This document shows positions 1-64,000 of a stretch of DNA of 64,000 bases, in pieces. The notes beneath the pieces are model-generated. The model was not told the origin of the DNA. It saw nothing but the letters and a program-made list of their open reading frames with translations, and made no database searches. How positions within the stretch are numbered: position 1 is the stretch's first letter; each line of letters begins with the position of its first letter. This DNA comes from Antechinus flavipes (lineage: Eukaryota), in NCBI RefSeq assembly GCF_016432865.1, contig NC_067399.1, forward strand, positions 511,624,001-511,688,000. The letters run 5' to 3'. Position numbers and translations under genes: made by a program.

Positions 1-2250
1 ACAAGGTTGCCCACTTACTATTCAATATTATATTAGAAATTCTAGCTTTGGCAATAAGAGAAGAAAGAAAGATTAAAAGAATTAGAGTAAGTCGTGAGAA
101 AACTAAATTATTACTCTTTGCAGATGATATGTTGGTATACTTAGAGAACCCTAAAGAATCAACTAAAAAACTATTAGAAAAAATCCACAACTTTAGCAAA
201 GTTGCAGGATCCAAAATAAATCCACATAAATCATCAGCATTTTTATACATCACTAAAAAGTCCAACAGCAAGAGATTCAAAGAGAAATTCCATTCAAAAT
301 AACTGTCAAATATAAAATATTTGGGAATCTATCAGCTGAGGGAAAGTCAGGAACTATATGAGCAAAACTTCAAAATACTTTCCACATAAATAAAGGTAAT
401 CTAAACAAATGGAAAAATATCAAGTGCTCTTGGATAGGCTAAGCGAATATAATAAAGATGACAATACTATCTAAACTAATCTATTTATTTAGTGCTAGAC
501 CAATCAAACTTATAAGAAACTATTTTATTGACCTAGAAAAATAACAAAATTCATCTGGAAGAACAAAAGGTCAAGAATTTCAAGGGAATTAATAGGAAAA
601 ATGCAAATGAAAGTGGCCTAGCTGTACCAGATCTAAAACTATATTATAAAGCAGCAATCATCGAAACCATTTGGTACTGGCTAAGAAATAGAGTAATCAA
701 TCAGTGAAATAGGTAAAGTTCACAGGACAAAAATCAATTATTATAATAATCTAGTGTTTGACAAATGCAAAGATCTCAGCTTTTGGGATAAGAATTCACT
801 ATTTGACAAAAACTGCCGGGAAAATTGGAAACTAGTCTAGCAGAAACTATCATTGACCCACACCTAACACCATATACCAAGATAAGGTAGAAATGGATTC
901 ATGATCTAGATATAAAGAATGATACCATAAACAAATTAGAAGAACATAGGATAATTTACCTCTCAGATCTGTGGGGGAGGAAGGAATCTGTGAACAAAGA
1001 AGAACTGTAGATCATTGTTGGTCACAAATTAGATAATTTTGATTATATTAAGTTAAAAAGTTTTTGTACAAACAAAATGAATGCAGTCAAGATTAGAAGG
1101 GAAGCAATAAGCTGGGAAAACATTTTTGCATCCAAAGGTTCTGATAAAGGTCTTATTTCTAAAATATATAGAGAATTGATTCAAATTTATAAAAATTCAA
1201 GCCATTCTCCAATTGATAAATGGTCAAAGGATATGAACAATTTTCAGATGAAGAAATTGAAACTATTTCTAGTCATATGAAAAGTGCTCTAAATCACTAT
1301 TGATCAGAGAAATGCAAATTAAGACAACTCTGAGATACCATTATAAATCTCTCAGATTGGCTAAGAAGACAGGAAAAGATAATGATGAATGTTGGAGTGG
1401 ATATAGGAAAACTGGGATACTAATACATTGTTGGTGGAACTATGAACAGATCCAACCATTCTGGAGAGCAATTTGGAATTATGCTCAAAAATTTATCAAA
1501 CTGTGCATGCCCTTTGATCCAGCAGTATTTCTACTGGGATTATATCCCAAAGAGATCTTAAAAGAGGGAAAGGGACCCACGTGTGCAAAAATATATATAT
1601 ATATATTTATGGAAACCCTTTTTGTAGTAGCAAGAAACTGGAAACTGAGTGGATGCCCATCAATTGGAGAATGGCTGAATAAATTAGGGTATATGAATGT
1701 TATGGAATTATTATTGTTCGGTAAAAAATGACCAGCAGCATGATTTCAGAGAAGCCTGGAGAGACTTACATGAACTGATGCTAAGTGAAATGAGCAGAAC
1801 CAGGAGATCATTATAACCAGCAACAACAAGATTATACGATGATCAGTTCTGATCTCTTCAACAATGAGATCATTCTGGCCAGTTCCAATGATCTTGTGAT
1901 AAAGAGAGTCATCTGCTTCCAGAGAGAGCACTGTGGGAACTGAGCGTGGTTCACAACATAGCATTTTCATTCTTTTTATTATTGTTTGTTTGCATTTTAT
2001 CTTGTTTCTCTTTTTTTTCTTTACTTTTGATTTGATTTTTCCTGTGCAGCATGATAACTGTATAAATATGTATGTGTATATTTCTATTTCTACTATGTTT
2101 AACATATATTAGACTACTTGCCATTAGGAGAGGGTGTGGAGGAAGGCAGGGGGAGGGGGGAAATTGGAACACAGGATTTTGCAAAGGCTAATGTTGAAGA
2201 ATTGTCCATGAATATATTTTGAAAAATAAAAAGTTTTAATAAAGAAAAAT
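1..2250 (+). mobile_element. LINE-1 3' portion: frameshifted ORF2 (RT to C-terminus), 3'UTR and A-rich tail; 5' end lies outside the window
   Basis: ORF 48-302 carries the RT motif [18 protein letters not shown] 1300-1731 carries the L1 ORF2 C-terminal HCWW..Q PFWRAIWNY and WKLSGCPSIGEWLNKL motifs. The ORF2 frame ends DDQF* at 1850-1852, followed by a G-rich 3'UTR and AATAAA/A-rich end near 2225-2250. Confidence 0.95.
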
Positions 2251-2279
2251 ATATGTATAAATTATGTTTAGAATTTCAA

Positions 2280-2670
2280 GCTTTTCATAATCTGAATCCT
2301 TCCTACCATTCCAATCATCTTACATTTTACTTTTTTCCATACATTCTACAATTCAGATACACTGCTTCCTTGCAATTCTTCACTCATGATATGCCATATG
2401 CCAACTCTTACATGTTTGCATTTACCTATCATTTCTTCCTCAAATGCTCTCCCTCCCTCCACTGTCTCTTAGCTTTCTTCAAGATTTAGTTCGAATCCTA
2501 CCTTCTACAAGGTAGGATCCCTCTCTCCACATCTTAGGACCTCCCTTCTGGGATTACTTTCTATTTTCACTGTGTATAATTTATGTCTTTCCCATTAGAA
2601 TGTGAATTTTTTTTTAAGGCCAAGGACCATGTTTTTGCCCTTTTCTGAATCCTGAGCATTTAGTATAATT
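2280..2670 (+). mobile_element. LINE-2 3' fragment (old)
   Basis: C/T-rich sequence with L2 3'-end-like motifs (cccattagaatgtgaat..., aaggaccatgtttttg..., cctgagcatttagta). Recognised by pattern only. Confidence 0.5.
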
Positions 2671-2677
2671 GTTGGTC

Positions 2678-2905
2678 ATGTTGTTATTGTTCAGCCACTT
2701 TCAGTCATGTCTCTTCATGATCTCATCTGAGGTTTTCTTAGCAAAGATATTGAAGTGACATGTTATTTTCTTATTCAAATCACTGTACAGATGAGAAAAC
2801 TGTAGACAAGAAAACTGTGCCATACCAAGGTCACATAATAAGTGTGTGAAGTCAGATTTGAACTCAAGAAAATGAGTCCACTACGCCAATCAGCTGCCCT
2901 TAGCA
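2678..2905 (-). mobile_element. CORE-SINE (MAR1/MIR-like)
   Basis: gttttcttagcaaagatattgaagtg (MAR1-type tail) plus CORE motifs cagatgagaaaactg and caaggtcacata...agatttgaactca. Confidence 0.65.
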
Positions 2906-3837
2906 TAATATTTAACACAGTTAAATGATACCTGAATAATTCTTAAGATTGTTATCCCCAAGCAACGCTGCTCCTCTGCTTGGCCTCTGCAGCAACTCTG
3001 TGCAGTGGCTACTAGTGTCTGCTAACAAAGTCATCATCTGCTAGGTCTTTGCCAAAATATCATGGTCATCTGCTGGACTTAATATTGGCCACTAGAACTT
3101 CTTCCTGAAAGGGACTGTTATCACTCAGCAAACAGGGTAGAATCATGAGGATGACAATAATCAACACATTTTAGGTTTTTAAAAATTACACATACAGCCA
3201 TACTCAACAGTATACAAAAGGAATCTTCAAGTGACAATTAGGACATTTATTTCTACCTCCCTATTCAATGATGACCAGGATCCCTTATTAGAAAGATAAA
3301 AGTCATAAATAGGATATGATGATTGGGACTCCCAAGATTAATAACATTAAGTTTCTACTAAGTGCCAAATACAATGCTAAGCATTGAAAGATCAAGAAAG
3401 GCAAAAGATAGACTCTCTCTTCAAGGAGCTCACAATCTAAGGTATAAACCTGATGGTAGAGTACATGTTTCAACAAAGTTCAACCCTAAGTGGTCATACC
3501 TAGGATCTAGGAAGCCACAGCATTGGGAAAGGAGACCAACCTAGAAGGTTCAAGACATGGATATGGTGGTTTTAGTCCTAAAGTTACATAATACTGGAGA
3601 TGATTCTGTGAATCTCTTCTTATATATTATATACATAACCCACCTTACAGAAAATAAAGGGAGAAATGAAATTCAGAGTCTCTATATAAGTCTTTCCCTG
3701 TGCTTATAGAAATGGGTGGAATACAAAGGAAAGTTCCACATGAAGAATATGAAAAGCAATCAAAGGAAAGGAAATTATTTCTAAGCCTTTAACATACCCA
3801 CCTAATATCAAGTTTCTCACAATTAGCCACCTGCAGA

Positions 3838-3955
3838 ATTGATCAATCAAGTATTTATTAAGCTCTTACTAAGTACAAGGCACTCTACAAGTCATTGAAG
3901 ATACAAAAACAAAAATGAAAGAATCCCTGCAGCAAGGAATTTACATTCTATCAGA
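3838..3955 (-). mobile_element. LINE-2 3' tail
   Basis: aatcaatcaagtatttattaagctcttactaagtacaaggcact... is the reverse complement of the L2 3' terminus. Confidence 0.5.
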
Positions 3956-4102
3956 ATTAACGGGAAATATAAAACATGCAGCTATATGCATAGGGACTGG
4001 GGAATAGTAATGGGTGATAGACCTCTCAGAAAGAAGTAAAACTAGGGATAATTTTTTTCATGAAAGAGATCTTTAGATGGGAGTTTGGAAAGATGGATGT
4101 GT

Positions 4103-4530
4103 TTAGACATCCATATAAGAAATCCATTCTGACAAGATATACTAATCTTTTGGTACTGAATCTTCACCCAGTATTGACAGTTAGGGGGTAGGCTACTAAG
4201 CAGGACAAAAAAATCTGATATAGTGAATAGCTAGGATTTAACTGACAGAAATGAATGCAGAAATGTTTGCAGAGTTTAAGGATTTGATTACACATGTTTT
4301 CAATAGTGGAGTTTTTCTCATGGATGAAGGTGTTGACTAGTTCACATTGATTATCCCAAGTCATCCTTCTCTGTTTCTTCATCTAGTACAGTAACAATAT
4401 TCTTCTCCTTTGGGAGACCTAGGTTAGTCCACATATCACCTCCAGAAATCAATGGTATAGAAAAAGTTAGCTAGGTATAGGAGAAGGAGTTAAAAAAAAA
4501 AAAAAGTGTCCACATCACAGCATGAAACAT
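4103..4530 (-). pseudogene. RNase A-superfamily pseudogene (single coding exon, multiple stops and frameshifts)
   Basis: Acceptor cccaag|gaaagATG (ATG at 4530) followed by a hydrophobic signal-like stretch broken at a T14 run. Then FWR*YVD*PRSPKGEEYC, MKKQRRMTWDNQCELVNTFIHE..IENMCNQILKLCKH, a frameshift to FTISD..SSLPPNCQY..QKISISCQNG, and (H)MDV* ending at 4103. These match the RNase A HVD, CKxxNTF, PNCxY and IxIAC..PVH motifs. Confidence 0.88.
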
Positions 4531-4707
4531 CTTTCCTTGGGAAAGGAGAAGGAATAATAGCGAGAAAGAGCAGAAAGTGACAATCTGTAACTCCTTCTGA
4601 GACACCAATTTTTCATTCTATTATAACTCAAACCTTCAGTATATCTCCATCCCCACTGTGTCCCCCATCCCATTCTCTATCCATTTCTATAACTTCTCTT
4701 CATAGCT

Positions 4708-4741
4708 ACACACACAGACACACACACACACACACACACAC
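4708..4741. repeat. (CA)n microsatellite
   Basis: Read directly; one interruption (g). Confidence 0.95.
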
Positions 4742-5666
4742 TCACTCATAGAAAGAGAGAGAGTGATATACACACTCCTTTTATCAAATGTATTAGCTTT
4801 AAGCTTGATGTGAAAGTTTGGGGTTGGGAACAGAGCAAAATTGTTCAAGGAAATAAACAACTTTCTCCTGAACACAACCATAGGGACTTTTGCTCTACAC
4901 CACAGGGCCATCTTATAACCAAAACTGGGACAAAGGGTAGGCAATTTAAGCTGTTGCTTGGGTTGCATCTCTCGGGAGAGCACAAATAGGGACACTGTTT
5001 AATCCTACATTTTATTCATGCACATTTTAATATTCAGAAATGCTATTCTGTATGATACATAGGTATTAATTTTGTGATAAATCATGTGTGACTGTGAAGA
5101 TTCAATATTGGGCAATAGCATATAGGAGAAGATAGGGAGAGGGGCAACTATTAATCCTCATCTGGGGGTCTATAAAATGTCTTGTCCCAGCTTTGCTTAG
5201 ATTATTTAACTCTAGAGAGATATCGCTCTCTACTTCTAATTAGAGGCAAAGCCACCAATCTTCAGGACTAGAAATCCTCAGGTAGTAAGTAGTTGATGGT
5301 GATCTCTTTCAGCTCCCTATCAAAAAAAAAAAAAAAAATCAAAGTCTTTTCACTGCCTCATCGTGCTAATCTTTAACCTCTTATTTATACTACTAACATA
5401 CATCTCTCTGCTCACCCTAGTGGCCCAATTCTTCATCACTAACTTTCTACTTACTTTCAGGTGAATAATAAATACCCAGAGCCACGTCTGGAATATCACA
5501 CCTCAGGTATTACCTGTGCTCTGCCTCTTGTAGATTTAGAATTTAGAGCAAGAAAGATGCCAGGGTCTCTCTCATGTGGGTATATTCATGTTATACAGCC
5601 CTGAAGGATAGGTGGAACTAGACAGAAGTGGAGCCATGGTTTCATCTTAAGAGTGATATAACTTCA

Positions 5667-5835
5667 GGGAGCAGCTAGTGGCACAGTGGATAGAGCACCA
5701 GCCCTGAAAGCAGGAAGACCTGAGTTCAAATTTGCTCTCAGACACGTAATACTTCCTAGCTGTGTAACTCTGGGCAAGTCACTTAACCCCAGTTGCCTCA
5801 GTTAAAAAAAAAGAATTAATAAAAAAAATTTTTTT
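5667..5835 (+). mobile_element. tRNA-derived marsupial SINE (WSINE1/SINE1-like)
   Basis: gggagcagctag 5' end, A box tggcacagtgg, B box gagttcaaat, core ggcaagtcacttaacc, A-rich tail. The 18-bp TSD is 5649-5666, with its partner at 6306-6323. Confidence 0.9.
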
Positions 5836-5847
5836 AAAGAGTGCTAT

Positions 5848-6304
5848 TTGCTAAGTGAAATGAGCAGAATCAGGAGATCATTATATATCTCAACAACGAT
5901 ACTGTTTGAGGATGTATTCTGATGGAAGTGGATCTCTTCGATAAAGAGAGCTAATTCAGTTTCAATTGATCAAGGATGGACAGAAGCAGCTACACCCAAA
6001 GAAAGAACACTGGGAAATGAATATAAACTGCTTGCATTTTTGTTTTTCTTCCTGGGTACCTTCTGAATCCAATTCTCCCTGTACAACAAGAGAACTGTTC
6101 AGTTCTGCACACATATATTGTACCTAGGATATACTGTAATCTATTTAACATGTAAAGGACTACTTGCCATCTGGGAGAGGGGATGGAGGAAGGGAGGGGG
6201 AAAAATGGAACAGAAGTGAGTGCAAGGAATAATGCTGTAAAAAAAATTACCCTGGCATGGGTTCTGTCAATAAAAAGTTATTAAAAATTAAATAAAACAA
6301 AATA
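5848..6304 (+). mobile_element. 5'-truncated LINE-1 (ORF2 end plus 3'UTR)
   Basis: Begins tgctaagtgaaatgagcagaa (similar to 1779-1800) and ends AATAAA/A-tail. Perfect 12-bp TSD aaagagtgctat at 5836-5847 and 6305-6316. Confidence 0.92.
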
Positions 6305-6789
6305 AAAGAGTGCTATAACTTCAGATATAAGTTCATCACTCTCTAAGGCTACAACATGCTATGATTTTCAGACTTGAAGCCTAAATCCAAACCCATCTGT
6401 CCTATCCAATAGAGAAAAACAGAAAACAGAAAGAGATACAGAGAATGTCTTGCCTTTAAAAAAAAAAGAAAAGAAAAGAAAAAGAAAAAGAAAGTCTGAA
6501 AAAATGTTCCAGCCAACAATTTGATGAAAGGAGACCTACCCTAAGTCAATAATCCAACCCTTCATCCTTCAACTCTCTTTGAGGCTTCCTGATCTCAGAG
6601 TCCTCTGAATAATGCCCTGAACCTAAGGTTCACCAAGAACTAATAATGCAAAGGAAATGAGGGAAATAGGAGCCGTGTAAGAATAATCAGAGGAACTAGG
6701 TTTCTTGTATCTTTAAAGGTAGGAAAAGAGAGAAAAGCAGATTGAAAAACCCAAGAGAAGGGAAAGGACTGCTAATGCTGCCATGTAGT

Positions 6790-7505
6790 TTATTTTGATC
6801 TCTTTTCAAACTTTCACACTATTAATCATCTTCTTTTTCTTGAAAATCTCTATTTTCTAGATTTTCATGGTTCTATTCTTTCATGGTTTTATCCCTACCT
6901 ATCTGACTATTCATTCTCAGTCTCTTTTGCTGCATCTTTATTCAAGTCATCCCTCTGAACCCTGCATATGCCCCAAAGCTCTGTCCTTTTGTTATTTTAC
7001 TTGATGATCTCTTCAGTTCCCATGGATTCAGTTCCAAGATTATGAAAATAATCCTCAAATTTTTCTAGTCCTAACCTTATTTCTGTCATCCAGGGTTGTT
7101 TTTTTTTCCCTCCAACTGTCACTTGAACATCATGACAAGTCCAGTCAATTCTATCTTCCATAAGCATCCCTCATATATGTCCCTTCTCTCCTCTAAAACT
7201 GCTACTATCCTAGTTGTAGGTCCTAATCATTTCATGTCTGGACAATTGTAATAATCTGCTGATTGATCTTCTTGCCTCAATTGTCCTTTTATTCCAGTGC
7301 AAATTGTTGTTCCTAAGTTAAAGGTCTAACCATATTGCCCCCCAATTCAATAGGCTTGAGTAATTCTCTAATATTCCCAAGATCAAATATAAAATTCTCT
7401 AGCCTTCAAAGCACTTCATAATTTATTCCCTGTATAGTCTTCTTATACTTCACTTATCTCCTAGTATTCTGCAAGCCAAGGACTCTATCCTCCTAGCTTT
7501 TCTTC
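6790..7505 (+). mobile_element. LINE-2 fragment
   Basis: Degenerate L2 ORF2/3' motifs (tctgactattcattctcagtctc, tcccatggattcagtt, caagtccagtcaattctatctt). Confidence 0.65.
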
Positions 7506-8120
7506 ATACAAGACAGCTTGCCTTTTCAATCTCCACTTTCACTCTCCAGTCTCTTTCCGGATCTGCAAAAAAATCATAGATGAGGACCTATCATCCTCAT
7601 ACAAGGAAACAAAAGCACAGAAATTTTTTCCCCTGAGTAGTGCAAGACATTAGAGGATAAGCCCAAGTACAGATTGTAACATCCTTCCCTGAAGATATCT
7701 CAAGACAAAATGATCTCTCTAGAGTAGAGGGAGGCCCACCTTGCTCAGAGGAACAGGGATGAATGAGATAAATTTTTTTAGGGAGTCAAGAACCCTCTAT
7801 CCGATAGGATGGTCTCATTTTCCACTTTTCATAAGGATTCAGTTCTCTTCAAATGACAGAGTTCTGGAGCAACTAGAAGTTTTTCTGATGCAGCCAAGTC
7901 TGCCAATAAGCTGAGGAAAGAAAGAGGCATCCCCCTCCGGAATTACAGTGCATATCCTCAAGTTCAAAGGAATCTTAGAATTCATCCTACTCCAATATCT
8001 CCCAAAATATTAATTTTTCTCTAAAATATCCCTGACAAGTCTAATACCCAGGCTCCACTTTAATACCTCCAGTGAGAGGAAATTCATTATGTCTTGAGAC
8101 AGCTCATTCCATTTTCAAAT

Positions 8121-8372
8121 TAGTAGTGCAATGGACAGGGCACTAGGTCTGGAGTCAAGAAGACTCGAGTTCAAATTTAGCCTCAGACACTTACTAGCTA
8201 TGTAACACTGGACAAGTCACTTAATTTCCTTTAGCCTCAGTTTCCTCATCTGTAAAATAGGAATAATTAGCACATAGCAATAACAGAGTTGTTGTGAATA
8301 TCAAATGAAGTAATATTTGCAAAGTGCTTAACACAATATCTAGTATATAGTAGGTGCTTAATAAATGTTGCT
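8121..8372 (+). mobile_element. MIR (near full length)
   Basis: Head ctggagtcaagaagac..gagttcaaat, core gcctcagtttcctcatctgtaaaat, tail gtaggtgcttaataaatgtt. Confidence 0.9.
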
Positions 8373-9199
8373 TTTTATTATTGTATACTCCTTCCCAATA
8401 ACTTCCACCCACTAGTCCTAGCTCTTCTCTCAATAGACAGATTATCTCATCTTTCTTTCCCATAGTGCACTGGCTCTTTGACCCACAATACACTTTTCAG
8501 CTTAATCTGCCTTATAACATTTTTCCCATTACTTTCTTAAGTCTAGACAGCCGATAAAACAATGAATCAAGCCTTGATCTTTAGCATTTGCCAGGCTTGC
8601 ACATGTACTAAAGCCCCAGAAAGACCCCACACATTGCAAGGCCTCTCCTACCCACCTATAGCATGAGAAATATCATGTTATTGTTCAAAAGGAGCCAGAA
8701 GGAACATCTCTATCCCCTTTTCTATCCCCAAGAGATACTTTCATTCCTGACAGGAAAAGAAGCAAGAAGTTAGGGGTAGAAGCTAATCTGCTCTCTTCAG
8801 AGAGAAATTATCAAGCAAAAATGTTATCTATCTGATCCCTTTAGTATTGCCAATCTGGGGGGATATGATTGGATTACTGTGTCATTAATGGAAGAGGAGG
8901 AATAGAATTCCCAAATTCTACATCTAAGACTTAATTCCCTTTCTCATCAAGTACCATTTCCACAATAAACACATATAACAAAGAGCAATTATCAAAGAAA
9001 AGCCATTTATCCAAATTGGTAGTAAAAACAGAATCACAGAGATCCCATCTTTCTCCTGATATGAGAATCAATATTACATAATCAAAAGAGCACTAAACAT
9101 GTAATGAAACAACCAATCAACTAATCAGTTAAAAAATATTAAGTGCCTATTATGTACAAAGCATATCTCAGTGCTGAGGAGACATAGAAAATCATGACA

Positions 9200-9272
9200 T
9201 TACTGTGTGTTTATTATGGAATACTACTGTTCTATAGGAAATGATGAGCAGGATGCTCTCAGGGGAAAAAGC

Positions 9273-9304
<32 letters not shown>

Positions 9305-9830
9305 GCCTGAAAAGTCCTCCATAAACTCAAGCAAAGTGAAATGTACTGTATACAAAGTAATAACAATGTTCTGGGATGACAAGCTGATATTTTGTTATTC
9401 CCAGGAATACAATCATCCATGACTACTCTGAAAGATTTATGATGAAAAATCCTATCCATACATAGAGAAGGAACTGATTATAGCCAAATATAGATTTAAG
9501 CATTCTCTCTTACTCTTATCTCCTTTTTTTTTGTAACAATTTTTCTTGAGGGTTTTTATTTTCATTAGGGTGGGAGATCTATGTCTGTTTTTTCACAACT
9601 TTTTGTTATTTATTTATGGAAATGTTTTACATAACTTCACAAATGATTTCTTAATTGTGGATGGGAATAAGAGAAAGAACCTAGAACTCAAAAATTTTTA
9701 AAACAAATGTAAAAAAACTGTTTTGAATGTAACTGGGGAAAATATTAAATAAATTTTAAAAATATTTTTTGGAGAAAGATGTAGTAGGGAAAGAAAACAA
9801 ATGCTTCTTAATTGAAAAAATAATAAAATA
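9200..9830 (+). mobile_element. Old LINE-1 3' end
   Basis: tatggaatactactgttctataggaaatgatgagcaggatg matches the L1 ORF2 end; typical 3'UTR and A-rich tail follow. Confidence 0.75.
9272..9304. repeat. (CAA)11 microsatellite inside L1
   Basis: Eleven perfect CAA units counted directly. Confidence 0.95.
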
Positions 9831-10143
9831 AAATAATAGTTATTGGTACTTTTTTAAAAAAAAAAAAAGGTTAGGGCAGAATAGAATCAGAATCAGAGAC
9901 TTCCTTCTAAGACTTGCAGAATCTCCAAAGTTCTTCTAATTAAGACCTTACTTTTAAGCAGAGCTTAAAATGTCCTCTTCAAGAATTTCCTTACAAACTT
10001 GTTCCAATTTTTTGACTATTGAAAAATTGTTTATGTTTAATTACAATATTCAGTATTTTTTCTCATATTTTCAGTAAAGAATAGCTGCTATGAACATTAA
10101 ACACATTTGGTCAATCACTATTCAATGTAAAATAGCCTTTGAT

Positions 10144-10277
10144 NNNNNNNNNNNNNNNNNNNNNNNNNNNNNNNNNNNNNNNNNNNNNNNNNNNNNNNNN
10201 NNNNNNNNNNNNNNNNNNNNNNNNNNNNNNNNNNNNNNNNNNNNNNNNNNNNNNNNNNNNNNNNNNNNNNNNNNNNT
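10144..10277. other. Assembly gap (134 N)
   Basis: Run of N. Confidence 1.
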
Positions 10278-10699
10278 TCCCTCTTCTCTAAATATGGATC
10301 CTCAGAATATATCATATTGTCAAATATGGGTGCATAAATATGGAATTACTAGAACATGAATTAGTTCTATAGGTAAGATGTCATGAGGGTTTGACTGCCC
10401 CTTCCAGGGGAAATCAATCTCTGTGTGGATTTTTTTTCCATGCATCCCCTAAGACTTGGAGACATTTTTTTTATCATAATCATCAACAAATATTTATTGA
10501 GCATTTACTATGTACTATGTACTATGTACAGGGCTTAATGTTAAAGATACCCTGAATATGTCTTTGATCCATGACCAAAAAAGGAGGATATTTTTCTTAG
10601 AGCAATGAAGTAGATAATGTTTCAAGCTAGGAGCCAAGGGCACATGGATTTAGATCTAAAATAGAGATAATGCATCATTGTAGACAAGGTCTCTTCTCA

Positions 10700-10935
10700 C
10701 TTTGTCGCTCAGTTGTTTCAGTTGTGTTCAATTCTTCATGGCCCCATTTAAGTTTTTCTTGGCAAAGATACTAGAGTAGTTTACCATTTCCTTCTCCAGT
10801 TCATTTTATAGATGAGGAAACTGAAGCAAACTTGCCCAGGATCACACTGTTACTAAGAATCTAAGGCTAGATTTGAACTCAGGTCTTTTTAACTCTAGGC
10901 CCAGTATTCTATTCATTGTGCCATCTAACTACCCA
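10700..10935 (-). mobile_element. CORE-SINE (MAR1-like)
   Basis: ttttcttggcaaagatactagagtagtttaccatttccttctccag, cagatgaggaaactga-like core and gatttgaactcaggtc. Confidence 0.8.
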
Positions 10936-10959
10936 TTTTTTGTTTCTACCCTTACTTTC

Positions 10960-12200
10960 ACCCCTTTTTTGTTTCAATTGCCCCAGTTATGATGTTTGTG
11001 GGAAAAGGTGCCTATCCCTCTTCTCAGTTCCAGACTAGGTGAGCTAAGGGGATAGCCTTTTCTCAATCTTCATCCTTCTTGAGCTCTCTGCAGCCTTTGA
11101 CACTGTCCATCCCTTTTTCTCCTTAATACTCTCAGCTCTCTTATCTTTCTTGACACTGCTCATTTGGTTATTTCATAGTTCTACTACTTATTTGACCACT
11201 CTTCATTCCATGTCAGACATACTAATAGGGATATCTCCTAAGGTTCTATCCTGGGCTCTCTTCTGTTCTCCCTCTATACACTTTCATTTGGTAATTTCAT
11301 TAGCTCCCAAGGATTCAATTATCATCTCTCTATGGATGATTTCCAGATCTACTTATCCAACCCTAATCTCTAAACCTGACCTTCTCTCTTACATCTCTAA
11401 GAACAAAACCATCCTTACACTCATTCATGCTCACATCCTAGGAGTCATCCTTGACTTCTCATTCTCTCTTATACCGTTCCCCATATGTTTGTCAGATCTG
11501 TTCTGTCTATCAAATATTGTCAATTCTACTTTCATTAATACCTCTCGTATATGCCCCCTTATGTCCTCCAACATTGCCACCATATTGGTGCAGGCATTTA
11601 ACATCTGTCCCTCAGTCTATTGACACAGCCTAATGGATAATCTCCCTGATTTAAGTCTCTCCTCACTCCAGTCTATTTCCCACTTAGCTGTCAAATTAAT
11701 CTTCCTAAAACATAGGTATGTAATACTCTCTCACTCTCGATAAACTGATTCCCTATTGCCCCCAAGAACAAATATAGAATCATTTGTTTGATTTTCAAAA
11801 TACTTCATAACTTGATCCCTTCCTATCTTTCCAATCTCTATTCCTTACTCCCTTCTGGAAACTCCTCAATCCAATGAGACTGGCTTCCATGGTTCTCCTT
11901 TCATAACACTGTCTTCTGACTCCAGGAGCTTTTTTCTCCTCTGTCTACCTTCTGTACTCTGGCTACCTTCAGTCCCAGCTAAAATCCTACCTTCTATAAG
12001 AAGGCTTTTCCAATCCCTCTTAATACCCTAGTGCCTTACTTTGTTGATCTTCATCTCCAATTTATCTCATATATATCTTCTTGTTTGCATGTTGTCTCCC
12101 CCGACAACTGTCTGTGAACTCTTTGAGAGTAGGAACTGTTTTTTTGCTTTTTTATTCCTAGTCTTTAGCACATACTAGGCACTTAATAAATACTTGTTCA
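10960..12200 (+). mobile_element. LINE-2 (long 3' fragment)
   Basis: L2 RT/3' motifs (ctctctgcagcctttgacactgtc, ctgggctctcttctgttctc, atggatgatttccagatc) and terminal catactaggcacttaataaatacttgtt. Confidence 0.8.
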
Positions 12201-14169
12201 CTAACAGAAAAAAAAAAAAACAAGAAAAATGGAAGCAGGATACTTGCAGAACATTTTTTTCAATCTCATCATTTTACAAATGAGGAAAGTAACTCAGTAA
12301 GGGAAATGACTTAAAAAAGGATGATCAGGTAGTAATAAAGGCCAGAGTCCTCTAGTGCATTTTTCATTGCAACAAGTAGGAAAGTGCCTTTCATGAAAAC
12401 CATTAGCTAATGATTACAATGGTGACACTTTGGTTCAATGCACTTCTCTATCTCCACTTGCCATCTTCTCCAACCCTCCCCTACACAACATTCTCCCTCT
12501 TTCACAGTGAGAAAAAATAAGGAAGTTGAGAAAAATGAGGAAGGGAAGGATCTGGAATCAGTGCATGCTTATTAACTATGAAGCAATACACCTACATGCT
12601 TCATAAAGGAAAGAACTTGAGCAAGTTCTTTAAGTTCACCTAGACTCAACACTCCTTATTTTTGAAATAAGTATGACTCATCCCATCTCAAAGTTCCTGT
12701 AACATTTTCACGTGAAAAGACTTCACAAATCCAATTTTTTATTGTTACTCTTTTTTTCAATTAACAACTACAAATTAACTTCATGCACCTCTCCCCAAAA
12801 AACATCTGCAACTATACTGAGCTATAGCTACACTGAGTCCCAGAGGCTGTTTTGGTGTCATTCTGAATGCTTCTAAGTAAAAACAATTTTTAAATTAGTA
12901 CTGTTGTTCTTTTCATAGGTGTCTTTGAAAATTATATATTTTTCTTTTTTGGGGGGGAACTTGTCTTTGCTTTTCTATGTTTATTTGGAATCATATGAAT
13001 TATTAGTTTTCATCTTTTCATATAGTTAGCCAATAAAAACTTTTGATCTGTACACCTTGCATATTTATAATAGGGTAATAAAAAGTTGTATAGAAATAAT
13101 TTTCTTCCCAACTGGAAATCAAAAATCACTAGTTAATAAACTCAAATATTACATGGTATAGTATTCGGTGCAATTGCAATATTAACCACATGAGAATATA
13201 GAAATAAATTTGCAACATGGAATTATTTGAGTGAAACATATTATAATTCCATCCTTGAAAGACCAAGAAAAGGGTACCTTCTAATCTTTATGGGAGATTT
13301 ATAAATTCATAATCTTATTATTATATAACTCAAGTTATGTTTATAATTCTTATATTTCAGAAGAGCTGAGAAAATATACCAAAAGCATGAATTGAAAATA
13401 CAGACTAATACATTAATCTTTTGCAGAAGACTTACTGAAAATCTAGTAGAGTTATATATATTATGAAGAGCTGGGAGTGAGCAGACTTTGGAAAATTTGA
13501 GATTCTATATGAGCCCATTTACAACTATGTAATTCCAGATTTTCAGATTTTGTATAAATCAGTTTTTAAAAACTGTCTTATTTAAAGTGATTTTTTTTTC
13601 CTATAAGGGTTTATATTTCAATTGTGATATTTGATCCTCTAAAATTGTAAAATAAACCTGGATGAAAAACACACTTAAAATTTGGTCTTCAAGGTAAATA
13701 TTTGTAAGACCACCTGTCCAATTTTATCAAATATTTTTCCCCTCCAAAACCAAAGTTAGTTATATTCATTAAAACGAGCCATGTTTACTCGCTTACTAAG
13801 GCGATATGAAAAAGGATGCGCGGATTCGGCAATAATTTATGGTTTTGAAATTACACCTCTCAAGAGTACTTTAAAATAGCGTTCTTGTTATTTTTACACG
13901 CTTTTGTGATGGAGTGCCGTTTTCCTATATATTTTGCCTTTCGGATTTATGTTAAATTTCAAGTGGAATATTGAATGACATCATCCTAAGTGATACTTTA
14001 ACTGCAGAATTTTGAGGGGGTGGAGGGGGGAGGAAACACCAAACAAAAAAAAAAAAAAAAAAAAAACCAGACTAACTACCCTATATAATCTTTCAAGAAA
14101 CAGCAACAGACAAAGCGTCTCCGCCAAGAAACTGCAGCATCTACGCGACCCTGTCAGACACTGAACACA

Positions 14170-14400
14170 CTCTCCATTGGTTCAATCTGACACGTGTCCA
14201 TCCTCTTACTAGGGAAAACACTCTTATGTCACTGAATAATTTACATAGTGACCGCCTATTGGCGCTTAGAAATCATCTTCCTCTCCTGATTGGTTGATGA
14301 CATGTCCCCGCTTCTTGGGGATGAGCTTGCCTAGGAAGTGTTAGTGCTTCTGGAGGGTCACAGACGTTTCAATTTCCTTTTCCGGTTCGCCACAGAAGTT
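14170..14400 (+). promoter_or_regulatory. METTL17 core promoter (TATA-less, CCAAT/E-box/ETS)
   Basis: Inverted CCAAT (ATTGG) at 14176, 14258 and 14289; CACGTG at 14191; ETS-like aggaagtg at 14333 and tttccgg at 14379; local CpG enrichment just upstream of ATG 14401. Confidence 0.7.
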
Positions 14401-17400
14401 ATGGCGGCCACCAGAAGATTGAGATCCTTGCTGCTGGGAAGATGGAGCTGCCAGCCGGCAGGAATCCAGTTATCCCGGGTGAGAGCCATTATTCTCCCAG
14501 CGCGTTCTCCTGCTTCTGGAAACATCCCTGCTTGGTCACATCGGGAAAAGTTTTGAAGGGAAAGCTCACCGACCCCAGCCCTGTAAATCAGTGTATCTTT
14601 GGTCACGTGAAGAACTGTCATTCCACGAAACGATGAAGAGACAGTTCTATATAGTGATAGAGGGACAGAGACACAAAGAGCGATGCGCAGTAAAACGCTG
14701 GAGACAGGATGTGTGACAGAAAAGGAAAAGGGATAATGAGAGACAGGAAAGGGAGAAAAAATAAAAGGATTATGGGAGGCAGGTTGAAAATATGCAAATA
14801 ATGTGTAGGTTTAGAGGAAGTCAGAAATGGTGGGGGTGGAGGATTCCAGGGCTAGAATGGGATGAGTAATCTCAAAATCTGTGCCTATATGCAAATCGGA
14901 TGCTGGATTTATTTGCAAGGTTGTTATGGCCTCCTGACTAGTATCAGCATCTAAACTTACCTATAGTTTACGTAATATGAAACCAAGTAGCCTCCAAATC
15001 AGAATTCATCAATTCTGCTTATTAAAGCCACCCACGGCAGTTACTTGTTGCTATGTAGTAGTATTCTGAATTCTTGTTCAACCTTCCAACTCTTGAAAGT
15101 CTTTTAGTCCTTGCTGAGGCAAGAGAAACCTCCTATTCCTGGAGAAGACTCTTGTTCTCAAATAGTAGATTTAGAAGTAGAAGTGGTCTTATAGATACTA
15201 TCTAGTTCAAACCATTGGTTTTATAAATAAAGAAACCTCATGAGACTTAAAATTTACAGGTAACAAGTGACAAATGTGGGATTCAAACTCTGATTCTACT
15301 GATTGTAAATCTAGCACACCTTCTACCTGCACCATGCTGCCATCCCTGGTCTGTCTTCATCCACAACACTCTCTCTAAACTAGCAGTTTAGTAAATTACC
15401 TCTTAATTGAATTCAGTCTCAATCTGTGCCTTCCCACATTATTTGTTGTGAAGTGAAATAATATACATAAAACATTCTGCAAAATCTTAAAAGTAAAAAA
15501 ATTTAAAATGAACTATTATTACCCATATTTCTTCATGCACTAAATTACCTCATTCAGTTTTGCTCTTTCTGGAACTCAGCCACTTACTGACCTGATTCCC
15601 AGAGAGTCCCAGGAGAATGATATATTAGATTTCCTGGAGAAGCGACCACATCGTAAGCATCCAGGCATCTTAAATTTATCCCAAGTGCGGCTGCCACAGG
15701 CCCTGGTCACTGCAGCCCAACGCCTCGTACAGGGTGAGTAATTCCCTTGAACAAGGAAATGAGTAGAGAAAAGAAAGAAATCTTCATTTAATTGATTAAC
15801 CCCCTTTTCATCTCTGGCCCACAGAAAGCTCTATACCCAATATAGAGAAACAGGTTCAGACACTCACCAACTACCTCTGGAGTCGAAAACTTCCTATAGA
15901 ACCTGAGGAACTTCAAAAAAAAGCAATACAGCTGGAAAATGAACTCCAGCAAGCTACAGGTAAAAGCTAAGATGGGCCAAAGGAAGAAGTCAGGTTAGAA
16001 TAATTTAGGAAGAGAGAAAAGATTAGTTTTTAAATCAGTTTTGCAGACAAACATGTCAATTTTCCAATATGTCTTTGTTGAAATACTCATAAATATTACT
16101 TAACAACTAGAAGCTAGATATATCTATAAAGTAAAAATATGAGACCAAAAATAATAACACTTATATTATTTATCAAGAGTTTTCTCTGAAGACTAAATGA
16201 GTTTATAATATGTACAAAACACTTTGTGAATGGTAAACACAAAATGTCAGCTATTATTATAGACAATCTTTGATTCTATTGTGCATTTTATAAGGGTATA
16301 CCTAAATTTCCAGTCCATGCCTAGACCTTTCTCCTTTCCTCTAGAATCATCTGGTTCAGAAATGATCAGAAAATGTGTGGAACTTTCCCAGATTATACCA
16401 TGGAATGAAATCTCACCCACATATATTCCTCTTATCACACCCTTAACCTAACCTAGATTTGAACTAGCTTCCAGTAGTGCTTTCACGTACATATGACATT
16501 ATTGATTTCTCAGCATACTTTCCTTCAAGACAAATTTAGAAGAAAGTATCATGACTTCAGACTTGATTTATGACCTGTCATTGTTGAATGAGCAGTTATT
16601 TCTTTTTAATTAATTAATTTTGTTACCACTATCTCTTCCATTCTTCACACTCCATTATTGAATAGTTTTTTTTAAGTACTCATGATGACTCTGCAGAGCC
16701 CAACAAAACAAATTCCCACATTGGCTAAAGCTAAAAATTTATATCTCATTACACATTTTAAGTCCATCACCTCTGGCAAGCAGTAGGTGATAGATTTCAT
16801 CTTTCATCCTCTAGATTCATGGTTTATCATTTCATTGGAGTTCTAAAATCTAAAGGTATTTTTCTATACAGTGTTCTTGTCATATAAATTGTTCTAGTTT
16901 TCTAACTTCACTAAATCAGTTCATAAGCATCTTCCCATTTTCCTCTAAAACTGTTCATTTTGTCATAATTATGGCACAATAATATATCCATTATTCATAT
17001 ACTACAATTCGTTTATTGTTGTTCAATTGGGTCTGACTGAAATCTCATTTGAAATTTTTTTGGCAAAGATACTAGAGTAGCTTAATATTTCTTTCTCTGC
17101 TCATTTTACAGATGAGGAATTGAAGCAAACAGGGTTAAGTGCCATGCCTAGGGTCACACAATTCGTGTATGAGGCCACATTTGACCTCAGGAAGATGAAT
17201 CTGGCACTTTGTCCACTATACCCTCATAGCTACCCATTATTTGTTTAGCTATTCCCTAATAAGTGGTCGCTCCTTTAGTTTGTTTGAGATTATGAATAAT
17301 TATTTGTGACGGTACTTATAAATAACTTTGTGGAGTGCACTAGATTGCACAGACCCAGAATTAGGAAGAAGTGTTGCAGAAGAGTGAGGAAATTCCTTAT

Positions 17401-20400
17401 CAAAGCAGGTTCTTTTATCTTGAATTCCAGACCCCTAGTACTCATCACATTTACACATAAGCAAAACTGAATTAGTGATAGATACCATAAGAGGCAATGA
17501 GGGAAGATGAACTATCAGGGAAAGAATAATGCTCTGGTTAAACCATTATTCTTATGGCACAGAACATGTCTCATTTTTATGTAATATTTTTCTGTAGGTT
17601 TAGAAGCCTCCTGAGTTTTAAGTCCCTGCTGGGGAAAAAAAAAAGTGAGATAAAAATATTCCTAGTTTGCTGGGTTTCATTTTTCTGGCTCCTCAACTCT
17701 AGTCTTTGCTTTCTCTTCTCAGGATCATTACAGTCAGAGAAACAGCTTCGTGGAGCTGTGTTGAGTACCCTACGCAAAACTATCTACCATTGGCAAAAAC
17801 TAAGGTAAAGAAATTGCCCCAAAGCAGTACGGGGGAGAGAAGAGAAGAGGTTTGTCTTAAGACCAGAAAAAAAAAAGAAGCTTTACTCCAAGAAAAAAGA
17901 TAGGGGCATTAGGGACCAGGGAGATACCTTGATAAAATGAAAAAAAAAAAAAAAAAGTTAGGTATCATATTTCTTGCCTTCTCAGTGAATAAAACAGGGT
18001 TTGGAGGGAAGGAGAGAATTTGGACTGCAAAAAAATTTTTTAATTTTTTTTTAAATAAATGATGAAATGAATAAATTTAGAGGAAATTAAGACATGTTTT
18101 GATGCATAGCAAAATAAGCAGAATCAACGGAACAATTTATACAATAACAAAAATATAAAGAAAAAAGTTTTTAAAGATTTTAGATCTCTTATCAATGAAA
18201 ACAGTAAACAGTTAAAAAAAAAAAAATGATGAAAAACATCTCTTAAGATCCTGACAAAGAAGTGGGAATGTGGGAATTTGTTTTGCTGGACTATGGAACT
18301 TTATAGTGAGGGATGTATTATTTTTGTTTTATGGCATTTTGCTCAACTAGGGGTAATGGGACAGACTAATTTTGAAAGATAGTTAATTGAAAGAATAAAA
18401 AGAAGAATTTTTAAAAAGGACTATTCAGGACTTTGGGGGAAGAGAAGGAAGGGAAGGAATGAAAAATCTTAATATTCTTAGTAGCTATATCAAGTTAGTT
18501 AAATGTAAATTTTAAGTTACTCCTGTTTAATACTGTTTAGAACTGAAATTTATGCTCTAAAAATATTTCTATTTCATTCTATTATTGAAAAGACACACAC
18601 ATGTGAAGGATCTTTTTCTGTAGCCTATACCATTTTCTATCTTAACAAAAGTGTTTTTGGATTGTTGAGGCTCATTCCTTTACTCATGCAACAAAAAACT
18701 ATTAAAACTGTTGCTCTGTGCTAAGTACTGGTGGGAGGGAGGGAAGAGTTAGAGGGGATTCAAAATAAATTAAATACAATTACTAGAGTTATTTATAGGA
18801 ATTCTAAAATTTGTACAAAATAACTGCAGTAAAAAGTACGAATATACTGATAACAAGAAAAGTACAAATGTACTTTGAATTCAGACAAAGAAGAAATAAT
18901 TACAAGCTGGACAGATCAAAGAAAACTTGGTAGAACAGATAGCATTTGAATAGGCCTTGAATGGTCAGGATTTTAACACTGAATTCAACAATGGGAGGCT
19001 TTGAATGACAAGCTAAAGAGAATAATAAGAGTAATAACAGTACCAACTGACATTTATATTGCTTAAAGATTGCATATTGTTGTATACATTCTATCTCATT
19101 CATTCTTCACAAGACCCCTGTGAAATAGGTGCTATCATTGATAGCTAAGGAACCTGAGAGTGAAAAAGGTTAAGTGACTTGCCTAGAGCCACATAGCTAG
19201 TAAGTTTCTGAGGTAGAATTTGAATTGAGGTCTTCTTTATACCAAATCTAATACACTCTCCTCCTATACTTGGGTGCTTCCCATAGATATCAGTGGGTCA
19301 TTGTTGAAGGTTTGTGAACATAAAGTGCCATAATGTAAGCTCTGCTTTAGAAAATGAATCCAGAAGCACTGTCTAGGATGAACTAAAATAGAATAGAGGT
19401 TAAAAGATGTGTTTAGGAGCTTTGGCAGTAATCCAGGTGAGACATAGTAAAGTTATAACCCAGAGATAAAGGCTATAGGAATTGTAATCATGGAGGCAAG
19501 AGATACTGTGAGACTAGGACTCTATAAGATTTGACAAATATTTACATATACCTGGTTTCTTTTGCAGTTATGATGAAAGACTGAGCTTGCTATACATGGC
19601 AGCACGACTGGATGGTGGCTTTGCAGCTATTTCCAGAGCCTTCCATGAGGTAAAGCCCCTTAGTTTCTATTCCAAGACAGGTTCCTGAGATAGCCACAAA
19701 CTTTCAAAGACCTTCCATCTAACCTCTTTCCTAGGGCTACATTCTGAGTAATCTTTAGCAAGGCCCCCTCATTCCTGGCATCTGTTACTTTGTTTCTTCA
19801 GATCCAAGCTCGTGTTCCAGACTTTAAGCCACAAACTTTAATGGATTTTGGCTCAGGCACTGGTTCTGTTACTTGGTGAGTGGCTCAAGTTAGCATTAGC
19901 TCCACCATTTCCATCTTCAAGAAACCCAAGACCATTCCAAAGCCAAGAAACTAGTAGATTCCAGAGGAAAATGAAGTTAAAGTTTAGGCACTAATGTCAT
20001 CATTGATATTTTATTTATATATAGAAATTTATTTTAATTAATTTCTAGATAGGAGTTTAGGTGCATGAAAAGAAAACTTAGAAGCATGGGGAATGGGTCA
20101 GAGTTTGGAAAATAAGGACTACATTTAGAAAAGGAAAAAGGAGAGAAATGTAACATCAAGGGTAGGATGCTGCATATTAGTTTCTAGGGTACTGACATTT
20201 TTATGAGTCCATTTCCCTCCACAGCCCTCTATCCTTCATCCAGAAGGTGCTGAAAAATTAATAGAAATGATATCATTACTTTTTAACCTTTATCTGACAT
20301 AGCTTACTAGTATACTTAAGGGAATATGTATTAGCAGTACTCTGTTTAAGAACTCACTTTCTTAGATGTTTTAAATTGTCCTCCTATCTTCACAGGGCTG

Positions 20401-23400
20401 CTTATAATACTTGGGGCCATAGTCTTCGTGAATATTTGAATGTGGACAGCTCAGCTCCTATGTTGGCCTTAGCAGAAAGGCTTCTGAAAGGTAAGAATAA
20501 AGCAATATAAGATTGAAATGATCTACAAATAAAAAAGGCAAAGGACTAGGTAGAAGAGGTTGTGATAGAATGGAAAAGGAAAATTAGATTTCCTAGTCCC
20601 TTTAAAAAAAAAAAAAAAGATTCTTCCAAAAGATCAGATTTGTATTTTCATTAGATAAAAGCAAAGGGTAGTATCCTTTGCTAAGCTGAGAATGGGCTAG
20701 CTGGAGTCAAATAAGAGAAGGAATCCTTTTTTTCTTCCTGTTCTTCCCATGCCTTTCCTTCTCTAACCTATTTCATACTTTTTTTTTTCTCTTTTTTTCC
20801 TCTGTTCCTGGAATCTTTATTCTCTATTTGGATGTCCCTTCCCAATTCTGTCCCCCAGGTATATAGGCACATTTTAACTAATTCTCTTATTTATTCCCCA
20901 GGTGGTTTAGATTCTGGGAAACCTCATGTTCCAGGAGTCTTTTTTAGACAGTTTCTCCCAGTTTCACCAAAGGTAAGTGCCAGATTTCCTCAATGTACTG
21001 ATGGAAGAACAGGCAAATGGAAAATTTCAGCATCGAAATTCTATATAGAAAATATATATTTGGGGGCAGCTAGATGGCACAGTGGATAGAGTTCCTGCCC
21101 TGAAGTCAGGAGGACCTGAGTTCAAATCTAGTCTCAGACACTTAACACTTCCTAGCTGTGATCCTGGGCAAGTCACTTAATCCCAATTGCCTCAGCCAAA
21201 AAAAAGAAAGAAATAAAATATATATTTATATAGAAATTTTTATAGCATACCCTGAGTATTTGGCAATGGGTGGAAACAAAGCACAAGGGAAGTAGAAATT
21301 GGGGAGAGCCTCAGGGATGGAGAGAAGTCTGTCTAAAATGTCCCTTGCCTTGATTTCCAGATACAGTTTGATGTGGTAGTTTCTGCTTTCTCTCTAAGTG
21401 AGTTACCCAGCATGGCTGATCGAACTGAAGTCATTCAAACTTTGTGGCGTAAGACAGGCCACTTCCTGGTAAGCTGAGATCTTCCTTCACAAATCAAAAA
21501 TAAACTGCTTAAGTTCAACCTCTCTTGTATGAACTATTCCCCATACTTAAAACACCTTCAACAGGCACTACCATACCCACAAGCTTTTCCCTTATTTCTT
21601 TTCTTAGCCAAACTCCTTGAAAAAGCTGTCTATATTCATTGTCTTCATTTTTTTTTCCTTCCATTCTCTTCTAAACTCTCTGCAGCTGACTTCCAACCTC
21701 ATTGCTCAACTGAAATTACTCTTTCAAAAGTAATTAATAAACTTAATTGCCAAATCCTTTTCTTATTCTTCATCCTTCTCAACCTTCCTGCATCACTATT
21801 GATCACTCTCTCCTCTTGGATATTCTTCTTTCTGGATTTTCATTACGTTGTTTCATTTTGTTTCTCAAATTGCTTCGGTCTCCTTTGCTAGAACATCATC
21901 TATAAGAAATCCCTTAACTATTGGTATCCTTTAAAGCTCTATCTCTTATGCCCTTTTTTTTCTTTGACTATACTTTTTCTTTTAGTGAACTCATCTACTT
22001 TCATGGTTTTAATTATCAGCTTTAAATTGATGACTCCAATTCTATAATTCTACCCATATTCTCTTGGTTGAGAGCTAGTCTTTTATTAGATTACAACCAT
22101 TTATTAGTGCTAACTACATGCCAGACACTGTGATGAGCACTAAGAATACAAATACAGCCCCTGTCCTCAAGGAGCTTACATTTAATTAGGAAAAACAATA
22201 CATAAAAAAAGAGAAGCTGGAAAAAATTTGGAATCAGGGTGGCAGATCATTCACTGGAACAGGACATGGTAGAGAAATTATGGAGTACAGCCTGGAGAGG
22301 GATGAGACATAGCTGCCTTAGGCACCCTTCTTAAATGGAGGTTGTCTGAAGAGCTATCCAATAGAGAGCAGCCCCAGAGATAGAATGGCTCTTCTGCTGC
22401 AGAAGTTTGGTTCTGAGTCTGAGTGAGAACACTTGCACAGGATTTTCTTTTAAGTCAGAACTTTATTCTTGTCAAAGCAGTCATGGGTAACTAATTGGCA
22501 ATTAGGATTGGGGGAGGGGAGAAGGAAGAAAACTTTTGTACCAACATTTTGGCTCTAAGCCATGTTAGGAACATTATAGATAGATATAGATTATAGAGAT
22601 AGAAAAGAATATTTTTCAAACAGTAACTAACCATGGTCTGCTAAAGACAGTCAAAATAGCAACTTGGTTTCCTGGGTTCAAAAAACAGTTTATGGAGCAA
22701 ATGTTCCTTCTATAGGCCCTGCAAATCTAAACATACTTATGTTAGTAATTTTAGAAATGTTTATGTTAGTAATATTCATAAGCTATCGAGGGCCCAGAGT
22801 CAGGTGTAGTGTTCTTGGTTGGTTTTCTGGAGATCTCTAGACCAGCCTTCATTTCAGCTGAGTAATCACCACAAGAATAGCCAGGAATAAAATCCAAAAT
22901 TTTTATTGTCTCCTTGCCTGAGGCTCAGCTAGCTTTCTGGTGGCCCTTCAGCCTGGCCTTGGTCTCATTGGGGGAAGCAGGAGGACAGGCCAGCAACCTT
23001 GGTGGTGTGAGTTGGAGTGACTCTGTCTCTCCTTGGCTCCAAGAGCTTGAGCTCCCGCCTCCAGTCCTCTGTCTTCTCTGGCTCTGACCCTGGCTGAGTT
23101 TGTCCAGCTTATATGTTCTATTATAATTACATTGTCATAGGTGTGAATCTTGTAGAACTATATTAAGTACTAAGTACATGTACTGAACTAGAGAACTATT
23201 AATCACCATGCTAAACTAGATAACCATTGTCTTTTCAATTCCACTGACTTAACACCTTGTAAGAATCCTTGTTTCAGGTACAGAGTTCTGGCCCATAATA
23301 GTCAGCGTTCAACAAGTCCTCTATGCTTCCTATACATAAAATTCCAGGGTTATCCAGGACATTTATCACCAATACCTACAGGACATTTCAATCTGGATTC

Positions 23401-23708
23401 ACTATAGATCTCTCAAACCTAACGAGCCCATTATCTTCTCCCTTTACCCCAACCTGCCTCCCTTCAGAAAGTCCATTGTTTCTATCAAGAGTACCACCCT
23501 GCACCACAGAGAGACATCATGGCACAGTGGGAAAGTGCTGACTGCCATTTATTACCTCAGTAATCTCTTTGCCTGTAAGTGGAAGATTTGGAGGAGATGG
23601 CATCTAACATCTCTTCCATGTTTCTATAGTCTTTTGATCCTTTAAGTCACCCAGATTCACATCTTCTACATAATCCTCAACTCCTGTAACTCACCACCAC
23701 CCCAAACA

Positions 23709-23739
<31 letters not shown>

Positions 23740-26734
23740 CATCCAGTCACCTGCCAGATCTTGTTCAGTCTATATCTCACATCTGTTCTGTTTCCTCCAC
23801 TCACACAACCAACACCATTAATTGCCCCATGCCTGAAATGACCTCTCTCTCCTATTTAAGATTCTCTAGTTATTTCAGAGAGAAGTTCAAGTACCATTTT
23901 ACATGTGACATGCTACCTTTCCTGATTTCCCAGATTCTGGTGCCTTCCCAGTATCAATTCATGTGTCTTATTTATATATTTTGTATATAGTTATATGGCT
24001 ACCTGTTGGTTGTCCCTGCTAAACTGTAAACTACTTGGGAGCAAGGGTATTTTTCATTTTTGTCTTTGTATACCTACTGTCTAATACTTAATGAAGGCTT
24101 GTTGATTAATCCTCCCTTTTTCTCCTATTTCTTCTGCACAATTTTTTTTTAAGAAGCTAAGAATGTGCAAGAAATATTTGTTTATTTTTGATATATAAAT
24201 AATGAAAACAGTACATATATACATAGAAATAAACTATTATAATTAATCAGTAAATATGTGTCAGGTACCTACTGTGTGTTAGATCCTATATTACACATTG
24301 GAAATAAATCACAAAGATGATAAAGTCTCTGCCCTCAAGAAGTTTATATTCTTCTGGAGGTATATAACACATTTACAAATGAGTAAATAAAGAAATATTG
24401 GATCTCTATGTCTCTATCATCTATATTTATATCATCTTTGTCTTTATCTCTTTTTCTATCCATGTTGATTAACAAAAGAACATTACATAAAGGATGGGAA
24501 AAGCTCTGTGACATAGCAGTTTCTTAGTTTTAGCCTCCAGGAAACTTTTCCTGATAAAGATGGTCCGCTGTTTAATAAATATATTTATATTTGTATCTTT
24601 TGTATTTATCTTGACTAAATTTACCTCCCATCTCCCTTCTCCCAGAAAAACAACCTATATAACAAAGAATATTTTTAATTGCTTTTTACTTTCAAAATAC
24701 ATACAAAGATGGTTTTCAACATTCACCCTTGCAAAACCTTGTGTTACAAATTTTTCTCTTACCCTTATCTACTAGACAGCAAGATCCAACATGTGTTAAC
24801 TATGCGCAATTCTTCTATACATTTTTCCACATTTATCATCCTGCACAGTTTTTAATGCTTTAGTGGTCTTTGATGCTTTCTCTTTTGTGGTCTCCATTCT
24901 TCCCCTTACCTTTTAGAATAACTGGAATGGGGTGTTTAGGGCGGGATGGGGAGGGAGGGTGGGAAAGAAGGGGGTTTGTTTGCTTTATTTTTTGGATTAG
25001 GGGTTTGTTGTTGTTATTGAGGCAATTGGAAATGTGACTTGTCTAGGATCACACAGCTAGTAAATGTTAAGTAAGATTTGAATTCAGATCCTCCTTACTC
25101 CAGAGCCAGAATAATACCCACTTTGCCATCTAGCTGCCCCTAGAATGAGGTTTTTACCTTTGCCTCTTCCAGTAAAACTTATTTCATTGATACCTCTAGT
25201 GCTTTGGATCTTCTATTCATCTTCCATTTTTTTCCACAGGTTTTGATAGAGAATGGAACAAAAACTGGACACCGTCTCCTCATGGATGCAAGGGACCTAG
25301 TCCTTAAAGTGAGGTTCTTCTCTACTCTATCCTGCTTCTTCAGAACTGACATTCCCTTGAAAACTGAGAGTGCTCAACGATATGTTGAAGATGACTCCCA
25401 TTTGACAAAGCATATTGTCCTGGATCAGAATGATTATCCATCTGAGAAGCGAGTAAACAAAGGATTGTAGATTTCTGAAGCACAAAGGGTATAGGAGCTA
25501 GTATATTAAGGGGCACTTTAGTGACCCAAGTCACACTAGGCTGCAAAACATCAAGGTTTTAAAAGTTAGAATTTGCCAATAAGTGTATGAGAGTGACTTG
25601 ATCATACCATCCTGTACATTGAGTTATACTGTCTTCCCCAAGCTTCAGGTGTACCATGCCTGGTATTAGTTACCTAGATTGACATAGATTGACTATCTAA
25701 TGACTGATGAAGGATTGGTTAAGGACCTTTAAATGAGGAAATACAGTGACTGAACTGTGAGAGTGTCTTTCAACTACTGACACATATTTTTGGGCTTCAG
25801 GGACCAGAGAAATCTCCCTTAGACCATCGACCTGGACATGTCTTCGCTCCAGTAAGTATTCTTCCTTGATTGAACTGGTAGAATTAGTTTTGGGTTCAGC
25901 TATGGCTAGGAAAGGTTAAAGAAGGAAAATTAACCTATTATTTTATACTACCTTCCATCTGTTTACCTTATCTATATTTATAGTTCCACTGTATTTATAA
26001 TTCTCCAGTTCCTAACTCACTGTCTTCTAGTTTCTTTTACGTTTGTTATTCTTTTTTTCCACAGTGTCCCCATGAACTTCCTTGCCCCAAGCTATCTACT
26101 TCTCCAGCCCAGGCCTGCAGCTTTTCCCAAGCATACAGCACCATTCCTTTTAGCTGGGTAAGCATGCTGCTACAGAGTGGGATAACGGGATACATGAAAT
26201 AAGAATTAAGGTGAGGGACTAAATGATCTGGTCTGTGGAAGGAAAAAGGGTTTGGGGGGTCAGGCCTAAAAATAAGAGATCTTACTTATTTTTAACCTTT
26301 TCCCACCTTCTTTCCATATGGTTCACTATGGCCTCAGAACCATACTCATAAGGAGGAGAAGTTCTCTCTGGTAATCCTAAGCCGGAGCTTTCCAGGAGAG
26401 AATCATCGATTGGCCCGTGTCACCCAGCCTGTCCTTAAACGGCCACGCCATGTACATTGTCACTTGTGTTGCCCTGATGGCCATCTCCAACATGTTGTGG
26501 TTACTGCTCGACGACATGGCAGGTACATGGAACACGAGGAATTGGGGAAGAAAGGATATACTACTCACATGAATGTTGAAGGGGAAGGGGAAGCTATATC
26601 AGAGTGTCTCTCTTTTTCTTCTTCATAGACACTTATATCGCTGTGCTCGTGCTAGTAGCTGGGGCGATCGCTTGCCTTTGACCACTTCACTTGAGCTTCC
26701 TCCATCCCCTGTTCAAGATCCTTCTGACAACTGA
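14401..26734 (+). CDS. METTL17: Methyltransferase-like 17, mitochondrial small-subunit assembly factor (Rsm22 family), 460 aa
   Basis: Fourteen GT-AG exons in one frame: 14401-14478, 15580-15733, 15825-15959, 17723-17804, 19568-19649, 19802-19875, 20396-20490, 20902-20972, 21361-21468, 25240-25308, 25801-25851, 26065-26157, 26338-26522, 26629-26734 (1383 nt). Arg/Leu-rich presequence, [15 protein letters not shown] motif MDFGSGTGS, Fe-S Cys motifs CPHELPC..C and HCHLCCPDG. Confidence 0.97.
16590..17010 (-). mobile_element. LINE-1 3'UTR fragment (METTL17 intron 3)
   Basis: Antisense L1 3'UTR motifs (ttcactaaatcagttcataagc, ggcacaataatatatcc). Confidence 0.6.
17012..17235 (-). mobile_element. 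CORE-SINE (MAR1-like)
   Basis: ttttggcaaagatactagagtag, cattttacagatgaggaa, agggtcacaca. Confidence 0.75.
19045..19275 (-). mobile_element. MIR
   Basis: atctcattcattcttcacaagacccctgtg, aaggttaagtgacttgcctagagccacatagctagtaag, agaatttgaattgaggtcttc. Confidence 0.75.
21062..21214 (+). mobile_element. tRNA-derived marsupial SINE with 13-bp TSD (METTL17 intron 8)
   Basis: gggggcagctagatggcacagtgg A box, gagttcaaat B box, A tail; TSD aaaatatatattt at 21049-21061 and 21215-21227. Confidence 0.92.
22805..23300 (-). mobile_element. Solo ERV LTR, antisense to METTL17 (intron 9)
   Basis: tgtagt...cataata termini (TG..CA with one change); flanks gtcagg (22799-22804) and gtcagc (23301-23306); minus-strand CATATAAG near 23108-23115 and AATAAA at 22902-22907. 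Confidence 0.75.
23706..23741. repeat. (CA)n microsatellite
   Basis: Read directly. Confidence 0.95.
24600..24850 (-). mobile_element. LINE-1 3'UTR fragment
   Basis: caacattcacccttgcaaaaccttgtgtt..ttttccacatttatcat..ctgcaca is the reverse complement of the 3'UTR seen at 2040-2210. Confidence 0.7.
25005..25140 (-). mobile_element. tRNA-derived SINE
   Basis: Ends ccatctagctgcccc (reverse complement of the SINE 5' end); contains gatttgaattc (B box) and gtgacttgtctaggatcacacagctag. Confidence 0.8.
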
Positions 26735-26851
26735 CAAGGGAGCTTAGGAGTAGTTGGCTAACACCTCCCAGCTTTTATCATCCTTGCCAAAAATGAAGCT
26801 TTGTGGGGATTCATGATAGGAGTACCACATACCCCCTAACTTTTGAATTGA

Positions 26852-26857
26852 ATTAAA
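26852..26857 (+). terminator. Probable METTL17 polyadenylation signal (ATTAAA)
   Basis: First canonical hexamer, about 120 nt after the stop codon. Confidence 0.5.
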
Positions 26858-28201
26858 TGTTATTTTTTAAATAGAAAAAAAAAAATTAGTGTTGTGATTC
26901 TTAACAAAAAAGTATTCAGGATTTCCTTCCCTGAAGTTTTGATTTACCATGGTAACAAAATTTAATTCCAGGGCTTTTTTGTATTCTCACTTAGTCCTTA
27001 GCCACTCCAATATTGCCCCTTATATAAGAATCACTACTCCCCAAGGGAAGCCTGGTTGGGAGTAGTGGGAAAACTAGGTGACAAGAACCACCTCCAGCTC
27101 TTCTGAAAACTGGCTCAACAGGTCTCAATGTGGCTATGCAGGTAACCTGCCTAGGGAAACCAACAATCACCTATCCTGTCCCTTCTCCCCTTTAGTTTTC
27201 TCCCATTGCCCCTCCTAAGGTTCTTCAATCAAATCAGAGCTTTCTTTAGCTGTCTCACTTAGACTTAAACCCAAACTATGAGTCAGGACTCAATGCTTTT
27301 CCAAGGTCCACTCCACCATACTCCAAGCTAGTACATTCTATTCTTGTTGGTTAATATCTCCATTAGTCCTTGATAATGTATTGATTAAGTCTTGGGCCAG
27401 CTATTCCATTTACCTTTAGGTTATAACCACTTAGATTACCTTAGCTCCCCTCAAAGCACTTGTTGGGCACAGGAAGAGACGGGGATATTGTTAATGCAGT
27501 AGCCCCATAGATCTTGTATTCTTTCCCCAAAAAAAAATTTTTTAAAGTTTTAATTCTATACTGAGAGTTCTTTGTTGGTATTGCAGGTAAGGGGGCTCAC
27601 TCTCTGAGTTCCCACAGCATGGCAAAAAGGAAATTCCTAGTCCTACCTGCTTTTGCCCCAGCTGGCCCCAAATCCCCTCTGAAAAGGTGCAGTTCAGGTG
27701 TCAGATACAGCAGCCTACAAAGCAGGGGGATTGAGTAAAAAAACATGGATGTTTTGGATAGAGTGTCCTAAGCAAGGAAGGGCCAGGCTTTTGTCCCCAG
27801 AGAGAAGGAACAGGGGTTCCACAACCATCACAGAGCATGCCGTCTCCCATCAGGCTCACCCCAGAGGTGAGCTCACACGGCTCTTTGTCAGCCTAAGGAT
27901 TAGTCAGCCACGAGGAGGAGGAGAGACACACAGCTCTGGGCTGTGTCTGGCAGGAAGGCTGGAGTTTCTGGTTACTGAGCTGAAGAGGGGTGAGGCTGGG
28001 GAGGGGCCCTGTTAGGGGGTGGGGGGAAGCCAGAGGCAGAGTCCCAGGCAGAGGCAGACATCTGCCTGAGCAGAGGCAGCACACGTCGGCCACAACCACT
28101 GCCCACTGGGGCCAGGTGAACGAACACAGCAGTTTTGAACACTCCTGCTCCGAAGACCTACTCTACCACCCTGGGGACTCTATTCAACCTCCACCCCAGG
28201 G

Positions 28202-29908
28202 ATGGAGCCACTTGTGGGTGTAAAAATTGGCTGCCTGCTAGCCTTGCTGGCTCTCACTGTGTTCTGTGGCATTATTCCTATCTGCTTCAAATGGTTCCGG
28301 ATCCATGCAGCCACAGGTATAGTTGTTTGTCCTGCTAGCATAAGCTCCTGTTCCCATCTCAACCCTTCCTTTCACTTTGGGCCCTATCTTGCCTCCACTT
28401 CCAATCCTGAACCTTAGATTCTCTGCAGCCAGACCCCCATTCTATAGTCATCTGTCTGCCTTCCTTGAATAGCCAGCTAAAAACGTCCTCCACTGTTTGC
28501 CCCTTTGCCTTGGCAGGGAAGCACCGCCGGGTCCTCAGCCTCCTGGGTTGTGTGTCAGCAGGGGTGTTTCTGGGAGCAGGGCTTATGCACATGACGGCGG
28601 AGGCCCTGGAGGGCATTGATTCAGAGATCCAGAATTACATCCTGCAGGTGAGGGGCTGGGATGCTGGACTACCTAGGATGTGTGGGACCCGAGGGAGGAA
28701 CAAAAGCGAGTTTATGGAAAAGGACAGAACTGGGGGACATGACACTTTTTAAGGAAAAATGGAACCAGAGCAGCACCACAGAAGCTTGATCCTTTCCCTT
28801 CTAATTCATGCTCTCTCCTTCCCAGAATAGGACAGGAAGCGAGGGAAATTTTTCTGACACCACTGACTCAACTGAGGTGAGTGTCCCCTCTCCAGGCCCC
28901 AGCTGAGGAGTCAGGGGAGCCTTTCCCCATTCAGGCCTCTCTTGGGAGTATGTGAGGCATGCTGAGCATTCCTTCTGTCCCCCAGCTGGTGTTCTAGCCC
29001 CAAACTTTAAATAAAGGTCCATCCCATACATCGGGCCCAGGGGACATCTGTCCCGCTCTTTATGGCCCTGTTGTCTGGACACATTCTTGCCCCTTTTCCC
29101 GTGATTGACTCTCTTCTCTTCAGGTCTTCTTTCCCTCTCTTTTCTCCCCATGTCTAACACCATCCTCATGCCCACACTTCTTGTCCACCACACTTTGTTC
29201 CAGCCATTCCCTTTTCTTTTCTCCCACTTCTTTCTTTAGTCACCTAATGATCCTCTCTCACCCTAGGTGGATTATCCATTTGGGGAGCTCATCATCTCCC
29301 TAGGCTTCTTCTTGGTTTTCCTGTTGGAGTCACTGGCGCTGCAGTGGGCCCCTAGCAGTACCAGGGGGTCAAAGACACATGCAGAGGAATGGGGTGGGCC
29401 CCCTGGGGCCCACTCCTTAAGCCTGCACAGCCACGGATCCCCACCACCCCCCTCTCAGGGCCCTTTTAGGGCACTGGTTCTCTTGCTTTCACTCTCCTTT
29501 CACTCAGTGTTTGAGGGGCTAGCTGTGGGGCTGCAATCCTCAGTACCGGCTGTGCTGCAGCTCTGCCTGGCAGTCCTGGCACACAAGGGACTAGTGGTGT
29601 TTGGAGTGGGGCTTCGATTGGTGCAAACCGGCACAGGGCCACGATGGGCCCTGATCTCCATCCTGGCATTGGCCCTCATGTCCCCCCTCGGCGTAGCTTT
29701 GGGGATGGCTGTGGCTGGGGGAGATCCTGAAGGAGGAAGGGCCTTAGCCCAGGCCGTGTTAGAAGGTGTGGCGGCTGGCACTTTCCTCTATGTGACCTTC
29801 TTAGAAATTCTTCCCCGCGAACTGGCTGCCCCCGAGTCCCCTCTTGCTAAATGGGGCTGTGTGGCTGCTGGTTTTACCTTCATGGCCATTATTGCCATCT
29901 GGGCATGA
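28202..29908 (+). CDS. SLC39A2: Zinc transporter ZIP2, 312 aa
   Basis: Four exons: 28202-28316, 28517-28647, 28826-28876, 29267-29908 (939 nt, GT-AG). MEPLVGVKIGCL start, GVFLGAGLMHMTAEALEG, DYPFGELIIS, HSHG loop, TM4 SFHSVFEGLAVG, TM5 LAHKGLVVF, GTFLYVTFLEILPRE, C-terminal AIWA. Confidence 0.97.
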
Positions 29909-30211
29909 AGTGTCCCCCTAATCTGAGAGACCATCCTTCCCCACACAACTAGCCTGAGCAAACATCCCCTGCTCCGAGTTGGCCCCAGGCCTGGGACATT
30001 CTTACTGAGCCTCAGTGGCAGGCATCCAGCATCATCCTCATAGCTGGATTCTGAGTTCCTTTGCAAGGTCTTTGTTTGGGTCACCCCGCTCTGAGAGAGC
30101 AGAGAGCTTGGGGTGCGGAGCAGCAGAGAAAGGGAGGACAGCAGGATGAAGATGGAGCCTTTCTGCCTGCTGCCCCAGACTTGGAGTACCCCACTCGGGG
30201 TACTGTGTGTC

Positions 30212-30217
30212 AATAAA
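30212..30217 (+). terminator. Probable SLC39A2 polyadenylation signal (AATAAA)
   Basis: Canonical hexamer about 300 nt after the stop codon. Confidence 0.6.
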
Positions 30218-33200
30218 CGTCAGTCCTCTGTCCACCTTATCTTAGCCGTTCTGTTTCTAACTTCCCTACCTGGTATGAGGGCAAGCTGATGCGGCAGGGA
30301 AGGGAAGGCGGGAGAGGTCAGCAGGGCAAGAGCTCTGCCTGTGTCGGGCCCTAGCCTTGTCACTACAAGTTGGCAGATGAAGCTGGTGGTGGAGGGATGG
30401 ATTGTTGGGATTCCAGGCATCCCGTCCTCCTTCCTTCTCCCTTCATTGGTGCTGGCAACAAACAGAGAAGGGCTGAACAGAACCCAGAGACCCTCTCCAC
30501 CCACTCCTTACAAGTCAGCACACTCGGAGTTTCTCACACTGCTTCTTGTGTTCTCTAAGCCCTTTACTGCTGCACGTGCTGAAGAATTAAGATATGGTGT
30601 GTTTAGGGAAGGAAGAAAGGCGCCAGATAAGTGCCTGGATCAGCCCAAGCTCAGCCCTAGCCTTCACTCCACCTCCAGTGCTGTCCCTGCACCCCTCCCC
30701 CAGACTGCTTGCTTTACATCTTGAATCTCCCTAGCCAGTGAACAAACTAGTTTCTCTAGGATCAGGAAGGGGAAAGATTGTGATGCTTTTTGTGAGGCTA
30801 CTAAATGGAGATCTAGAGTTTAGATGAAAAGTCTAGGGAAATGAGTATGTGCAGTCTCCCACCTCGGATTTTCATTATTGGAGAATAAGGGGAAAGGAAG
30901 ATCTGCTCTTATCTGGTTTCTTATCTCCTGCTCATCCTGTTTCCCTTAATACTACATAAATCACCCAGACCTGTGAATAAGCCTAATCCTAATATCAGAG
31001 GTCAGGCTTTAGAAAATATCTTACAAAGGTAATTAACTCCTATAACCTTAGTTCTAACTTCTTCCTGTGCCGCCCCCCCCCCCTCCCCCTCGGCCTTTAA
31101 CTTCAGTGACCTTATTCTTTGTACACAGGGGAGTTGAGAGTAGGCTAAGGAACTGGATTGTTTTGGAGCTAGATGACTTTCCAGCAGAGGTAGAGCACCG
31201 TGTTTCTGGGTCACTGATCAATGTGAAGCAATGGGAAGTAAGGCAGGGTTCTTCAGGCATGACTAGTAATACCTTTCTTTTTTCCAGAATCTTTTTTAAC
31301 CCAAAGTGCCTCCATTTTCTTTCTCATTATTATGTCTTCATCCTTGGGGTTCTTTCCATTCTGAGGAATCTAGGAGTCATTTTAATTCTGAAATACGCTT
31401 TCTCTAGAGCCAGAATAATAGGGAATAAACTTTCTGGAGATAGAAACAACTAGACTTATGTAAAGGGAACGGGATTGTAGGGAGGCAATCTACTTTTCAT
31501 TTTCCCCCAACAATAATGGGAAAGGAGAAATTGAAGACTTACAGATACTAAAAATGTAGAGAACGAAAAGTATAGTATATTATTGAGTTAAAAATGTCAA
31601 AAACACTCTAATGAAAATATAGGCATAAGGAATAACCCAATAACAGAGGTTGAAACATAGACACAAAATATAAGCCCCTTATCCTAGAAAGAGGAAAGAA
31701 TCTAAGATCTAGGTCCCATCTGAAATGAGGTATAGGAAAGAAAAAAATCAATGTTCATCCAAAGTTACTGAAGACAGATAGCCACAGATTGTGTTATAAA
31801 GTGGTTCTAAGGAAAAGGAAGGTTTGAATCACTGAAAGTTTTTCAAGGTCCCAAATAATCAACTAGGGATAACAGTGAAAGATCTAAAAGATGAAGTTTA
31901 AATAGGAGAGAGAACAAGATGTACACTTTAAGGCTATTTAAAACCAATATCTTACATTTCCCATTCCCCCTTTTTTAAAAACCAAATTTTTCCTAAAGAT
32001 GTAAATATGTAAAGATTAAAGATGTTTTAATTATAAATATCAGCCTTGGGAGAGACTTGTAATCTAATACAATTTTCTCATCACCAAAACCCTTTACAAC
32101 ATACCCAATAAGCGGGTATCTAACTTCCACTTAAAGTCTTCCAATTGGTAAAGAGGTGAAGGAGGAACCATTACCACCTAAGTCAGCCTATTAGGAAGTT
32201 TTTCTTTATCTCAATCCTAAATGTATCATTCTACAATCTTCTAATGCTATAATTCTAAGTTTCCTCTTATTAACCCTATGAAGACTATGACTTTAAAACC
32301 AGATCCCAGAAGATGAATTTTTCAGTTCACCTCTTTCCTGTTACCTAAGTTCAGAACTCTAAAGCTTTGCACTATAGGAACCTTCTACCTGTTGGAAGAA
32401 AAGGGTTTGAGTTTGAATGTAATAGGAAGTACAAGCAATTAAAAAAAGGAGTAATAAGTGAAGAATGAAAGACCTTTCTTTAAAGGACAAAACAATGAGA
32501 ACAGTAACATTTTTGAAAAAAGCCAAAAAATATAATCAAGTGGACACAAATTGAGAAAACACACAAACAAGAGAAAAAATAAGGAAGTGGAATTTAGACA
32601 CTATGAAGCAATTCATAAATATTGATACAAGAAACTATTTGGCTAAAAATAGTCCCACATCATCTGGTTTGTTTCTATCTGATAAGAGCAGAAATACAGT
32701 GAACTTCCAAGATAGCTATTGATAAGACACCTAGGATAGAACACCCCTGCTGAACCCATAACTGAAATCTTGTGCTAGAGATGGGCAAAAGGAATTCGAG
32801 ATCCCTAGAGCTGTTAAGTCAGTTCTGGGGTCGTAATAGCTAATCCATGGCTTTATACATCTAGCCAGATGGGGATTCTATGATTTCCTGTCTTGAGAAT
32901 TGACACTCCTGGCCTAAGTACTTCACACTGCTAACCTTTTGTGGAGTTTTTTCTAATGTCTAATCTCTTGTACTGGAAATGTATTCTTTCTTTGTAAAAG
33001 TGTCCTCCAGAAAATTATCTTCAGAGATTTCCAACTTTGTGGGTTTAGGTCTCATCCAGTCTTTCTTTTGGTTGAATCTAATTTGTTTGTTCCTTTTCCC
33101 TCTCCCCATTTATCCTTTAAGCGGCTTTCCTTTTTCCCATTGCTCTCATTCTTTCACTTTCTATTTTCTTGGACCTTCTCCCTGCAGTTTAAGAAGTCCA

Positions 33201-34159
33201 AAGACTCACAGAGAGAAGAGATCAGGAATCTAAGTCTGGACACACTTGGATTGTAATAGAATTGTAATAGAAGATGAGAGGCTAAGAAAACTAGAAGTAT
33301 AACCACTCTTAAGATGTCTGCTGTGGTTCTTTGGATCTACAGTGAATCTCACCATGCACCATGAGCCATTCTAAGTCCTTTCCCCTCACCTTTCAAGCTC
33401 CGATCCTGAAAATCAATGGTTTGCTTTCAGATCATAAAAAAAAGTCTAGGCAGGAGGGGAAAGGATGTGATAAGCTAGAGAGGGAGGAAAAATGGTACTA
33501 AGAGCTAGGATCCAAGGTTAAATCGCCATGTCGACCACAAGAGGGCAATGTGATTCCATAACCTGAATCTGGCAGAGCAGAAAGCAGTCTTAACTGGTCT
33601 GTGCTGAGGTCATCCTGTTCCCACACCTGGCAGGAGTCCAGGCCAGACAGATGTGAATCCTTTGTGCTAAGAGAGTCTTAGTGGAAGTACATTCCCATCC
33701 ATCATGTCCCCTTGGGCCACTTTCTAACAGGCAGGAAAAGGCCCGCAAATAGACTATCATCCTCATTTATGAAGACTAGAAATAAGTCTCTTCCAAGCCT
33801 GTCCATTACTTTGCAGAGCTAGCTAATGCTTGTATAGGCTGGTAGAGTTTACAACTCTTGCCTTGCCTAGGTTCCCACCAAAACGTTTGTTGAAAAAGAA
33901 CCACTCTCATTTCAGATTTCTATATTTAAGGATGCTAGGGATTTTTTTTTCTCACAAAGCTAAACTTCATTATTGGACAGTTGCTCCTTTAGCCAGTCCT
34001 GAATATTATCTTCCCAAATCAGCTCACTATTTAACAATAGCTTGCTGTCTGAGTAGCCATTCTCTTACCTGCAAGTGTGAAAGGCAGCACCATAAAATTA
34101 GGACACCTAAATATAGAGGACACAAAAATTTAACATCTCTCTACTAATTCTTTCTTCTC

Positions 34160-34556
34160 TAAAATGTGTTACTTCCTGTACTATGTTCATATCGTGAAAT
34201 ACAAAGTTGATATAAGTATAGATACAAATATGTAGCTAGATAGTTGATTTTTGAGGAGGCTCTCCTTGTTGCTTGCCCAAGTGCCTACATACTCTAGTAG
34301 AAGGAAACAAATACTGATTTATTGCAGTGCTTTTTTGTTCATAATATAGTATATCATTCTTTGCTTTGTACTGCAAGGAATCACAGCTGGCTCAAAGTCT
34401 AAATTAGCAACACTGAAGAAGAATCAAGAGACACCCTTTGCAGCTGAAGTCTAAATTTCATACAAGTCTCTGGTTTACATGTGCACAATTACACTGTTGC
34501 AAGTTGCATTCCACTTGTGGCACACCTAGGAAAGTAAGCACTTTGAGAACCACTGA
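34160..34556. mobile_element. Possible hAT-Charlie DNA transposon relic
   Basis: Right end gcactttgagaaccactg resembles the Charlie-type TIR. The left boundary is uncertain. Confidence 0.4.
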
Positions 34557-35543
34557 TTCAGTATAGATATTGGCCTACTACTGTTTTTCATTGACATTAA
34601 AACATGCCTTGTAAAGTTTTAATGACACTATTCAAGAATTAAGATCAAGATGGTCTCTTAATCTGCACTGGATTCAACTTTTTCAACTTTTCCCTTCCCA
34701 TCAACGAATGAATCACTCAGCATACCTTCCATAGAACCAAATTCAATCTGCCTGCCTGCCCCTGGTTTTCCTGATACAAGCTAGTAAGCTAGTACACTTC
34801 CTTGGTTCTTTTCCATCAGGATTACAGTGCCAGCATCTCTATAAAGTGGATAATATTCTTGCCCATATTGTCCTTTAAGAACACAGTGGCCTTGTATGTA
34901 GTAGATTCTGATGATTCTTAAAAGTCCTTCAATAATACTTATAATTCAAAGATGTTGGCCCTTTCAATTCTAAATGTTCAAAAGTTCATGTGAAATAGTC
35001 TAACAGCTGCATTTATGTTCCTTACATGTTGACCATAGAGTTCTGAAAAAAAGCACACTGTAAATAATTGTTCCCAGCTTCAGTGGATCAGTTTGCCACA
35101 TACTCTTTGACTTTCAGTAACTTTTATAAGGCAAACCTTAAGATCTTTGAGAATTCAAGTATCCAAACTTATTAAGAAACCACTTTATATGCCTAGTGAT
35201 AACTGAGAATCCTAAACGGATGGGGGACGCCAAAGTAGAGATTAGTGACAATTTATTTTCTTCTTAGAGATGGCAATGACAACCTGCCTGGATTCCCTTT
35301 GCATTTTTTCAAGTTTTTCCCCCTTTCCCTGCCTAAAAAATCTGGATGAGTAATAGATTAAGAGGTTTTACTATTCATCATGATTTGAGAAGCTAATCAT
35401 CTCTTGAGTGGTGAAGGCCATACCATATTTTGGCAGGTTTTCTGTTTTACATATTTTATTAATGTGTAAAGAATTTTAAGGAAATCTAATGCCTTCTTTT
35501 ATACACACAGATTGAACACTGGTCCTCAGTCTTGTCTACACAA

Positions 35544-35549
35544 TTTATT
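35544..35549 (-). terminator. Probable NDRG2 polyadenylation signal (AATAAA, minus strand)
   Basis: tttatt on +, about 860 nt past the stop codon; a second candidate lies at 35455-35460. Confidence 0.55.
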
Positions 35550-36405
35550 GTTACAAGGAGTTTGTGAGGGACAATGGGCTCAAAAGGGGTAATTTCCCCT
35601 CTACTATAGTATGGTCAGAGCCCCCAAGACACTTACCCTGCTCCCTAGGCAATCCTGCCCACTCCTCATGGCAAGTCTAAAGCAGCACAGCCCTAATCTG
35701 CGCCCCCAACTTCACTCCATAAAAACTGGTAACTATAGAGTTAGTGCAGCCAAGCGGCCCCAGCTCCCTCCCCACTCCTGCTCCTGGCTCCAGCTTATAC
35801 GTTCACTCACACTCATCACCTGTCACTACTATTTCTTCTCTATCATTTGGACATCCCCATTGCAATCATAGGGCCTTTACTGACCCTGAATACCCAATAA
35901 GTTTCCTAAACACTCATACTGTCACTCACACACCCATCCCCATTAGGGGAATAAAGATTAATCAGAATCAGCATTAGCAACTCCACTCCCAGTGGGTTCC
36001 CCAGATGCTCTTATTACAGTGCATCCTGGGTTAGAAAAAAATAATTTGAGCTGGGATGCAGCAACCTCTCTTCCCTCATCTGAAGGTTCCTGGATCAAGG
36101 AATAGCATGTCCCTTCCAAGTCTTTCTCCAAAATAAGGAGACAATCCAGGAATGAAAAGTCAGGGGTCTGGGTCCCTAAGAGATATTAGGATCTCTCTCC
36201 CAGGGTTTGGGGAGGGGGGGTCCACAAGTTAGAGGTCAAGGTTAGGGTAGAAATCAAAAGGTCAAAGTCATCTCCCTGCAGAATCTGTCCCACCTTTCTC
36301 TCTTGTTCTCTCTCCGGCCTATCACCCTTATATACCCCCTGGGTTAGATCTGGAGGGCTGGGGGGAGGTGCAGGCCAGGTCCTTCAAAAGGGGAGGGAGG
36401 GATGC

Positions 36406-39400
36406 TCAACAAGAGACCTCCATAGTATGTCCTGGAGACCCTGAAGGAACAGTCCCAGACTCGCTGCTCTGAGAGACAGTTCGAGAACGGCCGCCATCAA
36501 TCGAAGCTCTACTGGTCAGGGAGGCAGTTCGGGATCGAGATAAACGGGTCATACAGGAAGAAGCCACTGTGGAGATGGGAGGCAGTTGTTATGAAAAAGT
36601 AGTTAAATGATAAAGGGAAAATAAATATCAAAAATAGGACTATCAGGAGAAAGGAGTTAGCATAGATAAGGAAGGCAAGGGCAAGAACTGGGGTATACTA
36701 GAAAGAAGAAAGACAAAGGGCTAATGACAGGAGAAAGAGGTCAAGGAGATTTGGGGCAGTTAACAGGAAAAGGAAGAGAGAGACATATTGACAAACTCCA
36801 GCTCCAGGCCCAACCTCTCCACTCCCCACACCCTCAGTTCTTCTCTTCTGAAGGGGACCCAGAATCCCCTTAATTCCCAGAATTCTTAACAAAAAGAAAG
36901 AAACCTTGATCTCCCTCTTCTGCCCCTACAAGTCCTTCATACTCACTGTAGCCCATGCCTTGAACAAAATACTTGAAGGCTTCAGTCAGCTTGCCTGGCT
37001 GTAAAGGTATGGTACAGAGGCAGTCAAGGAGCGTTGATTAATTCAGGCTTTGGGGACTGAAGGAGGCTAAACGGGGGCTCACAGGTAGCAGGGAACTCAC
37101 CTGAGTCAGCTGGGGCTGACCTCCAGAATCTGCCATCTGTTTGGGAGAAATTTACAAAAGCAAATGTCCAAATCAAACAAACAAAAGTTTGTCCAAGTTT
37201 GACAAACTCCAGCTCCAGGCCCAACCTCTCCACTCCCCACACCCTCAGTTCTTCTCTTCTGAAGGGGACCCAGAATCCCCTTAATTCCCAGAATTCTTAA
37301 CAAAAAGAAAGAAACCTTGATCTCCCTCTTCTGCCCCTACAAGTCCTTTATACTAAGTCATGAGATGGGAGCAAGAATATATTTCTAAACCCCTACTTTT
37401 CAAAAGAGTCCCCCTCTTTTGATTTTAATCAGTCTTTCTAACTTTATCTCACCCATCCCCCCATCTTCAGCTGGACAAGGTCAAGAAAACCAAGAAAGCT
37501 AAGACGAGAGAAGCTGAGGACTAAGAAACAGCAGGACTGTGAGTCATGGATAGGAGAAGGGGGTGGGAGAAGGGCAGTCAGAGTTGGGAGGGAGTGGTGA
37601 CTGACCTTGAGGAAAGAGGTCTTGGTTGGGTCCAGCTTCGAATTACATTCCACCTGATTCAGAGGAGACAAGATGAGGGAGGATCCCTAGCTTCTGAGAA
37701 TCTTAATTTCCCAACTCCTGAAGCAGGGCCCACCAAATGCCCCTCCAGGAGCCCAGAGCCCCATCCTTTTCCTACTGATTCTCAGCTCTCTTTTCTCCCC
37801 CAGGTTTGAAAACTTCAAGTTATATAAGATCACAGATTAAGAACAAGAGGAGACAAGACCTATGAAGTCACCTAATCCAACCCCCATTAAAATATAGTCA
37901 TTTGCCCAAGGTCACACAAGTGACAGAGCTAAGGTCTGAGCCCTGATCTCCCCATTCCAAATCAAGCACTCCTTCCTCTTCCACCATTCTGCCATTTTGA
38001 TACTGACTCTCCCTCTCAAAACAAAGCTCTGATATGCTTGCTCCGGAACCTAGAGATTAGGTAACCCCGTTAAGTCCACCACCCTAAGACCCAATTCTAG
38101 AACATCCCACTGACCACAGCATCTTCATAGGGTGCCTGGTCTCCCACCACAAGCATCACAGGACACCTAAAGGCACAATGATAAAGAGTAGAAAATTTGG
38201 CTGCCTCCTTGGGGAAGGCAACTGAACAATTGTCTAATGAAGGTGACCTTAACTGGAGATCATCCCCTATAACCCTCATCCCAACACCTACACTTCCCAT
38301 TTCTCAGTTTCAAAGAAGGAAGTCTAGAAAAGTGGTTTGGGGAGCCAAGCTGGGAGATGTGTGAAAACCAAGGGGAAATCTACACCACTCGTTGGCCAGA
38401 AATTTGCTAAGGTTTCCTATTTTCTAAGAGGTATGGGTACTTTGGGAAAATGCAGGGAGAATATCAGAGAGCATGGATCCTGGAAGATCTTACTTGAGGG
38501 TCGCATCACCCCTACGCTCAAAATGCAGGTCTCGGCGGCTAGAGGCAAAAGAAGAAAAGGAGGGGCTTTAACTAGAGGCATGATCCTCTCCCCATTCAGA
38601 GAAAAGTTACCATCCCCTGAGGTCCCCAAATATAAATCATTTCTGTGACTGAATCATGGGGAATGGAGAAAGTGATATGGGTTGAGCTTAATTGTTTGGG
38701 TCTCAAAAACCTGAAATAAGAGCGCCTCTGCATGGTGTGTAATGTATGGTGTTCTGGGTAATGCGGGAGGAGGCAGTGTGTGGTATGGGAAGGTTATGCG
38801 TGTGCTGTAATTATCTAAAAGCTGGGAAACCAGAAACCTATCACCACCTCCAAAAAAGGAATTCCTTCCATTCTTCCCAGCCTGCCCCAGGTGTAGCTGC
38901 AGTTGCAAAGGCACACCCTCCCATTACTTTTACCTGTTTTAATTGACCTCTATGTCCATCTCCCATGTGTATGCCCCAGCCACCCCTTCACTTTGTTCCC
39001 TTTCCATTTGCTGCAGTAACAGTGATGTATTTACTCAATCTCTGCCCCCCATACACACACACATAATGCTGCTCAGTTACTTGTTGTAGCTGTTCCAGAA
39101 GAGCTCAATGTTCTCTAGGTTGGGGGCATGCATAATAATATCTCGATACCGTTGCACCAGTTCAGAGTGACCAGACAACTCTTCCTGGAAAAGAGGAGGG
39201 AGGTAGGGTAAAAAGGAAGAAAAGATTCTGGTTAGCAGGGAAGCTATCATCCACCAGATGTCCCAGGAGCCCTTAGTCTTTCTTCATTTAGTCTTGTCTC
39301 CTCTAGGAAAGGGGATGAAGCTCCCAAGAATCCCTTGTTGTTCCCTCCACTCCCCAGTTGCCATGATTCCTACTGACACCCTAGTACCTGACTGAAGAGG

Positions 39401-42400
39401 TGCCCAAGGATCATCTCAGGGATGGAGGAGGTGAGGCCGGTTAGCTATAAGAAGAAGACTAGATAAGAGATGGCACAGGAGGAAGGGGAAATTCCCACTA
39501 GAATCCCTGGTGGAGTCAGAGCTCCCCACTTTGCTCCCACCAGCCCCCTTTCCTTTTTCACTTTGGACACACTTCTAATACAAAGCTTAAGAGAGCTCCC
39601 CAGCTTGGGGGAACATTCATCTGTATAATATATCCTATGATCCTTTTCTGCTTCCCTCCAGACATTCCACTTGTCCCTCCAAACCTTGTGGGCAGCCCAG
39701 TCCATCCAGCCCTTAGCATTGCAATCAATGTTGATGAGAACAAGACCTTCCACTACATCTGGGTTTGAAAGCTTAGGAATAATAAAGAGAAGAAAGTTAA
39801 AATCTCCCCTACTCTCCAATTCAGACCCCCTTCCCTAAATCCCCTGAATTATCTATCCCTCATCTTAGCATCTCCCCCTTTTCTTACAGCAAATCGAGAC
39901 AGGATATAGGCTCCAGCTCCAACCCCAACTCCAATTATGGTAGAGAAGCTGTGAGAGGAAAGAAAATTAGAGTAGAAGATGAGAGACAAAGAAGGAACTG
40001 TGGTGTTCCAAATCTCTCTTTCCAACAAGGGCTAAAATTCAAGAGGGGCAGAGAGAGCCATAAGGCTTCCAGGAAGCCAGGCCCTTTGTTCTTAGTATTA
40101 ACTTGCCTTCTGCCCTCTCCCCACCTTAGTCAGCTTGGAAAACCAAGGCTTCTAAAAGTCTCTGAAACCCCCTTACCCAGAAAAAGAAGAGATAAATCCA
40201 GACATGGAGAAAAGAAAACTGAAGGTAGATTTAAAGCAAGCAACAGGAAGAGCAAGAAAGTACTTAAGAGCAAAGAGCAGATTATCACAAATCATTCCTA
40301 TCTCTCATCTAAATTTTAATCCAATCCAACAGTGCAGGATTCCTTTCAGGATGACAGAACTTTGTACTCTGATAAGATATATTAATAATAATAATAATAG
40401 CTAACATTTATATATCACTCACTATGTGCCAGGCACTGTGCTAAGAGCTCTATAAATATTATCTCATTCCATCTTCATAACAACCTGGAAAGGAGGTGCT
40501 ATTATTATCCCCATTTTACAGATGAGGAAATTGAGGAGTTAAGTGATTTGTCTAGGGTCACACAACTATGTGTTTGAGGTTCAGTTTAACTCAGTTCTCC
40601 CCAATGCCAAGCCCAGGACCACCTAGCTACCATTAGTCTTTCTCCAAGCTGACTTCAACCTCTGGTCCATGGCTTTTCTTCCTTGTAGTATCAGGTATCC
40701 CTTGGACACCCCTTGCTCAAACTCTGACCAAGGCACATCTCATCTCAAGGAAGACACTAAGCAGAGATGACTCATAACATGGGTATGTACAACAATGACC
40801 AGTCCTTCTCCTTTTCACTTACAACAATTCAACTGTTCAGAGCTCCCTCCCTCCTTTCCCTAAAACCACAGGCACAATCACGCTAGGAGCCATCCTCTCC
40901 AAGGGTCAGGTGAAAACAAGAGTAGGCACCAAGAAGGGAAAAAAATCTGGATATGACTGACCAGAGGGTCTGACTGAGCAAAAACAAAAAGGGGGCTAAC
41001 CATAAAAAATTATTCCCCCAATTCACTGTGCCCCACCCTAACCTCCCATAGCTTTTCCAACTTGGTTCTATTTTTGGTTTTGATCCTATTTTGCATACTG
41101 AGAAGATAGAAAGAAGCACAGACTCTCACAGGCAGTGAAAACTTAAGACTTGAGATGAAAGGTGATACAGATACTGTGAGTGGTTGAGGGAAATGAGAAA
41201 ACCAGAGCTGGCCAATTCTGTGATGAACACAAAGAGGGCTAAGAACAGGACCGAGAACATGCAACTCTGCATACCAAGGACCGAGGGAGGAGGAGAGAGA
41301 AGGGGAAAGGACAGGTTCGTCTGGTTCCTCAGGATTTATGTCACCCCCTTCCCCTTTCCTTCTAGTTTCCTGATCATAAGGGGCCCCTCCCCAGCCTCCA
41401 GATCAAGAGTACTAAGAAAATTCTCAGAAACTCGGGACAAACATTAAACCTCTTTCTCCTTTTTCCCCTCCTCACCAACCTAGACACCCCAGCCAGACTC
41501 ATCTGTCTTGGTTCCACCCTCTGGAACCCAACTTAAATCTCTAATCATCTTCATTCACCCCCAACAATAACCATCTATAAGATGTGAATGTGGATGGGAG
41601 AGACAAAATGTCCAAGACTAGAAATCATAACTTGGGATGGAAGTTAGGGAGGGAATACTTATTTTAGTGAGGGGAAGAGAAGAATCCCCAGGTGACTCAC
41701 TTTAAGTATTGCAGTATTGCAGGGATCATGTCTGCAAGCTGGTCCAAAGATGGATACTGGTACCTGAGGGAGATGGAAATGTTAAGGCTTCTGAAATTCC
41801 TAATATCCTACCACCTCTTATCCCCCGATGACCATCTCTTCTTCCCCTTTCACTTCTGCCAGCTATTGGTCCTCTGTCCTCCCCTATTTGTTTATAAGCA
41901 GATTTCTGGTTATCATAAATTGAAAGGTTCTTACCCCAGAGGAAATACAGGTGCTCCATCCTCCATGCCAGGGGCCTCCACATGAACACGAACAAAGTTC
42001 TTGATAATTTCCTGCATGTCTCCGAAATCAAACAAGGGCTTGAAGCAAGTCTTATCTGAGGAGATTCCCCCAAAAAACCAGTCACACAGAGAAATTAATC
42101 AGGGAGAGAAAATCCCATGAACCAGACCCCAAACATTTTCCCAAGAAAGAATCAGACGGGAAGATCTTCTTGACAGCCCCAGTGCCTCCATGTTTGTTCA
42201 TCTCTACCCCTTCCTACTAGGGCTACCTGTTCCCCTGACCTCTTCCCTACATGGAGGAAGAGGTCTCAAAGGGAGTATGCTGGGAGTAGAAAGAGGGGCT
42301 TAGATTGGAGATATCAGTATCAGACATAGTCCTATAACAAAGGAGAAAGTAGGCTGAGAGTGAGGATATATGAAGAATTCTAGAGGAACTACTTACAATT

Positions 42401-43350
42401 GAGTCCTACATCATGGTAGGTGAAGATCGCTGGACGCTTGGGTTTGGGGGTGCCATAGACAGTGAAAGTGACGGAGCCATAGGGGGTCTCCACAGAATGA
42501 GTCTGTGAGGAACAGAGATCAGAGTCAAGATGGAGTTAGACAAAGAGGACAGAAGTCAAGGAGAAAGTTCAGATCAGGGTTGGAGGACAGGGAAGAAGAG
42601 CAAGAGTGAAAGAAATGAGATCAGAGCACAGGAAGAAAATTACATCCGAGAAAGTTAAGGTTGAGGATTTAGTAACATGGAAAATCAATATGGGGATGAA
42701 TCAGATTAAGAGAAAAATTAAGAGAACCAGTGAGCTCCAAGAAAGTAAGTAAAGAGAAAATGGGGAGAGGGGAGAAAGGGGGAATGGAACCTGTTATGGT
42801 AGGGAAAAAAACAGAAAAGGAGAGGGAAAGGAAGTAAAGAAATCAAGACTGACTGGAAGCTTCTCTCTAATTACCAAGGGGAGAGGGAGTATGAATCCCT
42901 ACCCTTCCCACCCTGGGTCTACCCCAAACTGTTACCTGTCCTTGGTCCAAGAGAATTCGGGCAGCTAACTCAGCCTCCTGGAGAGATACACAGAGACACA
43001 GACAGAGCCATGGACAGCAAGAGATATAGACAGAAAGAGAGGTGAAGATGGGTAGACAAGATCAACTCAAAAACAAAAGAGATAAAGAATTGACAGAGAC
43101 AGAGAGAATGGTGGTTAGTGTGGGGAATGGTGTTAGGGGCATGGGCAGAAGGCTACCAGCACAGGGATGGGGACTAGACTCCAAGCAATGATGTTGGGGA
43201 GGAAAGAAACTAGGGTATAAATCAAGGGAAGGGTTTTCATGTCTAGTATTTGGGGATCAGAGGGTATCCAGAAACCTTGGCAGCTTCAGGAGTCTGTCCT
43301 GGTAACAGTGGTTTCTCCTCAGTAATATGCACCTCCTGTAACTCCGCCAT
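36406..43350 (-). CDS. NDRG2: N-myc downstream-regulated gene 2 protein (alpha/beta-hydrolase fold), 369 aa long isoform
   Basis: Fifteen GT-AG exons: 43276-43350, 42936-42977 (42-nt in-frame cassette), 42397-42502, 41935-42055, 41701-41763, 39888-39948, 39685-39771, 39388-39444, 39081-39184, 38494-38538, 38115-38166, 37606-37653, 37101-37136, 36947-36998, 36406-36566 (1110 nt). Runs from [16 protein letters not shown] (gccaccATGG Kozak) to TMEVSC*. Confidence 0.98.
36788..37354. repeat. 156-bp direct repeat pair (36788-36943 and 37199-37354), 155/156 identical
   Basis: Base-by-base comparison shows a single c/t difference near the right end. Confidence 0.97.
37815..38000 (-). mobile_element. 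MIR fragment (NDRG2 intron)
   Basis: catttgcccaaggtcacacaagtgacagagctaagg and ccaaatcaagcactccttcc. Confidence 0.6.
40390..40632 (-). mobile_element. MIR (near full length, NDRG2 intron)
   Basis: taatagctaacatttatat..gtgccaggcactgtgctaag, ccccattttacagatgaggaaattgagg, agggtcacaca. Confidence 0.9.
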
Positions 43351-44140
43351 GGTGGCCTGAGAAGATATGAGGTAAGGGAGGAGAGAAAATGGGAGTTAGT
43401 GAGAATTTAATTCTTCTTAGAAACTGCTTTTTCCCCCACACCTTGGTCTGTCCCAAAATATCTGTCCGTGACATCCCCTTCAAAACTATCTTCTCAGAAA
43501 ATGGAACAATGCAATAAGACTTGGAACATGTGAGGATGAAATCCATTAATATGACATGGATAAATCCTAGCCACATTTGACATTTTCTCATAGACTTACA
43601 AGGTGGGAAACTTGGAGATATGGGTAAAGACTCCAGATATACTACACTACTGCCACCAATCCTTCTTTTTCCTCTCCTCTGTCCAGGACAGAAATACCCA
43701 GGGAGGGGCAGTGGGACAGCTCATGTTTCCTGAGCCTATATTTAGGGTCTACCCCCTCCTTCCTCCACCCTGGATCAGAGGCTGCCCCCAGATGCAGGGG
43801 AGTGGGATTGATGGGCTCTAGGAACCAAGTAGTCCAAAGGTGCAAGGTACAAGGAAGGAGAGTCCATAACTGATTGTGACCTTCAGTTCCCTGCCCCCCA
43901 AGGTCAATGGCTAGAAAAAGGGATCAAAGTGCCCAGAACAACAATAACCAGAAAGGAGGAAAAGGTTGAACTTTTGGGGGACATAGACCTCTACCTAACA
44001 CCATTCCTTACTTCCCTCTACGAATGGTCCATGAATAATAAATTCATATGCCAACTTAAGTGGATTATTGGGGGGGAAGGTTAAGAAAAACAGATAGAGT
44101 AGGATCAGCTACAGAGAGGGCAGTGGGTGGGGTCACTTAC

Positions 44141-44209
44141 TGGATTCTTATTGGCCAGATGCAGCCGGGTTAAGGGTGACTGGGTTCTCACTCTTTTCAG
44201 TCCAGGGGT
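44141..44209 (-). other. NDRG2: Probable NDRG2 5'UTR internal exon
   Basis: Minus strand tatctcttcag|acccctggac...gaatcca|gtaagt: strong acceptor and consensus donor, lying between the CpG-island exon and the first coding exon. Confidence 0.6.
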
Positions 44210-44819
44210 CTGAAGAGATACAGAGAAGAGGTGAGTGACCCCAGGGGCAAGACCTTGGCATTTTAGGGAGGGAAGCCTCAACTAGGCCCAACATTACTGA
44301 CTATTTTCTTCTCAGAGACCCTTATGATGGCAATAAGGTTTCCTCACCCAATTACTATAATCTCAAACCCAAAGATAGTCTTCCTTTCTTCCTTTTCAGG
44401 AGTTCTGACCCTAGTTTTTTTATTTTTTTTTTTCTGGATTTTTTAAGGACCCAGTAAAGGAATGGGGGTATGAGGAAAAAGTGCAAGGTCTTGAGGGCAG
44501 AGGGCACAAGAGCATCCGATGGAAGTGTACTTATTAAACACCTACTCTGTGCCAGACTTTAAACACTAAACTGGATTCATGATGCGTAGGGGGTCTAATC
44601 ACTGCTCTATGCACCATTAATTAGACAGGAGACTCTAGGTAAACCATTCCCCACTCTTCTGTCTGTAAAAAAGGAGAATTGGTCTGGAATAGATGTTCCA
44701 TTCCAACTCTAAAATCCTTTGGGTAAGAATGGGATAGAGTAACCCATTCTCTTAGCTACTCTCAAAGGCCATTCTCTCTCGCAACCTTCAATCTATGTCA
44801 GTGCTGAGAGGAGATGGGA

Positions 44820-46400
44820 AGCGAGCTGGGGTCCCAGGGAGTCCGCCCACACTGGCGCCAGATCTAAGTCTGGGGTCTGGGAAGTGGATCCTCCTGCTTC
44901 CCCTCGCCCTCCGAGGCCAGGCTCCGCTTAGCACCCGAGACCCGTTCCCGCGTGCCCGGACACGCTGCCCATTCATGTGGTCGAAGCCACCTACTCGTGC
45001 CTGACTTCAGACGGCCAGGTACGGCGCAGCCAGGCTCACACACGCCCGGCGGAGCGGAGAGGAGCGCTTTGTACTCTTCACCAGCGGCAGCCCAGCTCAG
45101 CCCCCGCTCCCGCCCTCCTCGCAGGCCCCGCTCCGAACCCGCGGGCCCCAAGCACGCACTCGCCCTCCCTCTCTCGGGCCACACGCAACCCACCAACTCC
45201 CGGGGCAGGGGCCCGCCCCTCCCCCTACCTGCTGCCGCGATCTCAGCCACAGCTTCCACCTTCACTCGTCTTTGACTCCCGGGCCCGCCCCAACTCCCCG
45301 CCCCCATAGACCCGCCCAACAAACGCTCGCAGCTGGACAGCTTCCCCAGCCTCTCCAGGACCCGCCCGCTCCTAAAACCCGCCCCAGAAGCCCCCCAATA
45401 AACACGCCCTTCCCGTTTGACCCTGCCCCAGATCTAGTGCACCCCCACCAGGGTGGGGTCAAAGTGAGGGTCCCGGGCGGCGGCGGCGGGAGGAGGACTG
45501 TACAGTACTGCCAGATTGGCAGGCGCTCCACTTCAATCTCCCCTCGACAATAATCGGGCAAGAACGAGAGAGGGAGGGGGAATCCAGGAGGTGATGCCCC
45601 CTACCAAAGTCGTGGGCAGGCCCCCACCCTCTCTCCTGACACCTGCTCTTCCTCCCCAACCTCCCGGGTTCCACAGTTTCAACTCTAGACCTCTTTCCCT
45701 AAGTCCTCCTCCCCGGCCGCCCCCTCCCTCGGTTATCCTGTGTCTCTCCGGGCAGGGGTTTTGCAGGACCCTACCCCCAGCCCCAAAACACCAGGGCTTT
45801 TCCCCAAAGGCGCCTGAGTCAGAAGAGAGCGAGCAGAGGTGGAAGGGGAGACGGATCGGAGCTGAAGAGGAGGCGGGGTGGGCTCAGAGGAGAGGAGGGG
45901 AGGCTCTGGGTCAGGAGGCCTCGGAGAGCCTCGGGAGGTCCAGCCCCGGGGTGCCTGGGAGGAGGGGGGGGGGGGTCCTGATACCTCTGTTCTCTGCGTC
46001 CCGAGGTTGCCTACTCTGCTCCGGAGCGAGTAGTTGGAAAACAAGCCCGGGGGGGCGGGGAGCACTGAGGGCCGCTATAAATAGAGCAGGGGGCGGGGGG
46101 TTGGGGGGTGGCAGAGGGAACAGTGAGGGGGGAGACGGGGACTGGCCAACGCGGACTCCAGGGTCATGGCCCCAGGGGGGCGGGGGGAAGGGAAAGCTGG
46201 GGACCCCCAGAGGCTCTGACTCCTGGGTAAACAGGCTTGGGGGCGGGGTTAACCCCGTGGGTGGGGGCTAGGGGGAGTACACGGTGTCCCGGGCTGGGGC
46301 CCAAGAGACCCCGCTGTGGACTGAGCTAACCCCTCCTTGCCCGGCCCAAAGACTGGGAGACACCGAGGCTGCCCAGCACTGTCCCGGAAAGGGCAAATCC
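44820..46400. promoter_or_regulatory. CpG island / NDRG2 promoter region
   Basis: Visibly GC- and CpG-rich against an AT-rich background, with many Sp1 boxes and G-runs. Confidence 0.85.
45229..45290 (-). other. NDRG2: Probable NDRG2 non-coding first exon
   Basis: Minus strand ggagtcaaagacgagtgaaggtggaagc..gcagcag|gtaggg, preceded by several GGGCGG boxes (45284-45340); resembles the recalled human exon 1. Confidence 0.65.
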
Positions 46401-48084
46401 TTTCGGATTTATATCCCTTGCATTGCCTGTCTGTCGGTCTTCCTGGGCATCCCTGGAGGACCTGCGTTACCTCATCCCCGCCCCTCTTTCAATGTAGGTC
46501 ACTTATGGTTGGGGCAGGGTGGGAGGTTGCCCTGGGCATGAGGCAGGCCCGGCTTGAGTGCGCCTACCCATCTCTTGCCAACCCGCAAGCTCCCCCAGGA
46601 CTCTCCAGCCCAGCCTAGCCCACCCCCATTTCCATGCAGCCTGGTTTCCGAGACACCATTTAGGGGCCCCCGGCACTGAGCCAATTGGAAACAATGACCA
46701 ATGGAACTAAAGCTGCCAACTGTAACGCCTGCACAGACCAACCCCCTTCACTTCCCCAGACCCCCAAACTCACCCCCCAAGCCTGGGAACTACGGCCTCC
46801 CCCTCCCTTTTCCAACTCCCCCAGGGAACATCAATGCCCCTTTCATCCTCACTTGGCAGGGGCTTCAGGACGGAAGGAGGGGCTGGGTAGGAGAAGGCTC
46901 TGAGAGAAGGATCAGGCCAGGATCACTTCAAAGCCCCCACTTCCCTCCCCCCCCCAATCCCTAGAGGCATCAGACACATACACCCAGTTCTCCTAACACC
47001 CCACAACCTCTTTTCTACACCCTTCCCCCTACTTTGTTCACCATTATCCATCAGGAGCTGGGCACGGAACCCAGGCAATCTGGCCTCCAGCCCAGTCCCC
47101 TCTCCCCTCCAAACCCAGGGTTTAACCCGATTTTAGTCAGAGAGAGAGAAGGCAGCTGGGCCTACAACTATAGTTGTGAACAAGAAGGTGGGTGGCAAAG
47201 AATTTTGTTGTAGACCTCCTCCATGCTGAGATGGAGGGAACTAAGAAGGAGGGGGTCTTCTTTAGCAGTAACAGGAAGTTGCTTGAAATCAGCACTTACT
47301 ATATAGACCGGAGGGAAAGGAATATAAACCTTTCCTTAGAAGGAAAAAAAGAGTTTATAAGTCTGCTCTCTAGGTTGAAAGCAGTAATTCACAGCCAATA
47401 AACTTAGTTATAATGGCAAAGAATCCTTACATTCATAAATAAACAAATGGCTATTTGAAGAATAATTCTATTGCAATTAACAAAATACAGATTCATTTTA
47501 AAGTATTATTGAAACTATAATAGTTTTTTTTTTAGATCATCATGTATTTTCCCAATCTGTTTTATTAATCTGCTATCATATTAGGGTCCTCAATCTTGAA
47601 TTAGACTGGAAAGTATACACTGGTCTACTAATAGTCATAGTTGAAGGGAATGGAGGAGGGGAACTAAGGAGGGAGAGGTGACCTGGGAGTTCCAACATCT
47701 ATATTCGTCTCTGGGTCAGAATGACTCAGGGAGAACCTGATAAGGGGCCTAGGGAAGAGAGGGGAGGGATGAGCAGGAAATTTCCACTAGCGATTTGGGA
47801 TGGTTCCCAGAAAGTGGGGTCCTCACCTTCAAGGAAAAGACAACTGTTCTCTTGAGAGAGGATTCCTTGTCTGAGGTAAGCTTTTGCTAGGAAGGGAACA
47901 GCTAAAATCAAGGATGCTTTTCATTTAGTTCCTTTAGCCATAAATTCAACAATCTAAGCTTATCTCACTTTAATATACATTTACTAAGATCCTACTATAT
48001 AGTGAACTGAACAGAAAACATTTTGAAGAAGACAATTTCAATCAACAAACTTGAGTTAAATTTATACTGGCTCTCTACAATACA

Positions 48085-48283
48085 AGTAACTGGTTGTTCA
48101 ATTGTTTTCAGTTGGGTCCAACTCTTGGTGACCCCTTTGGGGGTTTCTTAGCAAATAAACTGGTGTGGTTTGTCATTCTCTACTCCAGCTCATTTTATAG
48201 AAGTAGAAACTGAGGCAAATTGGGTGAAGTGATTTGCCCAGGGTCATACAGCTAGTTAAGGGCCATTTGAAGTGTTAAAGACA
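48085..48283 (-). mobile_element. CORE-SINE (MAR1-like), truncated by the gap
   Basis: gttgttcaattgttttcagttgggtccaactc, gggtttcttagcaaa, gaaactgaggcaaa, cagggtcatacagctag. Confidence 0.75.
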
Positions 48284-48417
48284 NNNNNNNNNNNNNNNNN
48301 NNNNNNNNNNNNNNNNNNNNNNNNNNNNNNNNNNNNNNNNNNNNNNNNNNNNNNNNNNNNNNNNNNNNNNNNNNNNNNNNNNNNNNNNNNNNNNNNNNNN
48401 NNNNNNNNNNNNNNNNN
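48284..48417. other. Assembly gap (134 N)
   Basis: Run of N. Confidence 1.
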
Positions 48418-49749
48418 GCCCATTAAAGAAAATATTTAGGTGACATAGTAGATCGAGCTCATCTACATGTATACTCTCATTTGATCTTTAAACTCATTTT
48501 ACACATGAGGAAACAAACAAATAGTTGACTTGCCCTAAGTCACACAGTTTCTGAATAAGCTAGTAAGTGTGTGAAGTCAGATTTGAACTCTACTGTATGG
48601 CATCTAACTTCCTCAAAAAAAATAATTACAAAAAGCAGTTAGCGCCATGACTACATAGTGGGCACTATATAAACGTTAGCAGTTATTATTATTGTTGAGC
48701 CTCTGGTTTCCAAGACAAAATGAAACCCTCCCTGTCCTCAAAAGAAAAGTCATATCAAGAGGGAGAGGTCACTAACAAAAGGGGGTCAAGGAAAGCTTTA
48801 TGTAGGAGCTGGTACCTGTATTGAACTTTGAAAGGGGCTATGAATTCCGTGTTGGATAGATTCAGATGTCACATCATGTGTGTAAGTAGCCAGTAAGACA
48901 GAACAGAGACTGGAAGACTAAGTGGAAGCCAGATTGTGAAGGGACCTAAATGCCAAGATGAGGTTTTATATTTTATTCTAGGGACAATTGGCGGCCATTG
49001 AAGATTGTTTAGTAAGAGAATGATGTCATTCCATGGTTACATCCCTATTATAGGAATATCAATGTGGCCCACATAGGCAGAAGATTACAAAAGGATAGAC
49101 TTTTACAATAGGAAAAAAGGGGAAGAAGACCTGAAATACAGGATGGAGAGTGTGAATGATGAGAAGGAAATAGAGATGAGAAATGGATGGAAAATCCACC
49201 ATGCTTGACAAGTGATGGCAGATGGGGAATGAGAGGGAGTGGCTCATAAATAGGAAGTCTCAAAACTCCACATACAGGATCTCACTTTTGACTCCTAGCA
49301 GTCCAGCCTCTCAAAAAACTGTGACACGCCAGTATACAAAGAAACACATAGTGTTTAGATCCCTTAGGGAAAGGCTGAACTCCTAGTCTCCAGCCATCTT
49401 GGTTCTGTAACTCGATATGGTGAGGTATGAGAAATTTGCAGAAGATATCCTGTATATGGCACAAGAACCTAAATTCAGAATCCCTGGAAGCAAAACTTCC
49501 TTCCTCCCCCTTTCTGTCATTGGTCGCTTTGGTATGCTGAACCCTGGGAATATGCAAAGTCCACTTTCTTGTAGTCATTCTGTTTCCCTGGGCTCATAAA
49601 GGTGGAGACCTAGGTTAAATAGGAGACTTCTACAAAGCTGGCGTCAGATTTATAGAAGACAGTTTTGTCATGGAATTGATGAGTGCCAGTCCTAGAGTCA
49701 AAATTACATCAATTCGTATGGTATTGCTTTTCACCTCCTAGATTGATTC

Positions 49750-50500
49750 ATAAGACAAAAAAAAAAAAAAAAAAAGGAAAATGATAAAATTTTGGGAGGA
49801 TGTGGGAAAATTGGAACATTATTGTATTGTTAGTGGAATTGTAAACTGATCTAACCATTTTGGAGAGCAATTTAGAACTATGCCCAAGGGGCTATGAAAC
49901 CATGCATAACCTTTGACCCAGTAATACCTCTACTAGGTCTGCATCCCAAAGAGATCATAAAAAATGGAAAAGGACCCATATGTACAAAAATATTTAAGAG
50001 GAGGCCCATGAAGTAGAGAATGGCTGAACAAACTGTGGCATATGGATGTAATGGAATATTGTTTTTCTCTAAGAAATGACGAATTTTAGAAAAACATGAA
50101 AGGATTTACATGAACTGATGCTAAATGAGGAGAGCAAAACCAGGAGAACATTGTGCGCAGTAATAGCAATACTGTGCAAAGGATCAACGTTGATAGACTG
50201 CACTTTTCAGTACTACAGTGATGATGTAAAACAATTCTAAAAAACTCATGATGGAAAATGCTATCCACTTCCAGAGAAAGAAGTATGGAATCTGAATGCA
50301 GATTGGAACATACCATTTCTACTTTATTATTGAGTTTTTTCCCCTATGTTTTTTTCCCTTTTTTATTCTTCTTTCACAACATGACTGATGTGGAAATATG
50401 TTTAATATTATTATAATTGTATAACATATCAGATTGTGGTCTTAGGGAGGGGAAGCACAGAGAAAAATAGAAATAAAAACCTTATAAAAGTAAATGTCAA
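49750..50500 (+). mobile_element. 5'-truncated LINE-1 3' end
   Basis: ccattttggagagcaatttagaactatgcc, ctttgacccagtaatacctctactagg and gatttacatgaactgatgc match the ORF2 C-terminus at 1400-1800; 3'UTR follows. Confidence 0.85.
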
Positions 50501-50524
50501 AAATTAATACTTTTTTAAAATTAC

Positions 50525-50705
50525 ATGAGTTGAAATTCAACCTCAGACAGTAGGTATGTGACCCTAGGCAAGTCACTATATCTTAGTTGCCTCAGTTTTC
50601 TCATCTGTAAAACGAACAGAAATGGAAATGACAAACCACTCCAGTATCTTGACCAAGAAAACCTCTTAATGCAGTCACAAAAAGTCCAGTGGACTAAACA
50701 GCCAG
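50525..50705 (+). mobile_element. CORE-SINE (MAR1-like)
   Basis: gtgaccctaggcaagtcact, gcctcagttttctcatctgtaaaa, acaaaccactccagtatcttgaccaagaaaacc. Confidence 0.75.
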
Positions 50706-51094
50706 AGGAGCGATTTTAGGAATAAACTTAATCTTGTTTATGTACAATCAACAAATAATATCTTAGTCAAGGGTGTGATGCTTGGAGGTGATACACTAGA
50801 GAGTAATTAGCTTCTGCTTTTTTGATCGGACAGCTACAGAAGAATTAAAATCTGACAGACATCATTATAAGTAAGAATCCAAGTTATGATATAGACTGTA
50901 AGTGGTAAGGGAATTCTAGGAAGGGAGAAATAATCCTGAGTTAAGGGAAAATCAGGAGTTGAACTTTAAACGAAAAATCAAGTTCCAATAGATTGGAAAA
51001 CAGACCTTGGTGAACACAAGGCAGTTGGTGGGGAAGAGTGAGTAAGCTGACATTCTTGGAACTATGAGGAATTTGGGAAGCAATGGAAGATTTG

Positions 51095-51400
51095 TCTCTT
51101 GTTTTGGTTCTCATTTTTTATTCAGACCAGTCATTTCATCTATTTGTTGTTTATTCATGTCTAACTATTCATGACTTCATAGATTTGTCCTTGAGGTTTT
51201 CTTGGCAAAGATATTGAACCGGTTTACCATTTCATTCTCCAATGTGTAACCGTTTTATGTATGAGAAACTGAAGAAAATAGGGGTTAAATGACTTGCCCA
51301 GGATCACATAGATAGGAAGTTTCTGAGCCTGGAATTTGAACTCAGATTTTCCAGACTCCAGACCCAGTGATTTATCTATTATACCACCTAACTGCCTAAT
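51095..51400 (-). mobile_element. CORE-SINE (MAR1-like)
   Basis: gaggttttcttggcaaagatattg, aatgacttgcccaggatcacatag, gaatttgaactcaga. Confidence 0.75.
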
Positions 51401-51751
51401 TTCATCCACTTATGGAATTCCTTCAATGATGCAGATCCAGCTCCTAGTCTTAAAGAGTTACCGTCTGGTAAGTAACATACTCCATTGACACAGCCAGTAT
51501 TTTCTCCAAGGCTAACCTTCTACTGGTTATACTTTTTTTAAAAATACTTGGGTCTTAGTTTTTAAGGGCCTTTAATGTCAGGATAAGGAAATTGGAGGTG
51601 GGGGGAGAACCACTGAAGAATTTTAAAGAGTGCACTGACAAAGATCTTAAGGATAGGGACTAGATAAGTGAATTCACTGAGAGAGGGAACTTCCTAGATG
51701 AAAAAACTCCGGCCCCTTCTGCAATTTATAGTCATAGAAAACTGCCTGGAT

Positions 51752-51937
51752 CAGTGCTGTCAGATTCAAAGTGAAACAGGAGCCACCTATCTGTACATAA
51801 GGATCCCCAGAGGCTGCATATTAACCCAGAAAACCGCATCTTGGCAAGACCTGTGCTCTGTTGTATTTGTATTTATTTTGTTACATATTTCCCGATGACA
51901 TTTTGATCTGGTTTCTGGCCGGTATTTGAGACCTCTG
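51752..51937. mobile_element. Short non-autonomous hAT-like element (MITE)
   Basis: Imperfect TIRs: cagtgctgtcagattc versus right-end reverse complement cagaggtctcaaatac (11/16); flanks gcctggat and gcctaggg. Confidence 0.5.
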
Positions 51938-52913
51938 GCCTAGGGAAGTGGGGGGGGGGAGGGGGAGTGACTTGCTCTGAGTGGTACATGTGAAGACAGG
52001 ACATGAACTCCCAGTTTACTGCCCATTGGCCTTGTCACCTGGGCTTTAGGCAGATGAATCTGGTTTTTCGCCAGCTGAATTAAAGGGAAATGCAGCTGGA
52101 GTTGGAAGACTAGACAAGGGGTTCTGGTAAGAATCGAGGTATGGTTAAGGTACAAGATTCTAAAGCAGATCAGTGGTGGGAGGAATGGCCAGACAGGGAA
52201 GAATTGAAAAGACCCTAAGGAAAGAGTCAGAACAGGATTTGGTGACTGATAACGCGGCTTGTCCGTGCACTTCGAGGGTGGAGTTGTCCTGGTGTGGAGC
52301 TGCTGTTATCTCTGCTTTCCCCATTCTCTCGTAGAGGGAGAGCGGGTGGACAGCTAGGCCAGGGTCCAGAAGGTTAGCGGCCTGGCCCGGCAGGATGAGG
52401 ACAGTTGGGTCAGGGGAGGTCGGTGGAGAGGCAGGCCGGCCAGGAGGGGCAGAGTGTAAGGGCTATGTGGCCACTGAGCCCCCCCAAAGGCTGCCTTCTG
52501 GGGGCTTACCACATTGATGTCATAGATCAGCGATGAGCTCACAGCTGCCTCTCCCCCAGGTGCCTGCAGTCCATACTAGAGCACACACTTTCCTCCCTCC
52601 CCCAACATACCTCCACCAAAGAGCTAAAAGCCAGGCAGCTCCAGGCACCATTTGGTCCCTCTTAGGTGGGAAGCCAAAAGAGGGAGGAGGGTGGGTAGTG
52701 TCTGATTCTGGGAAGAAGCTGGGTGGGGATGAAACAAAGGGAAATGAATGAAGGCCAGGGAAGCTCCAGGTGTCGGCGCTGCCTCGACTTTAACCCAGTC
52801 CCTTCTCCGTCTCTCTCTAGGCCTCCCCCTTCCCCTCCCCCTCCCCCTCCCCCTTCCTTTTTCCCTCCCCACCATTTTCCCAGTCTCTCCTCTCCCTAAC
52901 CTGCAGCTGACCA

Positions 52914-55900
52914 ATGGAATCCGAAGCGGAGAAAACCTTTCACCTCTTTGCCGCCTTTGGGGATTCTTCCTCCAGTGGCAGTAACCTCAACAACCAGAAC
53001 TTTGTCAAGCTGTGTAAGGACTGCGGCATCATAGATGGCAAGGCAATCACCCCCACTGATGTGGATATTGTGTTCAGCAAAGTCAAGTGAGGAGGCCCAC
53101 GGAATCTAGATTATGGGCCTGGGGATGGGGAAAGAGAGAGGGGTAAAAGAAATAGCTTCGGGGAAGGAGTGACAAGTTTGAGGAGACACTGGGCTATCAC
53201 TGAATGAAGTGATAAGGTAATGAACCCTTTTTTAAAATTTTCGTATCTGGCATGTGTTTTCTATTTAAATGTTTGTTGAAATAATGAAGGAGGCAAGAAG
53301 GCTTTGAATTCAGATTTTCCCCTCCCTTAATACAGGACTGTTAGAGTCGCCCCATGAAGCCTGAACTCCCTATTTACTCAGAGATTTAGGCAACAAAGGT
53401 AAGGATTCTGGGGTATTAGAGTAGGGGGGAAGCTCTAGTTTGGAAAGCTGATTCTGAGGCAGGGATGACAGAGCTGGGGGTGGGGAAGAAGAAGGAAGTT
53501 GCTTATGTCTTAGCACAACTGCCCACGGTGTCAATCATTCCAGGGAGAAGAATGTCCGAACCATCGATTGGGGTCGGTTCCAGACAGCGATTAAGGAGCT
53601 GGGTCAAAAAAAATTCCATGGAAAAAGCCCAGAAGAGGCATTGCAGAGTATGTTTGCCCTCATGAGGAACAAGGGTCCAATTGCTTCAGGAGTGACTGTG
53701 AGTGACACTGATCTTCAACCCTTGTCTAGAATCATAGAAATCTGGAGTGGGAAGAAACTCCAAGAACCCATTCACAACCCACTACTCCCCTTCTCACCCC
53801 CAGCTCTACTTGAGAAACCTGTTCCAGTTCCGATAGCTCTATTTATTAAGTTTCACTTGAGTCAGATCTGCTTCCTTGTTTGTTACTCCTACCATAGTCC
53901 CTAGTTAATCCTCCTACTTCTACCCAACAATCCTCCTCCTCTTCTCCAGGTAAAACCTCTCCAGTTCCTTCAACCAACCCTTGCTGGGCACAGCTTCTAG
54001 TCCTTTACCTTTATCTTCTGGAATCCATATGTGTATGGCATGTTCCAGTTATGATCAATCTAGGGCAAAATACAGAAGCTCTCACTTCCCTCAATCTGAA
54101 TACAATTCTTCAAATCATGTAGCCTCAGATCACACACTTCTTTTGACTCCTTTATCACAATGCTGTATTCCATTTAAGTTGGCAATCTACTAGCATTCCC
54201 ATGCCTTTTAAAAAATTCACTTTTATTTTCAGTCGGATCCTTTCCTTCCCACCCTTCATTAAGGAAACAAGAAAACCAGAAATAAAATCTTTTGCAAATA
54301 TGTATAGTTAAGAAAAAAAATTTTCACATTAGCCATGTCATTGTGTGTGTGGATACATATACACAGATAGGTGTGTGTTTGTGTGCATACACACACTTCT
54401 CAATCTGTACTGTGGAGTCCATTAGCTCCCTAACTGAAGTTGGGTAGCCTTTTTCATTGGGTCCTTTGGAATTGTGGCTGATTTTTGTGTTGATCAGAAT
54501 TCTTAAGTCTTTCAAAATTATTTTTCTTTACAATAGTGTTACTATACAAATTGTCCTCCTGATTCTATTCACTTCATTATATATTGTAAAGTCTGAAACT
54601 CTTGAGTTGATGCACTGAGGTCGGACAACTGAGCACTTAAGACTATCGATTGGACAATATTAGCATATGCTTGGAAAATGGCCCTTCCCACTACTCTGTG
54701 CTGGTTCAATCTTTTGGTGTATACAGAGAATTGTGGGAAGGATTAGGGGGTGGAGTAAGATAAGCCAGAGTCACTTGGGCAGTGGAGGTGAAAAGGGAAG
54801 GTCGCAGAGATCCTGTGTCCATTCCCTTCACTTCTACCCCTAAAGATCAAGAATAAAGACCAAGGACTTTTGCTTATCCTGACTCCAGCTAATTCTAAGA
54901 TATCCAGGGTGCTAACTCGGTCTTCACAATATATCAGTTCATACAAGTATTCTTGGATTTTTCTGAAATCATTCCCTTCATCTTTTCTTATAATAATATT
55001 CCATTACATTAATATATCCTCATTTGTTCAGCCTTCCCTAGGTGGTTGTATATATAAAATTATTTTTAACCACATGGCCATTCTTCTAAACTTATGTATG
55101 CAGCTGAGTTTTTGCACCTAAGTGAAAGAGTTCCTAGTAAAGATTTACTAGTAAGTTTTCTCTTTTTCTGATTCATCTCACTTTCCAAACCTAGCCTTTA
55201 ATATTCTTCAGATGTCTGACCCCTAACATTTGTCAGACCTGGCCACTGCTACCCATGACTCCTGCAACACTACAACTCCTGTCAAGAGAGAGTAGCTATA
55301 AAAGTCCCAAGAAGCAAGGGATTAATCTGGATATAAACTTAATTATATAGAGACTATTACAACTGAAAAGCCCTTAAAAATCATCAGATGAAAACTTCTC
55401 ACTTAAACTGATTAAGGCATTGAAGCCAGTCCAATAGAATATAAACTCCTCAAGGAGTGATGAATCAGGATACAGAACAAAAAATTCACTTGAGCCCTTG
55501 GCACTGTATTTCCTCTGTTCTCAAAGGCTCAAGTATCTTCAGAGGTCAATATAATCAAACCCAATCTAGAACATTCTTCTACACAAATCTCCACCAGTGG
55601 TCTCTATATGGAAATTCCCAATGATAGAGAACCACCTCCATTTTTTTGTAATGTGCACCCAAGGAATTGAGTCTTTTTAAGATACTAAGTTATATGAATT
55701 ACATTGATTTAATTCATTAAGCCACGGAAACTGAAACCTAACTAAATTTTTTAAAAACCCTAAATTTTACTTTAAAACATAAGCTTTAAAAATGAGACTC
55801 AAAATGTCAGGATTTTTTTTTCTGAGAAATTAAAGTTGCCTTGTTATAACTGGCACATATTGTATTCATGCCTATTCACCCTTTCAAATGAACACAAATT

Positions 55901-56830
55901 CTGTCTCAACAACTTGAAGCCTCAACTCATTTCTTCTAAAGTAAAAAAATAATGTAATAATAATCTTTCTTGTATAAGATTCTCTCTCAGCTACTTAAAG
56001 ATGGCTATCTTTATTTCTCTTGTTCTGCCCCATTCTAGTCTTTGCTTCAGACTTTACATCCTCAGTTCTTTCATCTGGTCCTTTGATATCATTTTATGTC
56101 ATCTCCAATCTCCTCACCTTCCCAGAATGAAATGGTACACTTTCATACTCTAAACTCCTTGTCTTTATACAAATCTTGGACTCCCTTTCCTCTTCTTTCT
56201 ATCCCATGTAAACTTAGCCCTTCTCACCCTCTATTTCAATGCTCCCTCTTCAGCAAATGTGTCTTCTTGCGCATTTCCATGGAATGACGTAGAAAAGGGG
56301 TTGGGGTAGGGGCTGACTGGACGGGCTCCATGTGTAGGAGGATCCACAGAAGATTCTTCAGACTAGAAAAGGAAGTTTTACAGCCTCCTTCAGCCCATGC
56401 TGGGGTAGAGGTCTTCTCATCTACTCTGTAACTTCAGCTAAGGAACTCCGGCTCGTTGGTGATCCCCTTATACAATGACACGGAAAATGGTGGTAACTTG
56501 GGGCGGTTGGAGGGAAGAGAGATGATGGATGGGGGTCCTGGGAACTTATGTGTATGCATGTTGGAAAGAAGGGTAGCAGATGGAATTGAGTAGGAAAAAA
56601 GGCCTTCCAATTCTAACTCTGCTCTTGGGTGGATTTCTATGATTTTACAGAAAGCAGTGACAGTGGGAGGCGTGGATCGTTTGACAGACCCCAGCAAGTA
56701 TACAGGCTCCCACAAGGATCGTTTTGATGAAGCTGGTAAAGGGAAGGGTAAAGCAGGGCGGGAGGACATCAACACTGGCTACGTGAGTGGTTACAAAGGT
56801 GCTGGCACCTATGACAAGAAGAAAAAATAG
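52914..56830 (+). CDS. TPPP2: Tubulin polymerization-promoting protein family member 2 (p25-beta), 168 aa
   Basis: Exons 52914-53086, 53544-53697, 56651-56830 (507 nt, GT-AG, in frame). [77 protein letters not shown]. Confidence 0.96.
54190..55030 (-). mobile_element. Old LINE-1 3'UTR fragment interrupted by an LTR (TPPP2 intron 2)
   Basis: Antisense L1 3'UTR motifs; the sequence attcacttcatt... resumes as ...atcagttcatacaag across the LTR. Confidence 0.65.
54585..54928 (+). mobile_element. Solo ERV LTR (344 bp), sense to TPPP2
   Basis: TGTAAAG...CTTCACA termini; 4-bp TSD atat at 54581-54584 and 54929-54932; AATAAA at 54852-54857, about 70 nt before the 3' end. Confidence 0.82.
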
Positions 56831-56945
56831 AGGCCTGGCTTGCCCTTAATAGGGAATGGGGCATAGGGAGAGAGTGAGCCTCCCTGTTTCCCTTCCATCT
56901 TCAACTTCATCTCCTTAGCTCTTACTCCATCACCACCAGGGAGAC

Positions 56946-56951
56946 AATAAA
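56946..56951 (+). terminator. TPPP2 polyadenylation signal (AATAAA)
   Basis: Canonical hexamer about 115 nt after the stop codon, followed by tgtgtgtg. Confidence 0.7.
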
Positions 56952-58199
56952 CATCTGTGTGTGCAGCAGCCAACACGCACTGCCTTCTGCGGGCAGTACC
57001 AGAAGGCAGGCTGCTTCATCCATATTGGGGGAGAGGGTGGAGCGAGGGAAGGTTCTCCGTAAACAGTCTAGACTACCCTTCCAACTCCTCCTCACAGGGT
57101 AATAAGGTAGGGAGCAGCTTCCATTAAATTTCTCTTCCTGTTCTTTCCCAACCTAATCTCTGGCCCCAAACCAGAAATCTCTCATTTATATAGTCTTTGG
57201 AACTCAGACCCAGGGGATATGGAAGAAAAGCCAGCTGTGAATGCAATTGTTGCTCCTGTTTTTATCATGATACACCTACCTTCTCATCCCCAACAAGGGG
57301 TTAGAACCCCCTGACCTTCACTCCAACATGTCTTTTCCCCTCGGAAAGTATAAGAGCAGGCTAAGAATGAGAAGAGTAAAACAGTGCCTTGTATATAGTA
57401 AATCTTAATAGAGGTTGGTGAAATTGATTTGGTAGAGAGGGGTTTTCAATCCCAAGAGTTCTAGGATAAAAACCCATTAGATATTAAAGAAACCTGCTTT
57501 ACCCAACTTCCTTACCTCCTTCAAAGCCACAACTGTTTTCTCTGCCACCCATGCTCTAAACATATATTTGCTCTTTTTGACTGCTCCCATTTTCCATCAC
57601 CTCTCTGTTCTGGCTCAGGTATCTCTTAAATGCTAGACTTCCACCCCTGGTAAGGCTCCTTACCTCCCAGTTTACTATAGTCAACCAGTCTCCCTGCTTC
57701 CAGCTTCTTTAATCTGTCCTTCCCACTTAGGGCAGTTTAACTTTCTCTATGAATAGATTTGTTATGTCACTCCTCTGCTCAAGGCAGGGCAGGATAACAG
57801 CAAAGGGAAGGGGTGGGAGTAGGGGTTGTATTGAATCTTTGGTCAAGAAAGAGACCAGATAAGGTTAGACCCGGTCAACTTGGCTCTGCCTCTGAGCTAG
57901 TTCTAAGGTTGGACATATGTGAAAAAAAGTCCAAGATTCTTGTCGAAGACGTCCTCTTTCCCAGGGTATGAGTCTCTCCTTAGCTCACCACAATCTACTC
58001 CAGAGTTCAGTTACTTCATTACTAAACTTCTTGGACACTCACAGTGTCCTATTCTGGTCACTCATTTTATCCCCCAAGTTTTAACCACTACCCTTATATA
58101 TTTAATAACCCAGAGCTCCTACTTTTATATTATTACTCATCCTACTTCCTACCTACATTCTCCAATTCTAAGAGTATTTTCCAGGATTTATTTGAATGT

Positions 58200-58340
58200 T
58201 GAATGAATGGATGGATGAATGAGTCAGCATTATTTATTAGGCACTAATTTGCCTGACCCTGTTAAGAGCTGAAGATACAAATACAAAAAGTCAGTCCCTG
58301 TTCTCAAGGAGCTTATATTCGAGCAAGGGAAGACAACACA
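58200..58340 (-). mobile_element. LINE-2 3' tail
   Basis: tgaatgaatggatggatgaatg, atttattaggcact, ccctgttctcaaggagcttatattc. Confidence 0.6.
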
Positions 58341-60419
58341 TATATTTATTTTAAGAGAGTCACAAGGATAATGAGTTAATATCTAGAATAGTCGATTGGT
58401 ACTGTTCTTTCCAGAAGCAATTGTGCTATTAATTTGAGCAAAACGTAGACGTTGGGATTGGGGAAAAGGCAACAGGCAGATGGCAGGGATAGCCTAGAGG
58501 TATGGCTTGCTGGTTGGATAAGGTGTGAAGGTAAAGTATGGCATGTTTTGGAATCAGAGACCCAGTAGTAGACAGAGTGAACAATGTGAGCTTGTTCACC
58601 CTTGGTCACCAGTCAAGATGGTTGAGCATTAGAGCAGCCAATCATCAAGTCCTCAATTTAGGCTATCTTGCCATCTGCCTGCTAAGTCACTTCTCCTCAT
58701 CTCCAATTTGTACATTTCTAGTTAAATTTGAGTAGGTTAAATTTCTGGGAGTAGGGGGGGAAGGGGGAAGATTAGAGATAGGAGACAAATTCTGGAAGAC
58801 TAAGGGTCAGAGCTGCTGGTTCAAGCAGGAAAAAGTGCAACAGCTGCAAACAGTTGTCAACATGGCCTGAATAGACAGTTGGATGGGAGATATAAAATGT
58901 TTTCTTTACCTGTTTATGGCTAGTAATAAGTTAGTAGGTAGTCCTCCTAAAATCCCACAGTAAATTAGGCCTGCTTCAGACTTTGTAGCAGTTTGCCATC
59001 ACTTAATCAAAAACCCACCTTCATTTCAATCCACATGTATGTTCTTCCTAGTCCATCTGCAAGCAGAATAGCTGCTGTTGTTTTCCAGGCCAAAGTACTT
59101 GTTTCTCACTCACTCCCAACCCCCAACAGGTTTTTTAAAATCCATGCTGTACTTAAGCCCAGCTAACCCAGGAAGACTTGTCTGTAGTGAACTTTGGAAC
59201 TTCACCCACACGTTCCCAATTATCATTGATCACCTCTGGGTTCATTTGTGGTAATGGTTGGGGGATGAAACACAATTACCTTCAATAAATATATCATTCT
59301 AAGATTAAGTGTAAGGCCACACAGCTGGTAAGTGATGGTGTTGAGATTTGAATTTGTCCTTCTTGAGATGCAGATTATACTATACTGTTGTTTCATGCAC
59401 TAAAATATTAATACAACTGAACAACAATTCTTCATCCCCAAGTTCACCCCCAAACCAGATTTTTTCTCACAGAGGAATTTCGTTGTTGTGATGCCCTGCC
59501 ACAATGATGAAGCACTCTGCATTTGAGGCTGAGGATCCCACTATTATTGAAAGAAAATGGTTTTATCTAACAAGATACCACAGTTAGGTCCAGGGGACGT
59601 GGTGCTGTACTAACTCCCTTTTCCTTAAGGGGCCCCTTTGGTCTAGACTCATGCATGTAGCTTCTATACCAAATTCATTCCTAAGGAGCCTGACTTCTAA
59701 CGAGTAGAGACTATTTCCTTTCTTACTCTCTTCAGCTCATTAAATGCCCTCTTATACACTGGGGATAAATTATTTTAAAATTAGATTTTAGCTTTTATCT
59801 AGGGTCTTCCTAAAAGGGGAAAACAAAGGTACTTATTATACAGTCTAAATCAGATATGGGACAGGTACTTTCTTCAGACAGAAATTATGCTAAAAGATGC
59901 AGAACTCTCATACCTCTTATGTCATTAATACCCTATAACTACTCTCAAGAGTAATTTCTCAATAGACTGATACTTAATTTTCATCAGAATGCAGAGCTGG
60001 TTGCAAGACTGCTGATTAGGCATTTTATGTAGTTAGCTCTTTGTTGTCTCCCTCTAACACAATGTTTTGGGGCAAGCTGGGCCAAGGAATTGAGCAGTTT
60101 TCCATCTGGAAGTTTCCTTTGTCCCCATTCAAGGGGCCAAGGACTTCTGGATCTCTAGACCCTCTGTCGTGAGGGTAGTTTAGTGAAAGAAAACAATATA
60201 TGCTACATGAGAGAGCCAAAGCAAAGAGTGAGCTTGGTAGCCTGTCATCAACTCCTCTGGTTAATCACTCAACAAGGAAATTGCTTTGTCATGTCAGAGT
60301 GCTCATGCACTTCAGCTCTCAATCCCATGCCTGATTGAGCCATCTCCCACCCACGCCCCTAAGGATATAGTCAGCATATGTGATCAGCTAGAATAAGGAA
60401 GGGCAGCTCCATGGGATGG

Positions 60420-60545
60420 CTTTCATCATACCTGGAGCAAAAAGTCTTGGGTTCCAGTCCTATCTTCAAGCTCCATTGTGACTTTGGGCATGTAGCAAAC
60501 TTTCTGGGTCTCAATTTCCTCCTAGTAAAATGGTACTAATAATAA
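60420..60545 (+). mobile_element. MIR/MIR3 fragment
   Basis: gggttccagtcc, gtgactttgggca, tctcaatttcctcctagtaaaatgg. Confidence 0.55.
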
Positions 60546-62306
60546 AATAAATTCTAAATCCTAACTAGCCATATTGTGGTGGATGGAAAGCTGGAAAAGA
60601 AGGAGCCATAGAGATCCGATGTCAAGTTCTTTTTCCAATACACACCGGCTATGATCCCACTCACAACTTCTTAATGTTCTAGACAACTTTAGGATTGCGG
60701 AGAATGTGACAACCTAAATCAGTAGATTCCTTATCTGGAAGTACTCTAGACTAGTGAAATTGTGGATGCAGGCCCCAATACCTCAGGTGATTCAGAGGGT
60801 TGCTATGAAAATCAAATGAAATAATATATGTAAAGTGCTTTATACCCATATAACGCCGTATAAATGTGACCTTTGTACCAATGTGCCTTGCAGCCTTAAT
60901 ACTGGTTGGTTGATTGGTTAACTCGTTAGATCTCACCTGCCTGGTGGGATGGGAGGTAACTGAGTCATCAGACTGTGGCACTCATGTATAGTCTCCAAAA
61001 CTTAATTTTGGCCTCTTGCCTCACATCTAATAAATTGTCAAGTCTTACCCTTTCTATCTCCAACATATTTCTTAAGCCCGCATTTATCATTCCTATATCA
61101 TACTCATATCATCATCCCTAGGATAAGTCTTTAATATTCCCTGCCTGGACTTTTTAATAGCCTCTTAACAGGTCTCACACACCACCCCAACATTTCATTA
61201 TAGTAGACCTTTCATACTACTGCCATACTAATTTTATGGGCAGAGCAAATACAAATGTACAGCACAAGGGAAAAAATTCCAAGGTAAGATGAAAGAAGGT
61301 TGAAAAGGAGACCTGGCTGAGATGGAAAAGGATGGCCTAGGAAGGAAGGAAAGGAGGCTACGGAATTTGTTGAATTTGAAACTCTGGAGACTCCCAGATG
61401 GGTAGCTACCCCAACACTACCAAACTTCCTAATTCTCTTGTACCTTTTCCTAGATTTCAAGATGAATCTATATAAAATAAAAGCACATAGTTCATGGTTT
61501 TAAAAACTTTTATCTTAGCCCATCCCACTCAGCCCCACAAGTGCTACTTAGAATCTGTTGTGGGATGGAAAGAAAGGAGAAGACAGCTTTTATATATATA
61601 TGGAACTGGAAAGAAAGGGAAAGACTGAGAATTTGGGTGTGTGTAGTTGAGGTAGGGAAGATGGAATAGGAAGGGGTTCTGTGACCCCAGGATGGGTGTG
61701 AGGGGGCTGGTTGCTTCAGAAACTAGATGGCCAGTCTAGCAAACAAAGATACCCTTTGGAGGAAGCTGAGCACAGAAAGAAGTAGTGAGGGATAGAAGGT
61801 GGGGGTTGGGGAGAAGGGAGGCCAGGCCAGCTGTTGTCATGGTGCTGGCCATGGCTCTGGGCCTTTTTCCAATTTTCAGGATCCGGCCAAGTGAACAGCC
61901 AATCTCTGCCAACTGGACAGAGTTAACTTCTTAGGGCAAAGGAGGGGAGGGAGGGAAGACTCTGACCCCTACATAGGGTGAGGGGCGGCTATATCTTTGG
62001 GTGAGGAGATTGGGAAGGGAGGCATAGGATTGGACTTGTTTAAAAGGTAATAGGGCAATTTCTTTTTGATCTATAAGGTAATTTATCTGTTATTCGTGTA
62101 GAGACTGTGGGGAGTGGTCAGGGGCCCTTGGAGACTTTGTTAAATGATCTAGTTTCCTGGAAACTGGCTCAGCCTGCATTGCTGTCATAGGGATGCAGAG
62201 GGCAGGGGGAAGACTTACATTCCCCAGTCAGGGAACAAGAGCCTGCCCCTTGTTCTGCCAGGGATAGGAATCTAGGTTTCCCCTGCCACTTGGGTCCCTC
62301 CCAATT

Positions 62307-62771
62307 CTACTTCTCGAGGAGACCAACGATATATATGGGTTCCCCATTAAATTTTTTGTTGCAAAGTAGGTAGACCCGTTGAGTGGAAGTGGTTTCATTG
62401 TACTGGCAGGTGGTGGGCGGCTCCGAGATCACTCGTCGGGTACAGGTGGTAAGAAAAAAGGCATCTTGGCTGATAGTGCAGTACTCGCTGAAGTCCTCGC
62501 AGAAGCTGTCAGGGTTCTTGCAGTTTTTACTTATTTGGTTCCAAGGCGCATGCAGCACGTAGTGGATCCAGGGGCAGTGCTTATCATAACTGTATCCTCG
62601 AACAACGGACATCAGACCATTGCAGTAGCCGTGGAACCCCTTTGCAAATGTAATCTTGGGAAAGTCAACGTGCAGAATACGGAAATTTCTGACTTTGGAG
62701 GATGAGAAGGAGAGGAAGGTCAGAGCTGGTACCAGGAGTAGCTGGAGAACTAGAGTCCTGGCCAGAACCAT
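62307..62771 (-). CDS. RNASE13: Ribonuclease A family member 13 (secreted, probably non-catalytic), 154 aa
   Basis: Acceptor cctcag|gaaagATG (ATG at 62771). Signal peptide MVLARTLVLQLLLVPAL, then KGFHGYCNGLMS, CPWIHYVLHAPW, DSFCE...EYCT, PPTTCQYN, VYLLC; eight Cys. Matches the recalled human RNASE13 and its position next to TPPP2. The 174-aa ORF-track start lies in the intron. Confidence 0.93.
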   Translation of the reverse strand: MVLARTLVLQLLLVPALTFLSFSSSKVRNFRILHVDFPKITFAKGFHGYCNGLMSVVRGYSYDKHCPWIHYVLHAPWNQISKNCKNPDSFCEDFSEYCTISQDAFFLTTCTRRVISEPPTTCQYNETTSTQRVYLLCNKKFNGEPIYIVGLLEK

Positions 62772-64000
62772 CTTTCCTGAGGTGGAGGAAGAACAATAAA
62801 GGGAAGGGAGAGAATAGAGGGCAGGTATCATTCCTTTTCTCCAAAAGGCCTACATCCTCATCCCCAAAATCTCAGCATCCCTCTCTTTTCTTTTCTGTTT
62901 TTCCCTTCTTATTCATGCCAAACACCTTTACCCAGACTGACTCAGCTTAGAGCCCCTCTCCTTACCCAATTCTTAGGTTGAAGCTTGGGTAGACAAAAGA
63001 ATCAGCTGATCCTTAGGCTAGGAATCTCCCTTGGTCTTTTTGGTCCCCTGGCCCAAACTTCTGACCAGTACAGGTAGAGAGTTCCGAAAAGAGAAGGCAG
63101 AAGAAGAGCAGGTGATCCTATCTTCCTCTGGGCTCCTTCCTTCTGAGGCTAGCTGTAACCTGTCACCTGGAAACTGGAGGGGGAGGTGGGATGGAGTAAT
63201 GAGAAGGCAGAGTCTGGAGGCAGACAAAAAACTAGGAGGGTTACTATTTAGAAATCTGGTCAAGGAAACTATTCAAAGGCAAGGTTGGTTGATTGAAAAA
63301 GATCAAAGACAGCATCCTGAACTGATCCATCTTGATAAGATGTGGAACTTTGAGTCAGAATACCTGGTGATTTCATGTTTCCTCTCAACTATTCCCTAAG
63401 GTGAATAGAAAAGGGCTATTTAGTTTATGGAGAACAGAGTGCTCTTGGATCTAATTTGATAGGAACAGAAAGTGACTACGAGGCTTCTTTCTCTCCTACT
63501 CTCTGCAGCCTGCCCAGCATATGTTTCTATTTAGGACTCTGGACTGGGAAACATGTCTGTAGCAACTTTCCATATGCCATCTGAGACCATGGCATCCAAT
63601 CTCTTCTCACTAGACATCATTTGTCTGAATTCAGATTCTGGGTCAGAACCTCTAAGAAAGTCATAAATAAGTCCCTGACCCATCTTTCCACCCACCCTTA
63701 CCACCACCTCCGCATCCTACTGCCTCAACGTGTGCAGGGGCTGGAGCAGGAGTAGAGAATCATAAAGAGTTTTTCTGCTCTGTCCAGGACCCAGTGTTGC
63801 TAGTCTGCAGAGTTAAGAGCATCGTTGGCTTGTTCTTCCCATCAACACTAAGCCTTAGCCACCAGAACTATTCTCTCCCCACCCCTACCACCTCCAGGAA
63901 ACAATTCGGCAGTTTCACTCCCTTATCTCATGGTCTATGTGTCCACAAGGTATTGGCTTGGAACTGGAACTTTCAGCTGTTAGAGGTCACTCCTGTGCTG

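What the first reader, a model, noticed from the sequence alone, without database searches (positions are those of the whole stretch)
4103..4535. Easily missed RNase A-superfamily pseudogene whose ancestor was probably catalytically active
Seen: three frames stitch into a full RNase A layout, but the ORF track shows only a 72-aa piece. The His12 position reads TAT (4435-4433; CAT>TAT). The Lys41 position of CKxxNTF reads GAA (4343-4341; AAA>GAA). The C-terminal His119 region reads ..ctt AT atg gat gtc taa, consistent with CAT plus a small deletion. There are stops at 4438 (TGA, plausibly CGA decay) and 4426. Known: human RNASE2/3 lie on this side of METTL17 and marsupials have their own RNase expansion. 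Inference: this is a dead canonical host-defence or digestive RNase that may still be intact in related marsupials.
Basis: partly seen in the sequence, partly recalled or inferred. Interest (0 to 1): 0.72.

Follow-up and report, generated by a model that had tools for sequence, protein, structure and literature searches.

The report
Dead marsupial RNase24 gene upstream of METTL17
This is a real but ordinary dead copy of a known marsupial-only ribonuclease-like gene (RNase24), and two of its three catalytic residues were already gone before the gene broke.

Summary
The minus strand at 4103-4530 carries a complete single-exon RNase A-family gene. It is wrecked by four frameshifts, one in-frame deletion and three in-frame stops.

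It is the positional orthologue of a gene whose reading frame is still open in three marsupials:
- koala (P0003)
- Gracilinanus (P0001)
- Monodelphis, where it is "Md-RNase24", one of the "opossum-specific" RNases of Cho & Zhang 2006 and Goo & Cho 2013

Supporting numbers:
- tblastn sum E is 1e-25.
- The tree clade has 99/99 support.
- DNA is colinear with koala as far as METTL17.
- Spacing to RNASE13 (58 kb) and strand match the opossum.

The window comes from a dasyurid. A roughly 7%-diverged relative shows no listed difference at several of the lesions, so the gene probably died before those two species split.

Glu at the Lys41 position is shared with the intact koala gene, and both opossums have Val there. 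Tyr at the His119 position is also shared with koala. Only the His12-to-Tyr change is specific to the dead lineage.

The immediate ancestor was therefore most likely a secreted, RNase-fold protein that was already non-catalytic, not an active enzyme.

This is a new, unannotated member of a known kind, and interest is low.

The parts
4103..4530 (-). Whole coding remnant of the RNase24-lineage pseudogene, from the ancestral ATG (4530-4528) to the terminal TAA (4105-4103)
   Evidence: DNA alignment to the koala coding exon, 78% identity. tblastn sum E 1e-25.
4492..4505 (-). T14 run inside the signal-peptide region. It adds 8 nt relative to koala and causes frameshift 1.
   Evidence: The contig of a related species runs on with more of the same letter, so the tract varies in length.
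4436..4438 (-). In-frame stop TGA. Koala has CAA here and the opossum has CGA.
4433..4435 (-). TAT (Tyr) at the His12 position. Koala, Gracilinanus and Monodelphis all have His.
   Evidence: Organism G reads TGT here.
4424..4426 (-). In-frame stop TAA where koala has TAC. It is specific to the window's lineage; organism G has TAC.
4415..4417 (-). Site of a 3-nt in-frame deletion relative to koala. The deletion is absent in organism G.
4383..4387 (-). 1-nt deletion (4386/4387, frameshift 2) followed by TAG where koala has TGG.
   Evidence: No difference is listed here for organism G.
4326..4346 (-). Signature motif remnant C-E-L-V-N-T-F. Glu (GAA 4343-4341) sits at the Lys41 position.
   Evidence: It aligns to CKPVNTF of RNase A. 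Koala has CELFNTF.
4167..4382 (-). The 72-aa open piece. It is the only part visible in an ORF list.
4231..4232 (-). Site of a 1-nt deletion (frameshift 3). It is absent in organism G.
4210..4212 (-). TTT (Phe) at the Cys84 position. This is the one lost cysteine of the eight conserved ones.
4115..4123 (-). 4-nt deletion (about 4121-4123, frameshift 4), followed by TCT and then TAT (4117-4115). The TAT is Tyr at the His119 position, shared with koala TAC.
14401..26628 (+). Context: METTL17 (Rsm22 domain) exons, head-to-head with the pseudogene and about 10 kb away.
   Evidence: The region is colinear with the koala Rsm22 gene.
62310..62771 (-). Context: intact RNASE13 ORF, 58 kb from the pseudogene on the same strand.

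Best explanation
This is a unitary, orthologous pseudogene, dead in place, of the marsupial RNase24 lineage in a dasyurid genome.

RNase24 is the RNase-cluster member nearest METTL17. It has one coding exon. It encodes a secreted protein of about 140 aa with the RNase A fold and eight cysteines.

In this lineage the catalytic Lys41 had already been replaced while the gene was an open frame: Val in didelphids, Glu in koala and here. In the Australian branch His119 had also become Tyr. The protein that was lost was therefore most likely not a working ribonuclease (inferred).

The frame then broke through stops, small deletions and expansion of a poly-T tract. This happened after the split from the koala lineage and probably before the split from a roughly 7%-diverged relative. 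The remnant has since drifted at the neutral rate of its surroundings.

It has no function now.
For: Homology:
- Pfam PF00074 on the open piece.
- tblastn sum E 1e-25 over three frames.

Orthology:
- The tree clade of window, koala P0003 and Gracilinanus P0001 has 99/99 support.
- Window 3651-17869 is colinear with koala L001 17181-427, as far as the Rsm22/METTL17 gene.
- Opossum RNase24 lies 58 kb from RNase13ps on the same strand, as the pseudogene does from RNASE13 here. The Md-RNase24 protein is plainly the Gracilinanus orthologue.

Death:
- Relative to the koala frame there are four frameshifts, one 3-nt deletion and three stops.
- Substitutions are even across codon positions: 0.206, 0.206, 0.221.
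- Coding identity (78%) is no higher than the flanks (83-84%).
- The window's branch is about three times koala's, 0.62 against 0.19.
- Unique amino-acid changes are 20 in the window against 8 in koala, p=0.023.
- A contig of organism G shows no listed difference at TGA 4438, the 1-nt deletion at 4386/7, TAG 4385 or the 4-nt deletion. It lacks TAA 4426, the 3-nt deletion and the 1-nt deletion at 4232.

Triad:
- Glu41 and Tyr119 are shared with the open koala frame.
- Val41 with His119 occurs in both didelphids.
- Positions were fixed by the alignment to bovine RNase A.
Against: - No read-level check exists from the window's own species. Three of the four runs gave no orthologous contig, and the T-run length is unresolved.
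- Five differences of organism G were not displayed, so 'shared lesion' rests on nothing being listed at those sites.
- Koala-window dN/dS is 0.61 and all codon positions change alike. Constraint on the koala copy is therefore shown only weakly, by its open frame, eight cysteines and shorter branch.
- No enzyme assay exists for any RNase24. 'Non-catalytic' is inferred from what is known of K41 and H119 in RNase A.
- No RNA data were available.
Confidence: 0.9

Rival explanations
1. This is a dead canonical, catalytically active RNase, either host-defence RNase2/3-like or digestive RNase1-like. Its triad residues decayed only after the gene died.
For: - The N-T-F part of the signature and seven of eight cysteines are kept.
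- The best PDB matches of the open piece are pancreatic RNases.
- The His12-to-Tyr change is specific to the dead lineage.
- The position corresponds to the eutherian RNase14/RNase2-3 interval.
Against: - Glu at position 41 and Tyr at position 119 are shared with the open koala orthologue.
- Didelphid orthologues have Val41.
- The gene is on the same strand as RNASE13, whereas the eutherian RNase2/3 entries in Table S2 are on the opposite strand.
- Goo & Cho place RNase24 outside all 13 eutherian lineages.
Confidence: 0.05
2. The gene is intact in the animal, and the breaks are assembly or sequencing errors, for example in the T14 homopolymer.
For: - Homopolymer lengths are error-prone.
Against: - There are eight independent lesions, three of them substitutions that create stops.
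- An independent contig from another species shows no listed difference at several of them.
- The substitution pattern is neutral.
Confidence: 0.01
3. The remnant still does something, for example as a short peptide from the 72-aa ORF or as a non-coding transcript.
For: - A 72-aa ATG-started ORF survives.
- No RNA data exclude transcription.
Against: - The ORF lacks the signal peptide and the first and last catalytic positions.
- The sequence is no better conserved than its flanks.
- The word search found no protein relative of the 72-aa piece. In the full search only the full-length Gracilinanus RNase was a relative.
Confidence: 0.03

Closest known systems
Md-RNase24 of Monodelphis domestica, an 'opossum-specific' RNase (Cho & Zhang 2006; Goo & Cho 2013, PMC3845642), and its annotated orthologues 'ribonuclease-like' in Gracilinanus agilis (P0001) and Phascolarctos cinereus (P0003)
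   Same: - Same locus: nearest RNase to METTL17, 58 kb from RNASE13 and on the same strand.
- Same single-exon layout and signal-peptide start.
- Cys40-x-x-x-N-T-F without Lys.
- 61% amino-acid identity to koala over the unbroken codons.
- A tree clade with 99/99 support.
   Different: - Here the frame is broken eight times.
- His12 is Tyr and Cys84 is Phe.
- The three named orthologues keep open frames with all eight cysteines.
RNase pseudogenes catalogued across mammals (Goo & Cho 2013), for example RNase14ps, RNase15ps and RNase2/3ps in eutherians, and RNase13ps and RNase27ps in the opossum
   Same: It is a lineage-specific death, in place, of one member of the chr14q11-type RNase cluster. 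It meets their definition of a pseudogene: stops or frameshifts in the single coding exon.
   Different: It is a different gene lineage and a different host clade (a dasyurid). It is not in their catalogue, which covers only Monodelphis among marsupials.
Non-canonical RNase A members RNase9-13 (the 'inactive ribonuclease-like proteins')
   Same: The parent lineage keeps the fold and the cysteines but has lost triad residues, as RNase13 in this same window has.
   Different: - RNase24 keeps His12 and the N-T-F part of the signature.
- It groups with the marsupial-specific expansion rather than with RNase9-13. tblastn identity to the window's RNASE13 is only about 27%.

Membership tests
RNase A superfamily (Pfam PF00074) | Significant match to the family profile | tested here: met
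   The 72-aa piece scores 23.1 bits, equal to the cut-off. Orthologues P0001 and P0003 score 92 and 86 bits. tblastn over three frames gives 1e-25.
RNase A superfamily (Pfam PF00074) | Six to eight conserved cysteines in the family's spacing | tested here: met
   Seven of the eight positions are kept. Cys84 is Phe (4212-4210).
RNase A superfamily (Pfam PF00074) | Single coding exon with an N-terminal signal peptide | tested here: met
   ATG 4530-4528 is followed by a hydrophobic stretch that aligns to the koala and Gracilinanus signal peptides. The whole CDS is colinear with no intron.
Canonical (catalytically active) RNases 1-8 | Catalytic triad His12, Lys41, His119 | tested here: not met
   The window has Tyr, Glu, Tyr. 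Intact koala has His, Glu, Tyr. Didelphids have His, Val, His.
Canonical (catalytically active) RNases 1-8 | CKxxNTF signature | tested here: not met
   The motif reads C-E-L-V-N-T-F. The Lys is missing here and in all three open orthologues.
Marsupial RNase24 lineage | Orthology by phylogeny | tested here: met
   The clade with P0001 and P0003 has 99/99 support. No eutherian RNases were in the tree.
Marsupial RNase24 lineage | Orthology by position | tested here: met
   The region is colinear with koala up to METTL17. Spacing and strand relative to RNase13 match opossum Table S2.
Pseudogene (definition of Goo & Cho 2013) | ORF interrupted by premature stops or frameshifting indels | tested here: met
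   Three stops and four frameshifts relative to the koala frame.
Pseudogene (definition of Goo & Cho 2013) | Lesions real in the organism, not assembly errors | tested here: inconclusive
   Same-species contigs were not recovered. A related species' contig shows no listed difference at several lesions.

The most novel reading that the evidence does not exclude
RNase24 may not be 'opossum-specific'. It could be an ancient, marsupial-wide RNase-fold protein that gave up Lys41 before American and Australian marsupials split. It would then have been kept as an open frame for tens of millions of years for a function that needs no RNA cleavage, and become dispensable in dasyurids. That would make it a natural loss-of-function case for a non-catalytic RNase.
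Probability: 0.45. Interest if true: 0.35.

Novelty: new member of a known kind. Interest (0 to 1): 0.2.

Why it matters
It matters little on its own. RNase A genes are born and die constantly, and this lineage was described in the opossum in 2006.

Two modest points come out of it:
- The so-called opossum-specific RNase24 also exists as an open frame in koala and as a wreck in a dasyurid, so it dates to the marsupial ancestor.
- Comparing the wreck with open orthologues shows that apparent decay of catalytic residues in a pseudogene can predate its death. Reading ancestral activity from a pseudogene alone is unsafe.

Tried and rejected
- Word search with the 72-aa piece found nothing. The costly full search was therefore used, and it returned the Gracilinanus orthologue plus one spurious Cys-rich repeat protein, P0002.
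- Pfam on the N- and C-terminal pieces alone gave nothing. Their homology shows only against the marsupial orthologues.
No didelphid-koala dN/dS could be computed.
- Read laying returned no orthologous contig for runs X2, X7 and X8. The T14 run and the stops could not be checked in the window's own species.
- Placing the lineage relative to eutherian RNase1, 2/3 and 14 was not possible. The word searches returned only marsupial, turtle and angiogenin sequences.
- A repeat origin is rejected. The segment and both flanks align one-to-one with the koala locus.
- An RNase2/3 assignment is rejected on strand and on Goo & Cho's placement of RNase24 outside the eutherian lineages.
- The broken frame was read through only with X at every break.

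Full report
**What is there**

Only a 72-aa ORF (4164-4382) is open on the minus strand between 4103 and 4530. That piece reaches the Pfam RnaseA gathering score exactly (23.1 bits, E 1.1e-4, profile positions 28-69). It aligns to residues 29-73 of bovine RNase A. Its C-E-L-V-N-T-F lies over CKPVNTF. No other canonical RNase motif occurs in the 64 kb. The only other family member is an intact RNASE13 ORF at 62310-62771 on the minus strand.

**Finding relatives**

The word search with the 72-aa piece was blank, so I used the full representative search. It gave one true hit, P0001 (141 aa, 47% identity, E 1.5e-7), and one spurious Cys-rich repeat protein.
- P0001 is annotated "ribonuclease-like [Gracilinanus agilis]".
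- A search with P0001 added P0003, "ribonuclease-like [Phascolarctos cinereus]".
- A profile of the two added paralogues from Trichosurus, Vombatus, Sarcophilus and koala, plus turtle RNases and a wallaby angiogenin.

**The three-frame layout is real**

tblastn of P0003 and P0001 against the window gives three colinear segments in three minus-strand frames: 4459-4364, 4382-4206 and 4227-4105. Sum E is 1e-25 and 4e-19. The best E on the reversed window is 0.5.

The window's 4050-4600 aligns base for base with the koala coding exon and both flanks. Projected on the koala frame, the window shows these breaks:
- +8 nt in a T14 run (4492-4505)
- TGA at 4438-4436
- TAA at 4426-4424
- a 3-nt in-frame deletion at about 4416
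- a 1-nt deletion at 4386/4387
- TAG at 4385-4383
- a 1-nt deletion at 4231/4232
- a 4-nt deletion at about 4121-4123

The ancestral ATG (4530-4528) and the terminal stop (4105-4103) are still in place.

**Orthology**

- In a maximum-likelihood tree the X-bridged window sequence groups with koala P0003 and Gracilinanus P0001 (99/99). This clade sits inside a marsupial-only clade (99/98).
- The koala gene lies head-to-head with an Rsm22-domain gene, which is METTL17.
- Window 3651-17869 is colinear with koala L001 17181-427 at 73-88% identity. The window's Rsm22 exons and first METTL17 codons are at 14401 onward.
- In Goo & Cho 2013 (PMC3845642, suppl. Table S2) opossum RNase24 lies 58 kb from RNase13ps on the same strand. 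This matches the pseudogene's relation to RNASE13 here.
- Their Md-RNase24 protein is plainly the Gracilinanus orthologue.

The element is therefore the in-place remnant of the RNase24 lineage. Cho & Zhang (2006) listed that lineage among the "opossum-specific" RNases.

**Which animal**

The window's RNASE13 falls in one 90% cluster with Sarcophilus harrisii and Sminthopsis crassicaudata RNASE13. The genome is therefore a dasyurid.

**It is dead, and has probably been for some time**

- Koala-window substitutions are even over codon positions: 0.206, 0.206, 0.221.
- Coding identity (78%) is not above the flanks (83-84%).
- dN/dS is 0.61.
- With Gracilinanus as outgroup the window has 20 unique amino-acid changes against koala's 8 (p=0.023). 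Its tree branch is three times longer.

Only one of four public runs yielded an orthologous contig. That was organism G, about 7% diverged, covering 3950-4505.
- It differs from the window at three lesions. It has TAC in place of TAA 4426. It has three extra letters at the 3-nt deletion. It has one extra letter at the 4232 deletion.
- It shows no listed difference at TGA 4438, the 4386/7 deletion, TAG 4385 or the 4-nt deletion.
- Its poly-T tract runs on further than the window's.
- At the His12 position it reads TGT.

Part of the damage therefore predates the split of the two species, and the rest accumulated later. Two caveats apply. Five differences were not displayed, and the window's own species was not recovered, so the T14 length is unverified.

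**The catalytic residues**

The alignment to RNase A fixes the positions.

| Position | Window | Koala (open frame) | Didelphids (Gracilinanus, Monodelphis) |
|---|---|---|---|
| His12 | TAT (Tyr) | His | His |
| Lys41 | GAA (Glu) | Glu (CELFNTF) | Val |
| His119 | TAT, 4117-4115 (Tyr) | TAC (Tyr) | His |

- His12: this loss belongs to the dead lineage.
- Lys41: by parsimony Lys was gone before the didelphid-Australidelphian split (inference).
- His119: Tyr arose in the Australian branch while the frame was open.

Paralogues in the marsupial clade also carry Arg, Val or Ile at position 41 and Tyr at position 119.

From established RNase A enzymology (my knowledge, not tested here), replacing Lys41 or His119 lowers activity by orders of magnitude. 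The protein lost in dasyurids was therefore most likely already a non-catalytic RNase-fold protein.

The opossum codon is CGA and koala has CAA.

**Comparison with the known**

- RNase cluster pseudogenes are common. Goo & Cho count dozens, including two in the opossum.
- RNase24 itself has been described since 2006.
- What is new is only that this lineage extends to Australian marsupials, is open in koala and is dead in a dasyurid.
- The position and strand do not fit RNase2/3.
- Its relation to eutherian lineages such as RNase14 could not be tested. No eutherian sequences were retrievable by reference.

**Verdict**

It is a pseudogene, but not of an active canonical enzyme. It is an ordinary new member of a known kind, and interest is low.

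Noticed in passing
window 62310-62771 (-): An intact 154-aa RNASE13 ORF (PF00074, 86.7 bits). It sits in a 90% cluster with the Sarcophilus and Sminthopsis 'inactive ribonuclease-like protein 13', which identifies the genome as a dasyurid.
   Followed up: partly
L001 10001-10135 and 16304-16321 (koala): The annotated koala model P0003 (169 aa) splices in an exon 6 kb upstream. In the native exon the first ATG of the other species reads ACG, but an in-frame second ATG (16319) gives a 137-aa protein with a short signal peptide. The 169-aa N-terminus is probably a model artefact.
   Followed up: partly
window 4289-4342: All four public runs hold a second contig matching just this 54-nt stretch, the N-T-F-I-H-E-K-N region, with 9-10 mismatches. 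These are presumably paralogous marsupial RNase genes sharing the most conserved block.
   Followed up: no
alignment A3 (P0004, P0005, P0006, P0010): Open marsupial paralogues from Trichosurus, Vombatus, Sarcophilus and koala also lack canonical residues. Position 41 is Arg, Val or Ile in three of the four, and position 119 is Tyr in three. Loss of the triad is widespread in the marsupial-specific RNase expansion.
   Followed up: partly
L002 (koala, about 190 kb from P0003 on the same chromosome): Koala paralogue P0010 ('ribonuclease pancreatic-like') lies in the same chromosomal neighbourhood. It has a very long tree branch (3.17).
   Followed up: no
Trichosurus locus of P0004 (no DNA served): The Trichosurus paralogue lies inside the span of a gene whose product carries a Tim17 domain. 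This may be a mis-joined gene model or a relocated copy.
   Followed up: no
window 4690-4745 and 1300-1731: There is a (GT)n microsatellite just upstream of the pseudogene. A 143-aa ORF at 1300-1731 looks like a LINE-1 ORF2 fragment by eye, but Pfam gave no hit.
   Followed up: no
window 29267-29908 (+) and 45000-47000: The first is a ZIP zinc-transporter exon (PF02535, 168 bits), by position SLC39A2. The second is a GC-rich island (62-67% GC), probably the NDRG2 promoter region. Gene names are from synteny and memory; only the Pfam domain was tested.
   Followed up: partly
window 10144-10276 and 48284-48417: Two runs of N (133 and 134 letters).
   Followed up: no
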